Position numbers and translations under genes: made by a program. The notes beneath the pieces were generated by a model. It was given only the letters and a program-made list of their open reading frames with translations. It ran no database searches and was not told the DNA's origin. This document shows positions 1 through 64,000 of a DNA stretch of 64,000 nucleotides, in pieces. The stretch is from a virus. The stretch lies in the IMG/VR virus record IMGVR_UViG_3300006217_000017, positions 1 to 64,000 of that record. One strand, given 5' to 3'. Position 1 is the stretch's first letter. Each line of letters starts with the position of its first letter.

Positions 1-45
1 AAAGAGTGGCTTAATCAGAAAATCGACGAGGAACTAAAGGAATAG
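1..45 (+). CDS. 3' end of an ORF entering the window (...KEWLNQKIDEELKE*), function unknown
   Basis: Open frame from the window edge to TAG at 43-45. It is on the same strand as the operon that follows. Confidence 0.3.
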   Translation, partial: KEWLNQKIDEELKE

Positions 46-165
46 AGCGTTTCGCCCCTACCACAGTTTGAAAACGCTCTACACTGGCACACACCAAAAG
101 GAGTATGCAGATATATTGTATCTCTTTTTGGTGCTGTTGTCAAACACTGAAAGGAGATTTTTGTT

Positions 166-348
166 ATGAGCGAAAAAGAGAAGAAAGAACACGCCGACAA
201 GCTGAAAGACGGTATCAAAGAGTTTCTGGATTGCATAGACACTGATAATGACTTTGGACAGCACATTATCAAGCTGCTTTACGGAGTTGTCCGTAGCGGT
301 TTTATGGAATATGGTGTTGGAAAGAAGAAAGGCGGTGTCAAGGCATGA
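166..348 (+). CDS. hypothetical small protein, first complete gene of a plus-strand operon
   Basis: 60-aa ORF with aaaggaga upstream of the ATG. Its stop overlaps the next start (ATGA). Confidence 0.45.
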   Translation: MSEKEKKEHADKLKDGIKEFLDCIDTDNDFGQHIIKLLYGVVRSGFMEYGVGKKKGGVKA

Positions 349-482
349 GGGGAAAGAAATGGTACATCAGAGAAGTTATCTGTATTATGCGGCAGATTGA
401 CAATACTGTTATTCTTATGAAGATTTACACGCTTGCAAAGACGCACCTTGAAATCTTGAGAGAGAAAGAAGGTGCGGTATGA
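345..482 (+). CDS. hypothetical 45-aa protein
   Basis: Hand translation: MRGKKWYIREVICIMRQIDNTVILMKIYTLAKTHLEILREKEGAV. Start and stop both overlap the neighbouring genes, which suggests translational coupling. It is below the ORF-track size cut-off. Confidence 0.35.
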   Translation: MRGKKWYIREVICIMRQIDNTVILMKIYTLAKTHLEILREKEGAV

Positions 483-760
483 CAGAGCATAGAGTTATTG
501 AACCGCACATCAAGCAAGCCATACACCGCAGACAGAATAAAAGATGTGCGTATTGTGGCAGACACCGCAATATAAAATACATGACAGCAGACCACATCAT
601 ACCGTTATCAAAAGGTGGCACAGATGATGTTTCAAATTTACAATGCACTTGCAGTTCATGCAACAACTTAAAGGGCGATATGCTACCTCACGAATTTACA
701 GTGTTTATACGCAATATGCTCGAAAACAGCATGAGGATTGAGAAAGGCGGTGCTGTGTGA
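479..760 (+). CDS. HNH endonuclease
   Basis: CAYCG...ADHIIPLSKGGTDDVSNLQCTCSSCNNLKG is the classic HNH Cys/His/Asn pattern. Confidence 0.85.
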   Translation: MTEHRVIEPHIKQAIHRRQNKRCAYCGRHRNIKYMTADHIIPLSKGGTDDVSNLQCTCSSCNNLKGDMLPHEFTVFIRNMLENSMRIEKGGAV

Positions 761-1993
761 ATGGGGAAATTTCAAGATTTGACAGGTCAAAGGTTTGGGG
801 CATTAACGGTAATAGAAAGGTCTGCAAACAATAAAAGAGGAAATACAATGTGGTTATGCAAGTGCGATTGCGGTAAAACCTGCATTGCACTCGGTTACGA
901 TTTAACACATGGAAGAACAACATCTTGCGGATGTGCATATATGCTAAAAGGAAAACCGTCACCAAAAAGAAAAAATCTTATCGGAAAAAGATACGGAAAA
1001 TTAACAGTAATTGGGCTTGATGATAAAAGAGCGAAAAATGGCGGCTTGATGTGGATATGCAAATGCGACTGCGGAAATACAAAAAGCATTCAAGCCGCAC
1101 AACTTCTTGGCGGCGGTACAAATTCTTGTGGCTGTTCTCAATTTGACAATATGGAAAAGCAAGATATTGTTGGGAAAAAATTTGGAAAACTTACAGCAAT
1201 TAAAAGGGTTGAAAACAAAGGGAAACATCTCTATTATCTTTTTAGGTGCGACTGCGGAAAAGAAAAAATAATTTCAAAAGAAGCGGTTGTTGAGGGAAAA
1301 ACCAAAAGCTGTGGTTGTTTGCAACGTAAATCGCCGTCAAACTTTAAGGACTTGACAGGTAGACGTTTTGGAAGATTGGTTGTTCTTGAAAGAGCAGAGA
1401 ATTATGTTTCTCCTTCTGGAAATCGTTCATCTCAATGGCTTTGCCAGTGTGATTGTGGAAATACAACCGTTGTAGCAACAAGTAGCCTTACTTGTGGAAT
1501 TACATCTTCTTGTGGCTGTAAGGCTGTGGAAACCACAAAAGAATTATGTACTACTCATGGAATGACAAAAGAGAGAATTTACCATTTGTATTATTCTATG
1601 AGAGCAAGGTGCTATAATACAGAAGCAACATCTTATAAAAAATATGGTGCTAAGGGTATAACGGTTTGTGATGAATGGTTGGGAGAGAATGGCTTTATCA
1701 ATTTCTACAACTGGGCTATGGCGAATGGGTACAAGGAAAATTTAACACTTGACAGAATTGATGGAACAAAAGGCTATTCCCCCGATAATTGTAGATGGGC
1801 TACTTACAAGGAACAAGCGAATAACACGAAAGCAACAGTATTTCTGACATATAAAGGAGAAACAAAGCCCGCTTCTGAATGGGCTGAAATTACTGGAATA
1901 CCGCAACATTGCATAACACAAAGAAGGCTTAGAGGTTGGACTGACGAAGAATGTCTTACAATAAAACTGAAAGGAAGGAGAAACAAATCATAG
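761..1993 (+). CDS. zinc-ribbon repeat protein with a C-terminal HNH-associated/AP2-like DNA-binding core; putative free-standing homing-endonuclease-like protein (paralog 1)
   Basis: Four tandem units of G-x-R-F-G-x-L-T-V...W-x-C-x-C-D-C-G...S-C-G-C. These are followed by YKKYGAKGITVCDEW...NGY...LTLDRIDGTKGYSPDNCRWAT and a helix-turn-helix-like tail. Confidence 0.6.
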   Translation: MGKFQDLTGQRFGALTVIERSANNKRGNTMWLCKCDCGKTCIALGYDLTHGRTTSCGCAYMLKGKPSPKRKNLIGKRYGKLTVIGLDDKRAKNGGLMWICKCDCGNTKSIQAAQLLGGGTNSCGCSQFDNMEKQDIVGKKFGKLTAIKRVENKGKHLYYLFRCDCGKEKIISKEAVVEGKTKSCGCLQRKSPSNFKDLTGRRFGRLVVLERAENYVSPSGNRSSQWLCQCDCGNTTVVATSSLTCGITSSCGCKAVETTKELCTTHGMTKERIYHLYYSMRARCYNTEATSYKKYGAKGITVCDEWLGENGFINFYNWAMANGYKENLTLDRIDGTKGYSPDNCRWATYKEQANNTKATVFLTYKGETKPASEWAEITGIPQHCITQRRLRGWTDEECLTIKLKGRRNKS

Positions 1994-2017
1994 GGCGGTT
2001 ACGCCGCCCTACTTTTT
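1993..2017 (+). terminator. GC-rich hairpin plus T-run between convergent genes
   Basis: gggcgg-ttacg-ccgccc followed by tacttttt. It lies right at the stop of 761..1993. Confidence 0.5.
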
Positions 2018-2340
2018 AGAAGTGAATACATCAAATTGTCAAGAAGTGTTATGAGGTCTGTTCCGTAAGTAGCCACCCAATTTGCGATATATTCTTCTTC
2101 TTGGATTGGTATGTGTATTGAGTAAGAAAACATGAAGCAGTGGACGAGTTCATGAGCGATAATTTTTCTTAAAAACGCTCCTCTTGGTAATGTTGATACG
2201 TAAACCGCTCTATCGTTCCAATCCGTAACGGCGTGAGTTATTGAGCCATTACTTCTCCTTAACTTATCACTATGGGGATTTACGAATAAAATATCCCATG
2301 CAATGCCATTTATTTCAAACAACCATATCACCTCCAGCAA
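1999..2340 (-). CDS. small HExxH zinc-metallopeptidase-like protein (ImmA/SprT-like)
   Basis: Motif IIAHELVHCF in a 113-aa protein. It is a separate transcription unit downstream of the terminator at 2452-2472. Confidence 0.5.
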   Translation of the reverse strand: MLEVIWLFEINGIAWDILFVNPHSDKLRRSNGSITHAVTDWNDRAVYVSTLPRGAFLRKIIAHELVHCFMFSYSIHIPIQEEEYIANWVATYGTDLITLLDNLMYSLLKSRAA

Positions 2341-2451
2341 TACCTTTGTGACCGTCTGTAAGGCTCAAATTTGAATTTAATTTGGTTTTGGATAGATTTA
2401 TCCATAAAACGCAAAACAAGCCTTAAAACGTCAAATAAACGCTTTTGGAAA

Positions 2452-2472
2452 AGGGGAGAAATAATCTCCCCT
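2452..2472 (-). terminator. hairpin terminator ending the cargo operon
   Basis: aggggaga-aataa-tctcccct, a perfect 8-bp stem. On the minus strand it is followed by a T-rich run, just after the stop of 2501..3397. Confidence 0.45.
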
Positions 2473-2500
2473 AATCATTTTCGTTACTTTGCGAAAAATA

Positions 2501-3397
2501 CTAACTTATCTTCTGGAATCTCGTCATTCCCTTTGTCTTTACCATGTTCTTCATCTCTGGCGGAGCGTCCTCAAGCATTTCGTCAATCTCGTCAAATACG
2601 ACATTTAACATCTTTTCGGCTTCACGCATGGTTAATTGTTTATCTTCTGGCGTATTCCCTTTATGCTTTTCCTTTGTTTCCTCATATCCACGCTTTGCAC
2701 GTTCGTAACGTGAATTTCCGCCCTGACTTCTTCCTCTACTTTCTCCGTCACGATAGCCGTCTTCATATCCTCTGCGTTGCCCTTCATCAAAACCTTTTGT
2801 CTGACCGTCAGAGTAACCCTCGCTGTAACCACGGGAAGAACCACCAGAGTTACCGCCAGAATTACCGCCACTCATGCCGGAATTTCCAGACCGACCGCTT
2901 GTGCCACCGCTATTGCCCGATGAGCCACTAGAGCCGCCACCGCTAAAATACATGCGCCCTGATGCACGATCAACATCACGCCAATATTCAGCCGGGTACA
3001 TCTTGTAGCCCTCAATGTCCATACGGTAATCCATAGGCATCATTTCCTCGTACCCACGCCTGCCGCTGTTGCTTCTTCGTCCGTCTCCACGTCTCATAAA
3101 CCGACCAGACGTGCGACTTCTCGGCTGTCCGCTGTAAAATCTCTTTTCCCCTTCTTCTTCGCCGTATTCTTCTTTCAGCATTTTCAGAAAGTATTCATTT
3201 TCTTTCTTTTCGTCTTCCTCTTCTTTTTCCTTTTCCTTAGCTTCTCTTGCGTCCTTTTCTGCGCAACACAAGTCTTTTATCATATCAATCACATCAGGAA
3301 TCGCAAAATCACCAACATTACTTTTGTTTTCGTTAATTGCGGAAAGTGTACATTCCGTCAACTTTTCAACCATTTCATGGATTCTCTTAATATGCAT
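2501..3397 (-). CDS. low-complexity Gly/Ser/Asn/Arg-rich protein, function unknown
   Basis: 298 aa. An acidic KEKEKEEEDEKKENE block is followed by an Arg-rich block. Next comes a 36-residue run, GGGSSGSSGNSGGTSGRSGNSGMSGGNSGGNSGGSS. After that come G-Y/F-x-D/E-G repeats (GYSEGYSDG, GFDEG, GYEDGYRDG). Confidence 0.6.
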   Translation of the reverse strand: MHIKRIHEMVEKLTECTLSAINENKSNVGDFAIPDVIDMIKDLCCAEKDAREAKEKEKEEEDEKKENEYFLKMLKEEYGEEEGEKRFYSGQPRSRTSGRFMRRGDGRRSNSGRRGYEEMMPMDYRMDIEGYKMYPAEYWRDVDRASGRMYFSGGGSSGSSGNSGGTSGRSGNSGMSGGNSGGNSGGSSRGYSEGYSDGQTKGFDEGQRRGYEDGYRDGESRGRSQGGNSRYERAKRGYEETKEKHKGNTPEDKQLTMREAEKMLNVVFDEIDEMLEDAPPEMKNMVKTKGMTRFQKIS

Positions 3398-3417
3398 AAT
3401 CTCTTATCCTCCTTTCC

Positions 3418-3855
3418 TTATGCTCCCGGTGTCGGCGTAACTGCCGGAGCAGTACCGTCAACCGCTGGCAAATTGTTGTTCGGCTGACACGCCGGGTTCC
3501 CAAGCATCTTGAATGTCGCCCCTGTTGCCGTAGTTTCCACGCATACACTGTACTTGGTTCGGGTACGCACACCACAAGCCGTTACGGGTCTGCAACATCT
3601 GTTCACAAGCGGATATTCAACCGTTCCCGTACCTACTGTAAACACCACATTTGCCCCTATCGTTGTATCTGTCGGGATTGTCTGTGCCAAAATAATACAA
3701 TATTTTGAGTTGTTCTGATAACTTCCTGCCGGAAGATTCACCGTAAGCGTGCCCGGTGCGCCCCCAGTTCCTGCCGTAAACGTGATTGACTGGCTCAAAA
3801 CCAATCTATCGCACAGCCTACATACATTTTTACAAGCCATATATTTAACCTCCAT
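3418..3855 (-). CDS. Cys-rich, Thr/Gly-rich beta-type protein, function unknown
   Basis: 145 aa with 9 Cys, including CxxxCxxC at the N-terminus and a CC pair. The tail is Pro/Thr/Ala-rich. Confidence 0.6.
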   Translation of the reverse strand: MEVKYMACKNVCRLCDRLVLSQSITFTAGTGGAPGTLTVNLPAGSYQNNSKYCIILAQTIPTDTTIGANVVFTVGTGTVEYPLVNRCCRPVTACGVRTRTKYSVCVETTATGATFKMLGNPACQPNNNLPAVDGTAPAVTPTPGA

Positions 3856-3882
3856 TTCTCCAAATAAAAAACTACCAACCTC

Positions 3883-4071
3883 CTATTGGCTGGTAGTTTC
3901 TTCGTCAAATATATTCCTGTTACTTTGTAACCATTTGAGAAAAGGTAAGCTGTGAAATTCTGGCGAGTCCTTATCTTTTAATTTGTATAAGTTATTACAT
4001 ACATATCCACAAATTAAATCTGCCATTTCGTACTCGTTTTCACAGTTTTTAATTCGTTCAAAATTATTCAT
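3883..4071 (-). CDS. hypothetical protein
   Basis: 62-aa ORF lying in series within the minus-strand cargo operon. Confidence 0.4.
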   Translation of the reverse strand: MNNFERIKNCENEYEMADLICGYVCNNLYKLKDKDSPEFHSLPFLKWLQSNRNIFDEETTSQ

Positions 4072-4195
4072 TAAATCACCTCTTGACGATATTTTACACC
4101 AGCCAATATTCAGTTGTCAATGTGCAAAGCAAAAGGGCAAGACTGTTACATCTCGCCCCTCTGCGTATCTCAACCCAACAATTTGTGGGGAATAA

Positions 4196-4408
4196 TCAGC
4201 CGATTTCGGCGAGTTTTTTCAAGATTTCTTCCTGATTTTTAATAATCTTCTCAAGATATGCCTTGTTCTGGTGTTCTAACGCTCGCATGATGTCATCGTT
4301 TGACGACTGCTGGACATTCATCTGAAAATCCGCCATTTGCAGGAACGTGTCAAACATCGTCAGCATATCTATGAAAGACCACCGCCCGTTACCGTACATT
4401 AGCAGCAA
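4196..4408 (-). CDS. hypothetical protein
   Basis: 70-aa ORF. Its start overlaps the end of 4399..5292. Confidence 0.4.
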   Translation of the reverse strand: MLLMYGNGRWSFIDMLTMFDTFLQMADFQMNVQQSSNDDIMRALEHQNKAYLEKIIKNQEEILKKLAEIG

Positions 4409-5292
4409 CCGCCGCCAGCACAGCCACAGCCGTTATTGCCATAGCCAGCGTAGTTCACTGTGCCGCAGCAGTTAGTCGGGAAAGTGACAGGCTGCGGGGG
4501 CTGAACAATGTAAGCCGCTGTCGGGCATTCAGCACCAGTCTTTCTAAGAATTTCCGCCTTGTTCGCATCCATAGCTGCCATAAGCACATTGTTCTGTGTT
4601 GCCTGACTTGCGGAAAGTCTAAGAGCCTGATTTTCGCTCTGCAAGGTAGCAATCTTATCCTGACACAGATAATCAAGGATTGCCCTTGTTCCTGCGTTGT
4701 TGCTCTCGATAATATCTCTTGTATTGTTGTTCATCTGATTTGTGATAGCACAGGTATTGGTTGCCATGTTGTAGTTTACACCGTCAATGGCTCTCTGTGT
4801 TGCACAGCAGCAATCCGAAATCTGCGTCTGGATTGCGTTCTGTCCCTGCATATTTGCTACAGCCGCATTATTGATAGCCTGCTGTAAACCGAAGTTTCCC
4901 TGCATGATGTTTGTGTTCACACTGTTAAAGCCCTGACACAAGCTGTTCTGAATACCGCTCTGTGCGTTCAGAATCGAAGTGTTAACCGCATAAAATCCGT
5001 CACAAAGACCGCTGTTAATTCCGTCTAACTTGCCAAGGATTGCCTGCGTGTCAAACCCACGCTGAATAGATGCGTCCGTGTAGCTGTTGCCAACCACATA
5101 AGGTACTGCACCGCCGTTTCCGCCGTTGCCTCCCCAGCCGTTGTTGCCCCAACCGAAAAGCAGGGCAAATACAACCAGAATCCAAATCCAGTCGCCGCCA
5201 AAGCCATTCATTCCGCCGTTGTAACAACCGCCGCTGTTGGCAGGCTCCACGTTCATGGTTACGGGAATACCGCAATTTCCACTGTTAAACAT
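4399..5292 (-). CDS. Gly/Asn/Gln/Cys-rich membrane-anchored protein, function unknown
   Basis: 297 aa. The N-terminus is G/N-rich and surrounds a hydrophobic segment, WIWILVVFALLFGW. I count 16 Cys, including CCC and a C-terminal NNGCGCAGGGCC. A strong RBS (aaaggaggaag) is present. Confidence 0.6.
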   Translation of the reverse strand: MFNSGNCGIPVTMNVEPANSGGCYNGGMNGFGGDWIWILVVFALLFGWGNNGWGGNGGNGGAVPYVVGNSYTDASIQRGFDTQAILGKLDGINSGLCDGFYAVNTSILNAQSGIQNSLCQGFNSVNTNIMQGNFGLQQAINNAAVANMQGQNAIQTQISDCCCATQRAIDGVNYNMATNTCAITNQMNNNTRDIIESNNAGTRAILDYLCQDKIATLQSENQALRLSASQATQNNVLMAAMDANKAEILRKTGAECPTAAYIVQPPQPVTFPTNCCGTVNYAGYGNNGCGCAGGGCC

Positions 5293-5456
5293 ATTGTTTT
5301 CTTCCTCCTTTATGGATATATTTCATAAAGAGGAACCGGTTTTTAATGTGCGCACAACCTCAATATGTTCAAAGCTTCGGTCCGCATGAAAAACCGCATA
5401 AAATCAAGGTTTTTCACGGATTGACTGCCAAAAATGACCGTTTTTCGGTCCGGTAC

Positions 5457-5699
5457 TTATTTCACCCCAAACTGTTGCATAAGACCATTCCTTACATCGT
5501 CAACAGTTGTTCCTTTTTCTTTCGCAAGGTTCTCAGCCATAGACTTCAAACCGTCAATATTTCCGCTCTGAAACATCTCCATGGCGTTCATTGCCATAGG
5601 GTTTTGTACTATCTGGCTGTTTCCCATCATATTTTTTATCATAGCCTGCGGATTGCCGCCGCCTTTCATCATTTGAAAAATAGACATTATAGGGTTCAT
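5457..5699 (-). CDS. Met/Asn/Gln-rich small protein, function unknown
   Basis: 80 aa. Its start overlaps the stop of 5696..6208. Confidence 0.5.
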   Translation of the reverse strand: MNPIMSIFQMMKGGGNPQAMIKNMMGNSQIVQNPMAMNAMEMFQSGNIDGLKSMAENLAKEKGTTVDDVRNGLMQQFGVK

Positions 5700-6208
5700 T
5701 CCTCATCAGCTCCCTTCTTTGCCCTTGATGTAGTTTTTGAATTTGTAGCACCCATAGATTTCTCTATACTGTCAAGCCTTGCAAGAATATCCTCTCTCAA
5801 AGCCCTCACGTCCTCATTTAAGGCGTTAAAATCCATTTGTGGTATATTTGTACCATCTGCATTGTTTTCTGCCTGTACAGGGCGATAAACGACCGTTTGA
5901 ATAGTTCCGTTTGCCGTCCAAGACCGTACTTGCAACTCTGAACCGTCAGCTTTCGGAAAAAATGCCGCACTGCCATTCATGGGCACATCGTTTGCGGTCA
6001 GCTCAGAAAAATCATTGACAATCTTTCCAAAAATGCCTTGTGGTTGATTCTGCTGTATAGGCTGTTGCACAAACTGATTCTGCTGACTAAATTGTGGATA
6101 CTGCTGTTCCATCTGTATAAGCCTCTGTTGTGGACTTAGCATAGGGCTGTATCCGTTTTGATATGGACTATTCATCATCGGTTGGGAATAATTCGGATAT
6201 GATTGCAT
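5696..6208 (-). CDS. Gln-rich protein, function unknown
   Basis: 170 aa. I count 18 Gln in the first ~57 residues. A non-repetitive domain follows (IVNDFSELTANDVPMNGSAAFFPKADGSELQVRSW...). Confidence 0.6.
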   Translation of the reverse strand: MQSYPNYSQPMMNSPYQNGYSPMLSPQQRLIQMEQQYPQFSQQNQFVQQPIQQNQPQGIFGKIVNDFSELTANDVPMNGSAAFFPKADGSELQVRSWTANGTIQTVVYRPVQAENNADGTNIPQMDFNALNEDVRALREDILARLDSIEKSMGATNSKTTSRAKKGADEE

Positions 6209-6338
6209 AAGGATTTTCCTCCAATATATTTTCTAAGATTTCTTCGAACACATGGACGGCTGTAGCTTGTGTCCCTACGGGGATTTTTTGCATTTCTGGG
6301 TGAGAAAAAAATTTCTCTAAAATAAAGTCGCTAAACAT
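6168..6338 (-). CDS. hypothetical 56-aa protein, first gene of the cargo operon
   Basis: Hand translation: MFSDFILEKFFSHPEMQKIPVGTQATAVHVFEEILENILEENPYAIISELFPTDDE. The RBS is aaaggagattgaat-ATG. Confidence 0.35.
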   Translation of the reverse strand: MFSDFILEKFFSHPEMQKIPVGTQATAVHVFEEILENILEENPYAIISELFPTDDE

Positions 6339-6374
6339 ATTCAATCTCCTTTGTGGAAATTATCGCATAAAAAA

Positions 6375-6405
6375 ATGTGACAGAAACGACTTGTTTCCGC
6401 CACAT
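6375..6405 (-). terminator. imperfect hairpin plus T-run after the HNH-like gene
   Basis: atgtg/cacat and gaaac/gtttc stems. On the minus strand they are followed by six or seven T. Confidence 0.4.
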
Positions 6406-6417
6406 TAACGACATATA

Positions 6418-7164
6418 TTATTGTTTTACTTTTGTGTTAAATGCTTTATCTACGCTCCACCCTCTATCAAGCCTTGACTGCAATGTTCCATATCCCATTT
6501 TCAAAATTCTTGCCCATTCGGCTAAGGTATGCGTTTCTCCGTCATATTCTATATACCTATTTGAACGCTTATTATTTCCTTGTTCTCTTACCGTAGACCA
6601 TCGACAGTTTTCTGGACTGTAATCTTTGTTGTTATCAATTTTATCTAACGTCAATCCTTCCTCATATCCGTTTTCTTTTGCCCATTTCATAAAATAAAAC
6701 ACACCATGCTCTTGCTTCCATTCTTCGCAAACTCCGATTCCCCTTCCACCGTAATATTTATAATTATCCGAATTGGGATTGTAACATCTTCTAAGCATTT
6801 GATAATATATTCTATATAGTCTATCTTTGATATTTCCGTCTATACCAGCCATTTCCTTTAATTCTTTGTACATCTTAATCTTTTGCCTTTTTCTCTCATT
6901 TGTACCTTTTCTCGCCATTGTTATTCCAAATTTACAATTAGATGGCTCAAAATCCTTGCTTTTGTCTATTCTCTCCAAATACAGACCATCTTTGTATCCA
7001 TTATTTAACGCCCAATTTCTAAAATTTTCTCTATCATGCCATTCTTCGCATACTTTAATCCCTCTTGCACCAACAGTCTCATATCCACTAATTTTAGGAT
7101 TATAGCAGTAACTCATAATATTATAATGTATTTGATTTAATGGTTTTCTTGCCATTTTTAACAC
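6418..7164 (-). CDS. HNH-associated/AP2-like core duplicated in tandem; homing-endonuclease-like protein (paralog 2)
   Basis: Two copies of Y-x-Y/R-x-G-x-R-G-I-x-V-C-E-E-W...NGY...L-x-R/K-ID...Y-S/E-P-x-NC-R/K-W, then a helix-turn-helix-like tail (GETHTLAEWARILKMGYGTLQSRL). Confidence 0.6.
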   Translation of the reverse strand: MLKMARKPLNQIHYNIMSYCYNPKISGYETVGARGIKVCEEWHDRENFRNWALNNGYKDGLYLERIDKSKDFEPSNCKFGITMARKGTNERKRQKIKMYKELKEMAGIDGNIKDRLYRIYYQMLRRCYNPNSDNYKYYGGRGIGVCEEWKQEHGVFYFMKWAKENGYEEGLTLDKIDNNKDYSPENCRWSTVREQGNNKRSNRYIEYDGETHTLAEWARILKMGYGTLQSRLDRGWSVDKAFNTKVKQ

Positions 7165-7186
7165 CTCACTTTTCTTTAATTATAAC

Positions 7187-7224
7187 ATACTTTATAAAGT
7201 ATTGCAACATACTTGTAAAAGTAT
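7187..7224. promoter_or_regulatory. two operator-like palindromes between divergent genes
   Basis: ATACTTTATAAAGTAT is a perfect 16-bp palindrome at 7187-7202. ATACTTgtaaAAGTAT lies at 7209-7224. Their centres are 22 bp apart. Confidence 0.5.
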
Positions 7225-7254
7225 TATACTGTTTATTAAAAATGGAGGTTTGTT

Positions 7255-7434
7255 ATGGCGAAAACAAAAACATCATCAGAAGTCAAAAACCGTTGGAACG
7301 AAAAGAACTATGACAGAATAACGATTATGGCGAAAAAAGGAAAAAAAGAAGAATGGGGGAAAATGGCAAAAGAAAAAGGGTTTAATAGTTTGAATAGCTA
7401 TCTTATAGACTGCATAGAAAAATCTGGTTCTTAA
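7255..7434 (+). CDS. ribbon-helix-helix (Arc/CopG-like) protein
   Basis: Hand translation: MAKTKTSSEVKNRWNEKNYDRITIMAKKGKKEEWGKMAKEKGFNSLNSYLIDCIEKSGS. The N-x-K-N-Y-D-R-I-T-I beta-strand followed by helices fits the RHH pattern. The RBS is aatggaggt. Confidence 0.55.
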   Translation: MAKTKTSSEVKNRWNEKNYDRITIMAKKGKKEEWGKMAKEKGFNSLNSYLIDCIEKSGS

Positions 7435-7637
7435 ACCAGATTTATATTTTTCATCTTCAATTTTATATTTTTAATCCTCCTGTCAACCGTCCTTGTTGAC
7501 ATCTGCATAACATCAGCAATCTTTACTATGGAATAATTCTTTGTCAGCATGTCGAAAATCTGTTCTTCATCTTCTGTCAGATTCATCTTGCCTTTATATT
7601 CTTCCGATTGTTCCCTTGTTAAAAAACTTAAATTCAT
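7431..7637 (-). CDS. sigma-70 region-4 / LuxR-type HTH-only protein
   Basis: LTEDEEQIFDMLTKNYSIVKIADVMQMSTRTVDRRIKNIK in a 68-aa protein. Confidence 0.6.
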   Translation of the reverse strand: MNLSFLTREQSEEYKGKMNLTEDEEQIFDMLTKNYSIVKIADVMQMSTRTVDRRIKNIKLKMKNINLV

Positions 7638-7699
7638 AAGAAAACCTCCTATGAATTTATTCTACAAATAAAATAAGATAGATAAAAGGTCGTTATTGT

Positions 7700-7721
7700 G
7701 TGGATAATAGGTGGATAATAG
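7700..7721. repeat. perfect tandem 11-bp direct repeat (GTGGATAATAG x2) downstream of the recombinase gene
   Basis: Read directly from the sequence. It may be a protein-binding or att-associated site. Confidence 0.5.
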
Positions 7722-7828
7722 ACGCTTTATAGACACATATTAGATTAAAAAATCATAAAACCCAGCCGTTTCCCTACATTTTTTAGTTTCTCTACTTACT
7801 ATAATAATACCGATTTATATAGGAAGTG

Positions 7829-9220
7829 CTAAACAGTAAAAAACACTTTCACATTATCATTCAAAATAACAACTTTTTCAACACACTGTTTTAACGCTTT
7901 GTTCTTTTCTCGAGAATTCAGTTTTTCCCATACATCGGAAATGCGCCTAATTTTATCAATTTTCTCCACATCAACACCCCTTTCAGCATCTTTAAACATA
8001 GACAATTCCATTTTTAAATCCGAAACCCTATTCTCTTCCTCCTGTATCAGTTCCATGAGATTGTCACTCTCTTTTTCAGCATACAACGAATAATATTTCT
8101 TAATCTTCGTATTGGATTTCTTGATAGCATCTTCAATAATTTCGGCTTTACTTTCGGTCTTCTGCGTTTCCTCGACATTAACCGAAAATCTCTTAAAAGC
8201 ATCCTCAACCTCTGCTTCGATTTCGCTTGCCCTTACCTTATCATTATCGCAATTTGGGTCTTTTATCATATACTCTTTCCCGTGTTTATATTGTGAGTAG
8301 CATACCAATTTATGATATTTCCCCCACTTCTGATACCGCATTCTCGCACCGCAAACGCCACAATAGCAAAGCCCGGTTAAGATATTGTCATTCGTTACAT
8401 GGGAATTTGTATGACGCTTCTTCATGCACTCCTGTGCCTGATAAAAAGTATGTTCATCTACAATTGGCTCATGCAATCCCTTATATTCCTCTCCCTTATA
8501 CTCGATAATTCCAATGTTTGACTTTCTCTTAATTATTTGTGTTACAATCCTCTCTCCTTTAAAACCAAGCATTTTCGATATTCGTTCGCAGGAATAACCG
8601 TCAATATACAGTTTGTATGCTTTCCTTACAATCTCCGCTTCATCTTCCTTCGGGTGCAATATACCATCATTTCGGTCATAGTAATACCCATACGGTGTTC
8701 TGCCACCGCCCATCCATAAGCCTTTTTTGACGCGTTCCTTCATCCCTGCCCTTGTACGCATATAGATGACTTCCCTCTCATACTGCCCCATAATGGCATT
8801 GACACCAATCATAACCTTGTCCATAGGGTTTTCAAACTTTAAATCCTCTGTCATGGAAACGACTTGTACGCCATATTTTGGCAGGAAACGATACAAAAGG
8901 TTCAGCGTGTCAATCACATCTCGGCTCATTCTGTCTAGCTTGTAGATAAATACCTTTGCAATCAATCCTTTCTCGCTGTCGTCAAGAAGTTCTGTTATCT
9001 GCGGACGGTCTAATTTGCTTCCACTATATCCTCCGTCTATGTACCACTTGTCAATAACCACTCCTTCCCTGTTGCAGTAGTCAAGTATCTTCTGTTTCTG
9101 CATATCCAAGCCATATTTCTCCGTCTGCGCTTCGGTTGATACCCTCAAATATGCCACATTCTGTTTTCTCATTGCCAAATCCTCCTTAAAAGGGAAATGG
9201 CTAGGTTTTGTACTAGCCAT
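7829..9220 (-). CDS. large serine recombinase (integrase type)
   Basis: N-terminal resolvase domain (VAYLRVSTEAQ...YIDGGYSGSKLDRP...KLDRMSRD). A recombinase domain, a Cys-rich zinc-ribbon segment and a coiled-coil follow. Total length is 463 aa. Confidence 0.9.
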   Translation of the reverse strand: MASTKPSHFPFKEDLAMRKQNVAYLRVSTEAQTEKYGLDMQKQKILDYCNREGVVIDKWYIDGGYSGSKLDRPQITELLDDSEKGLIAKVFIYKLDRMSRDVIDTLNLLYRFLPKYGVQVVSMTEDLKFENPMDKVMIGVNAIMGQYEREVIYMRTRAGMKERVKKGLWMGGGRTPYGYYYDRNDGILHPKEDEAEIVRKAYKLYIDGYSCERISKMLGFKGERIVTQIIKRKSNIGIIEYKGEEYKGLHEPIVDEHTFYQAQECMKKRHTNSHVTNDNILTGLCYCGVCGARMRYQKWGKYHKLVCYSQYKHGKEYMIKDPNCDNDKVRASEIEAEVEDAFKRFSVNVEETQKTESKAEIIEDAIKKSNTKIKKYYSLYAEKESDNLMELIQEEENRVSDLKMELSMFKDAERGVDVEKIDKIRRISDVWEKLNSREKNKALKQCVEKVVILNDNVKVFFTV

Positions 9221-9251
9221 TATACCCTATATTCCGACATATTTCAAATGA

Positions 9252-9389
9252 TTATTCCTCCCATAAACCTAATTCTTGCAATTCCGCTTTCAGAGTTTCA
9301 TAGTCGCACAAGTGAAGTTCTGGAAATTTTTCATCAGACATAGCGACAAACTCTCTTAATTTCCGCCCGTTCCATGTTGTTTTTAACAT
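9252..9389 (-). CDS. hypothetical 45-aa protein directly upstream of the recombinase
   Basis: Hand translation: MLKTTWNGRKLREFVAMSDEKFPELHLCDYETLKAELQELGLWEE. Confidence 0.3.
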   Translation of the reverse strand: MLKTTWNGRKLREFVAMSDEKFPELHLCDYETLKAELQELGLWEE

Positions 9390-9404
9390 TTCATCATCAC
9401 GCCT

Positions 9405-9596
9405 TCATAGGGATTTGAAGCTGAACATACCGCTACTACGCATACCTTTTATAAATTCCTTAACTTCTATTTCGTTTTCATAATGACTATCACAATAAAC
9501 AGGCGGATATTTGCATTTATCGTAGTAGTCACAAGGTTTCCCCATGCACTCACACATGAATTGTTCTGTATGTGTTTCTGTATAGATTTTACTCAT
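9405..9596 (-). CDS. hypothetical Cys-rich small protein
   Basis: 63-aa ORF lying in series. Confidence 0.4.
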   Translation of the reverse strand: MSKIYTETHTEQFMCECMGKPCDYYDKCKYPPVYCDSHYENEIEVKEFIKGMRSSGMFSFKSL

Positions 9597-9727
9597 ACTG
9601 CTACCCCTTTTTCTTTCTTCTCTTTCAATTTCTCTGCCAGAATCCTCTTGACAGTTTCGCTTCGTATCTCAATCTTTGCGATTTCCTCTTTTGCGACACG
9701 CTTTCCATTGACATAATATGTAGTCAT
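9593..9727 (-). CDS. hypothetical 44-aa protein
   Basis: Hand translation: MTTYYVNGKRVAKEEIAKIEIRSETVKRILAEKLKEKKEKGVAV. An RBS (ggaggtgcgt) is present, and the stop overlaps the next start. Confidence 0.35.
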   Translation of the reverse strand: MTTYYVNGKRVAKEEIAKIEIRSETVKRILAEKLKEKKEKGVAV

Positions 9728-9789
9728 ACGCACCTCCAAAAGAATTTTATTACTATTATATGTTTCAAATGCTTGCTGTAGAACGGGTT

Positions 9790-10197
9790 TTAATCGTCAA
9801 AATTCTGCAACAAATTCGCATTTTCATACACATTTCCTATAACTTCAATTCTGCTACCGATGCCAAACTCAAAATATAGAAGTTCATCTATGCTTTGCAA
9901 ACCAAACCTTGCAGTATCGCAAACCCACATAACAACAAAAGCTCTCTTTTTTCCGTCTATACGAACAATGTCTTTCTCGTAAATTTCTTGCTTGTTCTTA
10001 TCCTTAACGCCTATGTACTGCCCGACTGTATCTGGGTCTACTTCATATTTTGTTGGCAAGTCAGCACAAGCAGGGTAATACATATACTGTATTTGTCCTG
10101 TATAAATACAATGTCTTGAACCATGTTTGATATAATACCCTTCAACCCATTCTCCGTTATCAATACGTTTCCCTCTAAATTTAATTTCTCTGCTCAT
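9790..10197 (-). CDS. YopX-family protein
   Basis: The N-terminal REIKFRGKRIDNGEWVEGYY and the later VGQYIGVKDKNKQEIYEKDIV match the YopX pattern. Confidence 0.7.
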   Translation of the reverse strand: MSREIKFRGKRIDNGEWVEGYYIKHGSRHCIYTGQIQYMYYPACADLPTKYEVDPDTVGQYIGVKDKNKQEIYEKDIVRIDGKKRAFVVMWVCDTARFGLQSIDELLYFEFGIGSRIEVIGNVYENANLLQNFDD

Positions 10198-10733
10198 TTC
10201 CTGCCTCCATTTCCAAAAATCAGTTTATTTTCATTTCTCCAAAAATCACATCCCGGAAGATACATAATCTTCCCTATGCTCTCCATACGTTTCTCATAGC
10301 ATTTCTCGCAAACACCCTTACCGCCCATAACCTTATCTTTTCCGCATATATAGCAAATTCCATATGCCACACGCTCCGAACGGTCAATGTCGGCTTTCTT
10401 TGCGTTCCTCTTATTTCGTATCTTTGCAAGGCATTTTGCACATTTTGTTTTCCCTGCAACCGCCTTTTCGTGCTTACAGTATGTGCAGATACCCATTTCT
10501 TTCAATCTGTTGTATTTCTCTAAATCCCGTTTCTTTCGTTCCTCTGAATTTCTCTGCCTGTTCTTCCTGCTCTGTTTGCTGTCCTTATCGGCGCATTCCA
10601 AACACATAATCTTGTGCGGTTCTGCTGGATTTTTGTGACAGCGGACACAAATTTTCAAATCCTTGTAAAAATGGTATTCCTCATATCGTTCTGTCATAAT
10701 CCCTTGGAGTAAAGCCAGCTTTATTGTGCGCAC
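10194..10733 (-). CDS. multi CxxC zinc-ribbon protein, function unknown
   Basis: Repeated C-x2-C...C-x2-C pairs separated by Lys/Arg-rich linkers. Confidence 0.5.
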   Translation of the reverse strand: MRTIKLALLQGIMTERYEEYHFYKDLKICVRCHKNPAEPHKIMCLECADKDSKQSRKNRQRNSEERKKRDLEKYNRLKEMGICTYCKHEKAVAGKTKCAKCLAKIRNKRNAKKADIDRSERVAYGICYICGKDKVMGGKGVCEKCYEKRMESIGKIMYLPGCDFWRNENKLIFGNGGRK

Positions 10734-10757
10734 AAACCTCTCTTTACCTCCATATTC

Positions 10758-11117
10758 TTAGAATAAACTTAATTGTGTTTCGTCAAAACCAACCTTTTCC
10801 GTCACTAAAACACACCCATATTGTCTTAGCCTCTCAACCCTATCTTTCTGTTTCAAGTTTGCCATAAAATTATTGTCAACCTCCGGCGGTGTGGGGAGAT
10901 AGTATTCTTCTGGAATTTCAATGCCCTCTTGACTGCATATTTCAGAAATTTTCTTCTTGTAATAAAGAATATGGTTTCTGACAAGGTTCATGTTGCATCC
11001 ATCTGCCCATGCAGGGTCGCTACAACCGTTTTTGTTTATGAATTTCCAACGGTTTATAGAATCTGCAATGCCTTTTCTGCAATCGTCAAATTCTTGCTTT
11101 GGGGTCTTTTTCTTCAT
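10758..11117 (-). CDS. hypothetical protein
   Basis: 119-aa ORF lying in series. Its start overlaps the end of the RNase H gene. Confidence 0.45.
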   Translation of the reverse strand: MKKKTPKQEFDDCRKGIADSINRWKFINKNGCSDPAWADGCNMNLVRNHILYYKKKISEICSQEGIEIPEEYYLPTPPEVDNNFMANLKQKDRVERLRQYGCVLVTEKVGFDETQLSLF

Positions 11118-11521
11118 ACTTTCCTCGCCTCAATAACCGCCATTTTATCAACTTCGATATTATGCCTGTCCTTGTCATGTCCCCTAACCCAAATAAACTT
11201 AATATCCGCAAACTTCTCTTTCTCCGCCATAAGTTCCTTCCATAACTCCACATTCTTCTTAATCTTAAAATTCCCATTTAGCGTTTCGACCACATACTTA
11301 CTATCCGAAAATACTTCTACTGGAATAGACTTGTCCGTTATGGCTCTCATGGCTTGCAGTACAGCGGTCATTTCCATGAAATTATTCGTCTTTCCTTTAT
11401 CGCCGCCGGATTTCATTAACTCATGCCCTCGGTAAATCAACTTGCAAGCCCATCCGCAACCGCTATCGGGACTTCCGTTGTTTAGAGCTGAACCGTCTGT
11501 GTAGACTGTGATTTTATCCAT
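11114..11521 (-). CDS. RNase H (type 1)
   Basis: VYTDGSAL...NNFMEMTAVLQAMRA...VFSDSKYVV...WVRGHDKDRHNIEVDKMA carries the D-E-D-D catalytic pattern. Confidence 0.8.
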   Translation of the reverse strand: MDKITVYTDGSALNNGSPDSGCGWACKLIYRGHELMKSGGDKGKTNNFMEMTAVLQAMRAITDKSIPVEVFSDSKYVVETLNGNFKIKKNVELWKELMAEKEKFADIKFIWVRGHDKDRHNIEVDKMAVIEARKV

Positions 11522-12438
11522 GATTTTCCCTCCCCAATTCCTTCATAAATTTTCTGTGATATTTTGCGTATCAACTCATTCAACAATGCGGACTGGTTTT
11601 GATTTCTCTCTATCAGCGACATAATATCATTCAATGAAAAGTCCATATCTACATCATCAAGGAATTTGCAGACAAGTTCTTTCTTTTCCTCTCGGTCAAG
11701 TGGTTTCACCTCATGCTTTAGTGAAAATCGCCTTAACAACGCCTCATCTATTCTGTCCATGCGGTTTGTTGCCGCAATTACAACAATGTCATTCGTCAGC
11801 CTGTCAAACTCCTGCATAAGCGAAATTGTTACCCTCGCCATTTCTTCGTCTGAACCACCACCCGAATCTGACCGCCTTATGCTGATACAGTCGATTTCAT
11901 CAAGCATAAATACGCATGAGTTTGATATGGCGTAATTAAAAGCCTTGTTGATATTCTTTGATGTATTTCCCATGTAACTATCTACTAAACTTGAAAAATT
12001 CAGATAGCAAAACGGTAATCCCATTTTATAAGCCACATACCGAGCGAAAGTTGTCTTTCCTGTTCCGCTCTCTCCATAAAGCAATGTAGAATTTAAGTAC
12101 GGTATTCCCATTTCCATAAGACGGTCATTTACTTTCTTCATGCGTACAATATTTTCAAATACTGCTCTTTCTCTTTCTGAAAGATAATATCTACCCTCTT
12201 TGAATGAATTTGACACATCTTCCACGCATAGGATAGATTTCAAATCATAAGGCAGTTCAATCATGTTGCCGCCGGAACTTTCCAAAATCTGCTTATATTT
12301 CTTGCAAAACCATGCGTTCTTTTGCGTGGTGTCTTCGGCAACGCAAGCAATAGCACACTTCTTAGCTTGTTGCATATTGTTTTCCGATACCGCCCTTATA
12401 AGTTGCTGTTGATTACTCGTTAGACCCATTATCTTCAC
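11482..12438 (-). CDS. AAA+ ATPase
   Basis: Walker A (LLYGESGTGKTT), Walker B (VFMLDEID), and the sensor/Arg finger region (AATNRMDRIDEALLRRF). Confidence 0.8.
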   Translation of the reverse strand: MKIMGLTSNQQQLIRAVSENNMQQAKKCAIACVAEDTTQKNAWFCKKYKQILESSGGNMIELPYDLKSILCVEDVSNSFKEGRYYLSERERAVFENIVRMKKVNDRLMEMGIPYLNSTLLYGESGTGKTTFARYVAYKMGLPFCYLNFSSLVDSYMGNTSKNINKAFNYAISNSCVFMLDEIDCISIRRSDSGGGSDEEMARVTISLMQEFDRLTNDIVVIAATNRMDRIDEALLRRFSLKHEVKPLDREEKKELVCKFLDDVDMDFSLNDIMSLIERNQNQSALLNELIRKISQKIYEGIGEGKSWIKSQSTQTVQL

Positions 12439-12979
12439 TCCCTCCCATAGTTTTCAGAAGTTTTACATACCATGTGTTTTCAATATCCTCTTTCGATATG
12501 CCCTTAAAATCCTCTATGGATTCAATCTCACGCCACCAACTTTCACACCCATAGATGATTTTCTTTAATTCTGGCACGAAGATAGCAGGATTGTTCATAG
12601 TTCTGTTTGTCAAAATTCCCGTATCTCTGCTATATGATGTTGTTATGGAGATAGGCAAATCTCCTAAATAAATACCTATGTACGATTTCCCCTCATACTC
12701 TTTACCGCATGGGGAAATCTCACACAATGCACCGCACTCATGCCCTAAACCAGAAGTATCAATCTCCGCATTTTCGATTCCCTGAATGGTAAGTGGATAT
12801 TCGATAAACTTTGAATCAAACCGCTTACATTGTTCGCATTGTTCCTTTGATACCGTCTTTATTTTGTCATCTTCCCAACCATCAACCACACAATGCCAAT
12901 TTGGCATATCAGAAATAGATGGGTGACAAAATCTGCAACGCTCTTGTTTTGTTTTTACTTCAATTTTCTTTGTTTTCAT
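12413..12979 (-). CDS. hypothetical Cys-containing protein
   Basis: 188-aa ORF lying in series. Confidence 0.45.
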   Translation of the reverse strand: MKTKKIEVKTKQERCRFCHPSISDMPNWHCVVDGWEDDKIKTVSKEQCEQCKRFDSKFIEYPLTIQGIENAEIDTSGLGHECGALCEISPCGKEYEGKSYIGIYLGDLPISITTSYSRDTGILTNRTMNNPAIFVPELKKIIYGCESWWREIESIEDFKGISKEDIENTWYVKLLKTMGGSEDNGSNE

Positions 12980-13319
12980 TCCTCATATCCTCCAATCTTT
13001 CCTTGTATCTCTCTGGCATTGGTACGCCATCATGTTTCATCTCTAACGCCTTGATTTCGGCTTGTTTCCTCTCGCTGGCACTTTCTATGGCTTGCTGTTT
13101 TGCCTTTTCCTCAATCGTATCAACAAATGCAAGTGCTATTTTTCTTGCGAATATATCATTGTTCGTCTTGTATTTCTTATGAAATTCGCTTGTAGTCTCA
13201 ATGACTTTCTCCCAATATTCGTCATTTTCCTCTGGCTGCCAAAATTCTTGACAAATTTTCCAAAATTCTGTGAACATCTGCCATTCTTCCGAACCTTTTT
13301 CAAATCTCTTACTTGCCAT
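12960..13319 (-). CDS. hypothetical protein
   Basis: 119-aa ORF lying in series. Confidence 0.45.
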   Translation of the reverse strand: MASKRFEKGSEEWQMFTEFWKICQEFWQPEENDEYWEKVIETTSEFHKKYKTNNDIFARKIALAFVDTIEEKAKQQAIESASERKQAEIKALEMKHDGVPMPERYKERLEDMRNENKEN

Positions 13320-13515
13320 TCAATCCCTCCAATTCATAGATTTTTCTTCGGATAAGTACACATATCCAATCCGCTCTATCCATTTCATCCTGGCAAAATC
13401 CGTAATCTTCTGGAAATTCGCCTTGCAAATCCTCCCATTCCGCATATTGTTCCATAAGCTGACTCTGCTTTTCTTTGAGAAATGAAATTACAATATCTTT
13501 TATTGGCATATCCAT
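13309..13515 (-). CDS. hypothetical protein
   Basis: 68-aa ORF lying in series. Confidence 0.4.
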   Translation of the reverse strand: MDMPIKDIVISFLKEKQSQLMEQYAEWEDLQGEFPEDYGFCQDEMDRADWICVLIRRKIYELEGLNGK

Positions 13516-13520
13516 CCCTC

Positions 13521-14237
13521 CTAAACAGTATAAGTCTTGTCTTTTGGCTGCGCATTTGCCCTATCCTTTCCTTTTGTATATTCCTTTACAAATACAACCT
13601 TTCCGCTTTTATAATGTCTGTAATGCCCTCTCACGCTCCAACAAGGGCATTGTATTCCACTTGACACGTTTTGATTGTTTGGTTTTTCTCCTAAGTAAAA
13701 ATACTTACAAATATCTTTCATCAGAAAAATATTTTTATCTGCATTTTCATCTGTTCTTTTTATTTCCAACTTGTTCATACTTGCCCTATGATTTACTTCT
13801 TTCGTAACTTTTTCTCTCGTTTCCAATCTCGACATTATGAAGCGCATAATATTATCTATAAATTCTCCCCTATTGTAATTATCTCCATCAGTCCCAGTAA
13901 GATAAAAATCGGTTCCGTTTTCCGATTCATAACTCATACGGTAGTCTTTTGGCTCTTCATATCTGTCTGAATAATTGATTAAATCAATAAATCCAAACCA
14001 AATGTCGCTAGGATATAATGGGTTATTTTCGTACTCTTGGAAATGCTCTAATGTTGGACTATTTATTTTAACAATCGTTTCAACTCTTCCCCAAAAATCA
14101 TCTTCAAATATCAATTTAAACTCATCAAAAATGAATTGCGGATAGCCGCATATGAAGCATTTTTCTATGTATGGATAAACATTTTCCACATAATTTCCAA
14201 CAATTATTGTATTCATATCATCCCTCCAATCAGTCAA
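13521..14237 (-). CDS. hypothetical protein
   Basis: 238-aa ORF. Its start overlaps the end of the primase-helicase gene. Confidence 0.5.
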   Translation of the reverse strand: MTDWRDDMNTIIVGNYVENVYPYIEKCFICGYPQFIFDEFKLIFEDDFWGRVETIVKINSPTLEHFQEYENNPLYPSDIWFGFIDLINYSDRYEEPKDYRMSYESENGTDFYLTGTDGDNYNRGEFIDNIMRFIMSRLETREKVTKEVNHRASMNKLEIKRTDENADKNIFLMKDICKYFYLGEKPNNQNVSSGIQCPCWSVRGHYRHYKSGKVVFVKEYTKGKDRANAQPKDKTYTV

Positions 14238-16050
14238 ACGGCGTTTCTTCGTTTATAGCGGCAAAACCGTCATAATTCTTGTTCCACCCATAATCTAAAT
14301 GCAAATCATCGCCCTGCCCGTAAATCCGCTTTGATTTTTCATCATAGTCCAATATGTAGCCCTTTGTTTCTGTCTTTCCGAACAAGCGGTTTTTCGATAC
14401 CTTGCAAAGCCTTTGGGTTGTCTCTATTTCATTATTTTTCTCATAGGATATCGTAACCATAGCAAGATTGGAAATATCGCTTGAACCGCTTATTTCGTCG
14501 TTCTCATTCGTGGAAAAATTATTCTTCCTCTTATGTGCCACAAGTAAGATTAAAGCATTATGCCTTGTTGCCAGTCTTGCAAGTTTCTTTACGAATAATC
14601 CCTGTCTTTCGTATTTATCACTTCCATACGAGACTTCCAAATCTATTGCGGTCATCAGATTGTCAAGTAAAATAACCTTAACGCCATACTGCATAATCAC
14701 GCTTTCTGTAACAGTGACAAGGCTTTCCTGCTCGTCATTTTCAATGATGGAATTGTCATAAAGCCAAAACTTATCATCGTACCAGTCAGAAATTAAATTC
14801 CTGTTGGTTTCGGATATATTGTAGGCTGAATCGCCCCATCCGTTCTGATACTCAAAAATATGTCTGCTTCCGGCAATCTGAAAATCCATGATATTCTTAA
14901 ATTGGAAGTCAACCAATTCTCCACTGTACGCAAAACATTTATACCCCTGCGATACCGCACTTATCATTATCTGACTGGCAAGAACAGATTTTCCTTCTCC
15001 GGTTTTTCCGGATATGAGCGTTACGCCGCCAAATGGTAAGCCGCCATATAAAAGCCTGTCAACTTGCCTTATGCCTGTCTGTAGCTTCGGAAGTTTAAAA
15101 ATATCCACATTCTTTACGCTTGATAATGGTTTGACCTGTTTCATCGGCACAATAACCGCATTTTCCACGCAAGCCCTAACCTGTTCTTTCCCATATTTCT
15201 TTAGTATCTCGTTTGCGTCTTTGCAGTCCTTATAATCTTCCTCTTGCACATGCTTAACAGTTATCTTCAACCGCCTTGACAGTTCATCAAGCAGCGTGAT
15301 ATGTCCTTTTTCGTAATCCCCGAATACAACAATTTCCTCAAACTGGTTTATCCAATTCCAACAGTACGGAACCCATGTAAAGCCTTTTGCGCCAGTCGGC
15401 ACGCTTACTGCATTGTTAATTCCGGCTGTAGCAACCGAAAGACTGTCTATTTGCCCTTCTGTAATCACAAGTCTTTTGAAATTTTTACATTGTTTCATTC
15501 CGAATAAAATCGGCTTGCAATTCGCTTCACACCATTCTTTATTTTTATCTTTTTCCTTGTCGTAATCTGTCTTTCGATACTTGACAAACCGCAAAACTCC
15601 CTTTTCGTCATAAAACGGAAATACAAGGATATTCGGCTTATCTGTCTGCACCGTTATTTCATATTCTTTTGCGACCGCCTCTGATATGCCCCGGCTTTCC
15701 AAATACTGAATTGCTTCGGACTTCGGCTCTATCGGTTTTTCTTTCTTTTTAAATTGTCGATACTGCTTTTTTGGTTGATAATACTCGTCAATCTCATTTC
15801 CAAGTGAAAAATCAAAGTCTTTTGCAAGTGTTATCATGTTGCCCTGCACTCCACAGCTTGCCCGGAAGCATTTGAATTTTCCAGTCTTTAAATCTATGGA
15901 AAACGACTTTATATTGTCCCTTGTCGGCTTCGGATTGCAGTAGGGGCATATCTTGAAGAACAATTCCCCGTTCCTTACATTTGTTTCAGCGTGAACGTGT
16001 CGGGCAAAATCAAAAGCGTCCTGCTCCTTAAATTCATACGGACTATACAT
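14230..16050 (-). CDS. bifunctional DNA primase / DnaB-type helicase
   Basis: Zinc-binding motif CPYC...CFRASCG, a Toprim-like ITEGQIDSLS segment, and P-loop GKTGEGKS with a later LLDNL Walker B. Total length is 606 aa. Confidence 0.85.
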   Translation of the reverse strand: MYSPYEFKEQDAFDFARHVHAETNVRNGELFFKICPYCNPKPTRDNIKSFSIDLKTGKFKCFRASCGVQGNMITLAKDFDFSLGNEIDEYYQPKKQYRQFKKKEKPIEPKSEAIQYLESRGISEAVAKEYEITVQTDKPNILVFPFYDEKGVLRFVKYRKTDYDKEKDKNKEWCEANCKPILFGMKQCKNFKRLVITEGQIDSLSVATAGINNAVSVPTGAKGFTWVPYCWNWINQFEEIVVFGDYEKGHITLLDELSRRLKITVKHVQEEDYKDCKDANEILKKYGKEQVRACVENAVIVPMKQVKPLSSVKNVDIFKLPKLQTGIRQVDRLLYGGLPFGGVTLISGKTGEGKSVLASQIMISAVSQGYKCFAYSGELVDFQFKNIMDFQIAGSRHIFEYQNGWGDSAYNISETNRNLISDWYDDKFWLYDNSIIENDEQESLVTVTESVIMQYGVKVILLDNLMTAIDLEVSYGSDKYERQGLFVKKLARLATRHNALILLVAHKRKNNFSTNENDEISGSSDISNLAMVTISYEKNNEIETTQRLCKVSKNRLFGKTETKGYILDYDEKSKRIYGQGDDLHLDYGWNKNYDGFAAINEETPFD

Positions 16051-16073
16051 TTCATAACCTCATTCCTTGGAGA

Positions 16074-16766
16074 TTAAAGGTCAACCCATTCATCCCCTAT
16101 CAATTCTTCATCTTCCTGTTTTTGTTCTTCGCATACCTCCTTGGTTCGCTTTATAGCTCCGCCACCGTCATATTTTCCACTTCTCACTTTTTCGTAGTTC
16201 TCGATTTTGAGAAACCAGTTGAAATATATTTTCCAGTTGCTTATTTTTCCTTGCAAGAAATCGCTTGATTTTATCCGTTCTATTGTGATCAGAATATCTT
16301 CTACGCTATACTGCTTTGCCAATGCGATAATATTCTGGTATTGCATGGAAGACATGCCCGTTGTCGGGATAGGTTCTATGCCATAGTCAGAAAGTCCGTT
16401 CCATGCGTCTGAAATCATTTGTAAGGCTTCTGATTTTTTTACCATTTTATCGCTTCTAGTTCTCTTCATTATCGCTTCATTATCGCTTCGCTCTACTGAC
16501 AAAAACATTGAATTTACAACTAAAACAGTGCTTCGAGTTCGCTTCATTATCGCTTCAAGAACGCTTCGTTTTTCCAAATCATCAAGGAATTTTCTAACCT
16601 TGTTATTCCCCCATCCCCATGCCTCCATCAGCTTTCTTTCAGACGTATGGACTTCCCCATTTTCATCAGCCATAGACAGAATATCCAAAAGGGCATACAA
16701 CTTGTCCTGCGGTAGTTCTCTTATTAAATAGGTAGGAATAGTTATAAATTCCTGCAATGCAATCAA
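16074..16766 (-). CDS. replication initiator / replisome-organiser-like protein
   Basis: The N-terminus looks like a winged helix. The C-terminal ...FLQGKISNWKIYFNWFLK..NYEKVRSGKY resembles phage replisome organisers. The gene sits directly upstream of the primase-helicase and has an internal EAIMKRTRS duplication. Confidence 0.55.
   Translation of the reverse strand: MIALQEFITIPTYLIRELPQDKLYALLDILSMADENGEVHTSERKLMEAWGWGNNKVRKFLDDLEKRSVLEAIMKRTRSTVLVVNSMFLSVERSDNEAIMKRTRSDKMVKKSEALQMISDAWNGLSDYGIEPIPTTGMSSMQYQNIIALAKQYSVEDILITIERIKSSDFLQGKISNWKIYFNWFLKIENYEKVRSGKYDGGGAIKRTKEVCEEQKQEDEELIGDEWVDL
16445..16556. repeat. iteron-like repeats inside the initiator gene (candidate origin)
   Basis: TTCATTATCGCTTC occurs at 16465, 16476 (tandem, 11-bp period) and 16543. 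A related TTTTATCGCTTC occurs at 16446. Confidence 0.45.
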
Positions 16767-16777
16767 CTCCTTTGCGG

Positions 16778-17155
16778 TTATGGGCGGTAGGGTTTAATAG
16801 GTCTCCACGCTTTAACAGCTTTGAGTGGATACTTGCCCGTGGAGCAAACCCATTCACTATTATCTCTCGACCTTAAATAAGAAATATCAAATGTCCTATC
16901 TTCGTCTCCAGTGATTCCGTCCATATCGCTTCTAAACTGAATTAAAACAGAACTTCCTATATCTGGCATGTATCCCGTATCGCAAGCAATCCACCCACCG
17001 CCATTCTCCATATTCGCCGCTTGCAGTTTTTTGGATAAGGCTTCTATGGTGTCGGCAGCTTGACGCAAAAACTTTGCAATACCTTCTCTCCCCATTTGTT
17101 TGCAAGTTTCCTCTGCTATCCGCAATTCTTTTACCTGTTCGCTAATCATGCTCAT
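16778..17155 (-). CDS. DUF551-like protein
   Basis: GGWIACDTGYMPD...VLIQF...VKAWRPIKPY resembles the DUF551 pattern. The call is weak. Confidence 0.35.
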   Translation of the reverse strand: MSMISEQVKELRIAEETCKQMGREGIAKFLRQAADTIEALSKKLQAANMENGGGWIACDTGYMPDIGSSVLIQFRSDMDGITGDEDRTFDISYLRSRDNSEWVCSTGKYPLKAVKAWRPIKPYRP

Positions 17156-17167
17156 TCCAAATCCTCC

Positions 17168-17311
17168 TTAATCCGTTTCTATGATTTCAAAATCTTCAAT
17201 GTCGTCAATGTCCTCTACATCTTCTATCTCCATATTTCCCTGCGCATCTTCATCAACAACCGCATAAGCCGTGCATGACATTTTAACCCTAACTTTTCTT
17301 TTTAATCCCAT
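17168..17311 (-). CDS. very acidic 47-aa protein
   Basis: Hand translation: MGLKRKVRVKMSCTAYAVVDEDAQGNMEIEDVEDIDDIEDFEIIETD. The RBS is ggaaggagcgaggga. Confidence 0.35.
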   Translation of the reverse strand: MGLKRKVRVKMSCTAYAVVDEDAQGNMEIEDVEDIDDIEDFEIIETD

Positions 17312-17343
17312 TCCCTCGCTCCTTCCTCTCCAAACAACCGAAC

Positions 17344-17679
17344 CTATTCAGACCAGTCCAGCTTTTGACCGTAATTAAGACAATGGAAATAAAAATCTTT
17401 GTTATCCATAGGTATTCTGTCGGTTAAAATATCTCCGCAAGCTGGACAGCACAAATATTCTTCTTCCATATCTTCATAAAACGGTTTCATTATCGGCTTC
17501 TTCGGTAGCTGCCTTTCCCTTGCCTCCCGACATTCCTCGACTGTGCCGATTACTCGGTACTGCTGCAATTCTTGAATTAAATCAATAGCCTTATTTACTG
17601 CCAACCGTTCATTTTCAATGGGCTTATGCCCAAAAGTCCATATATCATCCAAAATCTCAATAATTTCATTCTCCGTCAT
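17344..17679 (-). CDS. hypothetical protein with zinc-ribbon-like CCPACG...HCLNYG
   Basis: 111-aa ORF lying in series. Confidence 0.45.
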   Translation of the reverse strand: MTENEIIEILDDIWTFGHKPIENERLAVNKAIDLIQELQQYRVIGTVEECREARERQLPKKPIMKPFYEDMEEEYLCCPACGDILTDRIPMDNKDFYFHCLNYGQKLDWSE

Positions 17680-17719
17680 TCCGCTACCTCCTTATAAGGA
17701 ACATGATATTTTGGCTTGT

Positions 17720-17959
17720 TTACCGCATTATTCCTAAACAATCCTTTACTTTGCAAGTTTCTTTATCAAATATTTGAACCACAACTCCCTGATGATAATT
17801 GCTTGTTTCGTAGTGTATTGCCGTTCCGATTTTCTTCTCTTTTGCAAACTTGGCAAACACAACCAATTCTTCCTTACTTTTAAATTCCTCAATGGGAATA
17901 TCTGATATGTATGTTTGTCCTTTGATTTCCTCTAATGCGTTTTTAAGAAATTCACTCAT
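17720..17959 (-). CDS. hypothetical protein
   Basis: 79-aa ORF lying in series. Confidence 0.4.
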   Translation of the reverse strand: MSEFLKNALEEIKGQTYISDIPIEEFKSKEELVVFAKFAKEKKIGTAIHYETSNYHQGVVVQIFDKETCKVKDCLGIMR

Positions 17960-17974
17960 TCCCCGCCCTCCAAT

Positions 17975-18301
17975 CTATTCAGCCGCAACACCGCCAGACT
18001 TGACGATTTCCAATGCTCTTTTCAACCCCTCCAAATAACCTCGATTATTATGTAATGAGCATATTTCAAACGTCATTTTGTTTTCAAATTTTCCATCCAC
18101 TTCCTTAATCTGTGTTTGCACGCATAATTCATACAAAGAAATAATTTCATCAATTTCCTCGATAACCTTATCCACATCATAAGCAGTTGCTTGACAATCT
18201 ATCAACTCGCACATTTTATTAACCTTGTCTGCCGGATAATTATTTACAATAGACATTCTAGCAATCTGTTTCTTAAATTCATCCGCATCAATCAACCTCA
18301 T
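17975..18301 (-). CDS. hypothetical protein
   Basis: 108-aa ORF lying in series. Confidence 0.4.
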   Translation of the reverse strand: MRLIDADEFKKQIARMSIVNNYPADKVNKMCELIDCQATAYDVDKVIEEIDEIISLYELCVQTQIKEVDGKFENKMTFEICSLHNNRGYLEGLKRALEIVKSGGVAAE

Positions 18302-18310
18302 AACCGAACC

Positions 18311-19475
18311 TCATTTCTTATAATTTTCTTCCAAATACTTCCTATTTTCCTCCGAGCAATACTTATCCATGTAATAATCTCTATTCGGTATACCGATTTT
18401 CAGATTTCCATGCACTTTAAGCCATTCAAGAACAAACCAATAACCTAATCCGTCTTTGCTCGGTTGCCACATTCCGCTGTCGGAAAATTCGCCGCCACGA
18501 ATGACATAATCACATAGTTTTGGCTCTTGCTCGGAAAGTCTTACAAACCGCTGTTTGTCTTGTGTGATACCAAATCCGCAGAAGATACACCCAGTCCTCT
18601 TGCACCCTGTTGTTTCATACTGGCAGCCTCGGTAATCGCCAAGATAGTCATGTATGTTCATCTGCCCGTCAACACCATCATTTTTCACAACTACTTGACC
18701 GTATGCGTCTGCAATGGTAAGGTTGTATGTATGTATGTATGTATGTGAGGACATCTTGCTCTGTCCAAAATGACATAGGATTAGATGATTGCTGTTTCTT
18801 ATCGCCCCAAGCATTGCAACCGTATTTTAGCCACCGTTGCCGTCTCAACCTGCTTTCATCTGCCATTGTCGCAAGAATGATTTTCCTGCCGCTTTTCCTC
18901 TCATAATTCCTTGCAGGATTTTTCTTCATAACCTTGCAACATCTATCAGAAATATTGAATGGTGCGTCAAGCAGGAATTTGTATGCAGATACATCAAACT
19001 GACTTTTCGTGCCATCTTCAAGCGGTGCATAATGACCTTTTCCTAATATTCTGTCAATTCGGAACTTATACGAACCATCGCCACGCCTTAATCCAATTCG
19101 TGCCTCTTGAACCACTTGCGACACTTCCTTTCCGATAATCGGATACCCATACTTGATAATCACATCTCGGAAATTCATTGTCGGTCTAAGTTCTGTCACA
19201 TTCTCTTTTGACAATGCAAACTTCCTTACTGACGGATATTCTAAGCCGGTATTTACGAATACCGCTTCAATGTTCGGATAATCCTTTCTGACTATATCAA
19301 GCAAAACCGTGCTGTCCTTGCCGCCAGAAAAGCTGACATATACGCCATCTTCTCCGAATTCATCAATCCAACCTCTTATCCGTTTCCTTGTCATTTGAAT
19401 TTTGGCTTGCAGGGGCAAGGATTGCATTTGTTTTAGTTCCCATAATTCGTGTCTGTTTGCCATATCAGCCACCAA
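18311..19475 (-). pseudogene. PAPS-reductase-family (adenine-nucleotide alpha-hydrolase) gene split by a frameshift in a tetranucleotide repeat
   Basis: The N-terminal part carries the P-loop-like VSFSGGKDSTVLLD. The frame changes inside ACA(TACA)5. Removing one 4-nt unit joins ...WTEQDVLTYIHTY to NLTIADAYGQVV...GCKRTGCIFCGFG, giving about 386 aa. Confidence 0.8.
18724..18746. repeat. tetranucleotide simple sequence repeat, (TGTA)5TGT on the plus strand
   Basis: Read directly from the sequence. It lies exactly at the frame switch of the PAPS-reductase-like gene. Confidence 0.95.
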
Positions 19476-19665
19476 TCGTTTCTGAATATGCTTTATTTAT
19501 TTCTTCTACAAACTCAGAAAGACAATCTTTGCATATCTCAATTTCTGAACCGTCCTCAACCGAAATCCTATATATGTCCGTTTCAGTTTTCGTTAAAAGA
19601 CAGTTAAAACAACAACCCCTATACTTCATTTTGGAAATCTTAACCATTCTTATCACTTCCTCCAT
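19465..19665 (-). CDS. hypothetical Cys-containing small protein
   Basis: 66-aa ORF lying in series. Confidence 0.4.
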   Translation of the reverse strand: MEEVIRMVKISKMKYRGCCFNCLLTKTETDIYRISVEDGSEIEICKDCLSEFVEEINKAYSETIGG

Positions 19666-20248
19666 AATTCTTTTCGTCTAACAACTGATTAAACTTCTCC
19701 AACTGTTTCTTCGAAGTCTTATTGTTCTTCTTTTCGTCTTTCAGCCTTATGGTCAAGTGCTTGTCTATGATAGATTTAAGTTCTTTTGCAAGGATTTTCT
19801 TGCCCTGCAAGATTCCGTCACGATAGCCTTTTTGCGGACGGTATTCGTCAATCTGTTGTTTACCTTCGCCCTGCCCTCCTGCGGTCTTATTTCGTAGTTG
19901 ATAACCGTTGCATGCGTAAACCTTTATGTAATGCTGTTCCTTTTCGTCTAACTCTGATAAAGGAAAGTGCATAAACCCGATTTTCCACCCATACGGATTG
20001 TCGGGGGAATATAGACCATGTTTTTTCAGCGACAAGTCTATATGCTGATATGATGTAAGGTGCTGTGCAAGGCGTGTTAAAATGTGCTTTGCCTGTCCGA
20101 TGTAGGCATATTTTATGTCATTTTCATCAACCCTTGTCAGAAAGTAAATCCCGCTTTTCTCGTCAAGCTTAGGATTGACCGCAAGCAGACGCTTTTTGTT
20201 GGCTTGCTCTACTGCTTTCGCTTTGTCTATGTTCTGTCGGTTGTTCAC
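19640..20248 (-). CDS. GIY-YIG nuclease-domain protein
   Basis: GIYFLTRVDENDIKYAYIGQAKHILTRLAQH ... YQLRNKTAGG. Confidence 0.7.
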   Translation of the reverse strand: MNNRQNIDKAKAVEQANKKRLLAVNPKLDEKSGIYFLTRVDENDIKYAYIGQAKHILTRLAQHLTSYQHIDLSLKKHGLYSPDNPYGWKIGFMHFPLSELDEKEQHYIKVYACNGYQLRNKTAGGQGEGKQQIDEYRPQKGYRDGILQGKKILAKELKSIIDKHLTIRLKDEKKNNKTSKKQLEKFNQLLDEKNYGGSDKNG

Positions 20249-20263
20249 TGGTTATCACGCTCC

Positions 20264-20467
20264 TTAATAAAAATAATTCAACTTAATCCAAACATCAGAA
20301 TTTCCATGATATTCCGTATCTGTATCAATAACTATGGTATCTGATGGTTGTTCAGATAAAACACTGTCGCTGTATTTCTCCTTTAATTTTTCAAAAATAA
20401 ATCTCTGCACTTCTTCAATGTCCTTTGGCTTTGCCTTGTTCTCGTTGTGCTTAATATTTTCACTCAT
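20264..20467 (-). CDS. hypothetical protein
   Basis: 67-aa ORF lying in series. Confidence 0.4.
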   Translation of the reverse strand: MSENIKHNENKAKPKDIEEVQRFIFEKLKEKYSDSVLSEQPSDTIVIDTDTEYHGNSDVWIKLNYFY

Positions 20468-20766
20468 TCCTCATCACACTCGCTTTCTAACCATTCCTTA
20501 AAACAATCTTTGCAACCTTTATCATGCGTGTGGTAATCTTCCCATTTGCAATCTTCTTCTCCTGTCATGCAGGGTTCAGAGTAAGCAGTATTTACTTTGA
20601 GAAGAAATTCCGCCAATTCCTCAACGCTCATTCCCTTAATTTTTTCGTAATTACTTATTTTCTTACCTGCCTTTCCTTTGTCACACATTCTGCACTCGCT
20701 ACAATCTTGTTCTATTCCTAATGCACAAGCCATATTTAATCCCCACTTCCCCATAGTTCGTTGCAT
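20464..20766 (-). CDS. hypothetical Cys-rich protein
   Basis: 100-aa ORF. The true start may be the internal MACALG. Confidence 0.4.
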   Translation of the reverse strand: MQRTMGKWGLNMACALGIEQDCSECRMCDKGKAGKKISNYEKIKGMSVEELAEFLLKVNTAYSEPCMTGEEDCKWEDYHTHDKGCKDCFKEWLESECDEE

Positions 20767-21014
20767 TCTTCTGCATATGTAGCCATTTCTTCCTCGAACA
20801 TACGAACCATTCTTTTTAATATATCAGTACATCCGACTGGATGAATTTCTTTTCCTTCTCCTACATCTTCCTTGTAATATCTGCTCTTTTCAATTTTTCC
20901 ATGATACGGATATATCGTATGGATATATTTACTATCGCAACCGACATAAACCGAATATCTAAGCAGACTATCATCAGAAACATATTCATTTCTTAAAACT
21001 GTTCCTATCCTCAT
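20736..21014 (-). CDS. hypothetical protein
   Basis: 92-aa ORF lying in series. Confidence 0.4.
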   Translation of the reverse strand: MRIGTVLRNEYVSDDSLLRYSVYVGCDSKYIHTIYPYHGKIEKSRYYKEDVGEGKEIHPVGCTDILKRMVRMFEEEMATYAEECNELWGSGD

Positions 21015-21023
21015 ACCAAATCC

Positions 21024-21248
21024 TCACTTCCCTTCAAAATTTCCTGCACCGTCAGGATAATTAGGCATCGGATAATAGCTTGGAAACTTTCTAAAATTTT
21101 TAATCATTCCATTTTCGTCAAACTCTCTGCCACATTCCCCACAACAAACACATTCCGATGGATGTTCATTACTTCTTTTACATTGTTCGCAAGTTGCACT
21201 CGCCCTTACAAAATTAATTGTCATAACATTTCCTCTCTTTCTTCTCAC
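21024..21248 (-). CDS. hypothetical zinc-ribbon-like protein
   Basis: CEQC...CVCCGEC within 74 aa. Confidence 0.4.
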   Translation of the reverse strand: MRRKRGNVMTINFVRASATCEQCKRSNEHPSECVCCGECGREFDENGMIKNFRKFPSYYPMPNYPDGAGNFEGK

Positions 21249-21277
21249 CCGACAAAATCATGTCGAACCACTTCTTT

Positions 21278-21463
21278 TTAATTAGCAGGGTTAGCATTTT
21301 GGGTGTCCTCCTTATTCGTTTTATAGCATGGAGCAATCATAATTCCGCTAATGGGTAAACCGTAAAATTTACCGTCCGTATCTCCACAAATCCATTCTCC
21401 TTTTTCTTTTGTAATCCCTTTGCACCATGCACAAAAATTTATACACGCTTTTATTTTGCTCAT
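21278..21463 (-). CDS. hypothetical protein
   Basis: 61-aa ORF lying in series. Confidence 0.35.
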   Translation of the reverse strand: MSKIKACINFCAWCKGITKEKGEWICGDTDGKFYGLPISGIMIAPCYKTNKEDTQNANPAN

Positions 21464-21465
21464 TT

Positions 21466-21792
21466 TTAAATATCCCCTATCTTTTCATCTAACCAATCCA
21501 CAAATTCACTTTCGCTATTCAATGCAGATTGTGGAATATCATATTCCCGTTGCCATAGCTCGCCACAGCAATCCCATTCGTTATACAAATAAACATTTCT
21601 TTCCTGCGGATTTACCGTTATCCAAAGCACTTCAATTTCGTTGTGGTTTATTGTTTTTACATAACCACTCATTCCATTTATTCCGTTACTTTCTCTGTAT
21701 TTGAAACCTAAGTTAATCAGAAATGCGCACTGCAAACAGAAGTTCAAATTATCTTTAAATATCCCCATTCCCTCAACCTCCCATAAAATCAA
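21466..21792 (-). CDS. hypothetical protein
   Basis: 108-aa ORF lying in series. Confidence 0.4.
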   Translation of the reverse strand: MILWEVEGMGIFKDNLNFCLQCAFLINLGFKYRESNGINGMSGYVKTINHNEIEVLWITVNPQERNVYLYNEWDCCGELWQREYDIPQSALNSESEFVDWLDEKIGDI

Positions 21793-22441
21793 ATAAATTC
21801 ATCTGTGCCAATTCTCTGTCAAGGCGTTCTTTTGACAGTTTGTAATAATGTTTATCAAGTTCAAATCCGACAAACTTGTGGTTGGTATTCCTGCAAGCGA
21901 TAAGGCTACTTGCAGAGCCAACATGAGTATCAAGGATAATATCTCCATCCTTGGCATATCTTGTTAAAATCCATTCGTATAGGGCGACGGGTTTCTGTGT
22001 GGCATGAATACGGTCTTTTTCGTTACTCATACCTATCCATTCTTTAGATGTTCCGTCTAAATTAGTCCATGCGTATTCGCACATTGAAAAACTCACATCT
22101 TCTGATATTTGAGGTTTTCTCCATATCAGAAAACACTTTGTAGGTGGTAATGAGAAATAATTTCCTCCCCACACAATAGCGTGTTTTGAAACTCTGAATA
22201 ATTCCTTGAAATATTCTGCAGACGTGGGGCTGTTATCCCAATATGCCTTTGGATATTCCGATTGTTTATCGCCTTTTCTCCTACCCATGCTATTATTGAT
22301 ATTTATTCCATACGGAGGGTCAACCACCGCTAAATCAAAATACTTATCATGGAATTGTTTCATTCCTATCATGCAGTCACAATTCACATAAATGCTTGTC
22401 GGGTGTTCTAAATCAAATTCTGTTCCACAAATGTTAATCAT
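21773..22441 (-). CDS. DNA methyltransferase, N6-adenine/N4-cytosine (beta class)
   Basis: DPPY motif (LAVVDPPYGI) comes first. ATQKPVALYEWIL and ILDTHVGSASS (the SAM-binding motif) follow. Confidence 0.85.
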   Translation of the reverse strand: MINICGTEFDLEHPTSIYVNCDCMIGMKQFHDKYFDLAVVDPPYGININNSMGRRKGDKQSEYPKAYWDNSPTSAEYFKELFRVSKHAIVWGGNYFSLPPTKCFLIWRKPQISEDVSFSMCEYAWTNLDGTSKEWIGMSNEKDRIHATQKPVALYEWILTRYAKDGDIILDTHVGSASSLIACRNTNHKFVGFELDKHYYKLSKERLDRELAQMNLFDFMGG

Positions 22442-22510
22442 TCTTTTTGTTGGAGTAAAGTATACTTTCAGTGGCTAGCCAAAACCTCCATTACCTCCAA
22501 TCTTGAAATT

Positions 22511-22726
22511 TTATTTAACTATATATTCCTCTAAAAGTCGTTCTCTCATATCATAAAAGTATTTTTCCTTACAATCGCTGCAACTGATATTTTCACAGTC
22601 ATTCTCTGGGTTTCCATTACCGCCATACGGGCAATATGCGTTTCCAAATGCCTATTTTCTTGCACCTATCAGTTCTAATATAAGATTTTCTATATTTTCA
22701 TTTGCTCTATCTCTTTTCTTTCCCAT
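22511..22726 (-). pseudogene. small Cys-rich ORF interrupted by an in-frame TAG
   Basis: Hand translation: MGKKRDRANENIENLILELIGARK*AFGNAYCPYGGNGNPENDCENISCSDCKEKYFYDMRERLLEEYIVK. The TAG is at 22652-22654. No start codon follows it. Confidence 0.4.
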
Positions 22727-22736
22727 CTTCTCACCC

Positions 22737-23186
22737 TCACTTCCTCGTCAATTCCTCATAGCACTTTTGAAACCTTATGAAATCCTCTGCATTGCCACCG
22801 TTGTCTGGATGGGCGTGTTTCATAGCGTATCGAACTGCGTCAACTGTATCTTTTGAAATTTGTGACACTCCCTGATAGCCATTTCCATACACATTCCGAT
22901 ATGCACCGATTAAAGATTTAAGCCGCATATTTTCCATAAGAAGTTCTGCGTTTCTATTCCTTAAACTCTCAGTTTCCGCATTTTCGCAATCTGAAATGCT
23001 TCTGTACATCTTAAAATTATTTCTGATTTCCTCGACTTGCTTTTTCAAAATCATGTTGTCAAATTTCAAGTCTTTATATTTTCTAATATGGTCTATCAAA
23101 AAACCAATCAGAAATATAATTCCGATTATTACTAAGTTCCAAATCATTTCATATCTCCAATCAGTTAAATGGAAGCTCCTCGTCAA
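22737..23186 (-). CDS. membrane-anchored protein with a C-terminal J-domain-like segment
   Basis: N-terminal TM segment (IWNLVIIGIIFLIGFLI), then a coiled-coil, then AVRYAMKHAHPDNGGNAEDFIRFQKCYEEL, which contains an HPD tripeptide. Confidence 0.55.
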   Translation of the reverse strand: MTRSFHLTDWRYEMIWNLVIIGIIFLIGFLIDHIRKYKDLKFDNMILKKQVEEIRNNFKMYRSISDCENAETESLRNRNAELLMENMRLKSLIGAYRNVYGNGYQGVSQISKDTVDAVRYAMKHAHPDNGGNAEDFIRFQKCYEELTRK

Positions 23187-23586
23187 TTCCGTCCGGTATA
23201 TTCATCCAGCCGCCCTCATCAACGCTTGCCTGCGATACAGCCTGCGGTCTTTCGCTCTGGTTTGCGTTCTTGCTCTCGGCAAACTCGCAGCTTTCCACAA
23301 CAATATCCGTTGTGTAGACTTTGATACCGTCTTTATTCGTATAACTGCCCGTCTGAATACGCCCCTCAACCAAAATCTTAATGCCCTTATGCAGATACTT
23401 CTCCGCAAACTCGCCATTCTTTCCAAATGCGATACAGTTAATAAAATCTGCGTTCGGTTCGCCGTCACGCTTGAATTTTCGGTCAACTGCCAGCGTGTAC
23501 CTTGCTATCGCCATAGGGTTATTGCCTTGCGAATATCTGACCTCTGGATCCCTAACCAATCTGCCCATCAAGATAATTTTATTCAT
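23161..23586 (-). CDS. ssb: single-stranded DNA-binding protein
   Basis: MNKIILMGRLVRDPEVRY...FINCIAFGKNGEFAEKYLHKGIKILVEGRIQTGSY, with an acidic C-terminal DEELPF tail. Confidence 0.9.
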   Translation of the reverse strand: MNKIILMGRLVRDPEVRYSQGNNPMAIARYTLAVDRKFKRDGEPNADFINCIAFGKNGEFAEKYLHKGIKILVEGRIQTGSYTNKDGIKVYTTDIVVESCEFAESKNANQSERPQAVSQASVDEGGWMNIPDGIDEELPFN

Positions 23587-23640
23587 TGTCTTTGCCCTCG
23601 CTTTCTTTTCTCGCTTCTCCTAAAATCCACTCAAGTTCCT

Positions 23641-23931
23641 CTATGGTTCTGTATAGAACCCGATGTATTCTTTTGGCACTTCCATTTCTTTTAAAATCTT
23701 TTCAAATTCTTCCTCTGTCATGTTATTTGGGCGGAAATAATCTCTAAGCCATTCAAACGGTTTAAGATGATTTTTCAACACATCTTTTGCTTCTTCTCTT
23801 GCCTTTTCCGCACACTTTTCTATGTATTCTTCATCAGTCATGTTGTAATGTGTAGGGCAATCTACGATACTTGAAAACCTGCATAATAATCCGTTTGGCT
23901 GTCTTGTAACAAATGCTCCCATATACCTCAA
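23641..23931 (-). CDS. hypothetical protein
   Basis: 96-aa ORF lying in series. Confidence 0.4.
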   Translation of the reverse strand: MRYMGAFVTRQPNGLLCRFSSIVDCPTHYNMTDEEYIEKCAEKAREEAKDVLKNHLKPFEWLRDYFRPNNMTEEEFEKILKEMEVPKEYIGFYTEP

Positions 23932-23941
23932 TCTCCTTTCC

Positions 23942-24343
23942 CTAAAACGTCAGCTCATTTTCAAACCTGTAATTCTGCACCACCGACACGAAATCCGCAT
24001 GACTTTCGTATAGGAATTGGGCGATTTCATTTGGTGTTGGATAATGGTCAAATTCCCGTTCTCCAATTACTGTTTTTGTGTAATTAAATGGCATGTCACT
24101 ATTCTTTAATGCTCTTGCTACCCAATACTGCTCGAGTTTCTTTCTCTCTGATGTCTTTACAGTCACATTATGTAACATTGATTTTTCCTCGCTTTCCTTT
24201 TCTGATTTTGCATTGCTTTCAACTTCATCTAATGCCGATGTAAGAAGATTGATAAATCTTTTCGTTGGCTTAATCAAAACTTCCCTTTCAAGCATTAACG
24301 GAGAACTTATTGCCCTCAATTCCTTAATATCTTTTTCTCTCAC
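23942..24343 (-). CDS. hypothetical protein
   Basis: 133-aa ORF. Its GTG start overlaps the preceding stop (GTGA). Confidence 0.45.
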   Translation of the reverse strand: MREKDIKELRAISSPLMLEREVLIKPTKRFINLLTSALDEVESNAKSEKESEEKSMLHNVTVKTSERKKLEQYWVARALKNSDMPFNYTKTVIGEREFDHYPTPNEIAQFLYESHADFVSVVQNYRFENELTF

Positions 24344-24756
24344 TTCTTCCCCTCCATTTCTGCTAACGCCCGCTCTGCCTCTGGTCGTGTGAGGAAAACA
24401 TCTCTCCCTATATCCGTCTTGCGATAGGAATATTCACCGTCCCATTCGTCCGCACATTCCATTTTGAAACTTTCAACCAAGTTATTATTAAAAATCTTGA
24501 AATTTAGAACTTGCAACGGAATTATGGGTTGTTCTGCTCCTTTGTTGATTCAATAGACTGTATCGCCTACGGAACACGGGAAAATGCGAATCCTTCCATT
24601 TTCCTCCATTTCCTCATATCGCTTAACCGCTTTATACGCCTTTTGCAGTAAGCCACGGCAAGTCAAAACTGATTTCTGTTCGTAACAAGTGCAATCCGCA
24701 CAACCATTTCCTTCCAAGCAACGCCTTAATTCCTCTGATAATTTCTTTTCTGCCAT
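24340..24756 (-). pseudogene. ORF with an in-frame TGA
   Basis: The 68-aa ORF ends at TGA (24550-24552). The same frame then stays open for 69 more codons (INKGAEQPIIPLQVLNFKIF...DIGRDVFLTRPEAERALAEMEGKK). It ends exactly at the GTGA junction with the next gene. Confidence 0.45.
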
Positions 24757-24782
24757 AGGTTCTCCTTTCTGGGTGGTTATGC

Positions 24783-25568
24783 TTATTCTTTATATGGCTT
24801 AGGTAATGGCTGCCATGCAACTATTTCGCCTTTAAATTTCTTTTCAACCCTTCCATGATTGCATAAAACTTTTTCTACATATCTTTTGCCTGTTAATGTT
24901 TCGTAAGTGATAAGGATTTTCACATATTCATTTTTTAGTCTTTCATCAACTATATAATTATCATGAATAATATAAGGAACAATCCAACCGTCCGAGTTTG
25001 GTTTTGAGCATGTATTTATTTCTCTGTTTATTTCTTCAATCTTGGCAAATGAAATAGTTTTATTATCAAAATCATTTCTTGGAAAATCAAGAATATCTCT
25101 CGTGAAATCGCAATATGTATCACTTGACATAATCAAAATCATTTCTGTTCCATTGGGATAGTAAAAACTAGATTTTTTATCATAGACAACATAAACTAAA
25201 TCTCTTTCATTACACCAATCTTCAAGAATATCAGCATTGAATTGATAAGGCTGATTTACCAACACAATCTTCTTTGTTTTGTTAATTTTAAATAAAATGG
25301 CATGGTCTTTTTCTGGAAGCTTATCAACAATTTCTTTACGAAAAATTGTATTGTTATATGTTCTTTCTCCGTGTAACAACCTTTCAAAACACCCAACTTC
25401 ACAATAATTTGCCATTTTATTAAATCCAAAAAAATCTATAAAAGAATAAAACAAATTTTCTCGCAACTTTCGTTCTTCCTTTGAAATTCCACTTGCATGT
25501 CCAAATGGGTAAGATATATTTTCCCACTTCATATTTTCCCTCTCTTTCTCAAAATGGATATTTTGCAA
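24783..25568 (-). CDS. hypothetical protein
   Basis: 261-aa ORF lying in series. Confidence 0.5.
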   Translation of the reverse strand: MQNIHFEKERENMKWENISYPFGHASGISKEERKLRENLFYSFIDFFGFNKMANYCEVGCFERLLHGERTYNNTIFRKEIVDKLPEKDHAILFKINKTKKIVLVNQPYQFNADILEDWCNERDLVYVVYDKKSSFYYPNGTEMILIMSSDTYCDFTRDILDFPRNDFDNKTISFAKIEEINREINTCSKPNSDGWIVPYIIHDNYIVDERLKNEYVKILITYETLTGKRYVEKVLCNHGRVEKKFKGEIVAWQPLPKPYKE

Positions 25569-25592
25569 TCCTGCCGATATGCGGGCGGTTAA

Positions 25593-26555
25593 TCATCGTT
25601 TCTTTCCGTATAAAATTTCTTCCGCAGACCAATTCTTTCTATATCTTCCGTGTATAGTCCTGTAATTTATTCCCAATTCCACAGACCATTCTTTTAATGT
25701 TTTCTCAACACCGTTAAAACTTAATCTCAAATCTGTTTTCTTGAAATTAATTGCTTCCTCTATTGACAATCCCTTTTCCAATCTTGAAGAAAGAGTTGCC
25801 CTATTTATTCCTGTAATTTCAGAAACTTCCGATAATGTCATTTCCTTTCCTTTATAAATAACAATAAAATTATTCCTTTTGTTTCTTTGTTGCTCCTTGT
25901 TTTTTGCCCATCTGCAATTATCTGGAGAATAACCTTTATCATTGTCGATACGGTCTATGGTGCATTGTCCGTAGTCTGCATTTTCGTCATATCCAGTTGA
26001 GTATGCCCACTCTGCAAAATTTTCTACGCCATGTTCTCCTAGCCATTCCTTACAAACAGTTATCCCTCTGCCGCCGTAATTACCATATTCAAATTCGTTT
26101 GGATTGTAACATCTTCGTTTCATTCCCTGCCAAACATTGTAAATCCTTGTTCCTTTTAGTCCGTGTTTTGTAGATTTTTCTTTATTTATATCTTTTTCTA
26201 AGCAACCGCAAGACTTTGTATTTCCGCTTCTCAAGTTCTCTGCCTTAACCAAAATCTTTGTTCCGCAGTCGCACTCACAAAGATACATAACGTGCGTTCT
26301 TCCAGACTTCGTCCTTACGTTCTCCGCCTGCTCAATTACTTTTAATCTGCCATATTTTTTACCAACAAGGCTTTTTGTCCTTATGCAACCGCATGAAACC
26401 TGTCCATGTAAAAGGTTTGAAGATTTTACATTTATTTCATTTCCGCAATCACATCTACAATTCCATGTGCAACGGTTTCCACTGTCGTTTTCCCCTCTGT
26501 TTACAACAACCAATTTCCCAAATCGCTTTCCTGTTAAATCCTTTATCTTTCCCAT
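25593..26555 (-). CDS. zinc-ribbon repeat plus HNH-associated/AP2-like core; homing-endonuclease-like protein (paralog 3)
   Basis: Two G-K-R/K-F/Y-G-x-L-x-V...C-x-C-D-C-G...S/C-G-C units come first. Next is YGNYGGRGITVCKEW...TGY...CTIDRIDNDKGYSPDNCRWA. Two HTH-like tails follow. Confidence 0.6.
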   Translation of the reverse strand: MGKIKDLTGKRFGKLVVVNRGENDSGNRCTWNCRCDCGNEINVKSSNLLHGQVSCGCIRTKSLVGKKYGRLKVIEQAENVRTKSGRTHVMYLCECDCGTKILVKAENLRSGNTKSCGCLEKDINKEKSTKHGLKGTRIYNVWQGMKRRCYNPNEFEYGNYGGRGITVCKEWLGEHGVENFAEWAYSTGYDENADYGQCTIDRIDNDKGYSPDNCRWAKNKEQQRNKRNNFIVIYKGKEMTLSEVSEITGINRATLSSRLEKGLSIEEAINFKKTDLRLSFNGVEKTLKEWSVELGINYRTIHGRYRKNWSAEEILYGKKR

Positions 26556-26572
26556 ATCTCCGTTTCCTTTCT

Positions 26573-26671
26573 AGTGATACCACTATTATAACACTTTTAA
26601 CACACCTTTGCAACACCAAAGTGATACCACCGAAACATTTTATTGACACCACTAGAACATCATGGTACAAT
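26573..26671 (+). promoter_or_regulatory. promoter with direct repeats upstream of the RHH gene
   Basis: AGTGATACCAC occurs at 26573 and 26620, and TGACACCAC at 26644. TTGACA (26643-26648), a 17-nt spacer and TACAAT (26666-26671) form a promoter. Confidence 0.5.
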
Positions 26672-26703
26672 AAAAATCACTACATAAGATTGGAGGCGGT
26701 CAT

Positions 26704-26853
26704 ATGGCAATCGGAGAGGATAAAACACGCACCAACATCACAATTCCAAAAGACTTAAAGGCAAAGTTAGAGGAAATCGCAAAAAAGGAAAATCGGAGTT
26801 TCAACAACCTTGTCATTACTGTGTTGCAGAAGTTTGTGGAGGGCAGCGAATAG
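26704..26853 (+). CDS. ribbon-helix-helix (CopG/Arc-like) protein
   Basis: Hand translation: MAIGEDKTRTNITIPKDLKAKLEEIAKKENRSFNNLVITVLQKFVEGSE. The RBS is attggaggcggt. Confidence 0.6.
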   Translation: MAIGEDKTRTNITIPKDLKAKLEEIAKKENRSFNNLVITVLQKFVEGSE

Positions 26854-26861
26854 TCGCCCTT

Positions 26862-27562
26862 TTAAAATGGCGTTAAACTTAATTCTGTTTCAAACCCTGC
26901 TGTCGCAAGTTCCACCTTAACATCTTCCCCAACAACTTCTTCTATTTGTTTCTTTGCGAATGAGCAATCAATACTATCCGAACTCATGTGGCACAATATT
27001 ACGGTTCTAAGGTCGCTTGTCATGTTCTCCTTAATGACTTTTTCAATCAGCGTGTCAAGCGAACAGTGACCTTTTATCTGATGTGTATATTTAGCTTGTC
27101 CTTTATCAACTAATTCCTTTTGGTGGTTGCACTCTACAATCATATCTGTAAGTCGGACATTCTTGAAGGAACACGGAAGATATTCAAAGTCCGTAGCATA
27201 CAAAATTCTGTGTCCAGCAACCGTTATGTAAAATCCATAGCAGGGCACTCCATCATGCGGCACTTTGAACGCCTGCACACCGAAACTGCCATATCTGATT
27301 TTGAGAGGGCAAGCCTTTGTTTCGTCAAATGGCTTGAAAACAGGTATTCCCATATTCAAAAAGTCTTTAACCGACTTTGAGTGGTCTCCTAACCATGTTC
27401 GTGAGAGACAACACAGCCAACAACATCAGATACATTGAAGTCAATTCCCCTAAGTATTTGCTTTCTTGCTAAACCCAAATCTAAGAGAAGTATCTTTCCG
27501 CCATTATCATATAAAGCGTAACTATTACCACTACTGCCAGTGCTGATACATCTAACGAACAT
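26862..27562 (-). pseudogene. metallo-beta-lactamase-fold hydrolase gene disrupted inside its HxHxDH motif
   Basis: The N-terminal part reads ...VVGCVVSHEHG then TAG. The C-terminal part continues in another frame as GDHSKSVKDFLNMGIPVF... Deleting the 5 nt TTAGG (27388-27392) restores SHEHGDHS. Confidence 0.7.
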
Positions 27563-28244
27563 CTAAATCACCTCCCCACTGTTCAGCCATAGCTTTTGCA
27601 ATTCCCTCAAATGTTTTGGCTCTATTCTTTTGCCTATCTTTACCACCTTTATTAAACCAATTACCCGCTATTTTCGTGCTTTGTCTGTTCTCTTTTGGCA
27701 CAATATCTGTCGGCTGCAACATGGGAATATTTTTCAGCCATAAACAAGTCTTTTTCTGATATGGGTGTCCGTATTCATAAGGCTGTATAGTCTGTGTATA
27801 ATGTGGCAATTCGTAAACCTTGCTTGGTATCGGGTTTTCAACCGCTATACGCTCGCAATCCGCATTATATATAGCCATAAAGAATTGTTTTGCTTTCAAT
27901 CCTAACCCCAATCTATCTTCATTCAATACGCCTTTAGGATATAAAAACCTTGCTCCTGCATTTGATAAATAAGTGCATGGTGGGTGTGCGATAATCATAT
28001 CCCATTTTCCGTAAATCCTATGTACAACACCATCTACCGTCCGAAATTCACAATTTCCATTCAGCAGCGGTAACACATCATTCTGTATGTGCCATTCTTC
28101 ATGCCCTCCGCTGCATGGCTCAATATCGCAGGAATAGGCTTCATGTCCTAATTTCCTAAACTCGATACAAACTCTTTGGCTTTCTTCGCAAGCTACTAAT
28201 ACTTTCAAATTATCACGCTCCCCAAACACTTCAAAATCAATCAA
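27552..28244 (-). CDS. DNA cytosine-C5 methyltransferase-like protein
   Basis: IIAHPPCTYLS (a PC-type catalytic motif), AVENP (an ENV-like motif) and a C-terminal RAKTFEGIAKAMAEQW. Motif I is atypical. Confidence 0.5.
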   Translation of the reverse strand: MIDFEVFGERDNLKVLVACEESQRVCIEFRKLGHEAYSCDIEPCSGGHEEWHIQNDVLPLLNGNCEFRTVDGVVHRIYGKWDMIIAHPPCTYLSNAGARFLYPKGVLNEDRLGLGLKAKQFFMAIYNADCERIAVENPIPSKVYELPHYTQTIQPYEYGHPYQKKTCLWLKNIPMLQPTDIVPKENRQSTKIAGNWFNKGGKDRQKNRAKTFEGIAKAMAEQWGGDLDVR

Positions 28245-28256
28245 ATCACTTCCTTT

Positions 28257-28838
28257 TCAAATCCGTTTATTATTCTTCGCCTGATACTTGCACCAACAAT
28301 CTATATATCTGTTTTCATCTTCCGGCTTTGGTACAAGGTATCTTCTGTATCTTCTGATAAGCGGTTTCATTTCCATTTGGTAAACATCAGAATTTATGTA
28401 ATTCCATATATCCATGTAGATTGTGTTGTATTTGAAAAGCGGCTTGTACTCGAAAACATCATCATGCACGATATGTACTTTTGAATTAAGCGGTAACTGA
28501 CTTCCGACAAGTTCAATCACTTCCATGTTTTTCTCAACAACTGTTACCTGCTTAACTTCCTCTTTATCTTGAATGGCAAGAAGAATTAAACCTATACCCA
28601 AACCTCCAATCAGCACATTTCCATGTGCATTTATCACGAATGAGGAATTTGTGCGTTTCTCTATATTGGTGTCAGACATAACACATTCGCCCTTATGCGA
28701 TAACTTTACATATCTTCCCGGTGAAATTCCCATGCGGTACATTGTAACAAAATCTTTCTCTCCTATCTCATAATGGGAAAGTTCAAAATCTCCCACTTTT
28801 CCGTCTTTCAAGATTTCTGTCATATCCTTATACATCAT
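28257..28838 (-). CDS. class I SAM-dependent methyltransferase-fold protein (spermidine-synthase-like)
   Basis: VLIGGLGIGLILLAI...VTVVEKNMEVIELV...IVHDDVF. Confidence 0.5.
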   Translation of the reverse strand: MMYKDMTEILKDGKVGDFELSHYEIGEKDFVTMYRMGISPGRYVKLSHKGECVMSDTNIEKRTNSSFVINAHGNVLIGGLGIGLILLAIQDKEEVKQVTVVEKNMEVIELVGSQLPLNSKVHIVHDDVFEYKPLFKYNTIYMDIWNYINSDVYQMEMKPLIRRYRRYLVPKPEDENRYIDCWCKYQAKNNKRI

Positions 28839-29158
28839 TCCCTCTCAATCCTTTCTATCTGCCTGTCAAGCTTCTCTTTTACTGTCTTTTCAATACTCTT
28901 AATTCCAAGCAGATACATCATTTGATGAAGCATGATATAAACATCTGCAATTTCTTCTTTCAAATTCATGTGTTCGGGAGAAATAGGGATAGATTTTGAA
29001 AATTCTACCTCTCCGCATTTAAGCTGTTTCCTCCAAAACTTGTTAATCGCCTGCGTCAGTTCTGCCATTTCCTCAATGCACTGTCGGCTCTGTGCGTCAT
29101 AGCCATAGGTCTGCGCGATTTTCTGAATTTTCTTCTTTGTTTCTTCTGTCATTGTCAT
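28835..29158 (-). CDS. MazG-like nucleotide pyrophosphohydrolase
   Basis: CIEEMAELTQAINKF...LKEEIADVYIMLHQMMYLLGI. Confidence 0.75.
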   Translation of the reverse strand: MTMTEETKKKIQKIAQTYGYDAQSRQCIEEMAELTQAINKFWRKQLKCGEVEFSKSIPISPEHMNLKEEIADVYIMLHQMMYLLGIKSIEKTVKEKLDRQIERIERE

Positions 29159-29382
29159 ACCTCACTTTCCTGTTTTTGGTATTCCTCCATGGTAGGTCGT
29201 TTGCCGTCTAAATCTTTCCATTTGTAAATTTCGTGGTTTGTATCTTCCCATTGCGATTTATAACAATTCCTGCAACTGCAAACACCATTAAGCCAACGCA
29301 TATCTCCGTAATATTCTGGCTTTCCGCAATGTTTACAGATTACAATTCGCTTCATTTCGTCCATTCTTTCTAATCTCCTCAA
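29155..29382 (-). CDS. hypothetical zinc-ribbon-like protein
   Basis: CKHCG...CSCRNC within 75 aa. Confidence 0.4.
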   Translation of the reverse strand: MRRLERMDEMKRIVICKHCGKPEYYGDMRWLNGVCSCRNCYKSQWEDTNHEIYKWKDLDGKRPTMEEYQKQESEV

Positions 29383-29383
29383 T

Positions 29384-30067
29384 CTATTTCATATCAAGCG
29401 TTACTGCCACATCACGGACAAATTCATCTGGTATGTAAATTCCTGCCTGCACACATACGGTATACTGAACTTTTGCAATGTTCTGAATATCTGCTCCCTG
29501 CTTTTCCATAGTCTTTGTAAGGACTTTTAAGAGATTTGCCACGCCGCCATGCGACTGCGGTTTGCTTGTGGTACACGTTTCTTTCCATTTCTGAATATCT
29601 GTATCTGTCTGCTCCATAAACTTTGTTCTCCTTTCGTCAAACCAATTTTGAAATTCTTCTGCCAACTTCATAAAACTGTCAGTCTGCAATACTGCGGTTT
29701 CTATCGTTCCGTATGTATCATGCATAAAATTTGATATGATTTTCTCGGAATTATCCTTAAAATACCGTTCGCATTTACTATGAACAAAATACGTTAATCC
29801 CCATTTCCGCCTGCCACTCCACCATGAATACTGATACCATGAACTGCCTTGAAAATAGGTGTCGATTTTCAAATCAAATTCGTTCTTCTTCGGTTCTTCT
29901 CCCTTTATCCACACCAATTTTCTACTGCATTTTTTCTCAAATAGCTTTTGACATATATTTCTCAATTCATTTATGCAAATTCTTTCAAGTCCTGCGGTTT
30001 TCGGCTTTCTACTATCCATGTAGCTGTCTATAATTTCAACTGCTTCTTTGTCTATTGTCAGTTCCAT
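29384..30067 (-). CDS. hypothetical protein
   Basis: 227-aa ORF lying in series. Confidence 0.5.
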   Translation of the reverse strand: MELTIDKEAVEIIDSYMDSRKPKTAGLERICINELRNICQKLFEKKCSRKLVWIKGEEPKKNEFDLKIDTYFQGSSWYQYSWWSGRRKWGLTYFVHSKCERYFKDNSEKIISNFMHDTYGTIETAVLQTDSFMKLAEEFQNWFDERRTKFMEQTDTDIQKWKETCTTSKPQSHGGVANLLKVLTKTMEKQGADIQNIAKVQYTVCVQAGIYIPDEFVRDVAVTLDMK

Positions 30068-30470
30068 AAAATGTTTCCCTCACATTCACGGGTTTTCTAA
30101 TTCCATCGTATAATTCCTTATGTTTCAATGCCCCGTGCGGTTCTGAACAGATAAAACATCTGCATATTGCAGGACGAACACTGTAAATCGTGCATTTCTC
30201 GGTCTTTTTATCTGTATTGAGAAACGGGCAGGTCATGTCAAGAATTGGATTTGTAAGCGGTATTCCATGCTTACATTCCTTGATGTGGTGTTTCTTTATG
30301 TACTGGCGAATAACCTTGATTTCCTTGTATGTCATTGGTAACAGGTTTGAACAGCAGTTTCCGCAACCCGTACATTTTCCATTATCCGTCATGTTGTAAA
30401 CGCCATGTTCCATGTCTTTTCGGACTTGTTCTAATGTGGATATGTTCATGTCATACCTCCACTTCATCAT
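30036..30470 (-). CDS. YkgJ-family Cys-cluster protein
   Basis: CTGCGNCCSNLLPMT...CPFL...CTIYSVRPAICRCF. Confidence 0.65.
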   Translation of the reverse strand: MMKWRYDMNISTLEQVRKDMEHGVYNMTDNGKCTGCGNCCSNLLPMTYKEIKVIRQYIKKHHIKECKHGIPLTNPILDMTCPFLNTDKKTEKCTIYSVRPAICRCFICSEPHGALKHKELYDGIRKPVNVRETFYGTDNRQRSS

Positions 30471-30804
30471 CGGAAGGAAATTTAAAATATGAGGTAGTCA
30501 TTTTCTTAAAATCATCATGACTAAGCATTCTTGCGACTTGTTTTAATTCTTCTGAATTTCCAGTTGACTTAATCCAGTCATAATTTTCAAATGCCCCATG
30601 TAACATATCCATAGCCTTTCTTGCTTTGGCTTCGCTTTCGTATTTGGCAACTTCTATATAATTATCTTCTGTTCCCCATATATTCCCTTGAGCAAATACC
30701 TTTCCACTATCTGATACCTCTAAACAAACTCTTTCGTATGGAAAATCAAATTTTCCGTCCTGCGATAAAATCCTCATATCGGTTAAGCCTCCTCTTCCTC
30801 GCAT
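30451..30804 (-). CDS. hypothetical protein
   Basis: 117-aa ORF lying in series. Confidence 0.45.
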   Translation of the reverse strand: MRGRGGLTDMRILSQDGKFDFPYERVCLEVSDSGKVFAQGNIWGTEDNYIEVAKYESEAKARKAMDMLHGAFENYDWIKSTGNSEELKQVARMLSHDDFKKMTTSYFKFPSDDEVEV

Positions 30805-30971
30805 TTAATATATCTGTATTCATCTATTTGATATTTTCCGCCGCCAATATTCTTTGCCTCCGGGTGATGCTTCGGAACATATTCTTTTTCAAAAAAATCT
30901 TGGCTCGGCATATAGTACCCCCTTCCACCGCGTTCATCTCCATCTATAAGATAAAATCTAACAACCAGCAT
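30783..30971 (-). CDS. hypothetical protein
   Basis: 62-aa ORF lying in series. Confidence 0.35.
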   Translation of the reverse strand: MLVVRFYLIDGDERGGRGYYMPSQDFFEKEYVPKHHPEAKNIGGGKYQIDEYRYIKCEEEEA

Positions 30972-31037
30972 AAAAATACCTCCTAACCCAAATAATAAAC
31001 ATTCTCCAAATTCACAATCGCAAAGCGGTTTTTCTCT

Positions 31038-31286
31038 TTAATCAGTTTGCTTTCCACTTCTCAACTTTTCTATATTTTCATGAAATTTTTCAGATAGATT
31101 TTCCCAAAATTTTTTTGATTTTTTGCGTTCCGTTTCAACTTTCAAAACCTTTTCTGCACCATATTCTGAAATTAAAAACCCCATATATTCTTCCTCTGTT
31201 CCGAAACAACATTGTTGATTTTCGTTTTGAATCGGATATGGTGGCACAGGATAAGGCTTTAAGAAGTCTGGAATATTTTCTCCCAT
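31038..31286 (-). CDS. hypothetical protein
   Basis: 82-aa ORF lying in series. Confidence 0.4.
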   Translation of the reverse strand: MGENIPDFLKPYPVPPYPIQNENQQCCFGTEEEYMGFLISEYGAEKVLKVETERKKSKKFWENLSEKFHENIEKLRSGKQTD

Positions 31287-31355
31287 TTCCTTATTTCCTC
31301 CAATCTCATATTATTTGCGGACTTCCCACGAAAGAAAGTCCGCTGTGTGGCTAAT

Positions 31356-31604
31356 CTATTTACTAATCGTCGCCATAAACTCTGGTATTTCGGACACATA
31401 TCCTTTCCATACTTCATCGCACTCGCCGTCTTTTTCGGTAATGTGAAGTTCTCCGCCCATATCGAGGCTTGCGTCCATTCCGTTGAATTTCTTCATACTC
31501 TCAAACGGGAAATTGACTGTGTAAAACTGCAAATACCCTGTTTCAATCTCATCCCATTCGTCCCATGTAAAAATCACTACTCCAAACATTTTCTGCTCGT
31601 TCAT
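31356..31604 (-). CDS. hypothetical protein
   Basis: 82-aa ORF lying in series. Confidence 0.4.
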   Translation of the reverse strand: MNEQKMFGVVIFTWDEWDEIETGYLQFYTVNFPFESMKKFNGMDASLDMGGELHITEKDGECDEVWKGYVSEIPEFMATISK

Positions 31605-31617
31605 GTTTCATATCATC

Positions 31618-32715
31618 CTATTCCGCCTTCATGAAATCCGGCAACTCCTGTTCGCCATCAACTTTGACAGGCTCTTTCTCTTTTGCCTGTGCTTTTGGCA
31701 TGGTTATAGGTTCTGGTTTTTCTTCGATCGCCTCGAATGGTACGGAATTGGCGTTTTTCTCAATTTCTTCCTGCACTTGCTGATATGTTTCGTCCATCTG
31801 CAAGAAAGAACGCTGTGCCATCGTGTCATAATTCTTCTTAAACTTTTTGATTGCGTTGTTTCGCATTTTACGGACAATCATATTCTCCGGCGTATCAAGC
31901 CATGCCGCACTAATAAACGGTCTTGCTTCCGGGCAGTTCAGCATATCTTCCACCGTTTCACACTTTCTTAACGCTTCGAAAATCGGTTCTTTTCTTTTTT
32001 CAATCTCTGCTTTTTCTTCGTCCGTTGCATCGTATCTTGTTCTTGGTACTTCCCCGTTTTTCGTCTTTTTCATTCCGAGAATACCAAAAGTTTCATTCAT
32101 CAGATTGTTTCTGACATGGGCAAACAGATTTATCTTTACGCCCTGCCGTTCTGCAATAAGGTACTGCATAGAACCACCTTTCAGTTTGACCGGGTACACA
32201 ACTTTATCTGCCTTTTCGGACTCTCCTCTCTGCTCCCATTCTGGCGGTGCAATTTCAATACCTCTATGTTTCGGATATGTAAAATCGTCACCCTCTTTTA
32301 CAATCCATACCGGGTAAACCATTTCCACATTTTCCCCGAAATTCCGCAAGATAGCGTCGTTTCCGTCGCCCTCAATTCCCATCTCAACTTTCTTTTTCCA
32401 TTCGTTTCCTTGCTTAAAACTTCTAAGCTGGAAATAGCACTCTCTAGGTACTGCATTTGCATTGAGTTTAAGGCTTGCCGCCTGTCCAACAATCTCACGC
32501 AGATTTGACGTGTCCATAGTCTTAATGTCAATGCCACTGTTCTTTACAAGCTGAAAGATATTTGTCATTGCCGCCATTGCACACTGCTTGGAGTATTCGT
32601 CAAGCACCAGACCGCAATCCTCGTAATCCTGTGATACCATGTTTGTAAGTTCGTTGCTCCACCAGCTTAATGCGCTGATATTCCTCTGTGCTACCTCATT
32701 TTTCTTTTCTGCCAT
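31618..32715 (-). CDS. RecT-like single-strand annealing protein
   Basis: Size (365 aa) and position near the SMC-like ATPase and SSB fit. The segment ECYFQLRSF...VEMGIEGDGNDAILRNFG resembles the RecT core. The C-terminus is acidic. Confidence 0.5.
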   Translation of the reverse strand: MAEKKNEVAQRNISALSWWSNELTNMVSQDYEDCGLVLDEYSKQCAMAAMTNIFQLVKNSGIDIKTMDTSNLREIVGQAASLKLNANAVPRECYFQLRSFKQGNEWKKKVEMGIEGDGNDAILRNFGENVEMVYPVWIVKEGDDFTYPKHRGIEIAPPEWEQRGESEKADKVVYPVKLKGGSMQYLIAERQGVKINLFAHVRNNLMNETFGILGMKKTKNGEVPRTRYDATDEEKAEIEKRKEPIFEALRKCETVEDMLNCPEARPFISAAWLDTPENMIVRKMRNNAIKKFKKNYDTMAQRSFLQMDETYQQVQEEIEKNANSVPFEAIEEKPEPITMPKAQAKEKEPVKVDGEQELPDFMKAE

Positions 32716-32729
32716 AATTCATATCCTCC

Positions 32730-33029
32730 TTAAAATAATGTTTGTCTGCTTACCGCCGCTGTTACTGAATCTCTTGTAAGTTCAAACGCCTGCTGTTCAG
32801 TAAATCCGCTACGGATAAAGCTGTCATTGATAGCCTTAATCTCGTCCGCCATTTCATCATACTTTCTGTACTTTTCAAGTTTCTCAATATCAGCTTTGAG
32901 CACCTCAATTTCCTCATTCTTCTGCTCGATTTCTTCAAGCAGTTCATTTTTTGTTTTTGTTGCCATTCCCTCATTCTCCTTTCTTTCAATCCATGCCATA
33001 AGACCGCATGGGAAGGTTAATCTTTGCAA
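32730..33029 (-). CDS. hypothetical coiled-coil protein
   Basis: 99-aa ORF lying in series. Confidence 0.4.
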   Translation of the reverse strand: MQRLTFPCGLMAWIERKENEGMATKTKNELLEEIEQKNEEIEVLKADIEKLEKYRKYDEMADEIKAINDSFIRSGFTEQQAFELTRDSVTAAVSRQTLF

Positions 33030-33295
33030 TTTTCCTTGTAATCTTCAATCGCTTTTCCCAAACAAGCCATGACAGGGGCTTTTTCAAGCAAACATTCTCT
33101 CTCGAAAAAGTTTTTGCCGTCTGCACTTCTCCAATCGCCCACGATATAAAGGCTTGCGTTTGCAGATAAAATATCCGTTGCCTTGTCATGGTACAGAATA
33201 TGTATCTCATAGCAAGCACCAGCCGCAATAACGTATCTATATAAACCTTTTGTGACCTCGTTCCATGCGGTAAAATCTTTCAAAGTTTCATTCAT
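33017..33295 (-). CDS. hypothetical protein
   Basis: 92-aa ORF lying in series. Confidence 0.4.
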   Translation of the reverse strand: MNETLKDFTAWNEVTKGLYRYVIAAGACYEIHILYHDKATDILSANASLYIVGDWRSADGKNFFERECLLEKAPVMACLGKAIEDYKENCKD

Positions 33296-33314
33296 CTTTC
33301 AACCTCTCTTTCTT

Positions 33315-33725
33315 TTAATAAAAAATCATAAATGCCAACCACGTTGCAAAAATCTGTATCAAATGAATACATTGGTCTTGTATGAGGTTTATCCGCTTTT
33401 TATTGGCTTTCAAATCGTCTACAATAGAATGGATAGCCATATTCACAAAATAGGGAATTGCAAGCCATTCATGCAAGCTGATGCCGACAATTAGCAAGTA
33501 TGAAATTATTGGTATCATAATCATAAAAGACCAACTAAACGAGTGCATAAACAACGCCATTATGTAATCGTTTCTGTATAGCTTTTCGGGTGCGTTTTTC
33601 TCCCACCATGATTTCTGTTTTGCAGACGCAAGCCAACCTTGCAAATAATAATCATCTACAATGTGGCAGAATATCATAGCAAGTAAAATCAATATCATGT
33701 TCATACACTGCCCTCCTCTAATCAA
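33315..33725 (-). CDS. integral membrane protein (DUF3307-like)
   Basis: HIVDDYYLQGW, further His-containing hydrophobic helices, and 3-4 predicted TM segments. Confidence 0.45.
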   Translation of the reverse strand: MIRGGQCMNMILILLAMIFCHIVDDYYLQGWLASAKQKSWWEKNAPEKLYRNDYIMALFMHSFSWSFMIMIPIISYLLIVGISLHEWLAIPYFVNMAIHSIVDDLKANKKRINLIQDQCIHLIQIFATWLAFMIFY

Positions 33726-33933
33726 TCAGTTCCATATCCACAATAGAGAAGTTCGCCCTGTGGATATAAAGCACTTTGCCGTCAATCGTTACCATTGTTG
33801 TCTTAGGCAGATTTTTAGGAATATCCCAAGACACATCATTTCCCGAAAATACGCAAATCGGATTCCCAAGTTGCGACTGAATGATTACAAGTCTTGCCCC
33901 ATGGCTGCCATTGTTCAAATTCTTCTGCCCCAT
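33718..33933 (-). CDS. hypothetical protein
   Basis: 71-aa ORF lying in series. Confidence 0.35.
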   Translation of the reverse strand: MGQKNLNNGSHGARLVIIQSQLGNPICVFSGNDVSWDIPKNLPKTTMVTIDGKVLYIHRANFSIVDMELID

Positions 33934-33936
33934 CCA

Positions 33937-34401
33937 TCAATGTTGTATTCTAAACCAATCATCAATCCGAATATCTGTAGGCTGTGATATGGCGGAATTT
34001 TGGCTTGTGTTTCCTGCTTCGTCTGTGCTGATTTCCTCGTTAAAGTCAATGTCGCATTTCTCCAATCTGCTGTCTGCAAAGATTACGGTACTTCCACAAC
34101 TCTCAATCTTGTTTCCGTCAATCTCAATAGACATTACGGACGACATTTCATAACTTGAAATCCAAGAACCGTCAGAATCCCGACTGTAGGTTTTGACCTT
34201 GTTTGGATTTATGGAGAATGATTTTCCCTCTACGGAAAGCCATCTACCGCCCGAATTATCATAAAAATCTGCTGTGTATGTAAGGGAAATACCCTCGCTT
34301 TCTTCTGTCTGATTTACGGTCGTTGTGGTGTCCATTTCACAAGCCGATAAGCAAACCACCATCACAACCGCCAATGCCACGCTTAAAATTCGTTTCTTCA
34401 T
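33937..34401 (-). CDS. lipoprotein
   Basis: Signal peptide with a lipobox: MKKRILSVALAVVMVVCLSAC. Confidence 0.65.
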   Translation of the reverse strand: MKKRILSVALAVVMVVCLSACEMDTTTTVNQTEESEGISLTYTADFYDNSGGRWLSVEGKSFSINPNKVKTYSRDSDGSWISSYEMSSVMSIEIDGNKIESCGSTVIFADSRLEKCDIDFNEEISTDEAGNTSQNSAISQPTDIRIDDWFRIQH

Positions 34402-34941
34402 TTAATGAACCTCCGTTTCAAACTCTTTTAACTGTTCCGCAAGCCTTTTACATTCGTCAGCAACATATTCCTCTGTACGGATAACATCATCTTCAATCTG
34501 GTACATATTTTCGATTTCTTCCAGCCGCTTCACTCGTTCCCTTTCATTTGGGAATTTGTCATAAACGGTTTTATAGTCTTTCTTATCTCCTGCATGGGCA
34601 CAATCAAAACCGAACCACCACAAATCACTTTCTATCGGATATTCAGACCCTTTACCGCCACCCGAATATGTGATACCGCCATGACATTGAAAGTATGCTT
34701 CAATCTTTATCCTCTCGTCATCATCAAGACACGCAAGAAACAAGGGGAAAATGCCGCTTACTTCCCTATCGCCTATATCTGATTTTTTGATGTCAAGGTA
34801 ATTTCCGTAATCCTCTCCATATAAACGGTGTGTTTTTGGAATACCAACATATCCGCACCTATGACCGCTTGCTTGGAAAATTACCACGCATTTATATCCT
34901 GCGTGTTCAAATTCACGTTCAATTATGTATCTGTCATTCAT
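34402..34941 (-). CDS. hypothetical protein
   Basis: 179-aa ORF containing HRCGYVGIP...CHGGITYSG...WWFGFDCAHAGD. Confidence 0.5.
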   Translation of the reverse strand: MNDRYIIEREFEHAGYKCVVIFQASGHRCGYVGIPKTHRLYGEDYGNYLDIKKSDIGDREVSGIFPLFLACLDDDERIKIEAYFQCHGGITYSGGGKGSEYPIESDLWWFGFDCAHAGDKKDYKTVYDKFPNERERVKRLEEIENMYQIEDDVIRTEEYVADECKRLAEQLKEFETEVH

Positions 34942-36911
34942 TCCGCTACCTCAATTTTCAATTCCTTGCAACTCGGCTCAACATACAAGCTGATTACCTG
35001 ACAATCCATTTTTGGTATCTCTGTGCAGCTCTCCCGATTATCCACAAATACAGGGCAGTACACATCATGGAATTTCTGCAACGTCCGTATGATGTCAAGC
35101 CCGCACTGTATCTTTGCCGCTGAATTAAGGCTTGCATACGGCACGCCGCCATACTCACATTCGCACGTTTCGGCAAGTCCGCCGTTTATCTGGTTTTTGA
35201 AGAGAATAAAGTTTACCATTTCAAACTGGCTGTTGATTGTTTCTGATACCGAATCCATTTTGTATCTGATAAATTCCTCAAGCAGATACAGCATTTTCTC
35301 TTGGTCGGCTACTTTCTGCGCAACCTCCCGCTGTTCTTTCTGTAATTCAGCGATACGGCTGTCGGCTTCGTTGTTTATCTTCACAAGGACAAACTGCTCT
35401 TTTACCACGCCCATCTGTTTTTGAAGTTCCTCAGCTTCGTCTTTCAATTTCTGTCTGATTTCCTCCGCACTGTTGCCCTTGTTCATGGCAGCTTCTTTCT
35501 CGGCAATCTTTCTTTTAATTTCCTGCACTTCTGGGCGGTCGGAAATTTCCACGGACTGTGGCACTTCTTCAAGAGATTTTTCTAATCCTTTGATTGCTTC
35601 CAAAAGATTGATTTCCTCGTCCTCATTCTCTTTCAGTGTGGCTTTCAACTGCTCGATTTCTGCCTTGTCCTTGTCGATAGCCGCCTTTAATCCATTCCCT
35701 CTTTCCGCAACCGCCGCTCGCTCACTTTCCAGTCGCTTAATTTCTTCTGTTTTATGGCTGTCAAATTCTGCCCGTAATTGCTCTTTTCTATCTTCTGGAT
35801 ATTCTTGTCCACAATAGGAACAAACAAGGCTGTTTTCGTCAAATACGCGCTCATTCTCGGCTTTTACTTGACTGTCAAGTGCACTCCATTTCTGGCGGCA
35901 AATTTGAATCTGTGTTGTGTTTCTCTTAATGGAATCCTCTGCCGATTGAATGTCCTGCTTATTCAGCCGAATTTGATGTTTGACTTCTTTCATCTGGAAG
36001 TCTAAGTCATCAAGTTCTCTGCGGATTTCTCTGCGTTTATTGTCAAGGCTTTCATTAGCTTTCTGTTGCAGTCCATTCAATTCCATTCGCAACTCAATAA
36101 CTCCATCACTTGCCTTTTGCTGTTCATCAAATTCCTTTGAAATATCCTCCTGCTTTGCCTTGTTCTCGGCAATCTGCTCATTCAAGGAGTTTTTCAGAAG
36201 TTCCAACTCGGCAACATCAATGTCAACTTTCTGCTTTTCCGCCTCGTCAATGCGGACTGGCAACTCTGCCTGTTTTTTCTTCCACTCATTTAAGGCTTTC
36301 TGGTATTTCTTCTTGATGTCGTCCGTTGACGGTGCTTTCTCTAACTCGCTGATAAGGTCTGCAAAACGCTTGTCCTGCCCTGCCAGTTCCACATCTGAAA
36401 TATCCGTCACAAACCGCATAAGGATTTCCCTCTGTTCTTGCCATTTCATGTTAGGGAAATAGGTAGGGGAAGTTAGGATTTTGAATAAATCCTCGCCTAC
36501 GATACCAGCGACACATTCTTTGTATTCCTTTTCGGATTTCGGATAGCCGTCTACCTCGTAGGAATTTACATTGCCTTGCAGTGTGGTTACAGAAGAACTT
36601 CTTTGCTTTACCCATTTTTGTTTCTGCACCTTTTTCAGTTCCATTTCCTTTCCGTCAATATCAATCACTGCCGACACGCAGATTTCCACGTTATCAATCT
36701 GATTTCCGTCTTTGTCAAGCGGTCGTATGCTGAATTTCTCGTTGCCTGCACTGTCCTTGTTGAACAAAAGCCACCAAAGGCTGTCGGCTATCGTGGTCTT
36801 GCCTGTTGCATTGGCTCCTATAACGGACGCATTCTTGCCCTCGAAATTGTATGTAGCCTGTTTTACGCCTTTGAAATTCTCAAGACTTATGGATTTAATT
36901 TTTGCCTGCAT
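34938..36911 (-). CDS. SbcC/RecF-like (SMC-type) AAA ATPase
   Basis: N-terminal SISLENFKGV...VIGANATGKTTIADSLWWLLF, a long coiled-coil with a central CxxC (CSYCG), and a C-terminal VFVDNRES. Confidence 0.75.
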   Translation of the reverse strand: MQAKIKSISLENFKGVKQATYNFEGKNASVIGANATGKTTIADSLWWLLFNKDSAGNEKFSIRPLDKDGNQIDNVEICVSAVIDIDGKEMELKKVQKQKWVKQRSSSVTTLQGNVNSYEVDGYPKSEKEYKECVAGIVGEDLFKILTSPTYFPNMKWQEQREILMRFVTDISDVELAGQDKRFADLISELEKAPSTDDIKKKYQKALNEWKKKQAELPVRIDEAEKQKVDIDVAELELLKNSLNEQIAENKAKQEDISKEFDEQQKASDGVIELRMELNGLQQKANESLDNKRREIRRELDDLDFQMKEVKHQIRLNKQDIQSAEDSIKRNTTQIQICRQKWSALDSQVKAENERVFDENSLVCSYCGQEYPEDRKEQLRAEFDSHKTEEIKRLESERAAVAERGNGLKAAIDKDKAEIEQLKATLKENEDEEINLLEAIKGLEKSLEEVPQSVEISDRPEVQEIKRKIAEKEAAMNKGNSAEEIRQKLKDEAEELQKQMGVVKEQFVLVKINNEADSRIAELQKEQREVAQKVADQEKMLYLLEEFIRYKMDSVSETINSQFEMVNFILFKNQINGGLAETCECEYGGVPYASLNSAAKIQCGLDIIRTLQKFHDVYCPVFVDNRESCTEIPKMDCQVISLYVEPSCKELKIEVAE

Positions 36912-37257
36912 TGTTGACCTCGCTTTCTAAAATTTTAATTATCTCCAATGCTTTATCATAAGAAAGTGTTTTCTTGTTCAATTTCTCCGAAAGAGATAAT
37001 GCTTTTGAAATGACAGCGTTTTCTTTTATTCTCTTATAATCCTCCTCTTTTGGAATTGAAAGATTTGCTCCTCTTCCATATGAATCAGCACCCATTTCAC
37101 GACCATATTTATCAAATTGAGAACTACTTCCCTCAATCCGTATTCTTCCAGTCGGCGTAACTCTTGTAACGGTTTCGATTCGTTCTACGGCTCCGCCAAA
37201 AGTCCAATATTGGTAAAGGACTTTATCTCCTGCTTTAACTTTTAATTCTTCCCACAT
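36895..37257 (-). CDS. hypothetical protein
   Basis: 120-aa ORF lying in series. Confidence 0.45.
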   Translation of the reverse strand: MWEELKVKAGDKVLYQYWTFGGAVERIETVTRVTPTGRIRIEGSSSQFDKYGREMGADSYGRGANLSIPKEEDYKRIKENAVISKALSLSEKLNKKTLSYDKALEIIKILESEVNNAGKN

Positions 37258-37380
37258 TCTAATTTTCCTCTCTTTCCTCGCATTGTTTCAGATATTCCTC
37301 ATGCCGCTTTCTTTCTTCCTTTTAGATTTCTCTTATCGAAACCTTGTTTCGGATAAAGTAGTCAACCGTTTTTATTACTA

Positions 37381-38019
37381 TTATTCAATCACTTCCATTC
37401 GAGAAACCGAAAAATCATAAGCTGTCCTTTTTTCACCTTCCGTTTCGGAAATCTGTTTATAATATTCCCTGCTCTGGATTCTTCCCTCAATCTGCAGCCT
37501 TGTTCCTACTTCCAAGCCACTTGCAAATCTTGCATTTCTTCCCCATGTGATACACGGTATGTAGTCCGATTTTCCATATGGGCGGTTGACCGCAAGAAGA
37601 ATGTCTGCAATTTCCCTGCCAAGCGGTGTTTTTCGGTAAATTGGCTGTTTGCAGATGTAGCCGTCAAGGAAAATGTGGTTTTCGTCATGCCCACTACCCG
37701 GTTCTTCGTGTTCAAATTCGATTTCCTCAAACTCCCTCACAAACACCGACAACATAAGTTGATTTTTCTCGCCCTCATGCTTGTTGTGTGACCGGAACTG
37801 CCCAGATACTTTTACAAACCTCCCTGTCCAATCCGCTTCCACATCCACAAGCCTGTCCGATACCATAATCGGAACAATGTCTTTCTGGCTGCTTAATCTC
37901 TCACTTGAAAGCATGGCAGTGTAAAATCCCTCTCCATAGCACTCATGGCTGAACTCAAAATTGCTTACGATTTCGCCGCTTAATGTTACTTTGTTGTTTT
38001 CAATCCTTGTTTCGTTCAT
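37381..38019 (-). CDS. two-OB-fold SSB-like protein
   Basis: Two halves, each with an OB-like pattern. The second half reads LAVNRPYGKSDYIPCITWGRNARFASGLEVGTRLQIEGRIQSREY. Confidence 0.5.
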   Translation of the reverse strand: MNETRIENNKVTLSGEIVSNFEFSHECYGEGFYTAMLSSERLSSQKDIVPIMVSDRLVDVEADWTGRFVKVSGQFRSHNKHEGEKNQLMLSVFVREFEEIEFEHEEPGSGHDENHIFLDGYICKQPIYRKTPLGREIADILLAVNRPYGKSDYIPCITWGRNARFASGLEVGTRLQIEGRIQSREYYKQISETEGEKRTAYDFSVSRMEVIE

Positions 38020-38031
38020 TATTTTTCTCCT

Positions 38032-38340
38032 TTAATCCTCTCTTAATTTGGTAACAATCGTGTATAAAACTGCTGAATTTGTTGTTTCCTTTATGCCTAA
38101 ACGCTTCCACGCTTCACTATCTTTATCAATCCTCGAAAATGCGTGTCTAATTCCCCTTTCAACTCTTGCGGTATTGGAATTAAATTCTTTCGCCACTTCG
38201 CTGTAAATCCACATGATTTTCATTCGTTCTTTGCTTTGCCTTATAATTTCAATAGCTTTGCAAATATAGGCAAAATCATACAAATTAGGATAAATCCCTA
38301 ATTCAATTAGAAAATCTTCGACTTTCTTTTTCATTGACAA
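38032..38340 (-). CDS. Spo0A C-terminal (DNA-binding) domain-only protein
   Basis: Segment-by-segment match to the Spo0A effector domain. ELGIYPNLYDFAYICKAIEI matches the EIGVPAHIKGYLYLREAI type. IYSEVAKEFNSNTARVERGIRHAF matches the [24 protein letters not shown] type. TNSAVLYTIVTKLR matches the TNSEFIAMVADKLR type. There is no receiver domain. Confidence 0.8.
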   Translation of the reverse strand: MSMKKKVEDFLIELGIYPNLYDFAYICKAIEIIRQSKERMKIMWIYSEVAKEFNSNTARVERGIRHAFSRIDKDSEAWKRLGIKETTNSAVLYTIVTKLRED

Positions 38341-38386
38341 ATCTCCTTTCTCGCCTTAAAATAGGCATAAAGATAGCCTTATCCGG

Positions 38387-38554
38387 CTATTCATCCCCAC
38401 TTGGATTTGCGGTCTGTGTGGGGATTTTTTCTTTCTTTTCTATTGCACTGATATTCACAAAACCTTTTACCTTCCCATCTCTAATCAGCGTAACTTTCCC
38501 TTGTTTTTCAAATTTTTCAATGCACTTTTGCACTGTTACTGTTTCTAAATTCAC
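38387..38554 (-). CDS. hypothetical 55-aa protein
   Basis: GTG start overlapping the previous stop (GTGA), with a strong RBS (aaggaggg). Hand translation: (M)NLETVTVQKCIEKFEKQGKVTLIRDGKVKGFVNISAIEKKEKIPTQTANPSGDE. Confidence 0.4.
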   Translation of the reverse strand: MNLETVTVQKCIEKFEKQGKVTLIRDGKVKGFVNISAIEKKEKIPTQTANPSGDE

Positions 38555-38742
38555 TTTTTCCCTCCTTTCTTTGGAATTGCGTATCGGTTAACTCGCCTTA
38601 TCTTCTCTGACGACTTATGTATTATTTTTAGATAAAATTCTGTCTGCTCAATCAGCATCCAGTTGTCAGGATTTAACCCATTCGCTGATACAGCAATCTT
38701 TTGTTCTCTCGTAAGTTTCTTAGGCTGTTTCATCATCTCCAC
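38551..38742 (-). CDS. hypothetical protein
   Basis: 63-aa ORF lying in series. Confidence 0.4.
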   Translation of the reverse strand: MEMMKQPKKLTREQKIAVSANGLNPDNWMLIEQTEFYLKIIHKSSEKIRRVNRYAIPKKGGKK

Positions 38743-38842
38743 CTTTCTTTTTGCAACTCAAATAAATTCCATATCCGATAAATGATACAACTTCAAAAAT
38801 CACAGTTACAATCACTCCACACCAAAATTCTGGTATATACAT
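38720..38842 (-). CDS. 40-aa single-TM peptide
   Basis: Hand translation: MYIPEFWCGVIVTVIFEVVSFIGYGIYLSCKKKGGDDETA. Confidence 0.3.
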   Translation of the reverse strand: MYIPEFWCGVIVTVIFEVVSFIGYGIYLSCKKKGGDDETA

Positions 38843-38850
38843 TCGTTCAC

Positions 38851-38982
38851 CTACTTTCCACAACTATTTTCTTTTTCATCTTTTTTCGCCTTCTTTCGGA
38901 ACAATAAAGTGAACATTACAAAAACAACTGCGCACCCTATTGTTCCGTTTATAAATCCAAGCCAAAACCCCAAATGAAACAT
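38851..38982 (-). CDS. 43-aa single-TM peptide
   Basis: Hand translation: MFHLGFWLGFINGTIGCAVVFVMFTLLFRKKAKKDEKENSCGK. Confidence 0.3.
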   Translation of the reverse strand: MFHLGFWLGFINGTIGCAVVFVMFTLLFRKKAKKDEKENSCGK

Positions 38983-39077
38983 CTTACTTCCCCTTCTTCT
39001 TTTTCTTTGTATTACTGTTCTTGGAAGAATTACTACTTTGATTAGAGTAGTTATTTCTCCTTTTTACCGCATATCCT

Positions 39078-39461
39078 TTACTGGTCGCTCGGTTTTTCTT
39101 TGACCTTATCCTCTGCCCCATTCAATAAATCTCCTTGCTCTCCATAATTTGCGTTGTTGATTCCTTCGCCGTCTTGTGAAATAAAATCATAGTCAGAGAA
39201 AAGTTCCTTCCAATCCTTTTCGTTTTGTTGGTTGATATTCATTTGATGAAGCAATGCTCCACCAAGCGTAATTCCAAGCGTCGCAAATGCTACGCTTGCA
39301 AAGATTACCCACCGTTTTGACACCTTTTCAATGTGGTAAATCACGGACGATGAAATGTTCGGTTCCTGCTCCTGCATGGTTGTTTCCTTATTCTGTTCCA
39401 TAAAAATATCCTCCCGTTTTCTTTTTTGATTGCCGATACAGGAGAATTGTGGTATAATCAT
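39078..39461 (-). CDS. membrane protein, function unknown
   Basis: 127 aa with a central TM segment (WVIFASVAFATLGITLGGALL). Confidence 0.45.
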   Translation of the reverse strand: MIIPQFSCIGNQKRKREDIFMEQNKETTMQEQEPNISSSVIYHIEKVSKRWVIFASVAFATLGITLGGALLHQMNINQQNEKDWKELFSDYDFISQDGEGINNANYGEQGDLLNGAEDKVKEKPSDQ

Positions 39462-39501
39462 CCCGAATCGGTATGTTGGTTAATGGTTGATACTGATTCA
39501 C

Positions 39502-39532
39502 GCCCCACCAGTATTTGCGGTACTGGTGGGGC
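39502..39532 (-). terminator. strong hairpin between early genes (attenuator or terminator candidate)
   Basis: gccccaccagta-tttgcgg-tactggtggggc, a perfect 12-bp stem. No clean T-run follows on the minus strand. Confidence 0.35.
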
Positions 39533-39546
39533 TATTTCCTTATTCC

Positions 39547-39687
39547 TTAGTCAAAATCAATGAAATCGTCTTCATAATACAGCATGTTATAGGCTGTTTC
39601 ATCCAATTTCTGTTCATTAAAATGCGGAGCCAATCCATTATCGTTCTTAATATAATCATACGTAAATTTTTCGTTTTTCTCGCCCAT
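39547..39687 (-). CDS. hypothetical 46-aa acidic protein
   Basis: Hand translation: MGEKNEKFTYDYIKNDNGLAPHFNEQKLDETAYNMLYYEDDFIDFD. Confidence 0.35.
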   Translation of the reverse strand: MGEKNEKFTYDYIKNDNGLAPHFNEQKLDETAYNMLYYEDDFIDFD

Positions 39688-39714
39688 TTGTACACCTCTC
39701 ATTATTATTTTCGC

Positions 39715-39930
39715 TCATACTCCAATTAAATTGGATTTATCAGGCACAAAAATAAAATCCATCGGAATTCCGGACAATTCGCTCATTTTCCGCAACTGCG
39801 ATAATGACGGCTCTGTATTTCCCTTTTCCCAATTTACAACGGTTGCCTGCGAAACACCGAGCGTTTTCGCCCATTCTTTCTGCTTCATATTCGCATTTAC
39901 CCTTACCGCTTCTAGTGAAATTCTCGGCAT
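39715..39930 (-). CDS. Cro-like XRE-family HTH regulator (first gene of the early operon)
   Basis: MKQKEWAKTLGVSQATVVNWEKGNTEPSLSQLRKMSELSGIP. Confidence 0.8.
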   Translation of the reverse strand: MPRISLEAVRVNANMKQKEWAKTLGVSQATVVNWEKGNTEPSLSQLRKMSELSGIPMDFIFVPDKSNLIGV

Positions 39931-39961
39931 TTACACCACTCCTTTCTTTATTTCTAAATTC

Positions 39962-40048
39962 ATTTTAATTGAATTTCTGCCAGTTGTCAAGCGCAAATTC
40001 AAAAATATTGAATTTTATATTGAATTATTTTGAATTATGGGATATAAT
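39962..40048. promoter_or_regulatory. divergent promoter and operator region of the lysis-lysogeny switch
   Basis: Minus-strand promoter: TTGACA (39985-39990 rc), 17 nt, TAAAAT (39962-39967 rc). Plus-strand promoter: TTGAAT (40020-40025), 17 nt, TATAAT (40043-40048). Four copies of TTGAATT lie at 39969, 40008, 40020 and 40030. Confidence 0.6.
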
Positions 40049-40066
40049 AAATTTTAGAAAGGAGGT

Positions 40067-40444
40067 ATGCCAAGAATGACAGATGATGAACAAAAGAAGA
40101 TATTCGCAAAAAATCTGAACAAGTATATATCGCTGAACCAAAAACAACAAAAAGAAGTTGCGGACGATTTGGGGATAAACCCTACAACATTGAATATGTG
40201 GTGCAAGGGAAACGCCATGCCGAGCGTTGGAAAGATTCAAAAGCTGGCTGATTATTTTCGAATAGGTAAATCTGACTTGACTGACGAAAAGGAAGATTCT
40301 GACGCTGATATGGAATTTATGGATAGGGCGATGAAGATTGCCATAAATGACAAGCGGTTTTCCGAAATCGTGATAGGATACAGCAAACTGCCGACAGATA
40401 AGAAAGATTTGATTTGCGATTTCTTTGAAAAATTCATCTTGTGA
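40067..40444 (+). CDS. CI-like XRE-family repressor (no S24 peptidase domain)
   Basis: IFAKNLNKYISLNQKQQKEVADDLGINPTTLNMWCKGNAMPSVGKIQKLADYF. The gene is divergent from the cro-like gene. Confidence 0.75.
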   Translation: MPRMTDDEQKKIFAKNLNKYISLNQKQQKEVADDLGINPTTLNMWCKGNAMPSVGKIQKLADYFRIGKSDLTDEKEDSDADMEFMDRAMKIAINDKRFSEIVIGYSKLPTDKKDLICDFFEKFIL

Positions 40445-40449
40445 GGATT

Positions 40450-40477
40450 GCAGGGAGTTATTCTCTCCCTGCTTTTT
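40450..40477 (+). terminator. rho-independent terminator after the repressor gene
   Basis: gcagggag-ttattct-ctccctgc followed by ttttt. Confidence 0.6.
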
Positions 40478-40598
40478 CTTCTGCATATCCGCTTTTAACC
40501 AATGCATAGATTAGTTTTAGTATTGCCGGATTCTCGATTTTCTCCACCAGTTCGGTGATTTTCTTTCTATAATAGTCTTTTTCTTTTATTTTTTCCAT
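40458..40598 (-). CDS. hypothetical 46-aa protein
   Basis: Hand translation: MEKIKEKDYYRKKITELVEKIENPAILKLIYALVKSGYAEEKAGRE. The RBS is ggagggaat. Confidence 0.4.
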   Translation of the reverse strand: MEKIKEKDYYRKKITELVEKIENPAILKLIYALVKSGYAEEKAGRE

Positions 40599-40736
40599 AT
40601 ATTCCCTCCAAAATATTTTTTTATTTCCAAAAAAGTAGTAAAATTGGTTTTTGAAATCTATAGGATAATATTACCACAAAAAAATGAGGAGGAAATGCAC
40701 GGACTTGCATAAAAATACGATAATTATTGCCCAAAA

Positions 40737-41063
40737 GTGCAAAAATTAATTATGGTAGAAAAGTATATGAAAAATTTAAGGGAATTAATATTAAAAAAAA
40801 TGGAGGAAGAAAATTACACAATAGCAAGATTTTCTGATGAATGTGGAGTTTCTGAAAGAGAGATTTGCAAAATAAAAAATGGTCAAGCTTCAAATATACA
40901 ATTTGATACACTTGTTAAGATTTGTGAAAATTCTGGTATTCACTATGAAGATATTTTTTGCTTAGATAATGTGAATTCTTCTAGGTTAGAAGTGTTATTA
41001 GGAAATATTTTATTTATTTACAAAAACCAAAAATATAAAATTTGCTTAATAAACAAAGAATAA
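40737..41063 (+). CDS. XRE-family HTH protein in an AT-rich segment
   Basis: YTIARFSDECGVSEREICKIKNGQASNIQFDTLVKICENSGIHYEDIF. The likely start is the internal MKNLREL. Confidence 0.65.
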   Translation: MQKLIMVEKYMKNLRELILKKMEEENYTIARFSDECGVSEREICKIKNGQASNIQFDTLVKICENSGIHYEDIFCLDNVNSSRLEVLLGNILFIYKNQKYKICLINKE

Positions 41064-41142
41064 TAAGTATTTATTCCGATTTAGATTTCAGTTTAATACA
41101 TTTCTAGAATGTTAAAAATAAGTTCTGAAAATAATCAAAAAT

Positions 41143-41173
41143 GAACCACATATCTCTCCTAGATATGTGGTTC
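41143..41173 (-). terminator. terminator of the late (tail) operon
   Basis: gaaccacatatct-ctcct-agatatgtggttc, a perfect 13-bp stem. On the minus strand it is followed by atttttgattatttt. Confidence 0.65.
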
Positions 41174-41288
41174 GCAAAATAAACAGAAAATTTATTTCAA
41201 TCTATTTAACGCAATGCATCTTTGAAAATCCCCCATATATACTTTTTTCTTAATTATAAAATATTTTTCAAACCCAGTTGTACCATTT

Positions 41289-41327
41289 TGACTGGAGCGG
41301 TTAGTAAGCTAAACACCGATTTGCAGG
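41289..41327. repeat. left inverted repeat of the tail-fibre tip cassette
   Basis: The core GCGGTTAGTAAGCTAAACACCGATTTGCAGG (41297-41327) is identical to the reverse complement of 41953-41983. A flanking TGACTGG extends the match to 39 bp with one mismatch. Confidence 0.95.
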
Positions 41328-41617
41328 CCGCAAAAACGGAAGTTGTACCGGGCATTACTTGCATCAAGTATGGGAAAACCATCATAGTCAATATTGACAA
41401 GGAGATAGATTTCCACGGTGGCTGGAACGTAATAGCTAGCTTACCCTATGCGGCCTTTGGGGTGACAGTAATGTATGGGATTTTCCACACATATGGCGGG
41501 GATGATGCAGGGATTATCCGGGTTTACCAGAAATCGCTGGAACTGGAGATACAGAATTTCAAGGAAGAAAAGACAATCCGGGCAAGGGGAGCGGTTTCAT
41601 ACATTACAGAAGGCTAA
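41289..41617 (+). other. silent alternative tail-fibre C-terminal cassette (startless)
   Basis: The frame reads LTGAVSKLNTDLQ followed by 96 different residues (AAKTEVVPGITCIKYG...AVSYITEG*). There is no convincing RBS or start. Sequence upstream of the repeat is AT-rich and looks non-coding. Confidence 0.7.
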
Positions 41618-41644
41618 GCCGTCCTCTCGCATATGCTGGATTTA

Positions 41645-41660
41645 ATGCCCATTGGGGCAT
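41645..41660. terminator. small hairpin between the two convergent tip cassettes
   Basis: atgccc-attg-gggcat. Confidence 0.3.
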
Positions 41661-41662
41661 GC

Positions 41663-42289
41663 CTAAATTGCAGTTTCATCCCAGTTTGTAGTGTATCTTT
41701 TTACGTTATTTACTATTTTAGTGTAGAAAACCACTCCTTTGGTAGCATAAGAAAACACAATGGCTGATGCATGGGTCCTTTCCCGGAATGGCTGGATGAT
41801 GATCCTATATGTTGGACCCATGACAAAATAGCCAATATATGTGTCGTTCAGTGCCAACGGAAACTTATTAAGTATTTCCTTCACGACATCATCAAGCGTC
41901 TTCTTGCTCCCATCATATGCCCCAAAATCAATACACTTTATGCCATCCATGCCCTGCAAATCGGTGTTTAGCTTACTAACCGCGCCAGTCAGCGTCCCAT
42001 CCCCTATGCTTGCAATATCAGTTGTCCCAAGCATTTTGTAAAGCCACCGGATGTTCTTAAACATTGTGGATATTTTATTGAAAATACTGCTGTGTTTTTC
42101 GCCCGTTGCCAGCAGTGGGGCATCCGTCCAAGCAGCAGGGGATAGGCTGTCTGCGCTGGTGAAACTTACCGTGCTGTCTTTGCTGTCACCTGTTTTCTTT
42201 AAGTATGTTTCTGCTATGCTATTGCCATTTTCATCCGATATGGCTTTCCTGCAAGTACCTTCGATAGTGTCTTTTAAATATAATCCCAT
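41663..42289 (-). CDS. tail fibre protein with an exchangeable C-terminal tip
   Basis: 208 aa. It is the last gene of the tail operon. It contains ...DIASIGDGTLTGAVSKLNTDLQ at residues ~90-112, encoded by the right inverted repeat. Confidence 0.7.
   Translation of the reverse strand: MGLYLKDTIEGTCRKAISDENGNSIAETYLKKTGDSKDSTVSFTSADSLSPAAWTDAPLLATGEKHSSIFNKISTMFKNIRWLYKMLGTTDIASIGDGTLTGAVSKLNTDLQGMDGIKCIDFGAYDGSKKTLDDVVKEILNKFPLALNDTYIGYFVMGPTYRIIIQPFRERTHASAIVFSYATKGVVFYTKIVNNVKRYTTNWDETAI
41953..41991. repeat. right inverted repeat of the tail-fibre tip cassette
   Basis: Reverse complement of 41289-41327 (31 bp perfect; 39 bp with one mismatch). Confidence 0.95.
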
Positions 42290-42302
42290 GGAAATTCCCT
42301 CC

Positions 42303-43319
42303 TCAAAATATTTTCCTGAATTTAAACATTAGGGAAATGTAACCTACCATATCTTTGCTAAATGCTGCCTGCATCTTTGCCACCCCGTCGCTTCCCCTTG
42401 CCGTCCTAAGATATAATCTAATTTCATCATTAAGTTTTTTAGAGGAATGCAGCAATATTTCGTCTGTTTCGGAAGAACCGCTTAGGGCAGTATCCCAGTG
42501 CATAATCCCGGCATACCCAAATTCTTCTGTTTGTCCGGTCGGTGTGACATATACAACATATACGCCACTTTTCAAGTCATTCCCTTCCACAACTCCTTGC
42601 CAATAGGTTTTTGGGATTAATGAAACTCCTCGGTAGCTAACTATAAAACCTTGGGAAGCCTCCTCTGCCCTGTCCGCACTCTCCTTTGCCTGCCTCGCGT
42701 ATTCCATGGCATTGTCGGAACCCTCTCCTTCCCTTACCCCAGTCCCGCCATGGGCATAGCTTTCGGACAGTTTTGCAAATTCCTCGGATTTCCCTGCGCT
42801 TAGCTGTGCCTTGCCCTGCTCCACCCTGATGTCCGCAAGGTAGTCCGGGCGCAGGTGCTTCTCCTGTATGCTGCCTTCTTTTATGATTGCTTTTACTTTT
42901 CCTTCTTCCACGGATATTGCTATTGTGTCGCTGTTCAGGAATTCAAGTTCTGTAATCAGCCTTGACAGGTCTACTTCAAACCTTCCCCCTCCTTCCAGCG
43001 GAAGTGTAAGCATTTCTGTAACCGGGTCGTAAAATATATCCAGTGCAACCATCTCAAGAGGTGTGTCAATTGTAATTGTTTCCCCATTTTTTCTTGTAAA
43101 TGTTAAAATTCCATTTGTCTTGTTATACTGAACATCTTTAAAAAGCTTAGATGTATGCTCTAGTAATTCTTCTTTTGAAGCCTTGTTTTCATCCAGATTA
43201 TGGACATTCTCATCCGTCAAATTGATAGAACGAACCATTCTGTTTAAATTCTCTTCGTCTACCGGAGATTCGTCGCTTGGATAGTTTCTCCATACTAAAT
43301 CAATATGAGCGTTGTTCAT
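42303..43319 (-). CDS. tail fibre / baseplate-associated protein
   Basis: 338 aa, lying between the large tail protein and the tip-bearing fibre. The start overlaps the upstream gene. Confidence 0.5.
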   Translation of the reverse strand: MNNAHIDLVWRNYPSDESPVDEENLNRMVRSINLTDENVHNLDENKASKEELLEHTSKLFKDVQYNKTNGILTFTRKNGETITIDTPLEMVALDIFYDPVTEMLTLPLEGGGRFEVDLSRLITELEFLNSDTIAISVEEGKVKAIIKEGSIQEKHLRPDYLADIRVEQGKAQLSAGKSEEFAKLSESYAHGGTGVREGEGSDNAMEYARQAKESADRAEEASQGFIVSYRGVSLIPKTYWQGVVEGNDLKSGVYVVYVTPTGQTEEFGYAGIMHWDTALSGSSETDEILLHSSKKLNDEIRLYLRTARGSDGVAKMQAAFSKDMVGYISLMFKFRKIF

Positions 43320-46300
43320 AACTGCAAATCCTTTCCATTAAAAAAGAAACAGATTCTTTCAATGAATCTATCTCTTTCTTCTGATTTTCTAGTTCTAATT
43401 CCAGTTCCACGTTTTTTCTTCTTAAAAAATCAATTTCTTTTTGTTGCATTTGATTCTTTCTCATGTTCCACATAATGAACTCTGTGTAAATAATCCCCAT
43501 AGGGTCGTCCACCCCACAGTAGTCTTCATTCTCCGGACTATCAGACATTTGGACAAACCCTCCAAAATCTTTCATTGTATATCCGTGTTTTTCGAATGAT
43601 TTTTTTACGTCCTGCGCTTTTACTCCGAAATGATATCTCCCAGAAGTTCCGTTATTATATTTAAATGCGCATGGTTCTATATCCATATACACGTTGTCAA
43701 ATTCATCTAATGGCTTAAAGGAGTTTTTTACGCGCTCATCGGAAGTGGTTATACTTCCGGCAGAGCTTAATACCACAGAATTTCCGCGCAGCCTTGTGGA
43801 AGTTGGTGTATCGCTGTAATTAGAAGCTGGAACACCAACAAAACTATATCTGTCCTCATTCCTGTAACCAATTATGTAATGCATAAGTCCTTCATGCGAT
43901 ACATTTACCCTCACTCCCATATCCCCTGTGTCCCCAGTGAAATCTAAATACCGATTTGCATACAATTTCGTTGCCCTAAATTCACAATGAGCCTGTAGTA
44001 AGTCACTGTATATATGGCAACTTCTGTCTTGGGAAATTTCTTTAAAAGCCAAATAATTATATCCAGAATCAAAATCGTTCTTTGAAAGCCTTCCAAACCT
44101 TAAATCCATATCACCAGTATCGTCAGATTTTATATACGCAATCCTATACCTATCGTCAAAATCTGGGTCCCTTATGTAATAGGCTGAATTCGCCTCTATG
44201 TTTGACCCAGTTATTTTTCCTCCTTTAAAGGTCTGCCCATTAATTTCCCCTCCGTCCAGCCTGTCGCAATTTATCTTTCCAGTCGTTATATTCCCTCCGT
44301 TTATTATTGTTTTTCCATCGTTTTTCGCAAGGTTTTCAAAGCTGACAAGTCCGGAAAATTTTATCTCTTTTGCTTGGCCAGTTATTACGCTGCCATTCTC
44401 TTTTGTCGCTAAAAGAGCCAAGGTTGCAGAAGTAGAGCCATTGGTGACGGACATGTCAATAGACTTAACGGTTTGCGCTATTTTTGAAGAAAGCCCTCTT
44501 TCTGTATCTTCCACCTTTTGTTCTATTCCATCTGCTGTTTGCTTTATCTCGGATCTTATGGTTGTGCTAACCTGCTCAAGTTGCGTGTATTCCCTCCATT
44601 CCACCCATTGAGGCCTGTCAAGCGGATGGTGCTTCACTGCTTCATATACCATTCCGCTTGTCTGGTCTAAATATTTAAGCCCGGGCTTATATTCTTCAGC
44701 CGTCATTATTTTAGATGGTGCACCAAAACCATATTTGTCAATAAGTATCGGTGTGCCATCTACTTTTTTCTCGCTCCATATTTTTTCCGTCCTTGCAACT
44801 GTGCTTGTTATGCTTTCTGCTGTTTGTTTTATTTCAGACGATAAGTTTTCGGTTATCATCTCGAGTTTTTTTACAAATACCCACGAAACTCCATTGGACT
44901 GATAAAGATTTCCATCCGACTGATTCAGGTAATACTTACCGTTATTCTCGCTTGCCTTATATTGCATTTTTTCATCATCAGGCGAAAAATATCCAAATAG
45001 CTCAACATTATATCCTGTTGTATCATATTTACTTGTTGCCTTGCTGACTGTAGAAGTAATACTTTCTGCTGTCTGTACGATTGACGAACGCACGTCTATA
45101 AAATTTCCGTTCGTATCTTTTTCAAAACTTGAAAGTTCTGACCTTGTTTCATCCAAGTTTCTTATAAGGATATTAGTTTTTCCCTTTAGTTGGATAATAG
45201 AATTATGCACTCCGTTTATTTTCCCAGAATATTTCTCTGTTCCATTTGCGCTAAACGCGTCTGCCAAGGACTGTATGCCTTTCAAGGTTCTGTTCAGGAT
45301 GTAAGATTCCACCAATTCATATTTCGTGGGCAACCTTACTGGGTCTCCGACTTCCAAGCACGGATTCCCGATGCAATCAGCAGAAAAAGGCCTATATACA
45401 ATGTGCGTTATCTTGTCAAATATGTTTTTTGCCACCGCTGCCAAATCATCGGAAGATTTTCCGTAGACAAGAAAATTATTTTCAATAACATAGCAGTTGT
45501 CATTTTGCGTTTTACTCCCTTCCGGCCATATCTTCCCTATATCGTTCTCTTCCTGCCTAATTTGCAATCTTGTAATTCTTTTGCAAATGAAATCTTCGTA
45601 TTGGCAGCTTTTGTAACCTCCGGAACCTATTCCAGTAGATTTTGGTGCTTGTGGGTAAAGATGCCCGGTTTCCGACTGTTTGAGATACCATGGAGCGTGG
45701 TCTGGGAACAATGTGTTGCTTGGATACAAGCCCATCATATCTTGTGTAAGATAAATGTAATGGAATTTCCCGTCGCGCCCGATATGCCCAAAGCATCCAT
45801 TAATCTCGCATATCGCCCGAATTACGTCCAGCCCGCTTAGTGAGGATTCTTTCAGTATGCTTACCTGCTGTGTTTCATTGTCAATTTCCGTCCCTTCTTC
45901 TACGCTTATCGTTTTTTCTAGATATAGGCCGTCATTCACCAGCCCATACACCCGCGTCCCATCCTCCCGCACTTCCATGACTGGGTCTACTTCTTTTAGG
46001 CCGAAATGCTCAATAAAACTTTTCCTGAACTGCCTCATCGGGACCCTTCTGTTCATGTCCGGGAAAATAGAGTTGTACCAGCCGACCACGCTTGAATTGA
46101 TAATGTCGTACATGGCATCATACGCCGTTATATCCCGATATAGCCTGTCCGCTGTCGGAACATCAGAAAACACCTTGTACCTGCCAAATTGGAACGGGAT
46201 GTCTGTGTGCCCGTCCAATGTTTCTTCCACAACCAGCCACTTATCTTTCATCTTGGTAAACGTATTGTGTATTTTGAATTTCAGTACGCTTGCTTCGCAG

Positions 46301-46638
46301 CATCCAAAGCGTAGTTCGGATTCCGAGCAAAGGCTTTCAGAAAGCTCAAAATTTTCCCATTCAATGTCTTTGTTTTTGAATACCAGAAGTTCATATTCTC
46401 CCTGCACTGGTTTCCAGTTAAAGGAACTGATTGCAGAAGAAACGGACAAATTTCTGCATTTGTAATAAATCCCGGTTTCTGCATCCAAATAAACTTTTCC
46501 CTCATATTCAGCTTTTGCTTGGTATTTGCTTTCCGGCAGCCCATATCCGACAAAATCACACGCTGTAATTCTAACCTGCTTGTCAACGTGCTGCCTGTTG
46601 TATAATTCCTTGTACATATAATCAACCACGGTAAACAC
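43300..46638 (-). CDS. large tail protein (Tal / host-specificity type) with a C-terminal peptidase S74 intramolecular chaperone domain
   Basis: 1112 aa. The C-terminal SDERVKNSFKPLDEF...YHFGVKAQDVKKSFEKHG...IIYTEFIMWNM plus a terminal coiled-coil matches the auto-cleaving chaperone pattern. Confidence 0.75.
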   Translation of the reverse strand: MFTVVDYMYKELYNRQHVDKQVRITACDFVGYGLPESKYQAKAEYEGKVYLDAETGIYYKCRNLSVSSAISSFNWKPVQGEYELLVFKNKDIEWENFELSESLCSESELRFGCCEASVLKFKIHNTFTKMKDKWLVVEETLDGHTDIPFQFGRYKVFSDVPTADRLYRDITAYDAMYDIINSSVVGWYNSIFPDMNRRVPMRQFRKSFIEHFGLKEVDPVMEVREDGTRVYGLVNDGLYLEKTISVEEGTEIDNETQQVSILKESSLSGLDVIRAICEINGCFGHIGRDGKFHYIYLTQDMMGLYPSNTLFPDHAPWYLKQSETGHLYPQAPKSTGIGSGGYKSCQYEDFICKRITRLQIRQEENDIGKIWPEGSKTQNDNCYVIENNFLVYGKSSDDLAAVAKNIFDKITHIVYRPFSADCIGNPCLEVGDPVRLPTKYELVESYILNRTLKGIQSLADAFSANGTEKYSGKINGVHNSIIQLKGKTNILIRNLDETRSELSSFEKDTNGNFIDVRSSIVQTAESITSTVSKATSKYDTTGYNVELFGYFSPDDEKMQYKASENNGKYYLNQSDGNLYQSNGVSWVFVKKLEMITENLSSEIKQTAESITSTVARTEKIWSEKKVDGTPILIDKYGFGAPSKIMTAEEYKPGLKYLDQTSGMVYEAVKHHPLDRPQWVEWREYTQLEQVSTTIRSEIKQTADGIEQKVEDTERGLSSKIAQTVKSIDMSVTNGSTSATLALLATKENGSVITGQAKEIKFSGLVSFENLAKNDGKTIINGGNITTGKINCDRLDGGEINGQTFKGGKITGSNIEANSAYYIRDPDFDDRYRIAYIKSDDTGDMDLRFGRLSKNDFDSGYNYLAFKEISQDRSCHIYSDLLQAHCEFRATKLYANRYLDFTGDTGDMGVRVNVSHEGLMHYIIGYRNEDRYSFVGVPASNYSDTPTSTRLRGNSVVLSSAGSITTSDERVKNSFKPLDEFDNVYMDIEPCAFKYNNGTSGRYHFGVKAQDVKKSFEKHGYTMKDFGGFVQMSDSPENEDYCGVDDPMGIIYTEFIMWNMRKNQMQQKEIDFLRRKNVELELELENQKKEIDSLKESVSFLMERICSYEQRSY

Positions 46639-47110
46639 CTCCTATAAACGCAAGCCGTATTGGGTTGTACTGGATGATTGGGTTTTTCTTTAAACTATTT
46701 TCTGCGTAATACATCTGTGGCTGGAAGTCGGCCAGATATCCCATCTGCCATTCAAAATAATTGTCATATTCCGGGACATATGCCTGCATATAAAACTGCC
46801 TTGCCTTCGGAACGTTATACTGCGCAGCGATATTCCTCATGAGTTCGCTGAATGTTATGTTTGTCATCATGGCCCGGGTTTCAAATTCAACCTTCAATGC
46901 TTTCAGTTCTACCGCATCCCTATGCTGGTATCCGTTTGCATCGGGCCATGTATCCACGTCCTGCATGTTCACGTATGCGCTGTAGGATTCTGCTGCTATG
47001 TATTTTATTGGTATGTTATAGAATTCCCCTATTTTATCTGACGGCGTTCTTGCTACTCTTATGAGCCATCCTTCATATGCCAAATATGCCGCCTCCTTAA
47101 AAATAAGCAT
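46622..47110 (-). CDS. putative distal tail protein
   Basis: The call rests on its position immediately upstream of the Tal-like gene. A TTG at 47083 with an AAGGAGG RBS may be the true start. Confidence 0.4.
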   Translation of the reverse strand: MLIFKEAAYLAYEGWLIRVARTPSDKIGEFYNIPIKYIAAESYSAYVNMQDVDTWPDANGYQHRDAVELKALKVEFETRAMMTNITFSELMRNIAAQYNVPKARQFYMQAYVPEYDNYFEWQMGYLADFQPQMYYAENSLKKNPIIQYNPIRLAFIGGVYRG

Positions 47111-47113
47111 AAA

Positions 47114-47145
47114 AAGAACACCTGCCGTTTCTGGCAGATGTTCTT
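47114..47145 (-). terminator. hairpin terminator closing the inserted island
   Basis: aagaacacctgcc-gtttct-ggcagatgttctt, 13 bp with one mismatch. A T-run follows on the minus strand. Confidence 0.5.
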
Positions 47146-47216
47146 TACAATACTTACTTTATTTAATTTCCTTATAACTTAATTCCATCTATTGTTTCTG
47201 TTTTTTCTGTTTAATC

Positions 47217-47516
47217 TCAAATCCTTACTTTATCCACATAACCACTTATCTCTGTGTGTAACTTATGGATAAACATTACATTTTCATACTTATTTGATTC
47301 CTCCTCACTTATTAAACACGTGACCGGACGCCTGATTCCTTCCGATATCCGAACTACTGTTGAAAGCCTGATATCTTTTTTCTTCCCATCCAATATGTAA
47401 TTCAGTTCCCGGAGGGAAATCCCACACTCTTCTGACATGTGCTTCATGCTACACCCAGTCCTGCTCATGTGCCGGAAAAGCTGCTGCCTTAAGTTCTCCA
47501 TGCAATTTTCCATCAT
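47217..47516 (-). CDS. HTH (XRE-like) protein
   Basis: CSMKHMSEECGISLRELNYILDGKKKDIRLSTVVRISEGI. Confidence 0.45.
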   Translation of the reverse strand: MMENCMENLRQQLFRHMSRTGCSMKHMSEECGISLRELNYILDGKKKDIRLSTVVRISEGIRRPVTCLISEEESNKYENVMFIHKLHTEISGYVDKVRI

Positions 47517-48016
47517 TCCACCTCCACTCCAAACTGGGAAAGTAAGTAATGTTTCAAATCTTCTTTTCCCTTCATATGCCCTAGCCGGAATGCTAAATCT
47601 ACCGCATTGTTCGGATTGGTTTTATTCGCAATCTCAATCAGGTTAAAATAGTCCTCCCAGTCCATCCCAGATTTTATACTTTCAGTGCGTTTCCGGTATT
47701 CCTTAAGCATACTATTGATTTTAGAATTTTTGTGTTCCTTCCTATTTAAATGCAGAAAGCCTTTGAAATGTTTCAGTGCATTGTGTCGCGCCACTTCAAA
47801 TACCTTTTTATAAAATTCCTCCTGCGTGAGGCTTCCCTTCATCCTACTGCATGTTTCGCAAGTGCATTGCATGTTTGAAAAATCTTTTCCTCCCCCTTTT
47901 GATGGAGGGTTTTTCCGGTTAATGCACATTTCCACTAATTGCAGTTTCTTCCCGCAGATGGAGCATTTCCCGCTGTACATACGGTATACGGTTTCCCGGA
48001 CTTCGGAATACTTCAT
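47513..48016 (-). CDS. HNH endonuclease
   Basis: CSICGKKL...NRKNPPSKGGGKDFSNMQCTCETCSRMKG. The start is taken at the internal MKYSEV, which has an RBS (gaggaatg). The track ORF extends to 48142. Confidence 0.7.
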   Translation of the reverse strand: MKYSEVRETVYRMYSGKCSICGKKLQLVEMCINRKNPPSKGGGKDFSNMQCTCETCSRMKGSLTQEEFYKKVFEVARHNALKHFKGFLHLNRKEHKNSKINSMLKEYRKRTESIKSGMDWEDYFNLIEIANKTNPNNAVDLAFRLGHMKGKEDLKHYLLSQFGVEVE

Positions 48017-48020
48017 GTTC

Positions 48021-48179
48021 TTACTCACATTCCTCACCCCGCTTTCCTTCCAGTACCCGCAGGGCTTCTTCGTGGATTTTCCTGTCCATCTCGTTCGTAT
48101 CAATGGAAACCTGATACTTGAGGGCTGCAATCTGCTGTTCAAGTTTCTTCTTGTCTTTCGGGACTTCTACTCTTAACAT
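48021..48179 (-). CDS. hypothetical 52-aa coiled-coil protein
   Basis: Hand translation: MLRVEVPKDKKKLEQQIAALKYQVSIDTNEMDRKIHEEALRVLEGKRGEECE. Confidence 0.3.
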   Translation of the reverse strand: MLRVEVPKDKKKLEQQIAALKYQVSIDTNEMDRKIHEEALRVLEGKRGEECE

Positions 48180-48291
48180 TCCCCCACACCCCCTTTCAAT
48201 TTAAGGGATTGCTGGGAGTTTATCATTTTTATTTTTAATCTATCCATTTTTCCTTCCTTTCAAAAACCAGAAGGATTGGAAATCGTAAATG

Positions 48292-49179
48292 TCAGTCTTT
48301 TCTATTTGTTGCCTTATCGAACAGGGCTTCAAATTCCTCCCATGTGTCAGACGCTCTCATAAGGGCAATCACCTTTTGGAGCTGCTTGTCAAGATGCGGA
48401 ACTCCTATCTCATCTGTCAAAGATTGGTGTAACCTCCTACTCTTCGGAGTTTTGCTTTTCAGTTCTTCTAGAACCCCGTCTGTCAGTTGCTCATATATGT
48501 ATTGGTTTGTCAACTTCCCTACATACTGCGGTCGGCTGTTTCCGTTGTATGCCCATCCTTTCAGACGGAACATCTGCTTGTAAAATTCGTCTGGAAATCG
48601 CTTTGCCCACGGCATAAGTTCCTCGCTTATGTAAGCCGATAAAAGCCTCTGTAATTCATCATGTTCCCTGTCGTACTGATATCCTGTTACTTCATCAATC
48701 AGAGAATCAAGCCCGACTTTTGCAAAAGCGGTCATTATAGCGTATAGCCTTTCGGCAGTTTCAACTTGCGCCTTGTTCAATATTCCATCGTTCTTTGCGT
48801 CCGCATACGCTTTGCATATGTCTACAAATATAGATGATTTCATTGGGAAGAATGGCGTACCCCTTTTCGTGAGATACTGCGGCAGTTCATTCCTCGTTGA
48901 TTTATACACCCAATCCCTCAATTCTTCCGAAAGATATGGCGCAATCCACAAAGAATTTAAATTTCTTTTTAATGCTGTTCCGCCGCCGCCCGTGAGATTC
49001 ATGGCTTTCGCCGCTCCTCTGGAAGACAAAACCCGTTCCTTGTTGTCCATGACATAACATTCCAATTCCAGTCCTTCTCCTATTTTCCATGTTCCACTGT
49101 GTGTCGCCCTTGGCTGTTTCATATTCGCTTGCCCCTTTCCTGTTTTCTTGATTATACATTTAGGAAAGTGTCCAGTCAA
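48292..49179 (-). CDS. P63C-domain protein
   Basis: GYQYDREHDELQRLLSAYISEELMPWAKRFPDEFYKQMFRLKGW. The likely true start is the internal MKQPRA at about 49122. Confidence 0.6.
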   Translation of the reverse strand: MTGHFPKCIIKKTGKGQANMKQPRATHSGTWKIGEGLELECYVMDNKERVLSSRGAAKAMNLTGGGGTALKRNLNSLWIAPYLSEELRDWVYKSTRNELPQYLTKRGTPFFPMKSSIFVDICKAYADAKNDGILNKAQVETAERLYAIMTAFAKVGLDSLIDEVTGYQYDREHDELQRLLSAYISEELMPWAKRFPDEFYKQMFRLKGWAYNGNSRPQYVGKLTNQYIYEQLTDGVLEELKSKTPKSRRLHQSLTDEIGVPHLDKQLQKVIALMRASDTWEEFEALFDKATNRKD

Positions 49180-49256
49180 GAACGCACTTTTTTATTTTAG
49201 TGGACGCTCACTAAAAATCAGAAAATTTCATTTTAGTAAGTGACCGGATTGGGATG

Positions 49257-49922
49257 CTATACATCAAGGTACATCTGTTCGTATTCTGGCACTCTCACGA
49301 AATCCTCTGTGAGTTCCACGCCGAACTGCAGGGAAACTTTCTGGAAGTTCTCCGCAATCTTATGCGGAGCAAGGCTCTGGCGATGGGCTACTCTGTCCAT
49401 AATCTTTAAGTAACTGGCAAGTTCGCCTAACTGGATTTCGGATGGGTTGCATAACTGTGTTTGTTCCTGCTCCTTGCTTGGGAGGAAAGCGTCTGCAAGG
49501 ATGTCTTTGGCTTTGAGTTGATACTGCATTAACTTCCTCGCGAAGTCTGGTCGTTCTTCTCTAGTCTTTTCTGTTATCTGTATTTTCGCAAGCCAAAGTG
49601 GGACAAAATCATGTCTGATACAGAAAACATCCTGCGTTCCACTACCTGTCGGGAGGGGGATCTGATTAGATCCACCTTCGCTGAATACCATATCTTTCTT
49701 GATGTTCTTAACCTGTCGTTTCATCTGTCCTTCTGTCATTTCAAGTGCATCACATACCCAACGCACACCCACCCAGATATTTCCTTCTGCGTCTTTTGCG
49801 GCTTTGATGGAATCTCCCATCACGTCTACATTCTTTACAATCATTTCTTCCATATAAAAACCACCTTTCAAAAAATGTTTTTGACATTCCTTAAGAAAGG
49901 TGGTAATATATACACATACCAC
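49257..49922 (-). CDS. phage antirepressor N-terminal-domain (P22_AR_N-like) protein
   Basis: GNIWVGVRWVCDALEMTEGQMKRQVKNIKKDMVFSEG...PTGSGTQDVFCIRHDFVPLWLAKIQI. The likely true start is MEEMIV at about 49853. Confidence 0.7.
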   Translation of the reverse strand: MVCVYITTFLKECQKHFLKGGFYMEEMIVKNVDVMGDSIKAAKDAEGNIWVGVRWVCDALEMTEGQMKRQVKNIKKDMVFSEGGSNQIPLPTGSGTQDVFCIRHDFVPLWLAKIQITEKTREERPDFARKLMQYQLKAKDILADAFLPSKEQEQTQLCNPSEIQLGELASYLKIMDRVAHRQSLAPHKIAENFQKVSLQFGVELTEDFVRVPEYEQMYLDV

Positions 49923-49978
49923 CTTTGCAAAAAGGAATTTGGTTGTTGAGTAATCGTGCGGTCGCCAAACTACAACGA

Positions 49979-50170
49979 TTACTCTTTTTCTTTTAATTCT
50001 TTATAAACCCTTTCAATACCCATTCTTACGACATCTACTTTTTTCATTCCTGTTTTTGAAACACAGAAATTCAATTTTTCAATGTCGCTGTCAGACATTC
50101 TAAAACTTTCCCTATGCCACTTTGGGTCTTTTGAGGGCGGTCTGCCATGTGCTGGCGACAATCTTATCAT
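49979..50170 (-). CDS. ribbon-helix-helix-like small regulator
   Basis: GRPPSKDPKWHRESFRMSDSDIEKLNFCVSKTGMKKVDVVRMGIERVY. Confidence 0.45.
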   Translation of the reverse strand: MIRLSPAHGRPPSKDPKWHRESFRMSDSDIEKLNFCVSKTGMKKVDVVRMGIERVYKELKEKE

Positions 50171-50183
50171 CTCCCTTCTTTAT

Positions 50184-50225
50184 ATGTTATGACACTAATT
50201 ATAAATGTTATGACATTTAATGTCA
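50184..50225. promoter_or_regulatory. operator-like repeats upstream of the RHH-like gene
   Basis: ATGTTATGACA occurs at 50184 and 50205, 21 bp apart. The palindrome TGACAT-tta-ATGTCA lies at 50211-50225. Confidence 0.5.
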
Positions 50226-50340
50226 ATACCTAAAACAGAAAAATATATAAATTTAGGGTGCCTCCAAATTAGAAGCACCCTTCTGTCTATTACTGTTTCA
50301 AAAGAAAATATAGAATCTGCATACTAAATTTTAAAACCAT

Positions 50341-51396
50341 TTAATTTATGTACTCTATGTCTACCCTTGGCAATGTGACCTGTTCCCCTAAGATTGTTTC
50401 TGTAGTATCTGTTCCTTTACATTCTCCATACATAACTACTGAATCTCCTTCCAATATCCTAGATTCCCCATCTTTGTAAGAATAAACACATCCCCATTTG
50501 TTCCCATTGTAATCTGTAACATAAATTGTAAATGAATCAAACCATCCCTCTACTATTTGTTCTACTGTTCCTTCAACCTTGCAATATTTTCCGTCGTTAT
50601 TGTCTGGATTCCGTAATATATCCTCGTAATCTAGGATTTCGCACAAGGATTTGTATTCTTCCTCCGATATGTCTTCACCAGAATCCGCAACTTCTTCAGT
50701 AACCGTAAAATATTGTGACAGACCTTCGTCTGAATTTTCTTTCTTATATTCCTTCGCTTTATCCCCTACTGCGAATACAAGACAATCATCCACATTTACT
50801 GATTTTCCCATGAACGAATAACTATCATTTCCTGCAACTGTTCCGCTTATACCAACAATATCTCCTTTATTCAATTGAGATTCATATTTCTCGTAATTTT
50901 CTCCGACATGAAAACTACTCATCATATATCCATCTGATAAATTTGATTGTATCATATCTTCTTTAATATCATCAATTTCTACAACAACATATATCTTCGC
51001 TCCTTCCATATTTGCGCAATACTTATCTAAATCTTCATTTTTTATAAATAAATATTCCCCAGAATCGACTCTTTTTATTCCATCTTCTAAATCGGTTTCT
51101 TTTTTTTCTTCCTCTTTTTCCTCTTTGTCCTTTTCCTGTTTTTCATTTATTCCGTTTGTTATTTCTTCTTTTTTTGCTGGCGGTTCTTGACTTTCTATGG
51201 AATTACCATCCCCTGATTGCCCTGCTATTATAATTATAAAAGCCCATATACATAACAAAACAGTACACCCAATTCTCGCTGGTTTTCTTAATGGCTTTTT
51301 GAATACCCACAATAAAATAACTCCTATGTATGGCGCAAATATGCATACAAGGGAAATAAACCATGTTTTCTTATAAAATTTTTCTCCTTTTGACAT
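50341..51396 (-). CDS. membrane protein with a large acidic extracytoplasmic region, function unknown
   Basis: Two N-terminal TM segments, an E/K-rich linker, and an approximately 230-aa domain. The gene is AT-rich. Confidence 0.55.
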   Translation of the reverse strand: MSKGEKFYKKTWFISLVCIFAPYIGVILLWVFKKPLRKPARIGCTVLLCIWAFIIIIAGQSGDGNSIESQEPPAKKEEITNGINEKQEKDKEEKEEEKKETDLEDGIKRVDSGEYLFIKNEDLDKYCANMEGAKIYVVVEIDDIKEDMIQSNLSDGYMMSSFHVGENYEKYESQLNKGDIVGISGTVAGNDSYSFMGKSVNVDDCLVFAVGDKAKEYKKENSDEGLSQYFTVTEEVADSGEDISEEEYKSLCEILDYEDILRNPDNNDGKYCKVEGTVEQIVEGWFDSFTIYVTDYNGNKWGCVYSYKDGESRILEGDSVVMYGECKGTDTTETILGEQVTLPRVDIEYIN

Positions 51397-51517
51397 TTCT
51401 AAAATCTCCTCTCGTTTGTATTATTGACAAATTATACCACAAAAGAAGATAAGTTTCTACAAAAGTCAAGAGGAAAATTAAAGATTTTTGCAAAACAATA
51501 GGACGGTTGTTTCCGTC

Positions 51518-52168
51518 CTATGCTGTCAAGTATGCAATTTCAGCAAATCTCTTTATTCTATCGTTGCAATCTTTATATATATCCTTATAGTGCATACCCA
51601 TTGACATATCAATTTGAATAGTCTGTAAAATAATACTCTCAACCAATGTAAGGTTGTTCAGTTCCGACACGCTCACGCTGTCACGATTTCCACCAACAAC
51701 ACTTTTTGCAAGTTTCGTGTAAACCATATACAACTTGTCTGAATTTTTACTGCCCTGTTCTTTTGCGTAATCCTGTAATAGTTTGATAACATCAGTTTCC
51801 TTTAGGCGGTTTTCCTTATTGGCAATCCTCGTTTCTGTCCATAGTTTGGATTGTTTCTCAACGAGAAATCTCCGCATAGCATAAAACTGCCTTACCAACT
51901 CTTTCTTGAATTTAACAACCACCTTAGAATTTCTTAAAAGGGTTATGACAAAGGTTGCTTGTTCCTCGTTAAGATAATACACTCTTTCTGGTTGTCCTCT
52001 TTTCCCCGATTTTAAATCGGAGAAATCAATTTTGCCAAAATCAGCAATATCACTCTCGTATTTTCTGATAATAGCAACGACTGATTCGTGCTGATTATTT
52101 GTTCCCTCTGCAATTACCTTGCTGTTTGTAAATACATCATTTTCTCTTACTTCCACTAACTCATACAT
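51518..52168 (-). CDS. Rha-family phage regulatory protein
   Basis: The N-terminal VFTNSKVIAEGTNNQHESVVAIIRKY matches the Rha pattern. Confidence 0.65.
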   Translation of the reverse strand: MYELVEVRENDVFTNSKVIAEGTNNQHESVVAIIRKYESDIADFGKIDFSDLKSGKRGQPERVYYLNEEQATFVITLLRNSKVVVKFKKELVRQFYAMRRFLVEKQSKLWTETRIANKENRLKETDVIKLLQDYAKEQGSKNSDKLYMVYTKLAKSVVGGNRDSVSVSELNNLTLVESIILQTIQIDMSMGMHYKDIYKDCNDRIKRFAEIAYLTA

Positions 52169-52263
52169 AATTATTCCACCTTTCTTTCGCTACTGTCATT
52201 CGACAGGCAGGTTAATAGTTTCAATTTTGTTTGGATTTTCTTATGTATTTTGGTAAAACAAAA

Positions 52264-52305
52264 AGCACCTCGAAAGCCATGATAGCGTCATGACCTCCGG
52301 GTGCT
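52264..52305 (-). terminator. long hairpin terminator directly after the tape measure gene
   Basis: agcacc/ggtgct closes further G-U-containing pairs and an inner catga/tcatg stem. On the minus strand it is followed by tttttgtttt. Confidence 0.6.
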
Positions 52306-52382
52306 GATAATTGCTCCCTCAATATTTCGTCTTAGTAGTAAAAATTGAATTTTATTTATCCTATCATGTTTTTATTCACAAG

Positions 52383-55300
52383 TCAATAAACCTCTTCCGC
52401 AAGCACAAGCCTGCCTCCTATATTCCTATTTCTCCCTTCTCTCGTTCGCTTCACAACATTTTTATAAACTGCATCTCCATCTAGGTTTAATTGTAGAGAT
52501 ATATCCCCGCTCCCAGCCGCTCCATTATTTCTCATTGCAGATGAAACCGCATTGTATACCGCCGGGTAAATGGCTTCTGCAATCCCCTGCGTAATCTGCC
52601 CATTATTGGCTACTGCTGTCTGCCCGTTACTGAACCTTCCAATAACTTCATTGTGGTTCGCATAGAAAAGCCCGTCCTCCGGGAATCCTCCATTTCTGTA
52701 CTGCGGTATCAGGTCTGCAATGTTGATTTTTCCTATGCCGGATGCGTAGCCCTTATTCTTCCCCCAGTTCCCGGCTATACCACCAGACTTGCTTACCACA
52801 TATCGAATTGCCGCAAGCATATTTGATAATGGATCCCATATATCCTTGTTGTATGGTGCTAACGCAAATGCCCGGAATGTAGAGTCAATTACTTGTAATA
52901 TTCCCTTTGATGGAGTTCCTCTTTTTGCGTTTGCATCCCATAGGTTTATCGCCCTTGGGTTCCCGCTGGATTCCGTCTGTATCTGTTTCATCATGAGTTC
53001 CAGGTTCAGCGCACTGAAATGACCTGTCATTTGAAGTGCCTTTGTCGCAAGCCCCCTCCACTGTTCCACGCCCTTAGACGGGTTATACTGCACTGTCAGG
53101 TTTTCGTCAAATATTTTCTTTATAAAACCTGTTGCCCCATCTAAGAGTGTGCTTGCCGCTCCTTTGGCTATGGAAAGCACTGGTTCGAGCATCCCGGATA
53201 GGTCTGTGAACTTATCAAACGCAATCTGTAAAATCTTTTCTGGATGTGTTAGGTAATCCCATACATTCCCAGTAAATTCTGTTATCTTAGACCACGCTCC
53301 TGCAAAAAAATCCCCGATACCTCCTGCAAAGCACGGCATTCCATTCATTTTCTGCATAAGGTCTTTCGTCTGGCGGGCTGGCATGATTTTTGTTCCTTTT
53401 TCCATAGGGAGCATGACATTTCTTCCCTCTGGTATGAACGGTTTTCCATGTGGAGGTACGATAAGTTCTTTGTAGACATTTCCTTTCTGGTCGTTTACGA
53501 TTCCTATGGTGTCTTGTGGAAGACCCCTGTCACCTTTTGCAAACTGTGGAACCGTCCATAATTCAAGTGGTTTTCCTGCTCCAACCTTATCAAGAACCCA
53601 ATTGATTCCTTTTATAATTCCATTTATAGCATCGCCAATTGGTTTAATAATTCCATTTGCAATGCCTTTGAAGAAATCTCCGATCGCTCCAAATACCCCT
53701 GTTATTCCATCATATGCATCTTCGAACGCCCCCTTTATCTTGCTAGAAACTCCATCTTTCTTCTCGAAAACCGCAACAACCTTATCTCCTACATTCGTCT
53801 TAAACCATCCGCTTACCGCATTCCATACACCCTTCACTAGATTCCAGGCTGTCGAGAAAGCATTGGATATTTTGGTTTTTAGTCCATCAAATACCTTTTT
53901 AACTGGATCTATAACGTACTTATTGAACCAATTAGATACTTTTTCCCATACTTTTTTTGCGCTTTCCCATGCACTTGAAAAGAATTTACCTATTTCTTTT
54001 GTGTCAATTCCGAATTGCTTTAGGAATCCACCAAAAATTCCCCCTATCCCTTCAAGTATTTTTGAAAATCCTTCTCCTATTTTTTCCGTATCAAGCGTGA
54101 AAATTCCTGTTAGAATATCAAAAATTCCTGTCAGGGTATCTATTACACCCCCTACCATTGTCGCAAAACCAGAAATCATATTTCCGAGTACAGTAAATAC
54201 AGCAGACGCTACAATCCCTGCTACTATTGTTGCAAGAGAAGCTAATATTTCAACAACCTTTTTTATTCCACTTCCTTCGTAAAAATCATAAATAGCCTGT
54301 CCTAATTCCTTAATTTTTTCCCACAAAGGGGTAACCGAATTTCTTATTTTTTCAAATGCTCCAACTAGACTATCTTTTACCATAGAAAATGCAAGTCCAA
54401 CAGAATCCCTAAAAGTTTCGCTTGTGTTCCAAAGGTCTACAAGCACCGCTGCCACACCTGCTATTGCAGCCAATATTGGAAGAGACGGCAATGAAAGGCC
54501 ACCAAGTGCTGTAGCTAAGCTTGTTGATAGTGAAGTTGCAATATTTCCAGATATGAGTTTTCCTATTCCAGTAAATTTAAAAAATCCAAACACTGCTATT
54601 AAAGCTGTTTCCAATGGTGCTTCTTGTATCAGACCTCCAAGCAATTCAAATCCTGCCTTTATAGCCTCCCATAATGCAGTTGCTAATTTTCCTGCAATTT
54701 CAAGAAAATCAAGTTCTGCAAGGAATGTCCCTATCTTTTGCCCTATCTGTTCAAAATCTGTTTCTTGCAATAATGTGGTAACAGTAGTTAATCCTCCCTT
54801 TATCCAAACGTTTATTGATTCCGCAAGTCCAACAAAATCAAATGTTTCAAAAAATCCGTTTATTCCGTCTGATATAGAAAGACCTATTTGCTCAAAATCA
54901 AGTGTCGTGCCAAGATTTAAAGCAAACTGTATCGCGGTATTCAGCGCGTTTGCCAATGTACTCCCAACAAGGGAAAAGTCTGTTTCTTGGAAGAATCCGT
55001 TTATCGCGTTTCCAATCCCAGTTCCCCATTTCTTAGCAGCAGACAATGCAGTTTCCCAGTCGATTCCTTCTAATGCAGCATTTATCCCGGCTCCTATGGA
55101 AATTCCGAAATTTTCAAAGTCAAATGTTTCCCCAAAAGAATCAAGGAAATGCAATGCTGTATTCAACGCCCCTGCAATTGTTTTTCCAAGTGCTGAAAAA
55201 AGTTCCGGAGAAATCAGACCATTTAAGAACTGCGCAAGACCAGACCCGAAATTCCTAGCTTTTTTATACACAGAATCCCATGGTATGCTCTCCATAGCCT

Positions 55301-57434
55301 TTGTTAGTGCATCTCCAATATATTCCCCAAGTTTATACAAGGAATCTATGTCGCTGGTAAATTTCTTTATAATGCTTTCTCCCGGGTTCCATTTCCCTCC
55401 AAGGCCTTCCCCTGCCGCTGCGCCACCTTCTGCTCCCCCCGCTCCGTTTCCTCCTGTTTCTCCTGAAGGTTCTGGGAAGTCTATGGTTTTCAGTTCGTCA
55501 AATGCGCGGATTCCCTTTTTCATCTTGTCAATGTTCTTTGCTGCCGTCCCAGTGGAATCTGCAACATCTTCCGCGCCTTCCGCTGCGCCTCCGAAATCCT
55601 GTGCAAGACCTCCCCCACCTTCTTCATATGTCCATCCGAATATCTGCCCGAGTGCATTTGAAATTGTCTTGGCAAACGCTATGATATGGCTCATTGCTGC
55701 ATTTATTACTTTCACCACCGGCTTAAATGAATTTACCAATACGCCCCCAATTACCGCTGCGAGCTGCTCAAAGTTCTGCCTCATTATCCTCGTCTGGTTT
55801 GCCCATGTGTCTGCGGTTCTGGCAAAGTCATTATGCGCTGCGGTTGTGTTTGCCATAACGTACTGGTATCGGAGCATGGTCTTTTCTGCCTGTGACATGG
55901 ATTTTATGTCAGCGTCAAGGCCATTTTTCATTGCCCATTCTGCAAGAGTGGCCTGTGTCAAATCCAATCCATATGTACGCAGCGGTACTGTCATGCCAGT
56001 GAATATTGCCTCCAAATCCTTTGCAACGTCTTTTTGTTCTACATTGTAAAGGGATGCCATGTCAGCAGTTAATTTTGTCATGTTCAGAGAAACATCGGAC
56101 ATGGAATCTGAAAGCCCTATATACCCTTCTGTCTGCTCATTCAGGAACTTATTGGCATCATTAATCAGCCCTGAATTAATTCCCATCGCTGCGCCCATGG
56201 ACTGGAACCTGCTGGCGTATTGCTTTAAGGAAAGTTCAGACATCCCAAACTGTTCAATAGAAGTTTTCGCAAAATCCTCCACTTTGTAAGCCATGTCGCC
56301 AAATGTTGCGTCCACCACGTTCTGTACTTCTGTCAGGTCAGAAGAAATGTCCATGGCTTTCATCGCCCCGCGCACAGTCCCATAAAGGCCAAGAGTAACT
56401 CCCATTGCAGAAAGAACGCTTCTCGAAAAATTCTTTATCCCTCCCAGTGCTTTCCCTATGCTACCGTTCAGCCCATTCATGGACTTGGACAGTTTATTTA
56501 TTCCGGAATTGAATGTGTTTGCAGATATCCCGCTGCTTGTGAATACATTCCCAAGCCCCCTTACTGCGCTTCCCGTCCTCCCTCCAGCATTTGCAAGCTG
56601 CGAAAGTGCCTGCGTCATCTGTATGGTGTTCTGGCTTACGTTTGGCGCGCCTGACATAGTTTGGAAAAATTTTAAAAGCTCGTCCCCGAGTTTTTTCAGG
56701 CTATTTGCCGTTGTTTCCGTCTTCTTCCCGGCATTTGCAAGGGTTCCAACTGCCTGTGTAAAAGTTATCGTATCCGTCTCTACAGATTTTGCCCTTGAGA
56801 TTTTATTCATGAATTCCCCAAGGTTCTGTCCAAGTCCCGGAAGCGCAGATGCTGCTTCTCCCGCCCCTGCTCCAGCATTTGCAAGTTTTGCCACGGCATT
56901 TGTCATAGAAATTGTGTTCTGCTTTACTTCTTCCGCCTTGGATAAAGTCTGCGCAAGTCCGTTTATGGAATTTCCAAGTGATGCAAAGTCAATGTTTGCA
57001 AGGCTTGAGGTATTTGCGTTTGAAAGTCTTGTCAGGCTATTTACTAGGTTTGTCAGGTTTTTGTTGTCAAACTTTGCGTTGCTTAAAATATTGATGCCGT
57101 CCGCAAGCGGACTTAGCGCGTTTCCTACCGCCTCTATGTTCCCGGTCTGAATAGCCGCAAGCCGCTCAATTCCAGTAGCCAGACGGTTAAAATCAGTTTT
57201 TTTAATTCCCTGAAGCTCTTTCATTCCAGAAGCCAGTGTCTTTACGCCAACTCCGAGATTTTTAATCCCAGTTCCGTTAATATTGGAAAGTTTTTCTAAA
57301 CTTGTAGTATCAAATTTTAATTTTTTAGAAAGTGTTTCTAGGCTTTTAGAAAGAGAATCAATTGACTTCTTTGCTTTACCCGCCTCTGATGTTATTTTTA
57401 TTTCAAGAGAATCTATTTCCGCCATGTCTGCCAC
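52383..57434 (-). CDS. tail tape measure protein with a C-terminal lytic transglycosylase (SLT) domain
   Basis: 1683 aa with repetitive helical segments, Gly-rich TM-like stretches, and QTESSGNPRAINLWDANAKRGTPSKGILQVIDSTF. Confidence 0.9.
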   Translation of the reverse strand: MADMAEIDSLEIKITSEAGKAKKSIDSLSKSLETLSKKLKFDTTSLEKLSNINGTGIKNLGVGVKTLASGMKELQGIKKTDFNRLATGIERLAAIQTGNIEAVGNALSPLADGINILSNAKFDNKNLTNLVNSLTRLSNANTSSLANIDFASLGNSINGLAQTLSKAEEVKQNTISMTNAVAKLANAGAGAGEAASALPGLGQNLGEFMNKISRAKSVETDTITFTQAVGTLANAGKKTETTANSLKKLGDELLKFFQTMSGAPNVSQNTIQMTQALSQLANAGGRTGSAVRGLGNVFTSSGISANTFNSGINKLSKSMNGLNGSIGKALGGIKNFSRSVLSAMGVTLGLYGTVRGAMKAMDISSDLTEVQNVVDATFGDMAYKVEDFAKTSIEQFGMSELSLKQYASRFQSMGAAMGINSGLINDANKFLNEQTEGYIGLSDSMSDVSLNMTKLTADMASLYNVEQKDVAKDLEAIFTGMTVPLRTYGLDLTQATLAEWAMKNGLDADIKSMSQAEKTMLRYQYVMANTTAAHNDFARTADTWANQTRIMRQNFEQLAAVIGGVLVNSFKPVVKVINAAMSHIIAFAKTISNALGQIFGWTYEEGGGGLAQDFGGAAEGAEDVADSTGTAAKNIDKMKKGIRAFDELKTIDFPEPSGETGGNGAGGAEGGAAAGEGLGGKWNPGESIIKKFTSDIDSLYKLGEYIGDALTKAMESIPWDSVYKKARNFGSGLAQFLNGLISPELFSALGKTIAGALNTALHFLDSFGETFDFENFGISIGAGINAALEGIDWETALSAAKKWGTGIGNAINGFFQETDFSLVGSTLANALNTAIQFALNLGTTLDFEQIGLSISDGINGFFETFDFVGLAESINVWIKGGLTTVTTLLQETDFEQIGQKIGTFLAELDFLEIAGKLATALWEAIKAGFELLGGLIQEAPLETALIAVFGFFKFTGIGKLISGNIATSLSTSLATALGGLSLPSLPILAAIAGVAAVLVDLWNTSETFRDSVGLAFSMVKDSLVGAFEKIRNSVTPLWEKIKELGQAIYDFYEGSGIKKVVEILASLATIVAGIVASAVFTVLGNMISGFATMVGGVIDTLTGIFDILTGIFTLDTEKIGEGFSKILEGIGGIFGGFLKQFGIDTKEIGKFFSSAWESAKKVWEKVSNWFNKYVIDPVKKVFDGLKTKISNAFSTAWNLVKGVWNAVSGWFKTNVGDKVVAVFEKKDGVSSKIKGAFEDAYDGITGVFGAIGDFFKGIANGIIKPIGDAINGIIKGINWVLDKVGAGKPLELWTVPQFAKGDRGLPQDTIGIVNDQKGNVYKELIVPPHGKPFIPEGRNVMLPMEKGTKIMPARQTKDLMQKMNGMPCFAGGIGDFFAGAWSKITEFTGNVWDYLTHPEKILQIAFDKFTDLSGMLEPVLSIAKGAASTLLDGATGFIKKIFDENLTVQYNPSKGVEQWRGLATKALQMTGHFSALNLELMMKQIQTESSGNPRAINLWDANAKRGTPSKGILQVIDSTFRAFALAPYNKDIWDPLSNMLAAIRYVVSKSGGIAGNWGKNKGYASGIGKINIADLIPQYRNGGFPEDGLFYANHNEVIGRFSNGQTAVANNGQITQGIAEAIYPAVYNAVSSAMRNNGAAGSGDISLQLNLDGDAVYKNVVKRTREGRNRNIGGRLVLAEEVY

Positions 57435-57582
57435 TTCCTTTCCAAAATAAAAAGAGGCGGCTTTTGCTACCTCTTATCTTTCAATCATTTTGTTTGCCTT
57501 TGTTAGAACAAAGTCTTTTATTTCATTAAATCCCCATCCGTATTCCATGAGGCTTGACACGAGCATTTCTGCGTTCTGGTCT

Positions 57583-58263
57583 TCAAAGCATTTCCATGTA
57601 ATCTTTTATTTTGTCGAAAGTCCAATATGTATTTATCATATCGCCAATCATACAGGTGTATTTTCTTATAGTGGCGTTCTGTTCTTCTGATAAATAATTC
57701 CTAAAACTTTCAAATTCTTTTGCGTGGTATTCTTTAACTAACTGTTTTGTATCTTTCCCAAACAAAATATCATAAATTAAATCTGAATAAATATTCGGGA
57801 CATCCGCACCGCTTACTGCAATAGTGAATTTAGATATTTGCTCATTCTCAAATCTTAATTCTTCAACTGAAATATCTCTATTATCTTCTGTGGAATTGTT
57901 TTTCGGAATTACAAAAAACTTATTCCATGTATTTTCTAGTTCAATCGAAATCCTCTCGTTTTCTTCTTTTCTGCATTTTTCATAATCTGCAACATTCCCA
58001 TGCTTTTCAATAATTTTCTTTATTTCTTCTATATCAACTTCTGAAAACCATTCTCCACCAACATTTTTGTCTTTATAAAGATTGTGCAATACGACCTCTA
58101 ATTCAAAAGCATTTGATATAAAATCACTTTTGTAAATAAGTTTTATTGTCGGACAGCCACAAGCTAATTGTCCTAACCTTGTCGCTACATTGTTGCTTAC
58201 TCCGATTTTAAAATTCCCATTATATTCTGCAACGTAAATTTTCTTTATTCTGCTTGCTTTCAT
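57583..58263 (-). CDS. T5orf172 / GIY-YIG-like nuclease-domain protein
   Basis: IYVAEYNGNFKIGVSNNVATRLGQL...ELEVVLHNLYKDKNVGGEWF. Confidence 0.65.
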   Translation of the reverse strand: MKASRIKKIYVAEYNGNFKIGVSNNVATRLGQLACGCPTIKLIYKSDFISNAFELEVVLHNLYKDKNVGGEWFSEVDIEEIKKIIEKHGNVADYEKCRKEENERISIELENTWNKFFVIPKNNSTEDNRDISVEELRFENEQISKFTIAVSGADVPNIYSDLIYDILFGKDTKQLVKEYHAKEFESFRNYLSEEQNATIRKYTCMIGDMINTYWTFDKIKDYMEML

Positions 58264-58434
58264 ATTTATTGCCGCCTTTCCGCAAAATTGCCTTGTTTGT
58301 AATCAGCAGGGAAACGGTTAAGGCTTACCGCTTTCGGCTGTACACTCCTATCCCCGCTGGAATTGCCATGTTTATCGCAAAACGTCGTTTTATTTCTCAA
58401 AATGTAAATTTTTGTATAATTTTAACAAATTTTT

Positions 58435-58456
58435 ATATGTTTCACGTGAAACATAT
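58435..58456. promoter_or_regulatory. perfect 22-bp palindrome upstream of the T5orf172 gene
   Basis: ATATGTTTCACGTGAAACATAT, read directly from the sequence. Confidence 0.55.
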
Positions 58457-58495
58457 AGTTAAATTAAACATATTTAAGTTTAACTTTTATTAAAA

Positions 58496-58524
58496 GGGCG
58501 GAAAGATTTGACCCATTTCCGCCC
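58496..58524 (-). terminator. terminator after the NlpC/P60 gene
   Basis: gggcggaaa-(11 nt)-tttccgccc. On the minus strand it is followed by ttttaataaaag. Confidence 0.55.
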
Positions 58525-58536
58525 TTGCTGAAATTC

Positions 58537-59472
58537 CTATTTTACATATACCTTTCCGTTGTGCATTGCCGCAACCCATCCAGAAGGTGTGCGAATCCAT
58601 ATATCTTCCCCGTTCCTTTTCACGTCCTTGCAAGTGACCCTCGTACCCTTGTCTAAACACCCATCTCCATCTGCATCATGGTTTCGCCCATCTCCAGTAA
58701 GCTCACTGTGTTTTTTTGCCCGGTATTCTGTCCCAGCCCCTTCCCGGACTTTCATCTCTGCCTGCAATGTGTATACGCTTCCAATCTGGTATTCTTTCTT
58801 TTCCATTTGTGTCCTGTTGGAATACACTTTTTCGAGCCTTGCCCTGGATGCATTTCCGCACAGTCCGTCTTCCTTCAATTCATTGTCGTGCTGGAATTTT
58901 AACAGGGCTTTTTCTGTGTTCTTCCCGAAATCCCCATCTGCACCGTCTGCACCGCAAGAATACCCGCAACCTATAAGCATAATCTGCATATCTTTCACTT
59001 TCTGCCCTTTATCCCCTTTTTGCAGCCAGCTTCGGCTAACATCCTGTGCAACATTTTTATTTGGAACTTCCTCACCCGTATTTTCGAAAAGCGTGCGGAT
59101 TTCCATTAAGTCACTCCTTCGGTATACGCTGGAATACACAACCCCTTTCCCCGGATTGTTTTTCGTATTGGAAGAGCCTCCAATAGATTCATACATGCCG
59201 CCATCTCCTGCGTAGAAAGCAATGTGCGTTGCGCGTCCATTTTTTCCGAAATAAAGCAAATCTCCCTTTTTCTTCTGTGATGAAGGAATCTTTTTCCCGA
59301 TTTTGCGGTAACCGTCCGCTGTTGTCCGGTTCACTTTAAATCCAGAATCCAGAAGTACGTTGTATACATATCCAGAACAATCATATCCGCCTTCTTCCAT
59401 GGATTCCCCGCCCCAGACATATGGCTTTCCAAGGTATTTTACACAATTTGCAATAATATTTTCCCTGCTCAT
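58537..59472 (-). CDS. NlpC/P60 endopeptidase with peptidoglycan-binding and SH3-like domains
   Basis: YVWGGESMEEGGYDCSGYVYNVL...THIAFY carries the Cys/His catalytic pattern. GADGDFGKNTEKALLKFQ is PG_binding_1-like. The C-terminal region looks SH3-like. Confidence 0.85.
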   Translation of the reverse strand: MSRENIIANCVKYLGKPYVWGGESMEEGGYDCSGYVYNVLLDSGFKVNRTTADGYRKIGKKIPSSQKKKGDLLYFGKNGRATHIAFYAGDGGMYESIGGSSNTKNNPGKGVVYSSVYRRSDLMEIRTLFENTGEEVPNKNVAQDVSRSWLQKGDKGQKVKDMQIMLIGCGYSCGADGADGDFGKNTEKALLKFQHDNELKEDGLCGNASRARLEKVYSNRTQMEKKEYQIGSVYTLQAEMKVREGAGTEYRAKKHSELTGDGRNHDADGDGCLDKGTRVTCKDVKRNGEDIWIRTPSGWVAAMHNGKVYVK

Positions 59473-59482
59473 AAGTTACCTC

Positions 59483-59821
59483 CTAATGATTTAATTCAAA
59501 ATTGGTTTTCATAGCTTCTAATTTTGCTACGAACAATTCTCGTTGCCTCTTAATTTCATCTTCTGTCATAGGTTTGTTATTCTCTTCTATCTCCTGCAAC
59601 AGCGGTTTCTTTATGTACTTTGTTTTTGCCCTTCTTCCGGCAAGACAGTGTTCTATTGCTACTGATACAGCAGATAGCATGTATTGCCCTTGCAACCACG
59701 AAAGATAGTCTTTTTCTTTTAGTTCTTCGTTGTGCGCTTTAAGGTATGGTTTCATGTCCGCAGGGCTTGACCAGTCAATGTCATCTACGGACAATCCATA
59801 TCCTTTTGTCGCAACCATCAA
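59483..59821 (-). CDS. tail assembly chaperone, T-like part
   Basis: Its position is just upstream of the tape measure region. Its frame stays open more than 40 codons upstream into the preceding gene, in the -1 frame. Confidence 0.45.
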   Translation of the reverse strand: MMVATKGYGLSVDDIDWSSPADMKPYLKAHNEELKEKDYLSWLQGQYMLSAVSVAIEHCLAGRRAKTKYIKKPLLQEIEENNKPMTEDEIKRQRELFVAKLEAMKTNFELNH

Positions 59822-59856
59822 CTGCGGGCGTACTTCCTCGCAGTAGATTTCCCATG

Positions 59857-60309
59857 TTAAATCTCTACTATTTTCCCGTTCTGAACTACTTCCAATCTTG
59901 GTTGAATTTCCTCCTCTATCTGTTCCACTTTTTTCTGCTCCTTCTGGAACAGGCTCCGTAAAAAAGAGTCTTGCAATAATGCTTCCTGCAACTGGTTGGA
60001 AAATGCAATAACGTCGGCATCTTCGCCATCCATATATTCCTCAACAAGAGCAAATGCTTTGTCTAGTTGCTCCTCCTTCCCTTCGCCCGTATCGCAGTTA
60101 TACTTAAAATCCGGGTGGTGAACTTGCAGACCGACGAGTACCGCTTCTGGCAAAAATAAAAGTAAATCCTCTATTTTCTCAAAATAAGCCTCCTTGTCAT
60201 CATTGGATAAATCCGCAAACTTAACGAATTTTGAAATAATGTGTTCTTTCAATGTAGGCTTGTATGCAAACTTGATACTGTATTCTTTTTTCCCGATTTT
60301 TAATTTCAT
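59857..60309 (-). CDS. tail assembly chaperone, G-like
   Basis: 150-aa acidic protein directly after the major tail protein gene. Confidence 0.5.
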   Translation of the reverse strand: MKLKIGKKEYSIKFAYKPTLKEHIISKFVKFADLSNDDKEAYFEKIEDLLLFLPEAVLVGLQVHHPDFKYNCDTGEGKEEQLDKAFALVEEYMDGEDADVIAFSNQLQEALLQDSFLRSLFQKEQKKVEQIEEEIQPRLEVVQNGKIVEI

Positions 60310-60332
60310 AATTTATTTACCTTTTCCTTTCT

Positions 60333-60815
60333 TTAAAAAGATGTTGCTGCTGTAAACGCTACTTTTTCTTCCATTCCGCGGTATTCCTCAATGGTAAGTG
60401 TCATTTCAACCACAAGAAGCTCGTTCTGTCCAAATTCTGGCTGTGGGATTGCCGTAGGAGGCTGCGCGACTACAAAAAACGCTTCATCAAATCCCGGAAC
60501 GATTGTTTCAAACCACATTCTTTTCCCGGTTGCTTCCAGTCCTGCAAAATCAGAAATTACGTCTTTCCATTCTGCATTTGTTTCTGGCGTGAAGTTTACT
60601 CCAACAGGGAATGACCCTCCTGTGTCTGCCCTGCCTCGGACATACCTGTTTACAAAATCCTCTAATGCGCTTGCGTCAATCTGTTCATTTTCAATCGTGA
60701 TTCCTCCAATTGAGTTTATCCTGTGCAACTGTGTAAATATTTCTGGTTTTTTCCCGGCCTCTGCTTCCACTCCATAGCCAAATGTAATTCCTAATGTGGA
60801 AATTCCTGCTTCCAT
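60333..60815 (-). CDS. major tail (tube) protein
   Basis: 160 aa. The call rests on position and size, upstream of the chaperone pair. Confidence 0.55.
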   Translation of the reverse strand: MEAGISTLGITFGYGVEAEAGKKPEIFTQLHRINSIGGITIENEQIDASALEDFVNRYVRGRADTGGSFPVGVNFTPETNAEWKDVISDFAGLEATGKRMWFETIVPGFDEAFFVVAQPPTAIPQPEFGQNELLVVEMTLTIEEYRGMEEKVAFTAATSF

Positions 60816-60873
60816 GTATATTCCTCCTTAAAAATTTGCATAAAAATAAGAGCATTTCTGCTCTCTATGTCTG

Positions 60874-61269
60874 TTACAATATGTCTCCGTCTCCTATTAC
60901 CCTTCTGTATCTTGCTGTGGTGATATATATATCTCCATTGTTATTGTGCATTGGCATTTGAAAAGGCTTGATTCTCATACTTTTCATCACTCTTAAAACC
61001 TCTCTTGCCACTTCGTCTGTTCTGCTGTTGTTTTGATTGTCGGAAACGTCAACTTGGAACGCCGCATTAACTCCTGGTATTGATGTTCCCTCCAAATCCG
61101 AACCTACTTCCTGCGAATCAATCATGTGTATGTACACCGTAGGAAACTTAGGCTTTGTTGATGACCTGTCACTTGTGGTAAAATTGAGGTCTTTATATTT
61201 CGCCTTTATCTTTGTGGAAAACTTCGCTTTTATCAGCGAAAATACTTGTGTTTCTATGCTGTCAAGCAT
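60874..61269 (-). CDS. tail terminator / head-tail joining protein candidate
   Basis: The call rests on position between the gp10-like gene and the major tail gene. Length is 131 aa. Confidence 0.35.
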   Translation of the reverse strand: MLDSIETQVFSLIKAKFSTKIKAKYKDLNFTTSDRSSTKPKFPTVYIHMIDSQEVGSDLEGTSIPGVNAAFQVDVSDNQNNSRTDEVAREVLRVMKSMRIKPFQMPMHNNNGDIYITTARYRRVIGDGDIL

Positions 61270-61284
61270 TTAGACCACCTGCCT

Positions 61285-61602
61285 TTAAATGGTAGTTTCT
61301 CCTTTATTTTTTAAGCCGGAAAAATCTAATCTTTCTGCAATTTCTCCCATCTTTATTCTGTCACATGGTATAGTTCCGGTCGCGATTCTTCCTCCGAAAT
61401 TACTTTCCGAATCTTCCTTTTCTCCGCAATATGAGTAGTAAGGTGGGTTTTTATGAATCAACGTTCCACTAAGGTTTGGATTCAAATAGGCTGGTGTGTA
61501 AACTGTATCATCTTCTGATGTTTCCTCTCGTGTAATCTTCTCAACAAGCTTACCGTCCTTGTCGTATTTCTCGGTTGTTTCAGTGATTTTTGTTTTAACC
61601 AT
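61285..61602 (-). CDS. hypothetical virion-module protein
   Basis: 105-aa ORF lying in series. Confidence 0.35.
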   Translation of the reverse strand: MVKTKITETTEKYDKDGKLVEKITREETSEDDTVYTPAYLNPNLSGTLIHKNPPYYSYCGEKEDSESNFGGRIATGTIPCDRIKMGEIAERLDFSGLKNKGETTI

Positions 61603-61614
61603 GATTATTCTCCT

Positions 61615-62145
61615 TTACTTAAATATATCCTTTGCTATCTTCGGCACTTCTCTTATCAGTTCCATGCTTGTCAAATACATAAAAGGACGAGCAGGCATTC
61701 CCTCTGTATAATGCCATTTCCCGTCCTGCCCCGGGTAAAACCAGTAATATCTTCCCGTGCTTGCGTTCTGCCTTATTGTCTTTCCGACATTGTAATCCCA
61801 ACTTACTCCCTCTGGCAGAGGATAGGGGTATGGTTTGTCCTCGCCTCGCTGTCCTGTTCCGAACTCAACAAATACAGCATGGGAAGAATCGGCAACTACC
61901 GCAAATATCGCTCCATATTTTGTAGAATCTATATACTTGCTTTGTATGCTTGCTATCAATTCTCCTGTGAAAATTGCGTCAAGGTCGGCTATCTGAACCT
62001 GCGCAATATCAACTCCCAATTCAGAAAGTCTTTTTGCCAACTGTGCCGCTTTATTCGTTAAATACTCTTGATACCTAATGAGGTCTTTCTGTAGTTGGCG
62101 GATTGACGAAATGGACAGGTCGGCTTTAAGGGGTTTCTTTGCCAT
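61615..62145 (-). CDS. HK97 gp10-family head-tail protein
   Basis: FTGELIASIQS...AVFVEFGTGQRGE...GMPARPFMY. Confidence 0.55.
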   Translation of the reverse strand: MAKKPLKADLSISSIRQLQKDLIRYQEYLTNKAAQLAKRLSELGVDIAQVQIADLDAIFTGELIASIQSKYIDSTKYGAIFAVVADSSHAVFVEFGTGQRGEDKPYPYPLPEGVSWDYNVGKTIRQNASTGRYYWFYPGQDGKWHYTEGMPARPFMYLTSMELIREVPKIAKDIFK

Positions 62146-62148
62146 AGG

Positions 62149-62340
62149 CTACATTCCCGCATTTGCCAATCTCATATTTTTAAGTTCAGTTGTTCGTATC
62201 TGCACTTGACCGCCCTCAATATGAATATCCATTGTCTGAACATTTGAAATGTCAATAGGCTCTCCGTTTAGCCTAAATCGGTTTCCTTTTTCCTGTGTCA
62301 TGTCGATAACAAATGTGTTCAAATCATCAATTCTTGTCAT
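62149..62340 (-). CDS. hypothetical protein
   Basis: 63-aa ORF lying in series. Confidence 0.35.
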   Translation of the reverse strand: MTRIDDLNTFVIDMTQEKGNRFRLNGEPIDISNVQTMDIHIEGGQVQIRTTELKNMRLANAGM

Positions 62341-62350
62341 GCCCTACCTC

Positions 62351-62785
62351 CTACAAAATATCCAACTCCTTAAACGTCTTTGCCAATTTTGGAAATTGCG
62401 TCGCAATCCAGTCTACGAGAACCTCGTCCTTCATGTAGCTGTACAGTCCGCTTTCTCTGAAATACGCATGAATACATTCGTGAGACAGCGTTTCCTTATA
62501 ACACCGCTCTTTTTCTTCTTTTGTATCTCCGTCGCCAAGCATATTCTCTTTTGGTCTTATCCTTATTCTGTTGGAATATGGATGGCAGATACCGTCCGCA
62601 CCGTCTTTTAGGATTTCTTCATCTGTTTCAATCGTGTATTCTGTTCCAAGAATATTTACTTTTGTGCAATCATCGTAATACTCTCCTGTTTCTACTGGAT
62701 ATTTCTTTCCTTCTACTTCCAGATACTCAACGTTTCCATCTTTATCCTTCTTGTAAATTGGTTTTAATGCCATATCGCACCTCAC
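62351..62785 (-). CDS. HExxH-motif protein (putative metallopeptidase)
   Basis: ETLSHECIHAYFRESG within 144 aa. Confidence 0.4.
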   Translation of the reverse strand: MRCDMALKPIYKKDKDGNVEYLEVEGKKYPVETGEYYDDCTKVNILGTEYTIETDEEILKDGADGICHPYSNRIRIRPKENMLGDGDTKEEKERCYKETLSHECIHAYFRESGLYSYMKDEVLVDWIATQFPKLAKTFKELDIL

Positions 62786-63255
62786 TTAACTACTGCCTTT
62801 AACACATACTTCACAAAATTAAGGCTTTCAGATACCTTTATAACCTCGTAATCTGCCGATATAGGGTCTATAATCTCATTGTTGGTATCTTTGTACCCTA
62901 CCTCGCTTTTCGTCCAAATAAGGCTACCCTCGACGATTGGATAAGCACCTTTTTGACATAGCAGAGTGGCGTTATAGTCAGAGGTCGACAAGCCAAATTC
63001 TTGCGCCTCTGCCTCTCCGCCACTCATTGCTAAACTCGATAAAAAAGAGACAGGCTTGCTGTAGCCTATCTCATATTCCCCTGTTTCAGACGGTATTTTA
63101 TTCCCGTTTTCATCAAGGTAATAAATGATGTTCCCGTCGCTGTCCTCGTAGTACTCGTAGATGATTTCGCCGTTTTCGTCACGGTTGTAGATTGGCACTT
63201 CTCCGATTTGAAGGGCATATTTCATGGATTGCTTGTTTTTTAGGAGGGTGCGCAT
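62782..63255 (-). CDS. hypothetical virion-module protein
   Basis: 157-aa ORF lying in series. Confidence 0.4.
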   Translation of the reverse strand: MRTLLKNKQSMKYALQIGEVPIYNRDENGEIIYEYYEDSDGNIIYYLDENGNKIPSETGEYEIGYSKPVSFLSSLAMSGGEAEAQEFGLSTSDYNATLLCQKGAYPIVEGSLIWTKSEVGYKDTNNEIIDPISADYEVIKVSESLNFVKYVLKAVVK

Positions 63256-63261
63256 AAAACA

Positions 63262-63564
63262 TCACTCTCCTACAATATCAATGCCATACTGCACAGCACA
63301 TTCATGTTCAATCTTGCACCCTCTGTAGTTCCGCCAACCCTCTGCAAAATAGGCGCAGTCAGCGGTAGATAGTAACTCCAAAGATTTTCCAATATACCAC
63401 AGTCCAGAATTTGCATTGCCTGGCGCATTTTCCTCAATAAAGCTGTCGATTACTTCTACTTCGCCAAAACGCTCCGTGACGCGCTTTATAATCTCGGCTC
63501 TTTCTGTTTTGATTTCTTCGTCTGTTTTACCCCTCATGGGCTGTGAAATAAATAATTTCTTCAT
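63262..63564 (-). CDS. DUF4406 / nucleoside 2-deoxyribosyltransferase-like protein
   Basis: KKLFISQPMRGKTDEEI...LELLSTADCAYFAEGWRNYRGCKIEHECAVQYGI. Confidence 0.5.
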   Translation of the reverse strand: MKKLFISQPMRGKTDEEIKTERAEIIKRVTERFGEVEVIDSFIEENAPGNANSGLWYIGKSLELLSTADCAYFAEGWRNYRGCKIEHECAVQYGIDIVGE

Positions 63565-63569
63565 GTTCT

Positions 63570-63773
63570 TTAATCCCCCTCAACCTCTGGAAGTCCTGCA
63601 ACGCTTGTCAAGATAGACAAAATTCCTGCCAGTGCAGAGGCAGACGCTACCATAATCCAATCCACGTTACCGAGTGCCGCCGCTGTGCCGATTGTGGCAA
63701 TGGAAGTTTGTGCCACCGTTTTAACTGCTCTGATTCCTGCCGCATAAATCCATTTCTTTGTTTTATCGCTCAT
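63570..63773 (-). CDS. holin-like two-TM small protein
   Basis: 67 aa: [20 protein letters not shown]...[25 protein letters not shown]. Confidence 0.45.
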
Positions 63774-63776
63774 TAT

Positions 63777-64000
63777 TCGTCATCCTCCTTATTCAAACGC
63801 CTCTCAATCGTATCAAGTCTGTGATGTGCTTGTTTTGCCGAAGCCTCGATTTCTACAATCTTTTCAGCGTGTTTCTGCACATCTTTTTTAACCGCCGACA
63901 CATCATACTTAATATCAGTTGTGTTTCGGTTAATTTCATCAAGTTTCAGATTTACCCTTGTCTGTTCTTCAATCCGTTCCCGAATTTCTTTTTCGTCTGT
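63777..64000 (-). CDS. 3' part of an ORF leaving the window (coiled-coil-like), function unknown
   Basis: The minus-strand frame is open to the window edge and lies directly upstream of the holin-like gene. Confidence 0.3.

Follow-up and report, generated by a model that had tools for sequence, protein, structure and literature searches.

What does the block of eight open reading frames at positions 6338 to 2501 contribute to the phage that carries it? The window, the 64,000-nucleotide stretch of IMGVR_UViG_3300006217_000017 analysed here (positions 1 to 64,000), holds these frames, A to H, on the minus strand, where all genes and expression signals located below in and around the block lie as well. 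Their common orientation and unusual compositions, both reported in a preliminary description, are borne out. A (6168..6338) encodes an acidic protein of 56 amino acids that opens the window type of the cassette. B (5696..6208, 170 amino acids) joins a Gln/Pro-rich low-complexity N-terminus, with 18 Gln among the first 57 residues, to a small C-terminal domain, and C (5457..5699, 80 amino acids) consists of 16% Met, 11% Asn, and 9% Gln. The hallmark protein D (4399..5292, 297 amino acids) contains 16 Cys and has the C-terminus NNGCGCAGGGCC. E (4196..4408, 70 amino acids, called as 67) is helical and overlaps the end of D, followed by F (3883..4071, 62 amino acids), a separate small insert. G (3418..3855, alternative start 3840; 145 or 140 amino acids) is β-rich, with 9 Cys that include an invariant N-terminal CxxxCxxC motif and a CC pair. 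In H (2501..3397, 298 amino acids), helical N- and C-terminal segments flank an acidic block, an Arg/Gly-rich block, a G/S/N run of 39 residues, and GYxDG-type repeats (three G[YF]x[DE]G motifs). The summed fraction of Q, N, G, S, and C is highest in D (0.44) and B (0.35), compared with a median of 0.24 for the 68 minus-strand frames of at least 100 amino acids in the window.

Profile and structure searches yielded no match giving a function. The block proteins matched no Pfam or NCBIfam family, GerQ and CotY/CotZ included, even at E ≤ 1, and no match to the cassette proteins was found in PADLOC or among PDB sequences. The AlphaFold2 model of G, which is poor (pLDDT 54.6), had no Foldseek match. 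The module was rightly suspected to be undescribed: it has no characterised homologue, and the only entries for its proteins are PHROGs without an assigned function. B corresponds to phrog_21718 (E 2.5e-12; the version found in a head module matches the same PHROG at 1.8e-38) and D to phrog_16490 (E 2.1e-60), while the C-terminus of H is related to its head-module version, phrog_28802 (hhalign 87.5%).

A mobile accessory cassette is widespread among tailed phages of Clostridia, and the block is the version present in the window. We found 516 loci in IMG/VR and 76 in GTDB, and the D family comprises at least 7,989 clusters at 90% identity and 2,114 at 50% identity, the latter all 130–340 amino acids long and free of domain fusions. 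Among 168 related loci, the eight genes do not recur as one block, but a core of B-C-D-(G/f0)-H does, accompanied frequently by A and E, and its order is retained down to about 25–30% identity in D. The slot between D and H is variable, being occupied by G in the window and in most loci by f0 (phrog_20016), an unrelated 140-residue protein that is likewise a β-rich Cys protein; hhalign detected no similarity between the two, which swap in both cassette flavours and have at least 2,000 (G) and at least 7,968 (f0) homologues. A is present in 37 of 89 loci, and the other flavour carries in its place a 127-residue protein with a Cys-His-Asp pattern (f8). E is dispensable, with only 30 amino acids left in Lachnospiraceae bacterium A2. 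Downstream of H, the window-type cassette is followed by a 113-residue protein with an HExxH motif (HELVH; 1999..2340), possibly a metallopeptidase, which belongs to phrog_1233 (E 1.1e-9, function unknown) and has homologues at this position in 38 of 89 loci; its membership in the cassette is uncertain. Two further genes were rejected as components. Among the 168 loci, F is confined to copies nearly identical to this phage, and it has its own SigmaA-type promoter (4091..4120; TTGACA-18-TAAAAT, 11 of 12 consensus positions) and terminator (3862..3896, hairpin and T-run). A free-standing HNH homing endonuclease (6418..7164; phrog_3377, E 7.7e-82) has homologues in other phages whose position varies, within the cassette or adjacent to it.

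The proposed bracketing of the block was recovered as a hairpin with a T-run at 6369..6406, which insulates the cassette from upstream transcription, and a terminator-like hairpin at 2447..2472 after H. The block is not, however, a self-contained operon as had been thought: further terminators or terminator-like hairpins follow C (5428..5450, with a T-run), E (4126..4158, an 8-bp stem and TTTTGCTTT), and F, which also has its own promoter, and the gene set varies between loci. The cassette promoter (6359..6375) consists of a T-run followed by an extended −10 element (TTTTTTTATGCGATAAT) with no −35 element. Its motif has a single match in the whole 64-kb window; of 118 distinct loci, 48 have it in the 400 nt preceding B, as opposed to 32 matches elsewhere in 3.7 Mb. 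Immediately upstream of the D ribosome-binding site lies a conserved inverted repeat (5304..5367), whose outer arms CATA/TATG enclose the palindromes TGTGCGCACA and AACCGGTT, and whose 3′ arm (CCTCTTTATG) could alternatively pair with the Shine-Dalgarno region. Perfect inverted repeats of at least 7 bp are present in 65% of D upstream regions versus 15% for other genes. RNAalifold returned seven pairs, four with compensatory changes, at a weak energy, and the element has no Rfam match. Expression of the cassette is divided by the internal terminators and by the inverted repeat at the D ribosome-binding site.

The cassette furthermore carries its own regulation, made up of a helix-turn-helix (HTH) gene, two to three boxes at an 11-nt phase, the insulating terminator, and the extended −10 promoter. 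The candidate activator (7431..7637) is a 68-residue GerE/LuxR-type, sigma-region-4-like HTH protein that scores 28.2 bits against Pfam GerE (cut-off 23.5), and 69 of 89 loci have a homologue ahead of the cassette, the head-module context included. In the window, three to four direct-repeat boxes (6377..6414; TGTCGT, TGGCGG, AGTCGT, and TGTCAC) are spaced by about 11 nt upstream of the cassette promoter, the last of them forming part of the terminator stem. Phased arrays of the TGTCGC, TGGCGG, or GATACT type occupy the equivalent position in many loci, where TGTCG reaches a density of 6.3 per kb in comparison with 0.65 per kb overall. The boxes vary among phages, and their type co-varies with the HTH type of the same phage; this co-variation between phylogenetically separate groups suggests that the HTH protein binds the boxes.

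Protein D begins with a Gly- and aromatic-rich N-terminus that contains the only hydrophobic segment of the whole block (residues 31–47), continues as a long Gln/Asn-rich helix bearing a nearly invariant CCC motif, and closes with a tail rich in Pro and Cys that terminates in CxC. AlphaFold2 places helices at residues 34–46 and 114–251 in a poor model (mean pLDDT 51), in which D looks like a hydrophobic anchor attached to one helix of about 140 residues. Profile comparison of D with the PDB gave only weak, non-significant matches, to coiled-coil stalks (ATP synthase subunit b, for example). Because both AlphaFold2 models (D and G) are of low confidence, we only infer that D is anchored in the membrane and forms an oligomeric stalk. 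The compositions of B (Q/P-rich), C (M/Q/N-rich), D, and H (RGG-, GS-, and GY-rich), together with the acidic, Arg/Gly-rich, and [GS]Y-type segments between the folded ends of H, would also be compatible with a condensate or matrix in the cytoplasm, formed by B, C, and H with D as its nucleus at the membrane, that would serve as a phage factory where replication or assembly is concentrated. The absence of signal peptides or other export signals from all cassette proteins and the conservation of the cassette in lytic contexts agree with such a condensate. We nevertheless consider it rather unlikely, as composition is its sole basis, the low-complexity regions differ in length and sequence among homologues, the cassette shows no link to replication or assembly genes, and some variants dispense with it.

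The location of the cassette differs between phages: it follows serine or tyrosine integrases, follows endolysins, or sits between head genes. In an abundant 45-kb gut phage, which keeps it in 68 of 69 copies, the cassette lies beside tRNA genes, flanked by a gene for a MuF-like minor head protein and the scaffold gene. The most abundant carrier lineage has it among head-morphogenesis genes, with the MuF-like minor head gene on one side and the scaffold and major capsid genes on the other. It also forms the end of the late operon in Bajarodcaudo virus 5 and is carried by a virulent phage. These features would fit virion-associated proteins, whether internal head, ejection/pilot, or decoration proteins, packaged and delivered with the DNA. 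Extended low-complexity chains would suit passage through the tail, one flavour opens with a protease-like Cys-His-Asp protein, and the Gly-rich hydrophobic segment and long helix of D resemble membrane-inserting viral proteins, the PDB matches being non-significant. Even inside the head operon, however, the cassette retains a terminator, promoter, and regulator of its own that insulate it, and it adjoins tRNA genes, as an accessory island would; a long distance separates it from the structural genes in the window, in CPD1/HMD-PC1, and in many prophages. Variants without D or without D–H occur, and in a variant of the window's phage B is frameshifted and D–H are replaced. A virion role is in our view unlikely, although the most credible of the alternatives.

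An endolysin gene precedes the cassette by 0.3–1.5 kb in six of ten diverse loci, and the cassette likewise follows the lysis genes in Ceridwen and Bajarodcaudo virus 5, which raises the question of whether it serves as an accessory module for lysis or release, acting on a further envelope layer once holin and endolysin have done their work. Like Rz-type spanins, D combines conserved Cys with a long helix behind a putative N-terminal anchor, and as a membrane-anchored coiled coil it would be analogous in build to an i-spanin. On the other hand, the host Clostridia are monoderm and have no outer membrane, neither a lipoprotein partner nor a signal peptide is found, the lysis genes of the window lie about 36 kb from the cassette, and the region behind lysis genes is a classic site for unrelated accessory genes too. 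We regard such a function as improbable.

The preliminary description had offered, beside a self-assembling matrix or condensate, the hypothesis of lysogenic-conversion cargo, with Gln-, Cys-, and Gly-rich proteins that form part of or remodel the spore coat, the exosporium, or the lysogen surface. Its placement next to the recombinase holds for the circular form only. Integrated copies depart from the phage sequence 21 nt past the serine-recombinase stop codon, in the attachment-site region (attP, 7808..7829), which lies between integrase and block, so that in the lysogen the block comes to lie at the opposite prophage end. Two loci, L252 and L253, match the window at 100% identity as far as 7808 and then continue into a SigG N-terminal coding sequence; the phage integrates into host sigG, splitting the gene. 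Several features would accord with a spore function: cross-linked coat proteins have a similar composition, the host sporulates, the phage splits sigG and indeed has a Spo0A C-domain-like frame (38340–38032), and the f8 Cys-His-Asp pattern would, speculatively, also fit a transglutaminase-like enzyme. The regulator is similar in size and type to GerE, a 74-residue factor for outer-coat genes (PMC5595907). Against this, the proteins show no similarity to GerQ, CotY/Z, or other families and have no secretion signals; the promoters resemble sigmaA extended −10 or −35/−10 types and not those of sigmaE/K/F/G; the boxes track the HTH type of the phage instead of a constant host factor; and the cassette lies inside head operons. 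Carriers include hosts regarded as non-sporulating: Butyrivibrio, the host of phage Ceridwen, is classically described as such, and carrier genomes are also labelled Lachnospira, Roseburia, Butyricicoccus, and Christensenellaceae. The spore-coat proposal is therefore unsupported, and we rate it the least probable of all readings, less likely than a role in the cell envelope during phage development. Lysogenic-conversion cargo in general is doubtful, because Ceridwen, judged virulent by its authors (PMC7372960), has the same cassette, as does the most abundant lineage between its head-morphogenesis genes. The presence in Ceridwen suggests that the cassette acts in lytic growth.

Our best guess, to which we assign a probability of roughly 40%, is that this mobile, self-regulated cassette makes a membrane-anchored protein assembly during infection. 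We postulate that binding of the HTH protein to the boxes turns on the cassette once the upstream operon has run. The hydrophobic Gly/aromatic-rich segment of D would then enter the cytoplasmic membrane, and D would oligomerise via its helix of about 140 residues, with the CCC motif and the Cys-rich tail, and recruit the exchangeable Cys-rich β protein along with the low-complexity proteins B, C, and H. Several points weigh against this proposal. The hydrophobic segment of D is short (about 15 residues) and has no flanking positive charges, the partners have no signal peptide, and their interactions are ones that we infer. A multi-gene cassette would be atypical for superinfection exclusion, and the head-module placement in the most abundant lineage would suit a virion role equally well. 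As a whole, the cassette is carried by thousands of phages of gut Clostridia, and the outcome of its expression would be a membrane-associated protein assembly in the infected cell, whose likeliest role would be at the cell envelope while the phage develops, such as excluding competing phages or modulating release.

The minus-strand block at 6338-2501 of the window consists of eight co-oriented ORFs, here named A to H, which encode proteins of 56 (A), 170 (B), 80 (C), 297 (D), 70 (E), 62 (F), 145 (G) and 298 (H) amino acids; in public assemblies, G is called as a 140-aa form (3418-3840). The ORFs are present as the preliminary description had them, and a recount of B, C, D, G and H bears out all its statements on composition. 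B carries 18 Gln among residues 1-57, C comprises 16% Met, 11% Asn and 9% Gln, and G contains 9 Cys. D, with 16 Cys and the C-terminal end NNGCGCAGGGCC, features the sole hydrophobic segment of the block, the other proteins having no hydrophobic or signal segment. H displays a G/S/N run of 39 residues and three G[YF]x[DE]G motifs. The combined Q, N, G, S and C content is highest in D (0.44) and B (0.35), against a median of 0.24 for the 68 ORFs on the minus strand that encode 100 aa or more. This composition is the single observation that points to a cytoplasmic condensate or matrix, a reading we consider decidedly unlikely. Terminators (hairpin and T-run) flank the block on either side, at 6406-6369 and 2472-2447. 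It is not one operon, since additional terminators lie behind C (5450-5428), E (4158-4126) and F (3896-3862), and F has its own near-consensus promoter (TTGACA-18-TAAAAT, 4120-4091).

Most of the block belongs to a gene cassette that recurs in syntenic form in phage records and IMG/VR (89 loci) and in GTDB genomes and assemblies (79 loci); the ORFs of these loci were classed by clustering and profile searches. The cassette occurs in two flavours. The first follows the order (68-aa HTH) ... A-B-C-D-(E)-[G or f0]-H-(113-aa HExxH protein), and the second the order f8-B'-C'-D-[G or f0]-H', where f8 denotes a protein of 127 aa in which Cys, His and Asp residues are invariant. B and B' share one PHROG, while H and H' have a common C-terminus (hhalign 87.5%). 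In both flavours, one slot is filled by either G or f0, a β-rich protein of 140 aa (phrog_20016) without a relation to G detectable by hhalign; this slot behaves like an exchangeable specificity module. By eye, f0 might adopt a TNF/C1q-like jelly roll. F was seen only in near-identical copies of the window phage. The D family comprises at least 7,989 clusters at 90% identity and 2,114 clusters at 50% identity, with lengths of 130-340 aa throughout and no domain fusion; G has at least 2,000 and f0 at least 7,968 homologues. On plasmids, D has one match, on an 861-kb replicon of Vescimonas fastidiosa. Homologues of D were also found on contigs binned to Bacteroidales, Victivallaceae, Lentisphaeria and Chlamydiaceae MAGs (loci L117, L118, L133, L135 and L160-L165). 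These are probably mis-binned phage contigs; if the bins were real, the host range would be far wider. The comparison shows a conserved mobile cassette with its own regulation, the products of which co-evolve as a set.

Homing endonuclease genes lie close to the cassette. The minus-strand gene at 6418-7164 encodes an HNH homing endonuclease of 248 aa (phrog_3377, E 7.7e-82; phrog_374, E 5.4e-64), homologues of which are found in other phages at varying places within the cassette or beside it. It is paralogous to a homing-endonuclease-like HNH-type gene on the plus strand (761-1993), with which it shares the motif ...L.RID....Y.P.NCRW.T...Q..N. The 410-aa product of the latter contains repeated CxCDCG Zn-ribbon-like units, and the gene is preceded by a 93-aa HNH gene (479-760).

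Searches with the cassette proteins assigned them to no known family. Pfam, NCBIfam and PADLOC scans, which included the counterparts from the head-module context described below, matched no family, and 74 diverse D homologues scanned singly against Pfam and NCBIfam gave scattered coiled-coil noise only. PADLOC returned no anti-phage defence match except a chance-level one for protein E (E 0.008). D and B match phrog_16490 (E 2e-60 for D) and phrog_21718, respectively, both annotated as of unknown function; all PHROGs matched are of this kind, and no characterised relative appears in the libraries searched. Sequence profiles of the PDB gave nothing significant for D (three alignments), G, f0 or f8. 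The best matches of D were coiled-coil stalks such as ATP synthase subunit b (E 0.06-0.14). A match to a CW_7-type lysozyme in the PDB sequence search (E 0.016) disappeared with other alignments and was discarded.

The AlphaFold2 models of G and D are poor because only close homologues were used as input. The G model (mean pLDDT 54.6) has five strands in its N-terminal half, and its best Foldseek match has an E-value of 1.2. Invariant features in the G alignment include an N-terminal CxxxCxxC and a CC pair. The CxxxCxxC, at residues 3-10 of the 140-aa form, has a spacing of the 4Fe-4S-ligand type; G is far too small for a radical-SAM enzyme. For D (mean pLDDT 51), a helix at residues 34-46 and a single continuous helix at 114-251 (pLDDT 56-77) are predicted. 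Near-invariant in the D alignments are glycines surrounding the hydrophobic segment, a mid-helix CCC triplet and a CxC at the C-terminus. As modelled, D would resemble the bitopic stalk proteins, for instance subunit b of the F-ATPase or the i-spanin Rz, in which an N-terminal hydrophobic anchor is followed by one very long helix. Unlike these, D features a low-complexity N-terminus rich in Gly, Asn and aromatic residues, the CCC triplet and a Cys/Pro-rich tail, and its matches to subunit b are not significant. A known fold could still emerge for the cassette proteins from deep-alignment prediction or HHpred.

The genomic position of the cassette varies. In the window, as in Dulem virus 39, it follows a serine integrase, and in Lachnospiraceae prophages a tyrosine integrase. 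An endolysin gene lies 0.3-1.5 kb upstream in six of ten diverse GTDB loci, often with an integrase in opposite orientation behind the cassette. In Bajarodcaudo virus 5, the cassette closes the late operon behind holin and endolysin, and in the Butyrivibrio fibrisolvens phage Ceridwen it is likewise located behind the lysis genes. The authors of the Ceridwen study saw lytic growth only and judged the phage virulent (PMC7372960). The Clostridium perfringens phages CPD1 and HMD-PC1 carry the cassette in the early region. The position behind endolysins favours an accessory lysis module, with D in the role of an i-spanin. This is very unlikely, given that an outer layer and a lipoprotein partner are both missing: the ORFs neighbouring D, which alone has a hydrophobic segment, lack the signal peptide or lipobox of a paired o-spanin lipoprotein.

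In an abundant 45-kb gut phage, the cassette separates a MuF-like minor head gene from the scaffold and capsid genes. Three tRNA-like genes with GGTTCGA-type T-arms, recognized by eye, lie between cassette and scaffold gene in one locus of this phage (L032:11856-12537) and mark the site as an accessory island within the head operon. The cassette is kept in 68 of the 69 sufficiently long copies of this phage; in one copy, nothing matches C' or D. The window phage has a natural variant (locus L254, compared with window 10021-5198) in which a frameshift splits B and D is cut short at 43 aa, the sequence from about codon 31 of D onwards being swapped for other phage genes; a NikA-like gene and a P22_AR_N antirepressor gene replace the remaining cassette. 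Because of these exceptions we regard the cassette as accessory, yet it is strongly retained. The head-module and late-operon contexts speak for virion-associated proteins. We consider this rather unlikely, as the cassette is insulated, occupies other genome positions as well and is partly lost in deletion variants. Placement in a structural module is seen in the 45-kb lineage, and not in the window, CPD1, HMD-PC1 or most prophages. The literature searched, with queries not aimed at virion proteomics, yielded no virion proteome of a carrier phage. Accessory multi-gene sets packaged into heads are known from phage P1 (the Dar system) and from T4 (internal proteins). The cassette is comparable to these as a non-essential multi-gene set that lies near head-morphogenesis genes in one lineage and has a protease-like member in one flavour. 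It differs in its lack of homology and its several other genome positions.

A candidate activator is linked to the cassette: a gene for a 68-aa HTH protein lies upstream in 69 of 89 loci, among them those with the head-module context. The window version (7637-7431) scores 28.2 bits against Pfam GerE, above the gathering cut-off of 23.5, which makes it a LuxR/GerE-type protein; matches to Sigma70_r4_2 are weaker. The head-module version, that of the 45-kb gut phage, gives sigma region-4 scores only, all of them sub-threshold. Direct-repeat boxes, a terminator hairpin, about seven T and an extended -10 follow 3' of the HTH gene in fixed order. Each array contains two to four boxes in an 11-nt phase, the terminator stem uses the last box, and the -10 has no -35 element. 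In the window, three to four boxes with a TGNCG core span 6414-6377, overlapped by the upstream flanking terminator, and the cassette promoter is located at 6375-6359 (TTTTTTTATGCGATAAT), where the extended -10 reads TGcGATAAT. Of 118 distinct loci, 48 have the promoter motif in the 400 nt ahead of B, against 32 matches elsewhere in 3.7 Mb. A role as general late promoter was rejected, since the motif occurs once in the 64-kb window.

The box types vary by phage group (TGTCGC, TGGCGG and GATACT), and the putative recognition helix of the HTH protein changes in parallel. This co-variation suggests that the linked HTH protein, and not a constant host factor, regulates the cassette, a suggestion limited by the phylogenetic separation of the phage groups. 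An interpretation of the boxes as Spo0A '0A boxes', with which they share the TGNCG core, was set aside as the box types track the linked HTH protein; co-occurrence of the boxes with Spo0A-C-like genes could not be shown. In its design, the region resembles the late promoter of the lactococcal phage TP901-1, which has upstream direct repeats and is served by the activator Alt: a -35-less promoter is placed behind several helically phased direct repeats, with a small DNA-binding protein encoded nearby. In contrast to TP901-1, the promoter drives the cassette alone, is unique in the window and is not a structural-gene promoter, and the regulator is, unlike Alt, a 68-aa LuxR/GerE-type HTH protein with predicted binding to the boxes.

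Translational control of D is suggested by an inverted repeat upstream of its ribosome-binding site (5304-5367; repeat at 5367-5324), the 3' arm of which may alternatively pair with the Shine-Dalgarno sequence (5333-5304). Its position and symmetry are kept in most related loci, and its sequence varies between lineages. Perfect repeats of at least 7 bp are found in 65% of the distinct D upstream regions versus 15% for other genes. RNAalifold recovers seven pairs from 18 window-type sequences, four of them with compensatory changes, at a weak consensus energy, and Rfam contains no match. Since the loop of the window repeat encloses the small, perfect palindromes TGTGCGCACA and AACCGGTT, the element could be either an RNA switch or stabiliser or a protein operator.

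As a whole, the cassette is reminiscent of morons, the self-standing accessory units known from temperate phages (for instance lambda bor/lom and HK97 gp15). Like these, it comes with a promoter and a terminator of its own, recognized here by sequence through a motif conserved across loci, is inserted between conserved modules (after lysis genes, by the integrase, in the head operon), and is present or absent independently of the phage backbone. Unlike morons, it comprises five to seven syntenic genes instead of one, has its own activator and phased candidate binding boxes, and is also found in a phage judged virulent.

The preliminary description had proposed a spore coat or exosporium module. 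The host of this phage sporulates, the phage encodes the Spo0A C-domain-like protein already noted in that description, and the regulator is GerE-like, GerE being a 74-aa factor for outer-coat genes (PMC5595907). The cassette shares with GerE and the coat proteins GerQ, CotY/ExsY and CdeC/CdeM the combination of a small stand-alone GerE-type HTH protein and adjacent genes for Gln-, Cys- and Gly-rich proteins. In contrast, no sequence relationship to these coat families was found, consistent with the initial impression that no direct homology to GerQ or CotY/ExsY exists. B and its head-module version match no Pfam or NCBIfam family at E ≤ 1, GerQ (Spore_GerQ) included; neither D nor G, nor any of the 74 D homologues, matches the CotY/CotZ/ExsY family in these two libraries; and for CdeC/CdeM, compared through the Pfam and NCBIfam scans only, nothing was found. 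The cassette promoters read as σA type, with no σE-, σK-, σF- or σG-type promoter and no conserved CATA-type -10 in the sequence upstream of the cassette genes, and the regulatory boxes track the phage's own HTH protein. The cassette is moreover shared with the virulent phage Ceridwen and occurs in genomes labelled Lachnospira, Roseburia, Butyricicoccus and Christensenellaceae. These four groups and Butyrivibrio fibrisolvens are regarded as non-sporulating. As MAG labels are imperfect, the spore proposal is weakened rather than refuted; we consider it most improbable.

The Spo0A C-domain-like ORF is located on the minus strand at 38032-38340 and encodes 102 aa without a receiver domain. Its recognition-helix region reads TARVERGIRHAF, compared with ASRVERAIRHAI, which we take to be that of Spo0A.

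The phage itself integrates into a sporulation gene. Two contigs from different sequencing runs (L252 and L253) show no difference from the window as far as position 7808, where they pass into a host gene of opposite strand. The exit point is 21 nt past the stop codon of the serine recombinase (site region 7808-7829; L252:8937-9251). The first ~99 residues of the host gene product match SigG best (NF006071, E 8e-49, 167 bits, profile positions 1-103 of 258), compared with 96-105 bits for SigF models, and the reading frame is cut at FSTYAVP. Judged by these junctions, the prophage splits sigG, the forespore sigma factor gene. This puts attP between the gene for the integrase and that for the 68-aa HTH protein, and the window represents the circular or replicative form. 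The cassette is thus next to the recombinase, as first described, in this form; in the lysogen, the attP position places it at the prophage end opposite the integrase. A second prophage-host junction was searched for and not recovered. A further JGI contig (L004, 11098-11600 versus window 3893-4173) switches at window position 4048, in codon 8 of F, to host sequence from the middle of adk; the adk fragment contains an in-frame TAA, and map-infA-rpmJ-rpsM-rpsK-rpoA come next. As an attachment site this junction was rejected because the two other contigs place it 21 nt after the integrase; we regard L004 as a chimeric assembly or a secondary rearrangement, probably the former. Serine-recombinase elements splitting sigK, spsM and gerE are documented (PMC5595907, PMC4191935, PMC5025042), and the products of sigK and gerE function in the mother cell (PMC5595907). 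No report of such an element in the forespore gene sigG was found in the literature searched. A prophage that splits sigG is relevant to the ways in which phages disturb the sporulation of gut anaerobes.

We tentatively favour, with a probability of roughly 0.4, that the cassette directs a membrane-anchored assembly in the infected cell, the doubt lying mostly with function and less with anatomy. The HTH protein would switch the cassette on. D would anchor in the membrane and oligomerise via its long helix, and the exchangeable Cys-rich β protein and the low-complexity proteins B, C and H would assemble on D. The assembly would act in the infected cell, probably at the envelope. A more far-reaching proposal, which we consider unlikely, is that the cassette builds a previously unknown phage structure, a membrane-anchored, Cys-cross-linked layer or matrix of low-complexity proteins in which D would form the stalk, G or f0 the exchangeable head, and B, C and H the matrix. 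Such a layer would coat the membrane of the infected cell, embed progeny, or mark the forespore in sporulating hosts; in this phage, it could act in concert with the Spo0A-C-like gene and the integration event that splits sigG, and so couple phage fate to sporulation.

The cassette is strikingly common, oddly composed and self-regulated, and it is not unique to this phage. No function is assigned to it by Pfam, NCBIfam, PHROGs, PADLOC or PDB sequences, and the literature on CPD1 and C. perfringens phages, on prophages and spore coat or exosporium, and on Ceridwen and Butyrivibrio phages yielded no functional study. Among gene sets without a characterised role, it ranks with the commonest in phages that infect Clostridia of the human and animal gut: D, G and f0 each form families of thousands of sequence clusters, and one carrier is the highly prevalent 45-kb gut phage. 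Five to seven conserved genes with their own activator, promoter and translational control imply a selected, multi-protein function. As two cultured systems carry the cassette, namely Ceridwen on the one hand and CPD1 and HMD-PC1 on the other, this function is directly testable. If its products do form a new phage-built assembly, this would add to the known effects of tailed phages on Gram-positive cells.

What the first reader, a model, noticed from the sequence alone, without database searches (positions are those of the whole stretch)
18311..19475. PAPS-reductase-like gene switched off by one extra unit of a tetranucleotide repeat (possible phase variation)
The 265-aa ORF 18678..19475 carries the PP-loop SFSGGKDS. 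The overlapping 167-aa ORF 18311..18814 carries a C-terminal GCKRTGCIFCGFG cluster. Together they are two halves of one gene. The frame changes exactly inside ACA(TACA)5 (plus strand 18724-18746). Deleting one 4-nt unit joins ...WTEQDVLTYIHTY to NLTIADAYGQVVVKNDG..., giving about 386 aa. The join reads like an uninterrupted domain. Tetranucleotide tracts are classical slipped-strand contingency switches in Haemophilus and Neisseria. They are rarely discussed for phage genes. The gene lies among methyltransferase and other DNA-metabolism genes, so on/off switching could modulate a DNA-modification or anti-defence function.
Basis: seen in the sequence. Interest (0 to 1): 0.62.

Follow-up and report, generated by a model that had tools for sequence, protein, structure and literature searches.

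The report
Repeat-tract on/off switch in phage gene
A gut phage's PAPS-reductase-like enzyme gene is knocked out of frame by one extra copy of a four-letter repeat, and related phages carry 2, 3, 4, 5 or 7 copies at the same spot, so the repeat behaves like the slippage "contingency switches" known from bacterial pathogens.

Summary
The minus-strand gene 19463..18311 is a single PAPS-reductase-family gene. It is split inside a perfect (ACAT)5ACA tract at 18724-18746. With four units it reads as a 382-aa protein, 93% identical over 99% of its length to many intact ~378-aa homologs.

Relatives carry 2, 3, 4, 5 or 7 units. Only 4 and 7 are in frame. Every off copy is otherwise intact. Off copies from diverged lineages still show dN/dS of 0.05-0.2 on both halves. 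A tree needs at least six changes of unit number. A 99% identical allele from another sample has four units. Several independent assemblies repeat the five-unit form, so it is not an assembly error.

Across 134 homologous loci, all seven frame changes lie in intervals that contain simple repeats: this tract three times and poly-G runs four times.

My best reading is a slipped-strand contingency switch, currently off, in an accessory Fe-S PP-loop enzyme that is not a true CysH. The tract is short, so switching may be slow.

Earlier notes of this scan report the same ACAT tract, and (ACAG)n tracts, in PAPS-reductase-like genes on other DNA.

The parts
18311..19463 (-). Whole PAPS-reductase-like gene, split into two frames in this genome. 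It reads as 382 aa with a 4-unit tract.
   Evidence: The joined product is 93% identical over 99% of its length to intact ~378-aa homologs. phrog_424 spans the junction.
18678..19463 (-). N-terminal ORF as it stands: 261 aa from ATG 19463. The last 18 residues (IQPYHCRRIRSSSCEK) are an out-of-frame tail. The premature stop is at 18678-18680.
   Evidence: PF01507 matches at 50.7 bits. The exact sequence is on 3 contigs in public collections (P0195).
18724..18746 (-). (ACAT)5ACA tract, the switch. In frame, four units encode T-Y-I-H-T-Y. Five units shift the downstream half by +1.
   Evidence: TRF, sequence, chance expectation 0. Relatives carry 2, 3, 4, 5 or 7 units.
18311..18723 (-). C-terminal half (NLTIADAYG... 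to the stop at 18311-18313), fully open in the +1 frame.
   Evidence: 137 open codons downstream of the tract. dN/dS is 0.06-0.15 against other off alleles.
19311..19334 (-). PP-loop motif SFSGGKDS (residues 44-51), the ATP pyrophosphatase signature.
   Evidence: Translation. The motif is invariant or nearly invariant in the alignments. All family matches centre on it.
18936..18941 (-). Cys-Cys pair (C175, C176), the first half of a probable CC...CxxC iron-sulfur ligand set. It lies in the N-terminal fragment.
   Evidence: Invariant in 46 homologs. The best structural match is the 4Fe-4S APS reductase 2goy. The ligand role is inferred.
18578..18589 (-). CxxC (C291-I-F-C294), the second half of the probable cluster site. 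It lies in the C-terminal fragment, so the frameshift separates it from the CC pair.
   Evidence: C291 and C294 are invariant in 46 homologs. Position read.

Best explanation
The (ACAT)n run is a hypermutable simple-sequence repeat inside the coding sequence. It gains or loses whole 4-nt units by slipped-strand mispairing during replication of the phage or prophage. The unit length is not a multiple of three, so the unit number sets the reading frame. Four units (or seven) give the full-length enzyme. Two, three or five units truncate it after the PMSFWTEQDVL helix.

The window's phage is a complete 89.8-kb genome with terminal repeats. It carries five units and is therefore off. It can make only a 261-aa fragment that keeps the PP-loop and the Cys-Cys pair. 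The fragment lacks the CxxC and the whole C-terminal domain.

The product is an accessory PP-loop, PAPS-reductase-fold enzyme with a probable Fe-S site. It is not a genuine CysH. Most likely it acts on nucleic acid, or otherwise meets host defences, early in infection. Loss and regain of the enzyme then lets the phage lineage hedge between hosts in which the activity helps and hosts in which it hurts.

Shown: the tract, the frame arithmetic, the recurrent independent length changes, purifying selection on both halves, and a near-identical on/off pair.

Inferred: the slippage mechanism, reversibility within a population and its rate, the enzyme's substrate, and the selective benefit.
For: 1. 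Unit number varies among relatives and predicts the frame without exception.
- 2 units, off: L197-200.
- 3 units, off: L070, L123, L171-182.
- 4 units, on: L001, L004, L165-167, L169, L185-191.
- 5 units, off: the window, L009, L163, L168, L170, L183-184.
- 7 units, in frame with an extra YIHT: L196.

2. In every off locus both halves are otherwise fully open.

3. Off-off pairs with the same unit number have dS of 0.6 to above 2 and dN/dS of 0.05-0.21 on both halves. The off state was therefore not inherited from one old pseudogene.

4. A maximum-likelihood tree of 750 nt of flanks, tract excluded, needs at least 6 changes of unit number and at least 5 on/off changes among 17 sequences.

5. 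L169 from another sample differs from the window by 4 mismatches plus the 4-nt gap over 846 bp, and it is on.

6. The 5-unit allele recurs in independent assemblies (P0195 on 3 contigs, P0196/L170, P0204 on 11 contigs).

7. Only 19 of 127 amino-acid-invariant degenerate codon columns are codon-invariant across 7 protein-ascertained loci, and none of the 6 Thr columns is. The tract codons are identical in 6 of the 7.

8. Among 160 homologous loci, the only adjacent tblastn HSPs in two frames lie at this tract.

9. Among 134 loci tested with anchor motifs, all 7 frame changes lie in intervals that contain an SSR: ACAT three times and poly-G four times.

10. There is a precedent. Homopolymer contingency loci in phage T2 toggle the DNA-modification gene agt between hosts with different type IV restriction systems (bioRxiv 10.1101/2025.10.21.683753).
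Against: - No read-level data.
- The tract is short. The on state (4 units) is below the cut-off of 5 or more units used for tetranucleotide phase-variable loci in PhasomeIt (PMC6321876). Switching may therefore be much slower than in classical loci.
- One 3-unit off allele is the consensus in 18 contigs from one study series. This argues against very fast switching, or for selection of off.
- Some lineages have interrupted, presumably stabilised, on alleles (L002, L192-195). The repeat is therefore not universally maintained.
- Synonymous conservation of the tract could come from slippage-driven homogenisation rather than selection.
- The enzyme's function is unknown.
Confidence: 0.7

Rival explanations
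1. A mutational hotspot with no switching role. The TYIHTY codons happen to form a slippery repeat. Slippage repeatedly kills a dispensable accessory gene, and each off copy is a young pseudogene on its way to decay.
For: - The tract is short.
- A 3-unit allele is fixed in 18 contigs of one study.
- Interrupted on alleles exist.
I saw one of them, an in-frame TAG in a small ORF.
Against: - No off copy carries a second lesion.
- Both halves show strong purifying selection.
- An in-frame 7-unit allele exists.
- The tract's synonymous sites are far more conserved than the rest of the gene.
- Different SSRs (poly-G at two regions, and (GA)n and (ACAG)n runs in in-frame copies) sit in homologs of the same family, and poly-G accounts for all other frameshifts seen. 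This looks like convergence on switchability.
Confidence: 0.2
2. Recoding. The 5-unit allele still yields full-length enzyme because the ribosome re-pairs peptidyl-tRNA(Tyr) from UAC to the identical UAC four bases downstream (a +4 hop), or because RNA polymerase slips by one unit.
For: In a tetranucleotide repeat the same codon recurs at +4, so re-pairing would be perfect. This is read directly from the sequence. Both halves are conserved.
Against: - 2- and 5-unit alleles need a shift in one direction and 3-unit alleles a shift in the other, so no single mechanism serves all.
- There is no stop or rare codon directly after the tract. The zero frame runs on for 18 codons.
- Conservation of both halves is explained just as well by recent descent from on alleles.
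Confidence: 0.05
3. The two fragments are made separately and assemble into an active split enzyme. The C-terminal ORF would start at the ATG just upstream of the tract (MSSHTYIHTYNL...).
For: The 5-unit frame offers an ATG at the right place. Gene callers call a 147-aa product, P0121.
Against: - There is no convincing Shine-Dalgarno sequence before that ATG.
- The 3-unit alleles offer only a TTG start.
- The break falls in a core helix of the PAPS-reductase fold, aligned with CysD 'PLSNWTELDIWQYIY' and modelled as helix 235-244.
- It separates the CC and CxxC halves of the probable cluster site.
Confidence: 0.03
4. An assembly or sequencing error. The real genome has four units.
For: Repeats are error-prone in some technologies. 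I could not inspect reads.
Against: - The same 5-unit allele appears in several independent assemblies from different sources and samples.
- 2-, 3- and 5-unit alleles recur in diverged lineages.
- A perfect 23-nt tetranucleotide run is well within short-read accuracy (general knowledge).
Confidence: 0.02

Closest known systems
Tetranucleotide contingency loci of Haemophilus influenzae, e.g. mod (AGTC)n (De Bolle et al. 2000, cited in PMC6321876) and lic1 (CAAT)n (from my own knowledge)
   Same: A perfect 4-nt repeat lies inside the reading frame. Gain or loss of units toggles translation on and off with a period of three units. Tract length is polymorphic among close relatives. Some of the genes affected are DNA-modification enzymes.
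   Different: Here the gene belongs to temperate phages of gut anaerobes, not to a bacterial pathogen's chromosome. The tract is much shorter (2-7 units, against typically more than 10 to about 40). The on length is 4 units. Switching rates have not been measured.
Phage contingency loci in T2/T4: homopolymer runs, e.g. in agt (Gomez, Barrick & Waters, bioRxiv 10.1101/2025.10.21.683753)
   Same: The locus is phage-encoded. A slippage-prone repeat in an accessory gene gives reversible frameshifts. The proposed logic is bet-hedging between hosts with different defences.
   Different: Those loci are single-base runs of 6 or more in virulent coliphages, shown experimentally. This one is a 4-nt unit in temperate gut phages, supported only by natural-population comparison. 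The enzyme's function is unknown.
Poly-G tracts in Campylobacter phage genes (Sorensen et al. 2021, recalled from my own knowledge, not read here)
   Same: Hypermutable repeats in phage genes create phenotypic diversity.
   Different: Those are homopolymers in receptor-binding proteins. Here the repeat is a tetranucleotide in an early-region enzyme.
Assimilatory APS/PAPS reductases (CysH; PDB 2goy, 1sur, 6vpu)
   Same: The fold and the PF01507 domain are shared. The conserved 'P-x-S-x-W-T-x-x-D-V/I-x-x-Y-I' helix is encoded partly by the tract. There is a CC...CxxC cysteine pattern as in 4Fe-4S APS reductases.
   Different: The protein scores far below the NCBIfam CysH cut-offs. It has no C-terminal ECGLH catalytic motif. 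It has a canonical SGGKDS PP-loop, an insert of about 50 residues and a C-terminal extension of about 90 residues. TM-score normalised to the target is only about 0.5.
DndC / SspD / BrxP: PAPS-reductase-like enzymes of DNA phosphorothioation and BREX type 4
   Same: All are PP-loop enzymes of the same superfamily that act on DNA, with cysteine-rich regions. There are weak PADLOC matches (BrxP 49.9 bits, SspD 30.8 bits).
   Different: The matches cover only about 40 residues around the PP-loop. No cysteine desulfurase or other Dnd/Ssp/BREX partner was found among the neighbours I annotated.

Membership tests
SSR-mediated contingency (phase-variable) locus | A perfect simple-sequence repeat, with a unit length not divisible by three, lies inside the reading frame. 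| tested here: met
   (ACAT)5ACA at 18724-18746, 100% matches.
SSR-mediated contingency (phase-variable) locus | Repeat number differs among close relatives, and the frame follows the repeat number. | tested here: met
   2, 3, 4, 5 and 7 units were found. Only 4 and 7 are in frame. A 99% identical allele has 4 units.
SSR-mediated contingency (phase-variable) locus | Off alleles are otherwise intact and the gene stays under selection, meaning repeated switching rather than decay. | tested here: met
   Both halves are open in all off loci. dN/dS is 0.05-0.21. At least 6 independent length changes are needed.
SSR-mediated contingency (phase-variable) locus | High-frequency, reversible switching within a clonal population. 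| not testable with these tools
SSR-mediated contingency (phase-variable) locus | Tract length reaches the lengths shown to vary in experiments (5 or more tetranucleotide units in PhasomeIt). | tested here: inconclusive
   The window has 5 units, but the on state has 4 and relatives range from 2 to 7 (PMC6321876).
Assimilatory PAPS/APS reductase (CysH), i.e. a sulfur-metabolism auxiliary gene | PF01507 PAPS_reduct domain. | tested here: met
   50.7 bits against a cut-off of 22.5. The best fold matches are 2goy, 6vpu and 1sur.
Assimilatory PAPS/APS reductase (CysH), i.e. a sulfur-metabolism auxiliary gene | Reaches the curated CysH family thresholds. | tested here: not met
   TIGR00434 scores 20.9 bits against 165.1. 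PRK02090 scores 29.7 against 154. TIGR02055 scores 17.3 against 235.3.
Assimilatory PAPS/APS reductase (CysH), i.e. a sulfur-metabolism auxiliary gene | C-terminal catalytic cysteine in the ECG[LI]H motif (the motif is recalled from my own knowledge). | tested here: not met
   No ECG motif occurs anywhere in the joined sequence (direct reading).
DndC / SspD / BrxP DNA-phosphorothioation enzymes | Full-length match to the family model, plus a cysteine desulfurase or other system partners nearby. | tested here: not met
   PADLOC matches cover only residues ~39-84. No such partner is among the neighbours.
phrog_424 (phage 'PAPS reductase') | Significant match over most of the protein. | tested here: met
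   E 1.5e-43, residues 11-327.

The most novel reading that the evidence does not exclude
PAPS-reductase-like genes of gut phages may be a family-wide target of repeat-driven bet-hedging. Different lineages appear to have evolved different slippery repeats at different sites of the same gene: (ACAT)n after the PMSFW helix, poly-G in the insert and before the WxP motif, and (ACAG)n or (GA)n elsewhere. The enzyme would then be a DNA-modification or anti-defence factor that is advantageous in some hosts and a liability in others, for instance where modification-dependent defences exist. The gene is widely annotated as the phage 'cysH' metabolic gene. On this reading it would be a switchable weapon in phage-host conflict.
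Probability: 0.35. Interest if true: 0.8.

Novelty: new member of a known kind. Interest (0 to 1): 0.6.

Why it matters
Repeat-driven contingency switches are textbook biology for bacterial pathogens. In phages they have only just been demonstrated, and only for single-base runs in laboratory coliphages. This locus gives natural-population evidence for a four-base switch in temperate phages of gut anaerobes. The evidence spans dozens of independent assemblies from mouse, rabbit and human gut, and the frame arithmetic is exact (2, 3 and 5 units off; 4 and 7 on).

It also bears on a practical matter. Phage 'PAPS reductase/cysH' is among the most often reported auxiliary metabolic genes in viromes, yet its function is unvalidated. 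This protein fails the CysH membership tests, and it is repeatedly switched off and on. That fits a conditional conflict function better than housekeeping sulfur metabolism. Gene-presence counts in viromes would overstate the activity, because about half of the tract-bearing copies I could examine are out of frame.

Tried and rejected
I did not try to reach reads another way.
- Megablast of 4 kb around the gene against the phage collection found no match.
- Pfam on the C-terminal ORF alone found nothing.
- A sequence search of the PDB with the family profile gave only a marginal CysD hit. It was useful only for aligning the tract-encoded helix.
- The IMG/VR pattern scan added only one locus. 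The genome and metagenome scans and the exact-protein look-ups were far more productive.
- P0073 (283 aa) looked like a truncated allele. It is only cut by a contig end.
- My first two attempts to detect frameshifts across all homologs were flawed: a PP-loop regex that was too strict and a mis-spaced WxP anchor. They were replaced by tblastn and a corrected anchor test.
- I considered whether the methyltransferase at 21773-22441 is also split. It is not. The ORF contains the DPPY motif and matches phrog_67 over residues 20-218.
- Programmed frameshifting, a split enzyme and assembly error were considered and rated low (see rivals).
- The literature searches found no paper on a repeat switch in a phage PAPS-reductase gene.

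Full report
**What is in the window**

On the minus strand, 19463..18311, lies one gene read in two frames.
- The N-terminal ORF runs from ATG 19463 to the stop at 18678-18680. It carries the PP-loop SFSGGKDS and matches PF01507 PAPS_reduct (50.7 bits, cut-off 22.5).
- The C-terminal part is open in the +1 frame down to 18311 and carries TGCKRTGCIFCGFG.
- The frames cross inside a perfect (ACAT)5ACA run at window 18724-18746. TRF gives 5.8 copies at 100% match.
- A 19-nt version of the run is expected 0.00 times in shuffled sequence. It is the only tetranucleotide run of four or more units in the 64 kb, and the window has no poly-G runs.

Read with four units, the gene gives a 382-aa protein.
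- It matches phrog_424 across the junction (residues 11-327, E 1.5e-43).
- It is 93% identical over 99% of its length to many intact proteins of about 378 aa.
- In those proteins the junction reads ...PMSFWTEQDVLTYIHTYNLTIADAYGQVVV....
- The tract itself encodes T-Y-I-H-T-Y. In the AlphaFold model of the intact homolog P0004 this is the end of helix 235-244. The helix aligns with 'PLSNWTELDIWQYIY' of CysD.

The window is part of a complete 89,785-bp virus record with direct terminal repeats. The gene sits in the early/replication region. Its neighbours include a DnaD-like loader, a primase-helicase, a DNA methyltransferase, SSB and a serine recombinase.

**The tract varies among relatives and the frame follows it**

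I collected relatives in four ways:
- protein-pattern scans of one genome per species and of IMG/VR;
- a DNA-pattern scan of metagenome contigs that accepts any length of three or more units;
- a search with the C-terminal ORF, which by its length window excludes intact proteins;
- exact-protein look-ups.

At the DNA level:

| Units | Frame | Loci |
|---|---|---|
| 2 | off | L197-200 (three studies) |
| 3 | off | L070, L123/L162, L171-178 (one allele, 18 contigs of one study series), L179-182 (10 contigs, several studies) |
| 4 | on | L001, L004, L165, L166, L167, L169, L185-188 (P0078, listed in 49 blocks of the collection), L189-191 (P0004, 116 blocks) |
| 4, with synonymous interruptions | on | L002, L192-195 |
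| 5 | off | the window, L170, L009, L163, L168, L183-184 (11 contigs) |
| 7 | on, with four extra residues (AYIHTYIHTYNL) | L196 |

No exception to the frame arithmetic was seen. Further C-terminal ORFs in the protein collection begin MDR[AT]RCP[HN]IHTYNL, which is the three-unit frame, or MSSHTYIHTYNL, which is the five-unit frame. Among the distinct tract-bearing alleles for which I have DNA, roughly half are off.

**The off state is recent and arose many times**

- In every off locus the upstream half (at least 221 codons) and the downstream half (at least 126 codons) are completely open. The tract is the only lesion.
- Nei-Gojobori estimates between off alleles with the same unit number give dS from 0.6 to above 2. 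dN/dS is 0.05-0.21 on both halves, the same as between on alleles. If the off state had been inherited from a common broken ancestor, the halves, and above all the untranslated C-terminal half, would have drifted.
- A maximum-likelihood tree of 750 nt of flanks, tract excluded, needs at least six changes of unit number and at least five on/off changes among 17 sequences.
- L169, from a different sample, differs from the window by four mismatches and the single 4-nt gap over 846 bp. It has four units. L170 is 98.9% identical and has five.

**It is not an assembly artefact**

The window's exact N-terminal ORF is on three contigs from two sources. A one-residue variant of it is on two Logan contigs. 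Five-unit alleles of other lineages recur in 11 contigs and in independent MAGs.

**The repeat is unusually well preserved**

Seven loci were found through their protein, not through the tract. Across them only 19 of 127 amino-acid-invariant degenerate codon columns keep the same codon, and none of the six invariant Thr columns does. The tract codons (ACA TAC ATA CAT ACA TAC) are identical in six of the seven, and the seventh differs at one base. This could reflect selection for the repeat, or homogenisation by slippage itself. Either reading implies an actively slipping tract. The preservation is not absolute. L002 and the P0085 lineage (ACATATATACATACATAT) have interrupted, presumably stabilised, on alleles. 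More distant homologs read QYIHENNL or LYIKENNL with no repeat.

**Frameshifts in this family coincide with repeats**

- tblastn of P0004 against all 160 homologous loci finds adjacent HSPs in two frames only in L009, L070 and L123, all at the ACAT tract. L010 and L140 simply carry two paralogs.
- I also compared the frames of up to five anchor motifs (PP-loop, CC, PMSFW, CxxC, WxP) in the 134 loci where at least four of them were found. Seven frame changes appeared. Each lies in an interval that holds an SSR: the ACAT tract three times, and a poly-G run four times (L051 G9, L057 G7, L064 G12, L065 G8).
- Other homologs carry in-frame G8-G11 runs, (GA)7-10 or (ACAG)4 in the gene.
- This agrees with earlier unchecked notes of this scan. 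They report the same ACAT tract at 3.5 units in another genome (e1-2909759) and long (ACAG)n or (GACA)n tracts in PAPS-reductase-like genes of other gut phages. I treat those notes as leads. My own test covers only the loci named above.

**What the protein is**

- It belongs to the PAPS-reductase / PP-loop ATP-pyrophosphatase superfamily.
- The best structural matches of the model (mean pLDDT 76) are APS and PAPS reductases: 2goy, 6vpu and 1sur, with E about 2e-5 and target-normalised TM about 0.5.
- It is not a CysH by the tests I could apply. It scores far below the curated thresholds (20.9 against 165 bits; 29.7 against 154). It lacks an ECGLH-type C-terminal catalytic motif (direct reading; the motif is from my own knowledge).
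- It has a canonical SGGKDS loop and invariant cysteines C175, C176, C291 and C294. These resemble the CC...CxxC ligands of the 4Fe-4S APS reductases. That role is inferred.
- The frameshift separates the CC pair from the CxxC, so the 261-aa fragment is very unlikely to be active.
- Matches to BrxP and SspD cover only the PP-loop. No desulfurase partner is nearby.
- Its neighbours differ between phages: GIY-YIG-like protein and methyltransferase here; SNF2-methyltransferase in L170; radical SAM, PP2C and kinase around P0004; a Gad2-family gene near L197. It therefore behaves as a mobile accessory gene.

**Interpretation**

The best-supported reading is a slipped-strand contingency switch that is off in this genome (confidence 0.7).

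The closest bacterial parallels are the tetranucleotide loci of Haemophilus. The closest phage parallel is the homopolymer contingency locus in T2 agt, which lets that phage alternate between hosts with TgvAB and hosts with McrA/BC (bioRxiv 10.1101/2025.10.21.683753).

There are three main reservations.
- The tract is short. PhasomeIt uses a cut-off of five or more units (PMC6321876).
- One three-unit allele is stably the consensus across 18 contigs of one study.

Together these suggest that switching may be slow. It may be closer to recurrent evolutionary toggling than to classical high-frequency phase variation.

The main rival is a non-adaptive hotspot in a dispensable gene (0.2). It is disfavoured by the intact, selected halves, the in-frame seven-unit allele, the preserved repeat, and the different repeats in homologs. 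Recoding (0.05), a split enzyme (0.03) and assembly error (0.02) are minor.

**Novelty and value**

I found no publication on a repeat switch in a phage PAPS-reductase-like gene. The kind of mechanism is known, so this is a new member of a known kind. It is of moderate to good interest for two reasons.
- It gives exact natural-population evidence for a four-base phage contingency locus.
- It questions the routine reading of this gene as a sulfur-metabolism auxiliary gene.

Noticed in passing
L051 3907-3915; L057; L064 3895-3906; L065 3891-3898 (off). L036 3913-3921; L058, L080 and L127 3880-3887 (on).: Distant homologs of the same gene carry a poly-G run (G7-G12) that encodes the GGG of 'C[IM]GGG.YD..G.WKP'. 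In four loci the run puts the C-terminal end out of frame. This is a second, independent repeat hotspot in the family.
   Followed up: partly
L117, L118, L122, L125 (IMG/VR human-gut contigs), e.g. L118 3379-3453: These phages hold many G8-G11 runs spread over several genes. In L118 and L125 two poly-G runs inside the PAPS-reductase-like gene are both shifted, so the short stretch between them is in another frame while both flanks share one frame.
   Followed up: partly
window 22442-22740, minus strand (TAG near 22652): A small ORF reads MGKKRDRANENIENLILELIGARK, then TAG, then AFGNAYCPYGGNGNPENDCENISCSDCKEKYFYDMRERLLEEYIVK in the same frame. I did not check that note's TGA (24550) or its 5-nt insertion (27388-27392).
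   Followed up: no
L197 2448-2984: A gene matching Pfam Gad2 (PF26128, an anti-Gabija family) lies about 1 kb downstream of the 2-unit (off) PAPS-reductase-like gene. This hints that the gene sits among anti-defence genes in some phages.
   Followed up: no
L189-L191: The commonest intact allele (P0004) lies between a radical-SAM gene, a PP2C-like phosphatase and a Ser/Thr kinase-like gene. This context is quite different from the window's, so the gene moves as an accessory unit.
   Followed up: no
L164 446-600: A 20-nt (ACAT)5 run is followed in frame by unrelated sequence (TYIHTYIETPLKSAWNNVQNK...). This may be a recombination breakpoint at the tract.
   Followed up: no
L169 1205-2215 (P0201): The near-identical 4-unit allele has an internal deletion of about 45 residues between 'YPNI' and 'YPII' in the N-terminal half. 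The frame is on, but the enzyme may be damaged, or the contig may be mis-assembled.
   Followed up: no
L010 and L140: Two PAPS-reductase-like paralogs lie in tandem in the same phage region.
   Followed up: no
L008, L070, and P0078 (named Phocaeicola sartorii by NCBI), compared with L001, L004, L009: Tract-bearing copies at 60-90% protein identity occur in records assigned to Bacteroidota (Phocaeicola, Muribaculaceae) and to Lachnospiraceae. This suggests gene exchange between phages of different phyla, or binning errors.
   Followed up: no

Follow-up and report, generated by a model that had tools for sequence, protein, structure and literature searches.

The tail-fibre locus described here lies within a 64-kb stretch of viral DNA (positions 1 to 64,000 of IMG/VR record IMGVR_UViG_3300006217_000017, hereafter called the window), and the coordinates of its features are collected in Table 1. 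The gene at its centre encodes a 208-aa tail fibre, and the two distal-tail genes upstream of it mark it as the last gene of the tail-fibre module; one of these encodes a fibre of 1112 aa that bears a Peptidase_S74 chaperone domain, and the other a protein of 338 aa whose C-terminus is like that of a tail fibre. An XRE-type repressor gene and Cro-like genes are found to the left of the switch. The 208-aa fibre contains a G-T-L-T-G-A-x-S-K-L-N-T-D motif, of which the hinge codons LNTD hold the 12-nt sequence CTAAACACCGAT, here termed the core. No Pfam, PHROGs or NCBIfam family matched this fibre or either of the two tips described below. Its AF2 model was mediocre (pLDDT 60 overall, with a tip of about 80 having an alpha/beta fold), and a Foldseek search of that model against the PDB gave no match below E = 1e-3, the best being a phi812 baseplate chain at 0.03. 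The model of the alternative tip was unusable (pLDDT 38). Structure prediction of both tips, advised in a preliminary description of the locus for comparison with receptor-binding domains, hence assigned no receptor-binding fold. Among cultured phages, only Roseburia phage Jekyll has part of the constant region of the fibre (60%, residues 34–111), and it has no switch.

Table 1. Features of the tail-fibre switch and of its surroundings in the window
Feature	Position	Strand	Remarks
Terminator-like hairpin, 13 pairs and T-run	41143..41173	-	Just outside the left arm
Left (silent-side) arm	41289..41327	+	Core CTAAACACCGAT at 41309-41320; 19-nt core at 41309-41327
Silent tip AAKTEV..., 96 codons and stop	41327..41617	+	Without ATG or RBS of its own
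Invertible segment, 625 nt, two convergent 96-aa tip cassettes	41328..41952	.	Repeat search
Tail-fibre gene, last of the module, 208 aa	41663..42289	-	Contains the right arm
Expressed tip GMDGIKC..., 96 codons and stop	41663..41953	-	Translation
Right (expressed-side) arm, within the fibre gene	41953..41991	-	Core 12-mer at 41960-41971
Constant N-terminal part, codons 1-112, ending LTGAVSKLNTDLQ	41954..42289	-	Homologous N-termini in database
Upstream distal-tail genes, 338 aa and 1112 aa	42303..46638	-	PHROG tail-fibre families; Peptidase_S74 domain
Near-copy of the core, CTAAATACCGATTTGCAT, 2/18 mismatches	43944..43961	+	Antisense within the 1112-aa gene; probably a pseudo-site
DUF6711 protein gene	46622..47110	-	Distal-tail module
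Tape-measure gene	52383..57434	-	Distal-tail module

A repeat search identified two 39-nt arms in inverted orientation, 97% complementary with a single mismatch and 625 nt apart, that enclose a perfect 31-nt stretch, GCGGTTAGTAAGCTAAACACCGATTTGCAGG. This 31-mer occurs in exactly two copies in the window, on opposite strands, with 0.00 copies expected from 100 shuffles, and both arms encode the same in-frame peptide, LTGAVSKLNTDLQ. The residues LNTDLQ correspond to codons 107–112 of the 208-aa ORF, thereby dividing it into a constant part of 112 aa and a tip of 96 aa. On the plus strand, the frame running through the left arm has neither ATG nor RBS, and its only candidate start is a TTG at 41222, from which it stays open; a second tip occupies codons 36–131 of that frame (41327–41614). 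Inversion of the segment is predicted to give an uninterrupted 208-aa ORF, in which the 112-aa constant part is joined in frame to this silent 96-aa tip. These analyses agreed with the preliminary description with regards to the 31-bp perfect repeat (39 bp with one mismatch), its coordinates and peptide, the division of the fibre gene, the lack of a credible start for the plus-strand frame and the in-frame fusion upon inversion. A small hairpin that it had placed where the two tips converge was, in contrast, indistinguishable from shuffled sequence (z = 0.01). The segment holds only the two tips, with no U/U'-type assembly genes in its 625 nt. The terminator-like hairpin lies beyond the segment and so would serve both states of the switch; it would end late transcription whichever way the segment faces.

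The sole recombinase found in the window, using Pfam on its 48 ORFs, was a 463-aa large serine recombinase encoded at 7829..9220, 32 kb away from the switch, which agrees with the earlier statement that no invertase flanks the segment and that this protein stands alone in the 64 kb. A search for invertases, which had also been proposed, gave neither a tyrosine recombinase nor a small serine invertase of the Gin/Hin type in the window by Pfam on the 48 ORFs and tblastn, in a contig that may run further, and neither of two tyrosine recombinase lineages from related loci had a homologue anywhere in the window by tblastn. No copy of the core was seen near the integrase at 7829..9220, and no gene for a small serine invertase (PF00239) was present in any related locus examined. 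A gix/hix-like site served by a hidden small serine invertase was considered and rejected, the only Resolvase-domain protein being the integrase and the relatives carrying a tyrosine recombinase. A by-eye comparison of the arm with the gix sequence, 16 of 26 positions being alike, gave no more than a lead.

Comparison with related loci showed that the 12-mer CTAAACACCGAT, encoding LNTD, is the only invariant element in 32 distinct site contexts, comprising the two of the window and 30 others from mouse-gut, Lachnospiraceae-type prophages. The core is usually extended to ...TTGCAG. Across these contexts the 5' flanks are specific to the position and the 3' sequence goes with the tip, with the joining at the 12-mer being combinatorial, such that a given flank type can be joined to as many as three tip types. 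As both sides vary while the 12-mer stays constant, the crossover must fall inside the 12-mer or at one of its borders. The same was seen in protein searches with the native fibre and with the predicted chimera, where fibre N-termini meet many tips exactly at KLNTD. Homologous constant N-termini are joined to at least eight different tips in the database; the N-terminus MGINLKD... has at least six tips and MAAETENYGF... has three, including a tip of the window's silent type (P0001). One silent-side leader can likewise be found with either tip in separate contigs, as in P0004 and P0128, or in P0003 and L029. The interchangeable tips of the family are 90–121 aa long, and one core and tip pool is common to siphovirus-like and myovirus-like backbones. 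The identical core is also present in the L018 prophage, whose end carries a tyrosine integrase. An IMG/VR scan with the 18-nt core gave no matches and a scan of GTDB genomes gave five single chance matches in unrelated phyla, with no Lachnospiraceae loci; both of these scans were uninformative.

Many of the related loci encode a tyrosine recombinase that adjoins their sites or lies between them (L002–L011, L029, L039, L043 and L055), and in L002–L009 the silent cassette abuts the gene for this protein of 287–344 aa, having domains PF13495 and PF00589. The recombinase scored 235.6 bits against NF040815 (XerA/integron-integrase type; cut-off 220) and resembles XerC/D lacking an arm-binding domain. 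Three diverged lineages, with 60–69% mutual identity, are all adjacent to sites. From this repeated association we infer that the Xer-like tyrosine recombinase is the invertase of the family.

Shuffling of tip cassettes was evident among these relatives. Four loci on one siphovirus-like backbone (L010, L011, L039 and L043) have four sites each in the order +,-,+,-, with a 969-aa BppU_N gene and the tyrosine recombinase situated between two convergent pairs of tips; L047 has the same backbone in a contig that stops after the second site. Pair 2 of L039 and pair 1 of L047 are identical at 719 of 720 nt and take different positions in the common backbone, and the recombinant fibres predicted for L010, L039 and L026 are present as exact sequences in the protein collection. 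A stretch of 491 nt of the window's own segment was found at 99.8% identity in L002–L007, where the native tip is in the silent position, beside a tyrosine recombinase. Breakpoints at which cassette pairs have been replaced in phages of the same backbone coincide with the core (L048 versus L017 and L039 versus L010), and because the tips are non-homologous such breakpoints alone cannot separate site-specific from homologous exchange.

Clean inversion was found in a two-site locus that occurs in opposite orientations in L026 and L059. The segment is inverted with 653 of 653 positions identical, between a left flank that is identical at 943 of 943 positions and a right flank with 97.1% identity, and the two alignments have the 18-nt core in common. 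A further contig, L056, has the flipped orientation, with left flank and segment 100% identical to those of L026; downstream come a methyltransferase gene and an HTH gene, and no recombinase is found over about 3 kb. In the sister variant L055, a recombinase gene lies 400 nt downstream and is followed by a third site.

The silent tip of the window is supported as a maintained, functional tip by its intact ORF, its dN/dS of 0.13–0.29 and the fusion of a tip of this type to a fibre N-terminus in P0001, which has 77% identity over 87% of the predicted chimera. For the expressed tip, dN/dS against relatives was 0.07–0.09. The native tip is 84–89% identical in the 208-aa homologues P0006–P0021, and the alternative tip is 94–98% identical to P0003 and P0004. 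Silent tips of the relatives are under purifying selection, and decay of the silent cassette in related phages, named beforehand as the mark of a dead remnant, was not seen: silent tips were intact in all 12 loci checked, with neither stops nor frameshifts.

The arms of the window differ from those of all its relatives with regards to length, being 39 nt (31 of them perfect) compared to 18–19 nt. The silent-side flank of the window begins with TTGTACCATTTT, common with the L017/L027 flank, and then continues with 19–20 nt that are a copy of constant-region sequence, so that the arms reach 39 nt rather than 18–19 nt. Site-specific inversion cannot make such an extension, which suggests that gene conversion or homologous exchange once took place here. 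The left site also has an expressed-type 5' flank, GGTTAGTAAG, whereas most other silent sites have a YCA flank, and this could affect its recognition.

With regards to the orientation of this particular phage, known from three contigs only, the two states can be told apart by their junctions, being left flank followed by GGCATGGATGG when inverted and left flank followed by GCCGCAAAAACGG as assembled. L001, the only further contig of this phage that could be compared, is oriented as the window is. Neither the predicted chimera nor the silent ORF of the inverted state was found among about 15 billion proteins, a result of low power with three contigs only. The locus L010, though bearing a recombinase, also had no simple s1 x s2 product in the collection by exact look-up, showing this look-up to be an insensitive test. 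A metagenome scan with the phage-specific 39-mer gave no matches even though the JGI contig L001 has that sequence, and it therefore says nothing on orientation. Two-site lineages of the L012 and L017 types were seen in one orientation only by exact look-up, with about 40 contigs each in which the silent ORF or the fibre was seen, and a recombinase is absent from their sampled flanks; this single orientation is compatible with locked switches.

The locus thus has the anatomy of a two-cassette switch and the core common to its relatives, which show shuffling and clean inversion, and it has no recombinase in cis. The explanation that we favour, and to which we would give an even chance of being correct, is that it is an orphan, two-cassette member of a family of tyrosine shufflons, flipped by the cognate enzyme in trans. 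The asymmetric core in the hinge codons LNTD(LQ), between the constant N-terminus and the tips, would then be the recombination site, and the armless Xer-like tyrosine recombinase of 326–344 aa that relatives encode beside or between their sites would be the cognate enzyme. Inversion between the two opposed cores would bring the other tip under the fibre promoter. As the recombinase is missing from the 64 kb, flipping here would need that enzyme to be provided in trans, its source being a related prophage in the same cell or a stretch of this genome beyond the window.

The locus may instead be a locked relic, having shufflon ancestry and a recombinase that was lost, with a segment that no longer flips in this phage; we consider this possible, if somewhat unlikely. 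It would be in line with the window lacking the cognate recombinase, with the window and L001 being in one orientation, with the predicted inverted products missing from the protein collection, and with the single orientation of the L012- and L017-type loci in about 40 contigs each. The overwriting of the silent-side flank with constant-region sequence, giving 39-nt arms in this phage only, could be read in the same way. The silent tip is, however, intact with a dN/dS of 0.13–0.29, and on this explanation it would persist because the enzyme was lost recently or because exchange with other phages refreshes it; a two-site locus of comparable build that has no recombinase next to it is, moreover, found in both orientations at 100% segment identity. 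The sampling behind the single orientation is, furthermore, very thin at three contigs. Rare flips could also come about through RecA-dependent homologous inversion, permitted by the 39-nt arms and requiring no site-specific recombinase. The length of these arms, compared to 18–19 nt in all relatives, and the homologous recombination or gene conversion to which the extension points are in keeping with such a route, but a length of 31–39 nt is at or below that needed for efficient homologous recombination, so that the rate would be very low and also unregulated. With the 12-nt core being conserved throughout the family beside a tyrosine recombinase, the designed mechanism looks to be site-specific, and we regard inversion through RecA as improbable.

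That the 463-aa large serine recombinase doubles as the invertase, an option raised in the preliminary description, finds its argument in there being no other recombinase in the window. The identical core is nevertheless used in L018, having a tyrosine integrase, and in loci bearing the Xer-like recombinase, while the neighbourhood of the serine integrase holds no copy of the core. Large serine integrases pair unlike attP and attB sites and are not known to act on a pair of sites that are the same, and this together with the use of one core in L018 and the Xer-bearing loci makes the 463-aa integrase a very improbable actor. Scarcely credible, finally, is the view that there is no switch at all, the plus-strand cassette being debris of tail-fibre mosaicism and the repeat a conserved coding hinge. 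Combinations of N-termini and tips could indeed arise from homologous recombination at a conserved hinge, but the perfect identity over 31 nt falls off abruptly on both sides, the silent cassette is intact and constrained, and the position swaps and the clean inversion in relatives are bounded by the core.

Returning to an orphan switch worked in trans, a wider and more tentative reading, which we hold to be possible and still rather doubtful, is that the 12-nt LNTD-hinge core serves as a common recombination currency of unrelated Lachnospiraceae prophages, with orphans borrowing an Xer-like invertase in trans from co-residents. Phages having no recombinase of their own would then swap whole pairs of tip cassettes using a borrowed invertase, and host-range variation would be a communal, inter-phage trait. 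Tail-fibre tips determine which bacteria a phage can infect, and if the recombinase of a co-resident phage works orphan switches, the host range of gut phages would vary with the set of prophages living together in one cell, with interdependence between phages as a consequence. The gut Firmicutes prophages studied here in any case have a compact and portable module for tip swapping around a 12-nt site, with some phages retaining the switch but not the enzyme and coexisting with recombinase-bearing relatives. The family also accounts for assembly breaks at the fibre gene in these prophages, and the short core together with the small Xer-like recombinase is a candidate tool for programmable multi-state inversion.

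Our literature searches found no account of a Lachnospiraceae fibre shufflon family with an LNTD hinge. Judged by its relatives, the system is of the Rin/Rci-like tyrosine shufflon type and not of the Gin/Cin type. Its likeness to the Mu G, P1 C and p15B Min switches, to which the locus had initially been compared, holds for the architecture, with a segment bounded by inverted repeats within a fibre gene, a constant N-terminal part and alternative, convergent C-terminal parts; it does not hold for the enzyme, as the relatives carry an Xer-like tyrosine recombinase rather than a serine recombinase and no small (about 190 aa) Resolvase-domain serine invertase is adjacent. The cassettes also differ from those of Gin/Cin/Min systems in being bare 96-aa tips with no U/U'-type assembly gene alongside. 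The Gin/Cin/Min crossover site is a 26-bp dyad of the gix/cix type with a central 2-bp overlap, whereas the site found here is an asymmetric core of 12–19 nt. In this regard the system is closer to the R64/IncI shufflon (Rci, sfx, PilV), with which it has in common multiple inversions, a tyrosine recombinase, short asymmetric sites conserved on one side only, as in the sfx sites of R64, and exchange of C-terminal tips. That likeness is one of function, the R64 target being a plasmid pilus adhesin and the target here a phage fibre.

Among phages, a BV01-like Phocaeicola phage similarly has a multi-cassette shufflon overlapping the distal end of its tail-fibre gene, with a flanking recombinase and 10-bp directional motifs (PMC13596623); it differs from the present system with regards to phylum, motif, cassette organisation and having its recombinase in cis. 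Another close counterpart is Rin, the shufflon described from prophages of Bifidobacterium (Mavrich et al. 2018, PMC6109161) and also reported in Eggerthella lenta prophages (PMC8778435). Both systems have a constant N-terminus of the receptor-binding protein with interchangeable C-terminal cassettes, a short asymmetric repeat between cassettes (the 11-bp rix compared to the 12-nt core) and an armless XerD-like tyrosine recombinase separate from the prophage integrase, with inversions that map to the repeat; for the system described here, recombinase and inversions are those of the relatives. The suggestion made at the outset, that the crossover logic might differ from that of the classical systems, was justified, but the difference was already known in kind from tyrosine-recombinase shufflons (PMC6109161). 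Unlike in Rin, however, the cassettes form convergent pairs, with the four-site relatives having the recombinase and the 969-aa BppU_N gene between pairs, and the core and tips span siphovirus-like and myovirus-like backbones. The rix motif, TTCCCTAACCC (PMC6109161), is unrelated to CTAAACACCGAT, the host phylum is another, and the locus of the window has no recombinase. For this last feature, and for the idea of an orphan switch as such, there is a precedent in the same Bifidobacterium study, where prophages Bb423phi2 and 689b-1 were found to have a second inversion with no flanking recombinase and a trans-acting invertase was proposed (PMC6109161). The two-cassette arrangement lacking a recombinase is alike in both cases and the sequences differ; whereas no sister loci bearing a recombinase were identified for those prophages, the ones found here allow a cognate enzyme to be nominated.

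The inverted arms bounding the invertible segment were 39 nt long in this phage only, the length being 18–19 nt in 30 other contexts. We found that the silent-side flank of the window (41289–41308) had TTGTACCATTTT in common with the corresponding flank of two related loci, L017 (at about 6963–6990) and L027, and that this sequence was followed in the window by a 19–20-nt copy of the constant region, which therefore gave the 39-nt arms. Judged from these sequences, the extension of the silent-side flank appears to have been left by gene conversion or by homologous exchange, and not by site-specific inversion.

A third near-copy of the shufflon core lay antisense within the gene for a 1112-aa fibre protein, 2 kb from the switch, and was found also in L001, another contig of the same phage. 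Over the whole window, about 0.1 core matches of three or fewer mismatches would be expected. The near-copy may represent a pseudo-site, a relic or a chance occurrence. Should it recombine with the expressed site in the 208-aa fibre gene, two genes would be disrupted.

In the four-site shufflons of three relatives (L010, L039 and L043; about 6.3–13.2 kb of each locus), two genes, one for a 969-aa BppU_N/Peptidase_G2 tail protein and the other for the recombinase, were located between oppositely oriented sites, and could because of this be invertible themselves; their orientation relative to the fibre gene was the same in every contig seen. Contigs of related phages often stopped within the invertible region or at its border (L002–L009, L040–L042 and L046). 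The L008 contig, for instance, terminated where its sequence corresponds to window 41964, and the ends of four Logan contigs lay exactly 103 nt beyond the cassette stop. Such contig ends are consistent with assembly graphs having been broken by mixed orientations or cassette variants.

Additional features of the window, with positions and strand
Feature	Position	Strand	Details
Shufflon-core near-copy, CTAAATACCGATTTGCAT	43944–43961	+	2/18 mismatches, one within the invariant 12-mer
102-aa early-region phage protein	38032–38340	−	Consists of a Spo0A C-terminal DNA-binding domain alone (PF08769; score 47.7 bits)
Regulatory, moron-like gene block	47513–52168	−	HNH endonuclease, P63C domain, P22-type antirepressor N-domain, OB-fold protein, Rha regulator
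PAPS-reductase-domain protein; two methyltransferase-like genes (DNA or SAM)	18678–19475, 21773–22441, 28257–28838	−	Early region
NlpC/P60 + PG_binding_1 protein	58537–59472		Upstream, in place of lysis genes behind the last fibre gene

With regard to regulatory and modification genes, the Spo0A-domain protein may be a phage-encoded imitation of the master regulator of sporulation, and the PAPS-reductase-domain and methyltransferase-like genes may have anti-restriction or DNA-modification roles. The moron-like block was oddly located, with the tape-measure gene on one side of it and the distal-tail genes on the other. Left of the integrase (window 761–7164), four ORFs of 248–410 aa gave no Pfam match at E ≤ 0.01, and this flank past the prophage end was not recognisable as housekeeping DNA. 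Neither holin nor endolysin was found after the last fibre gene (window 41064–41663), an arrangement differing from that of the relatives L012 and L017, in which the silent cassette is immediately followed by lysis genes.
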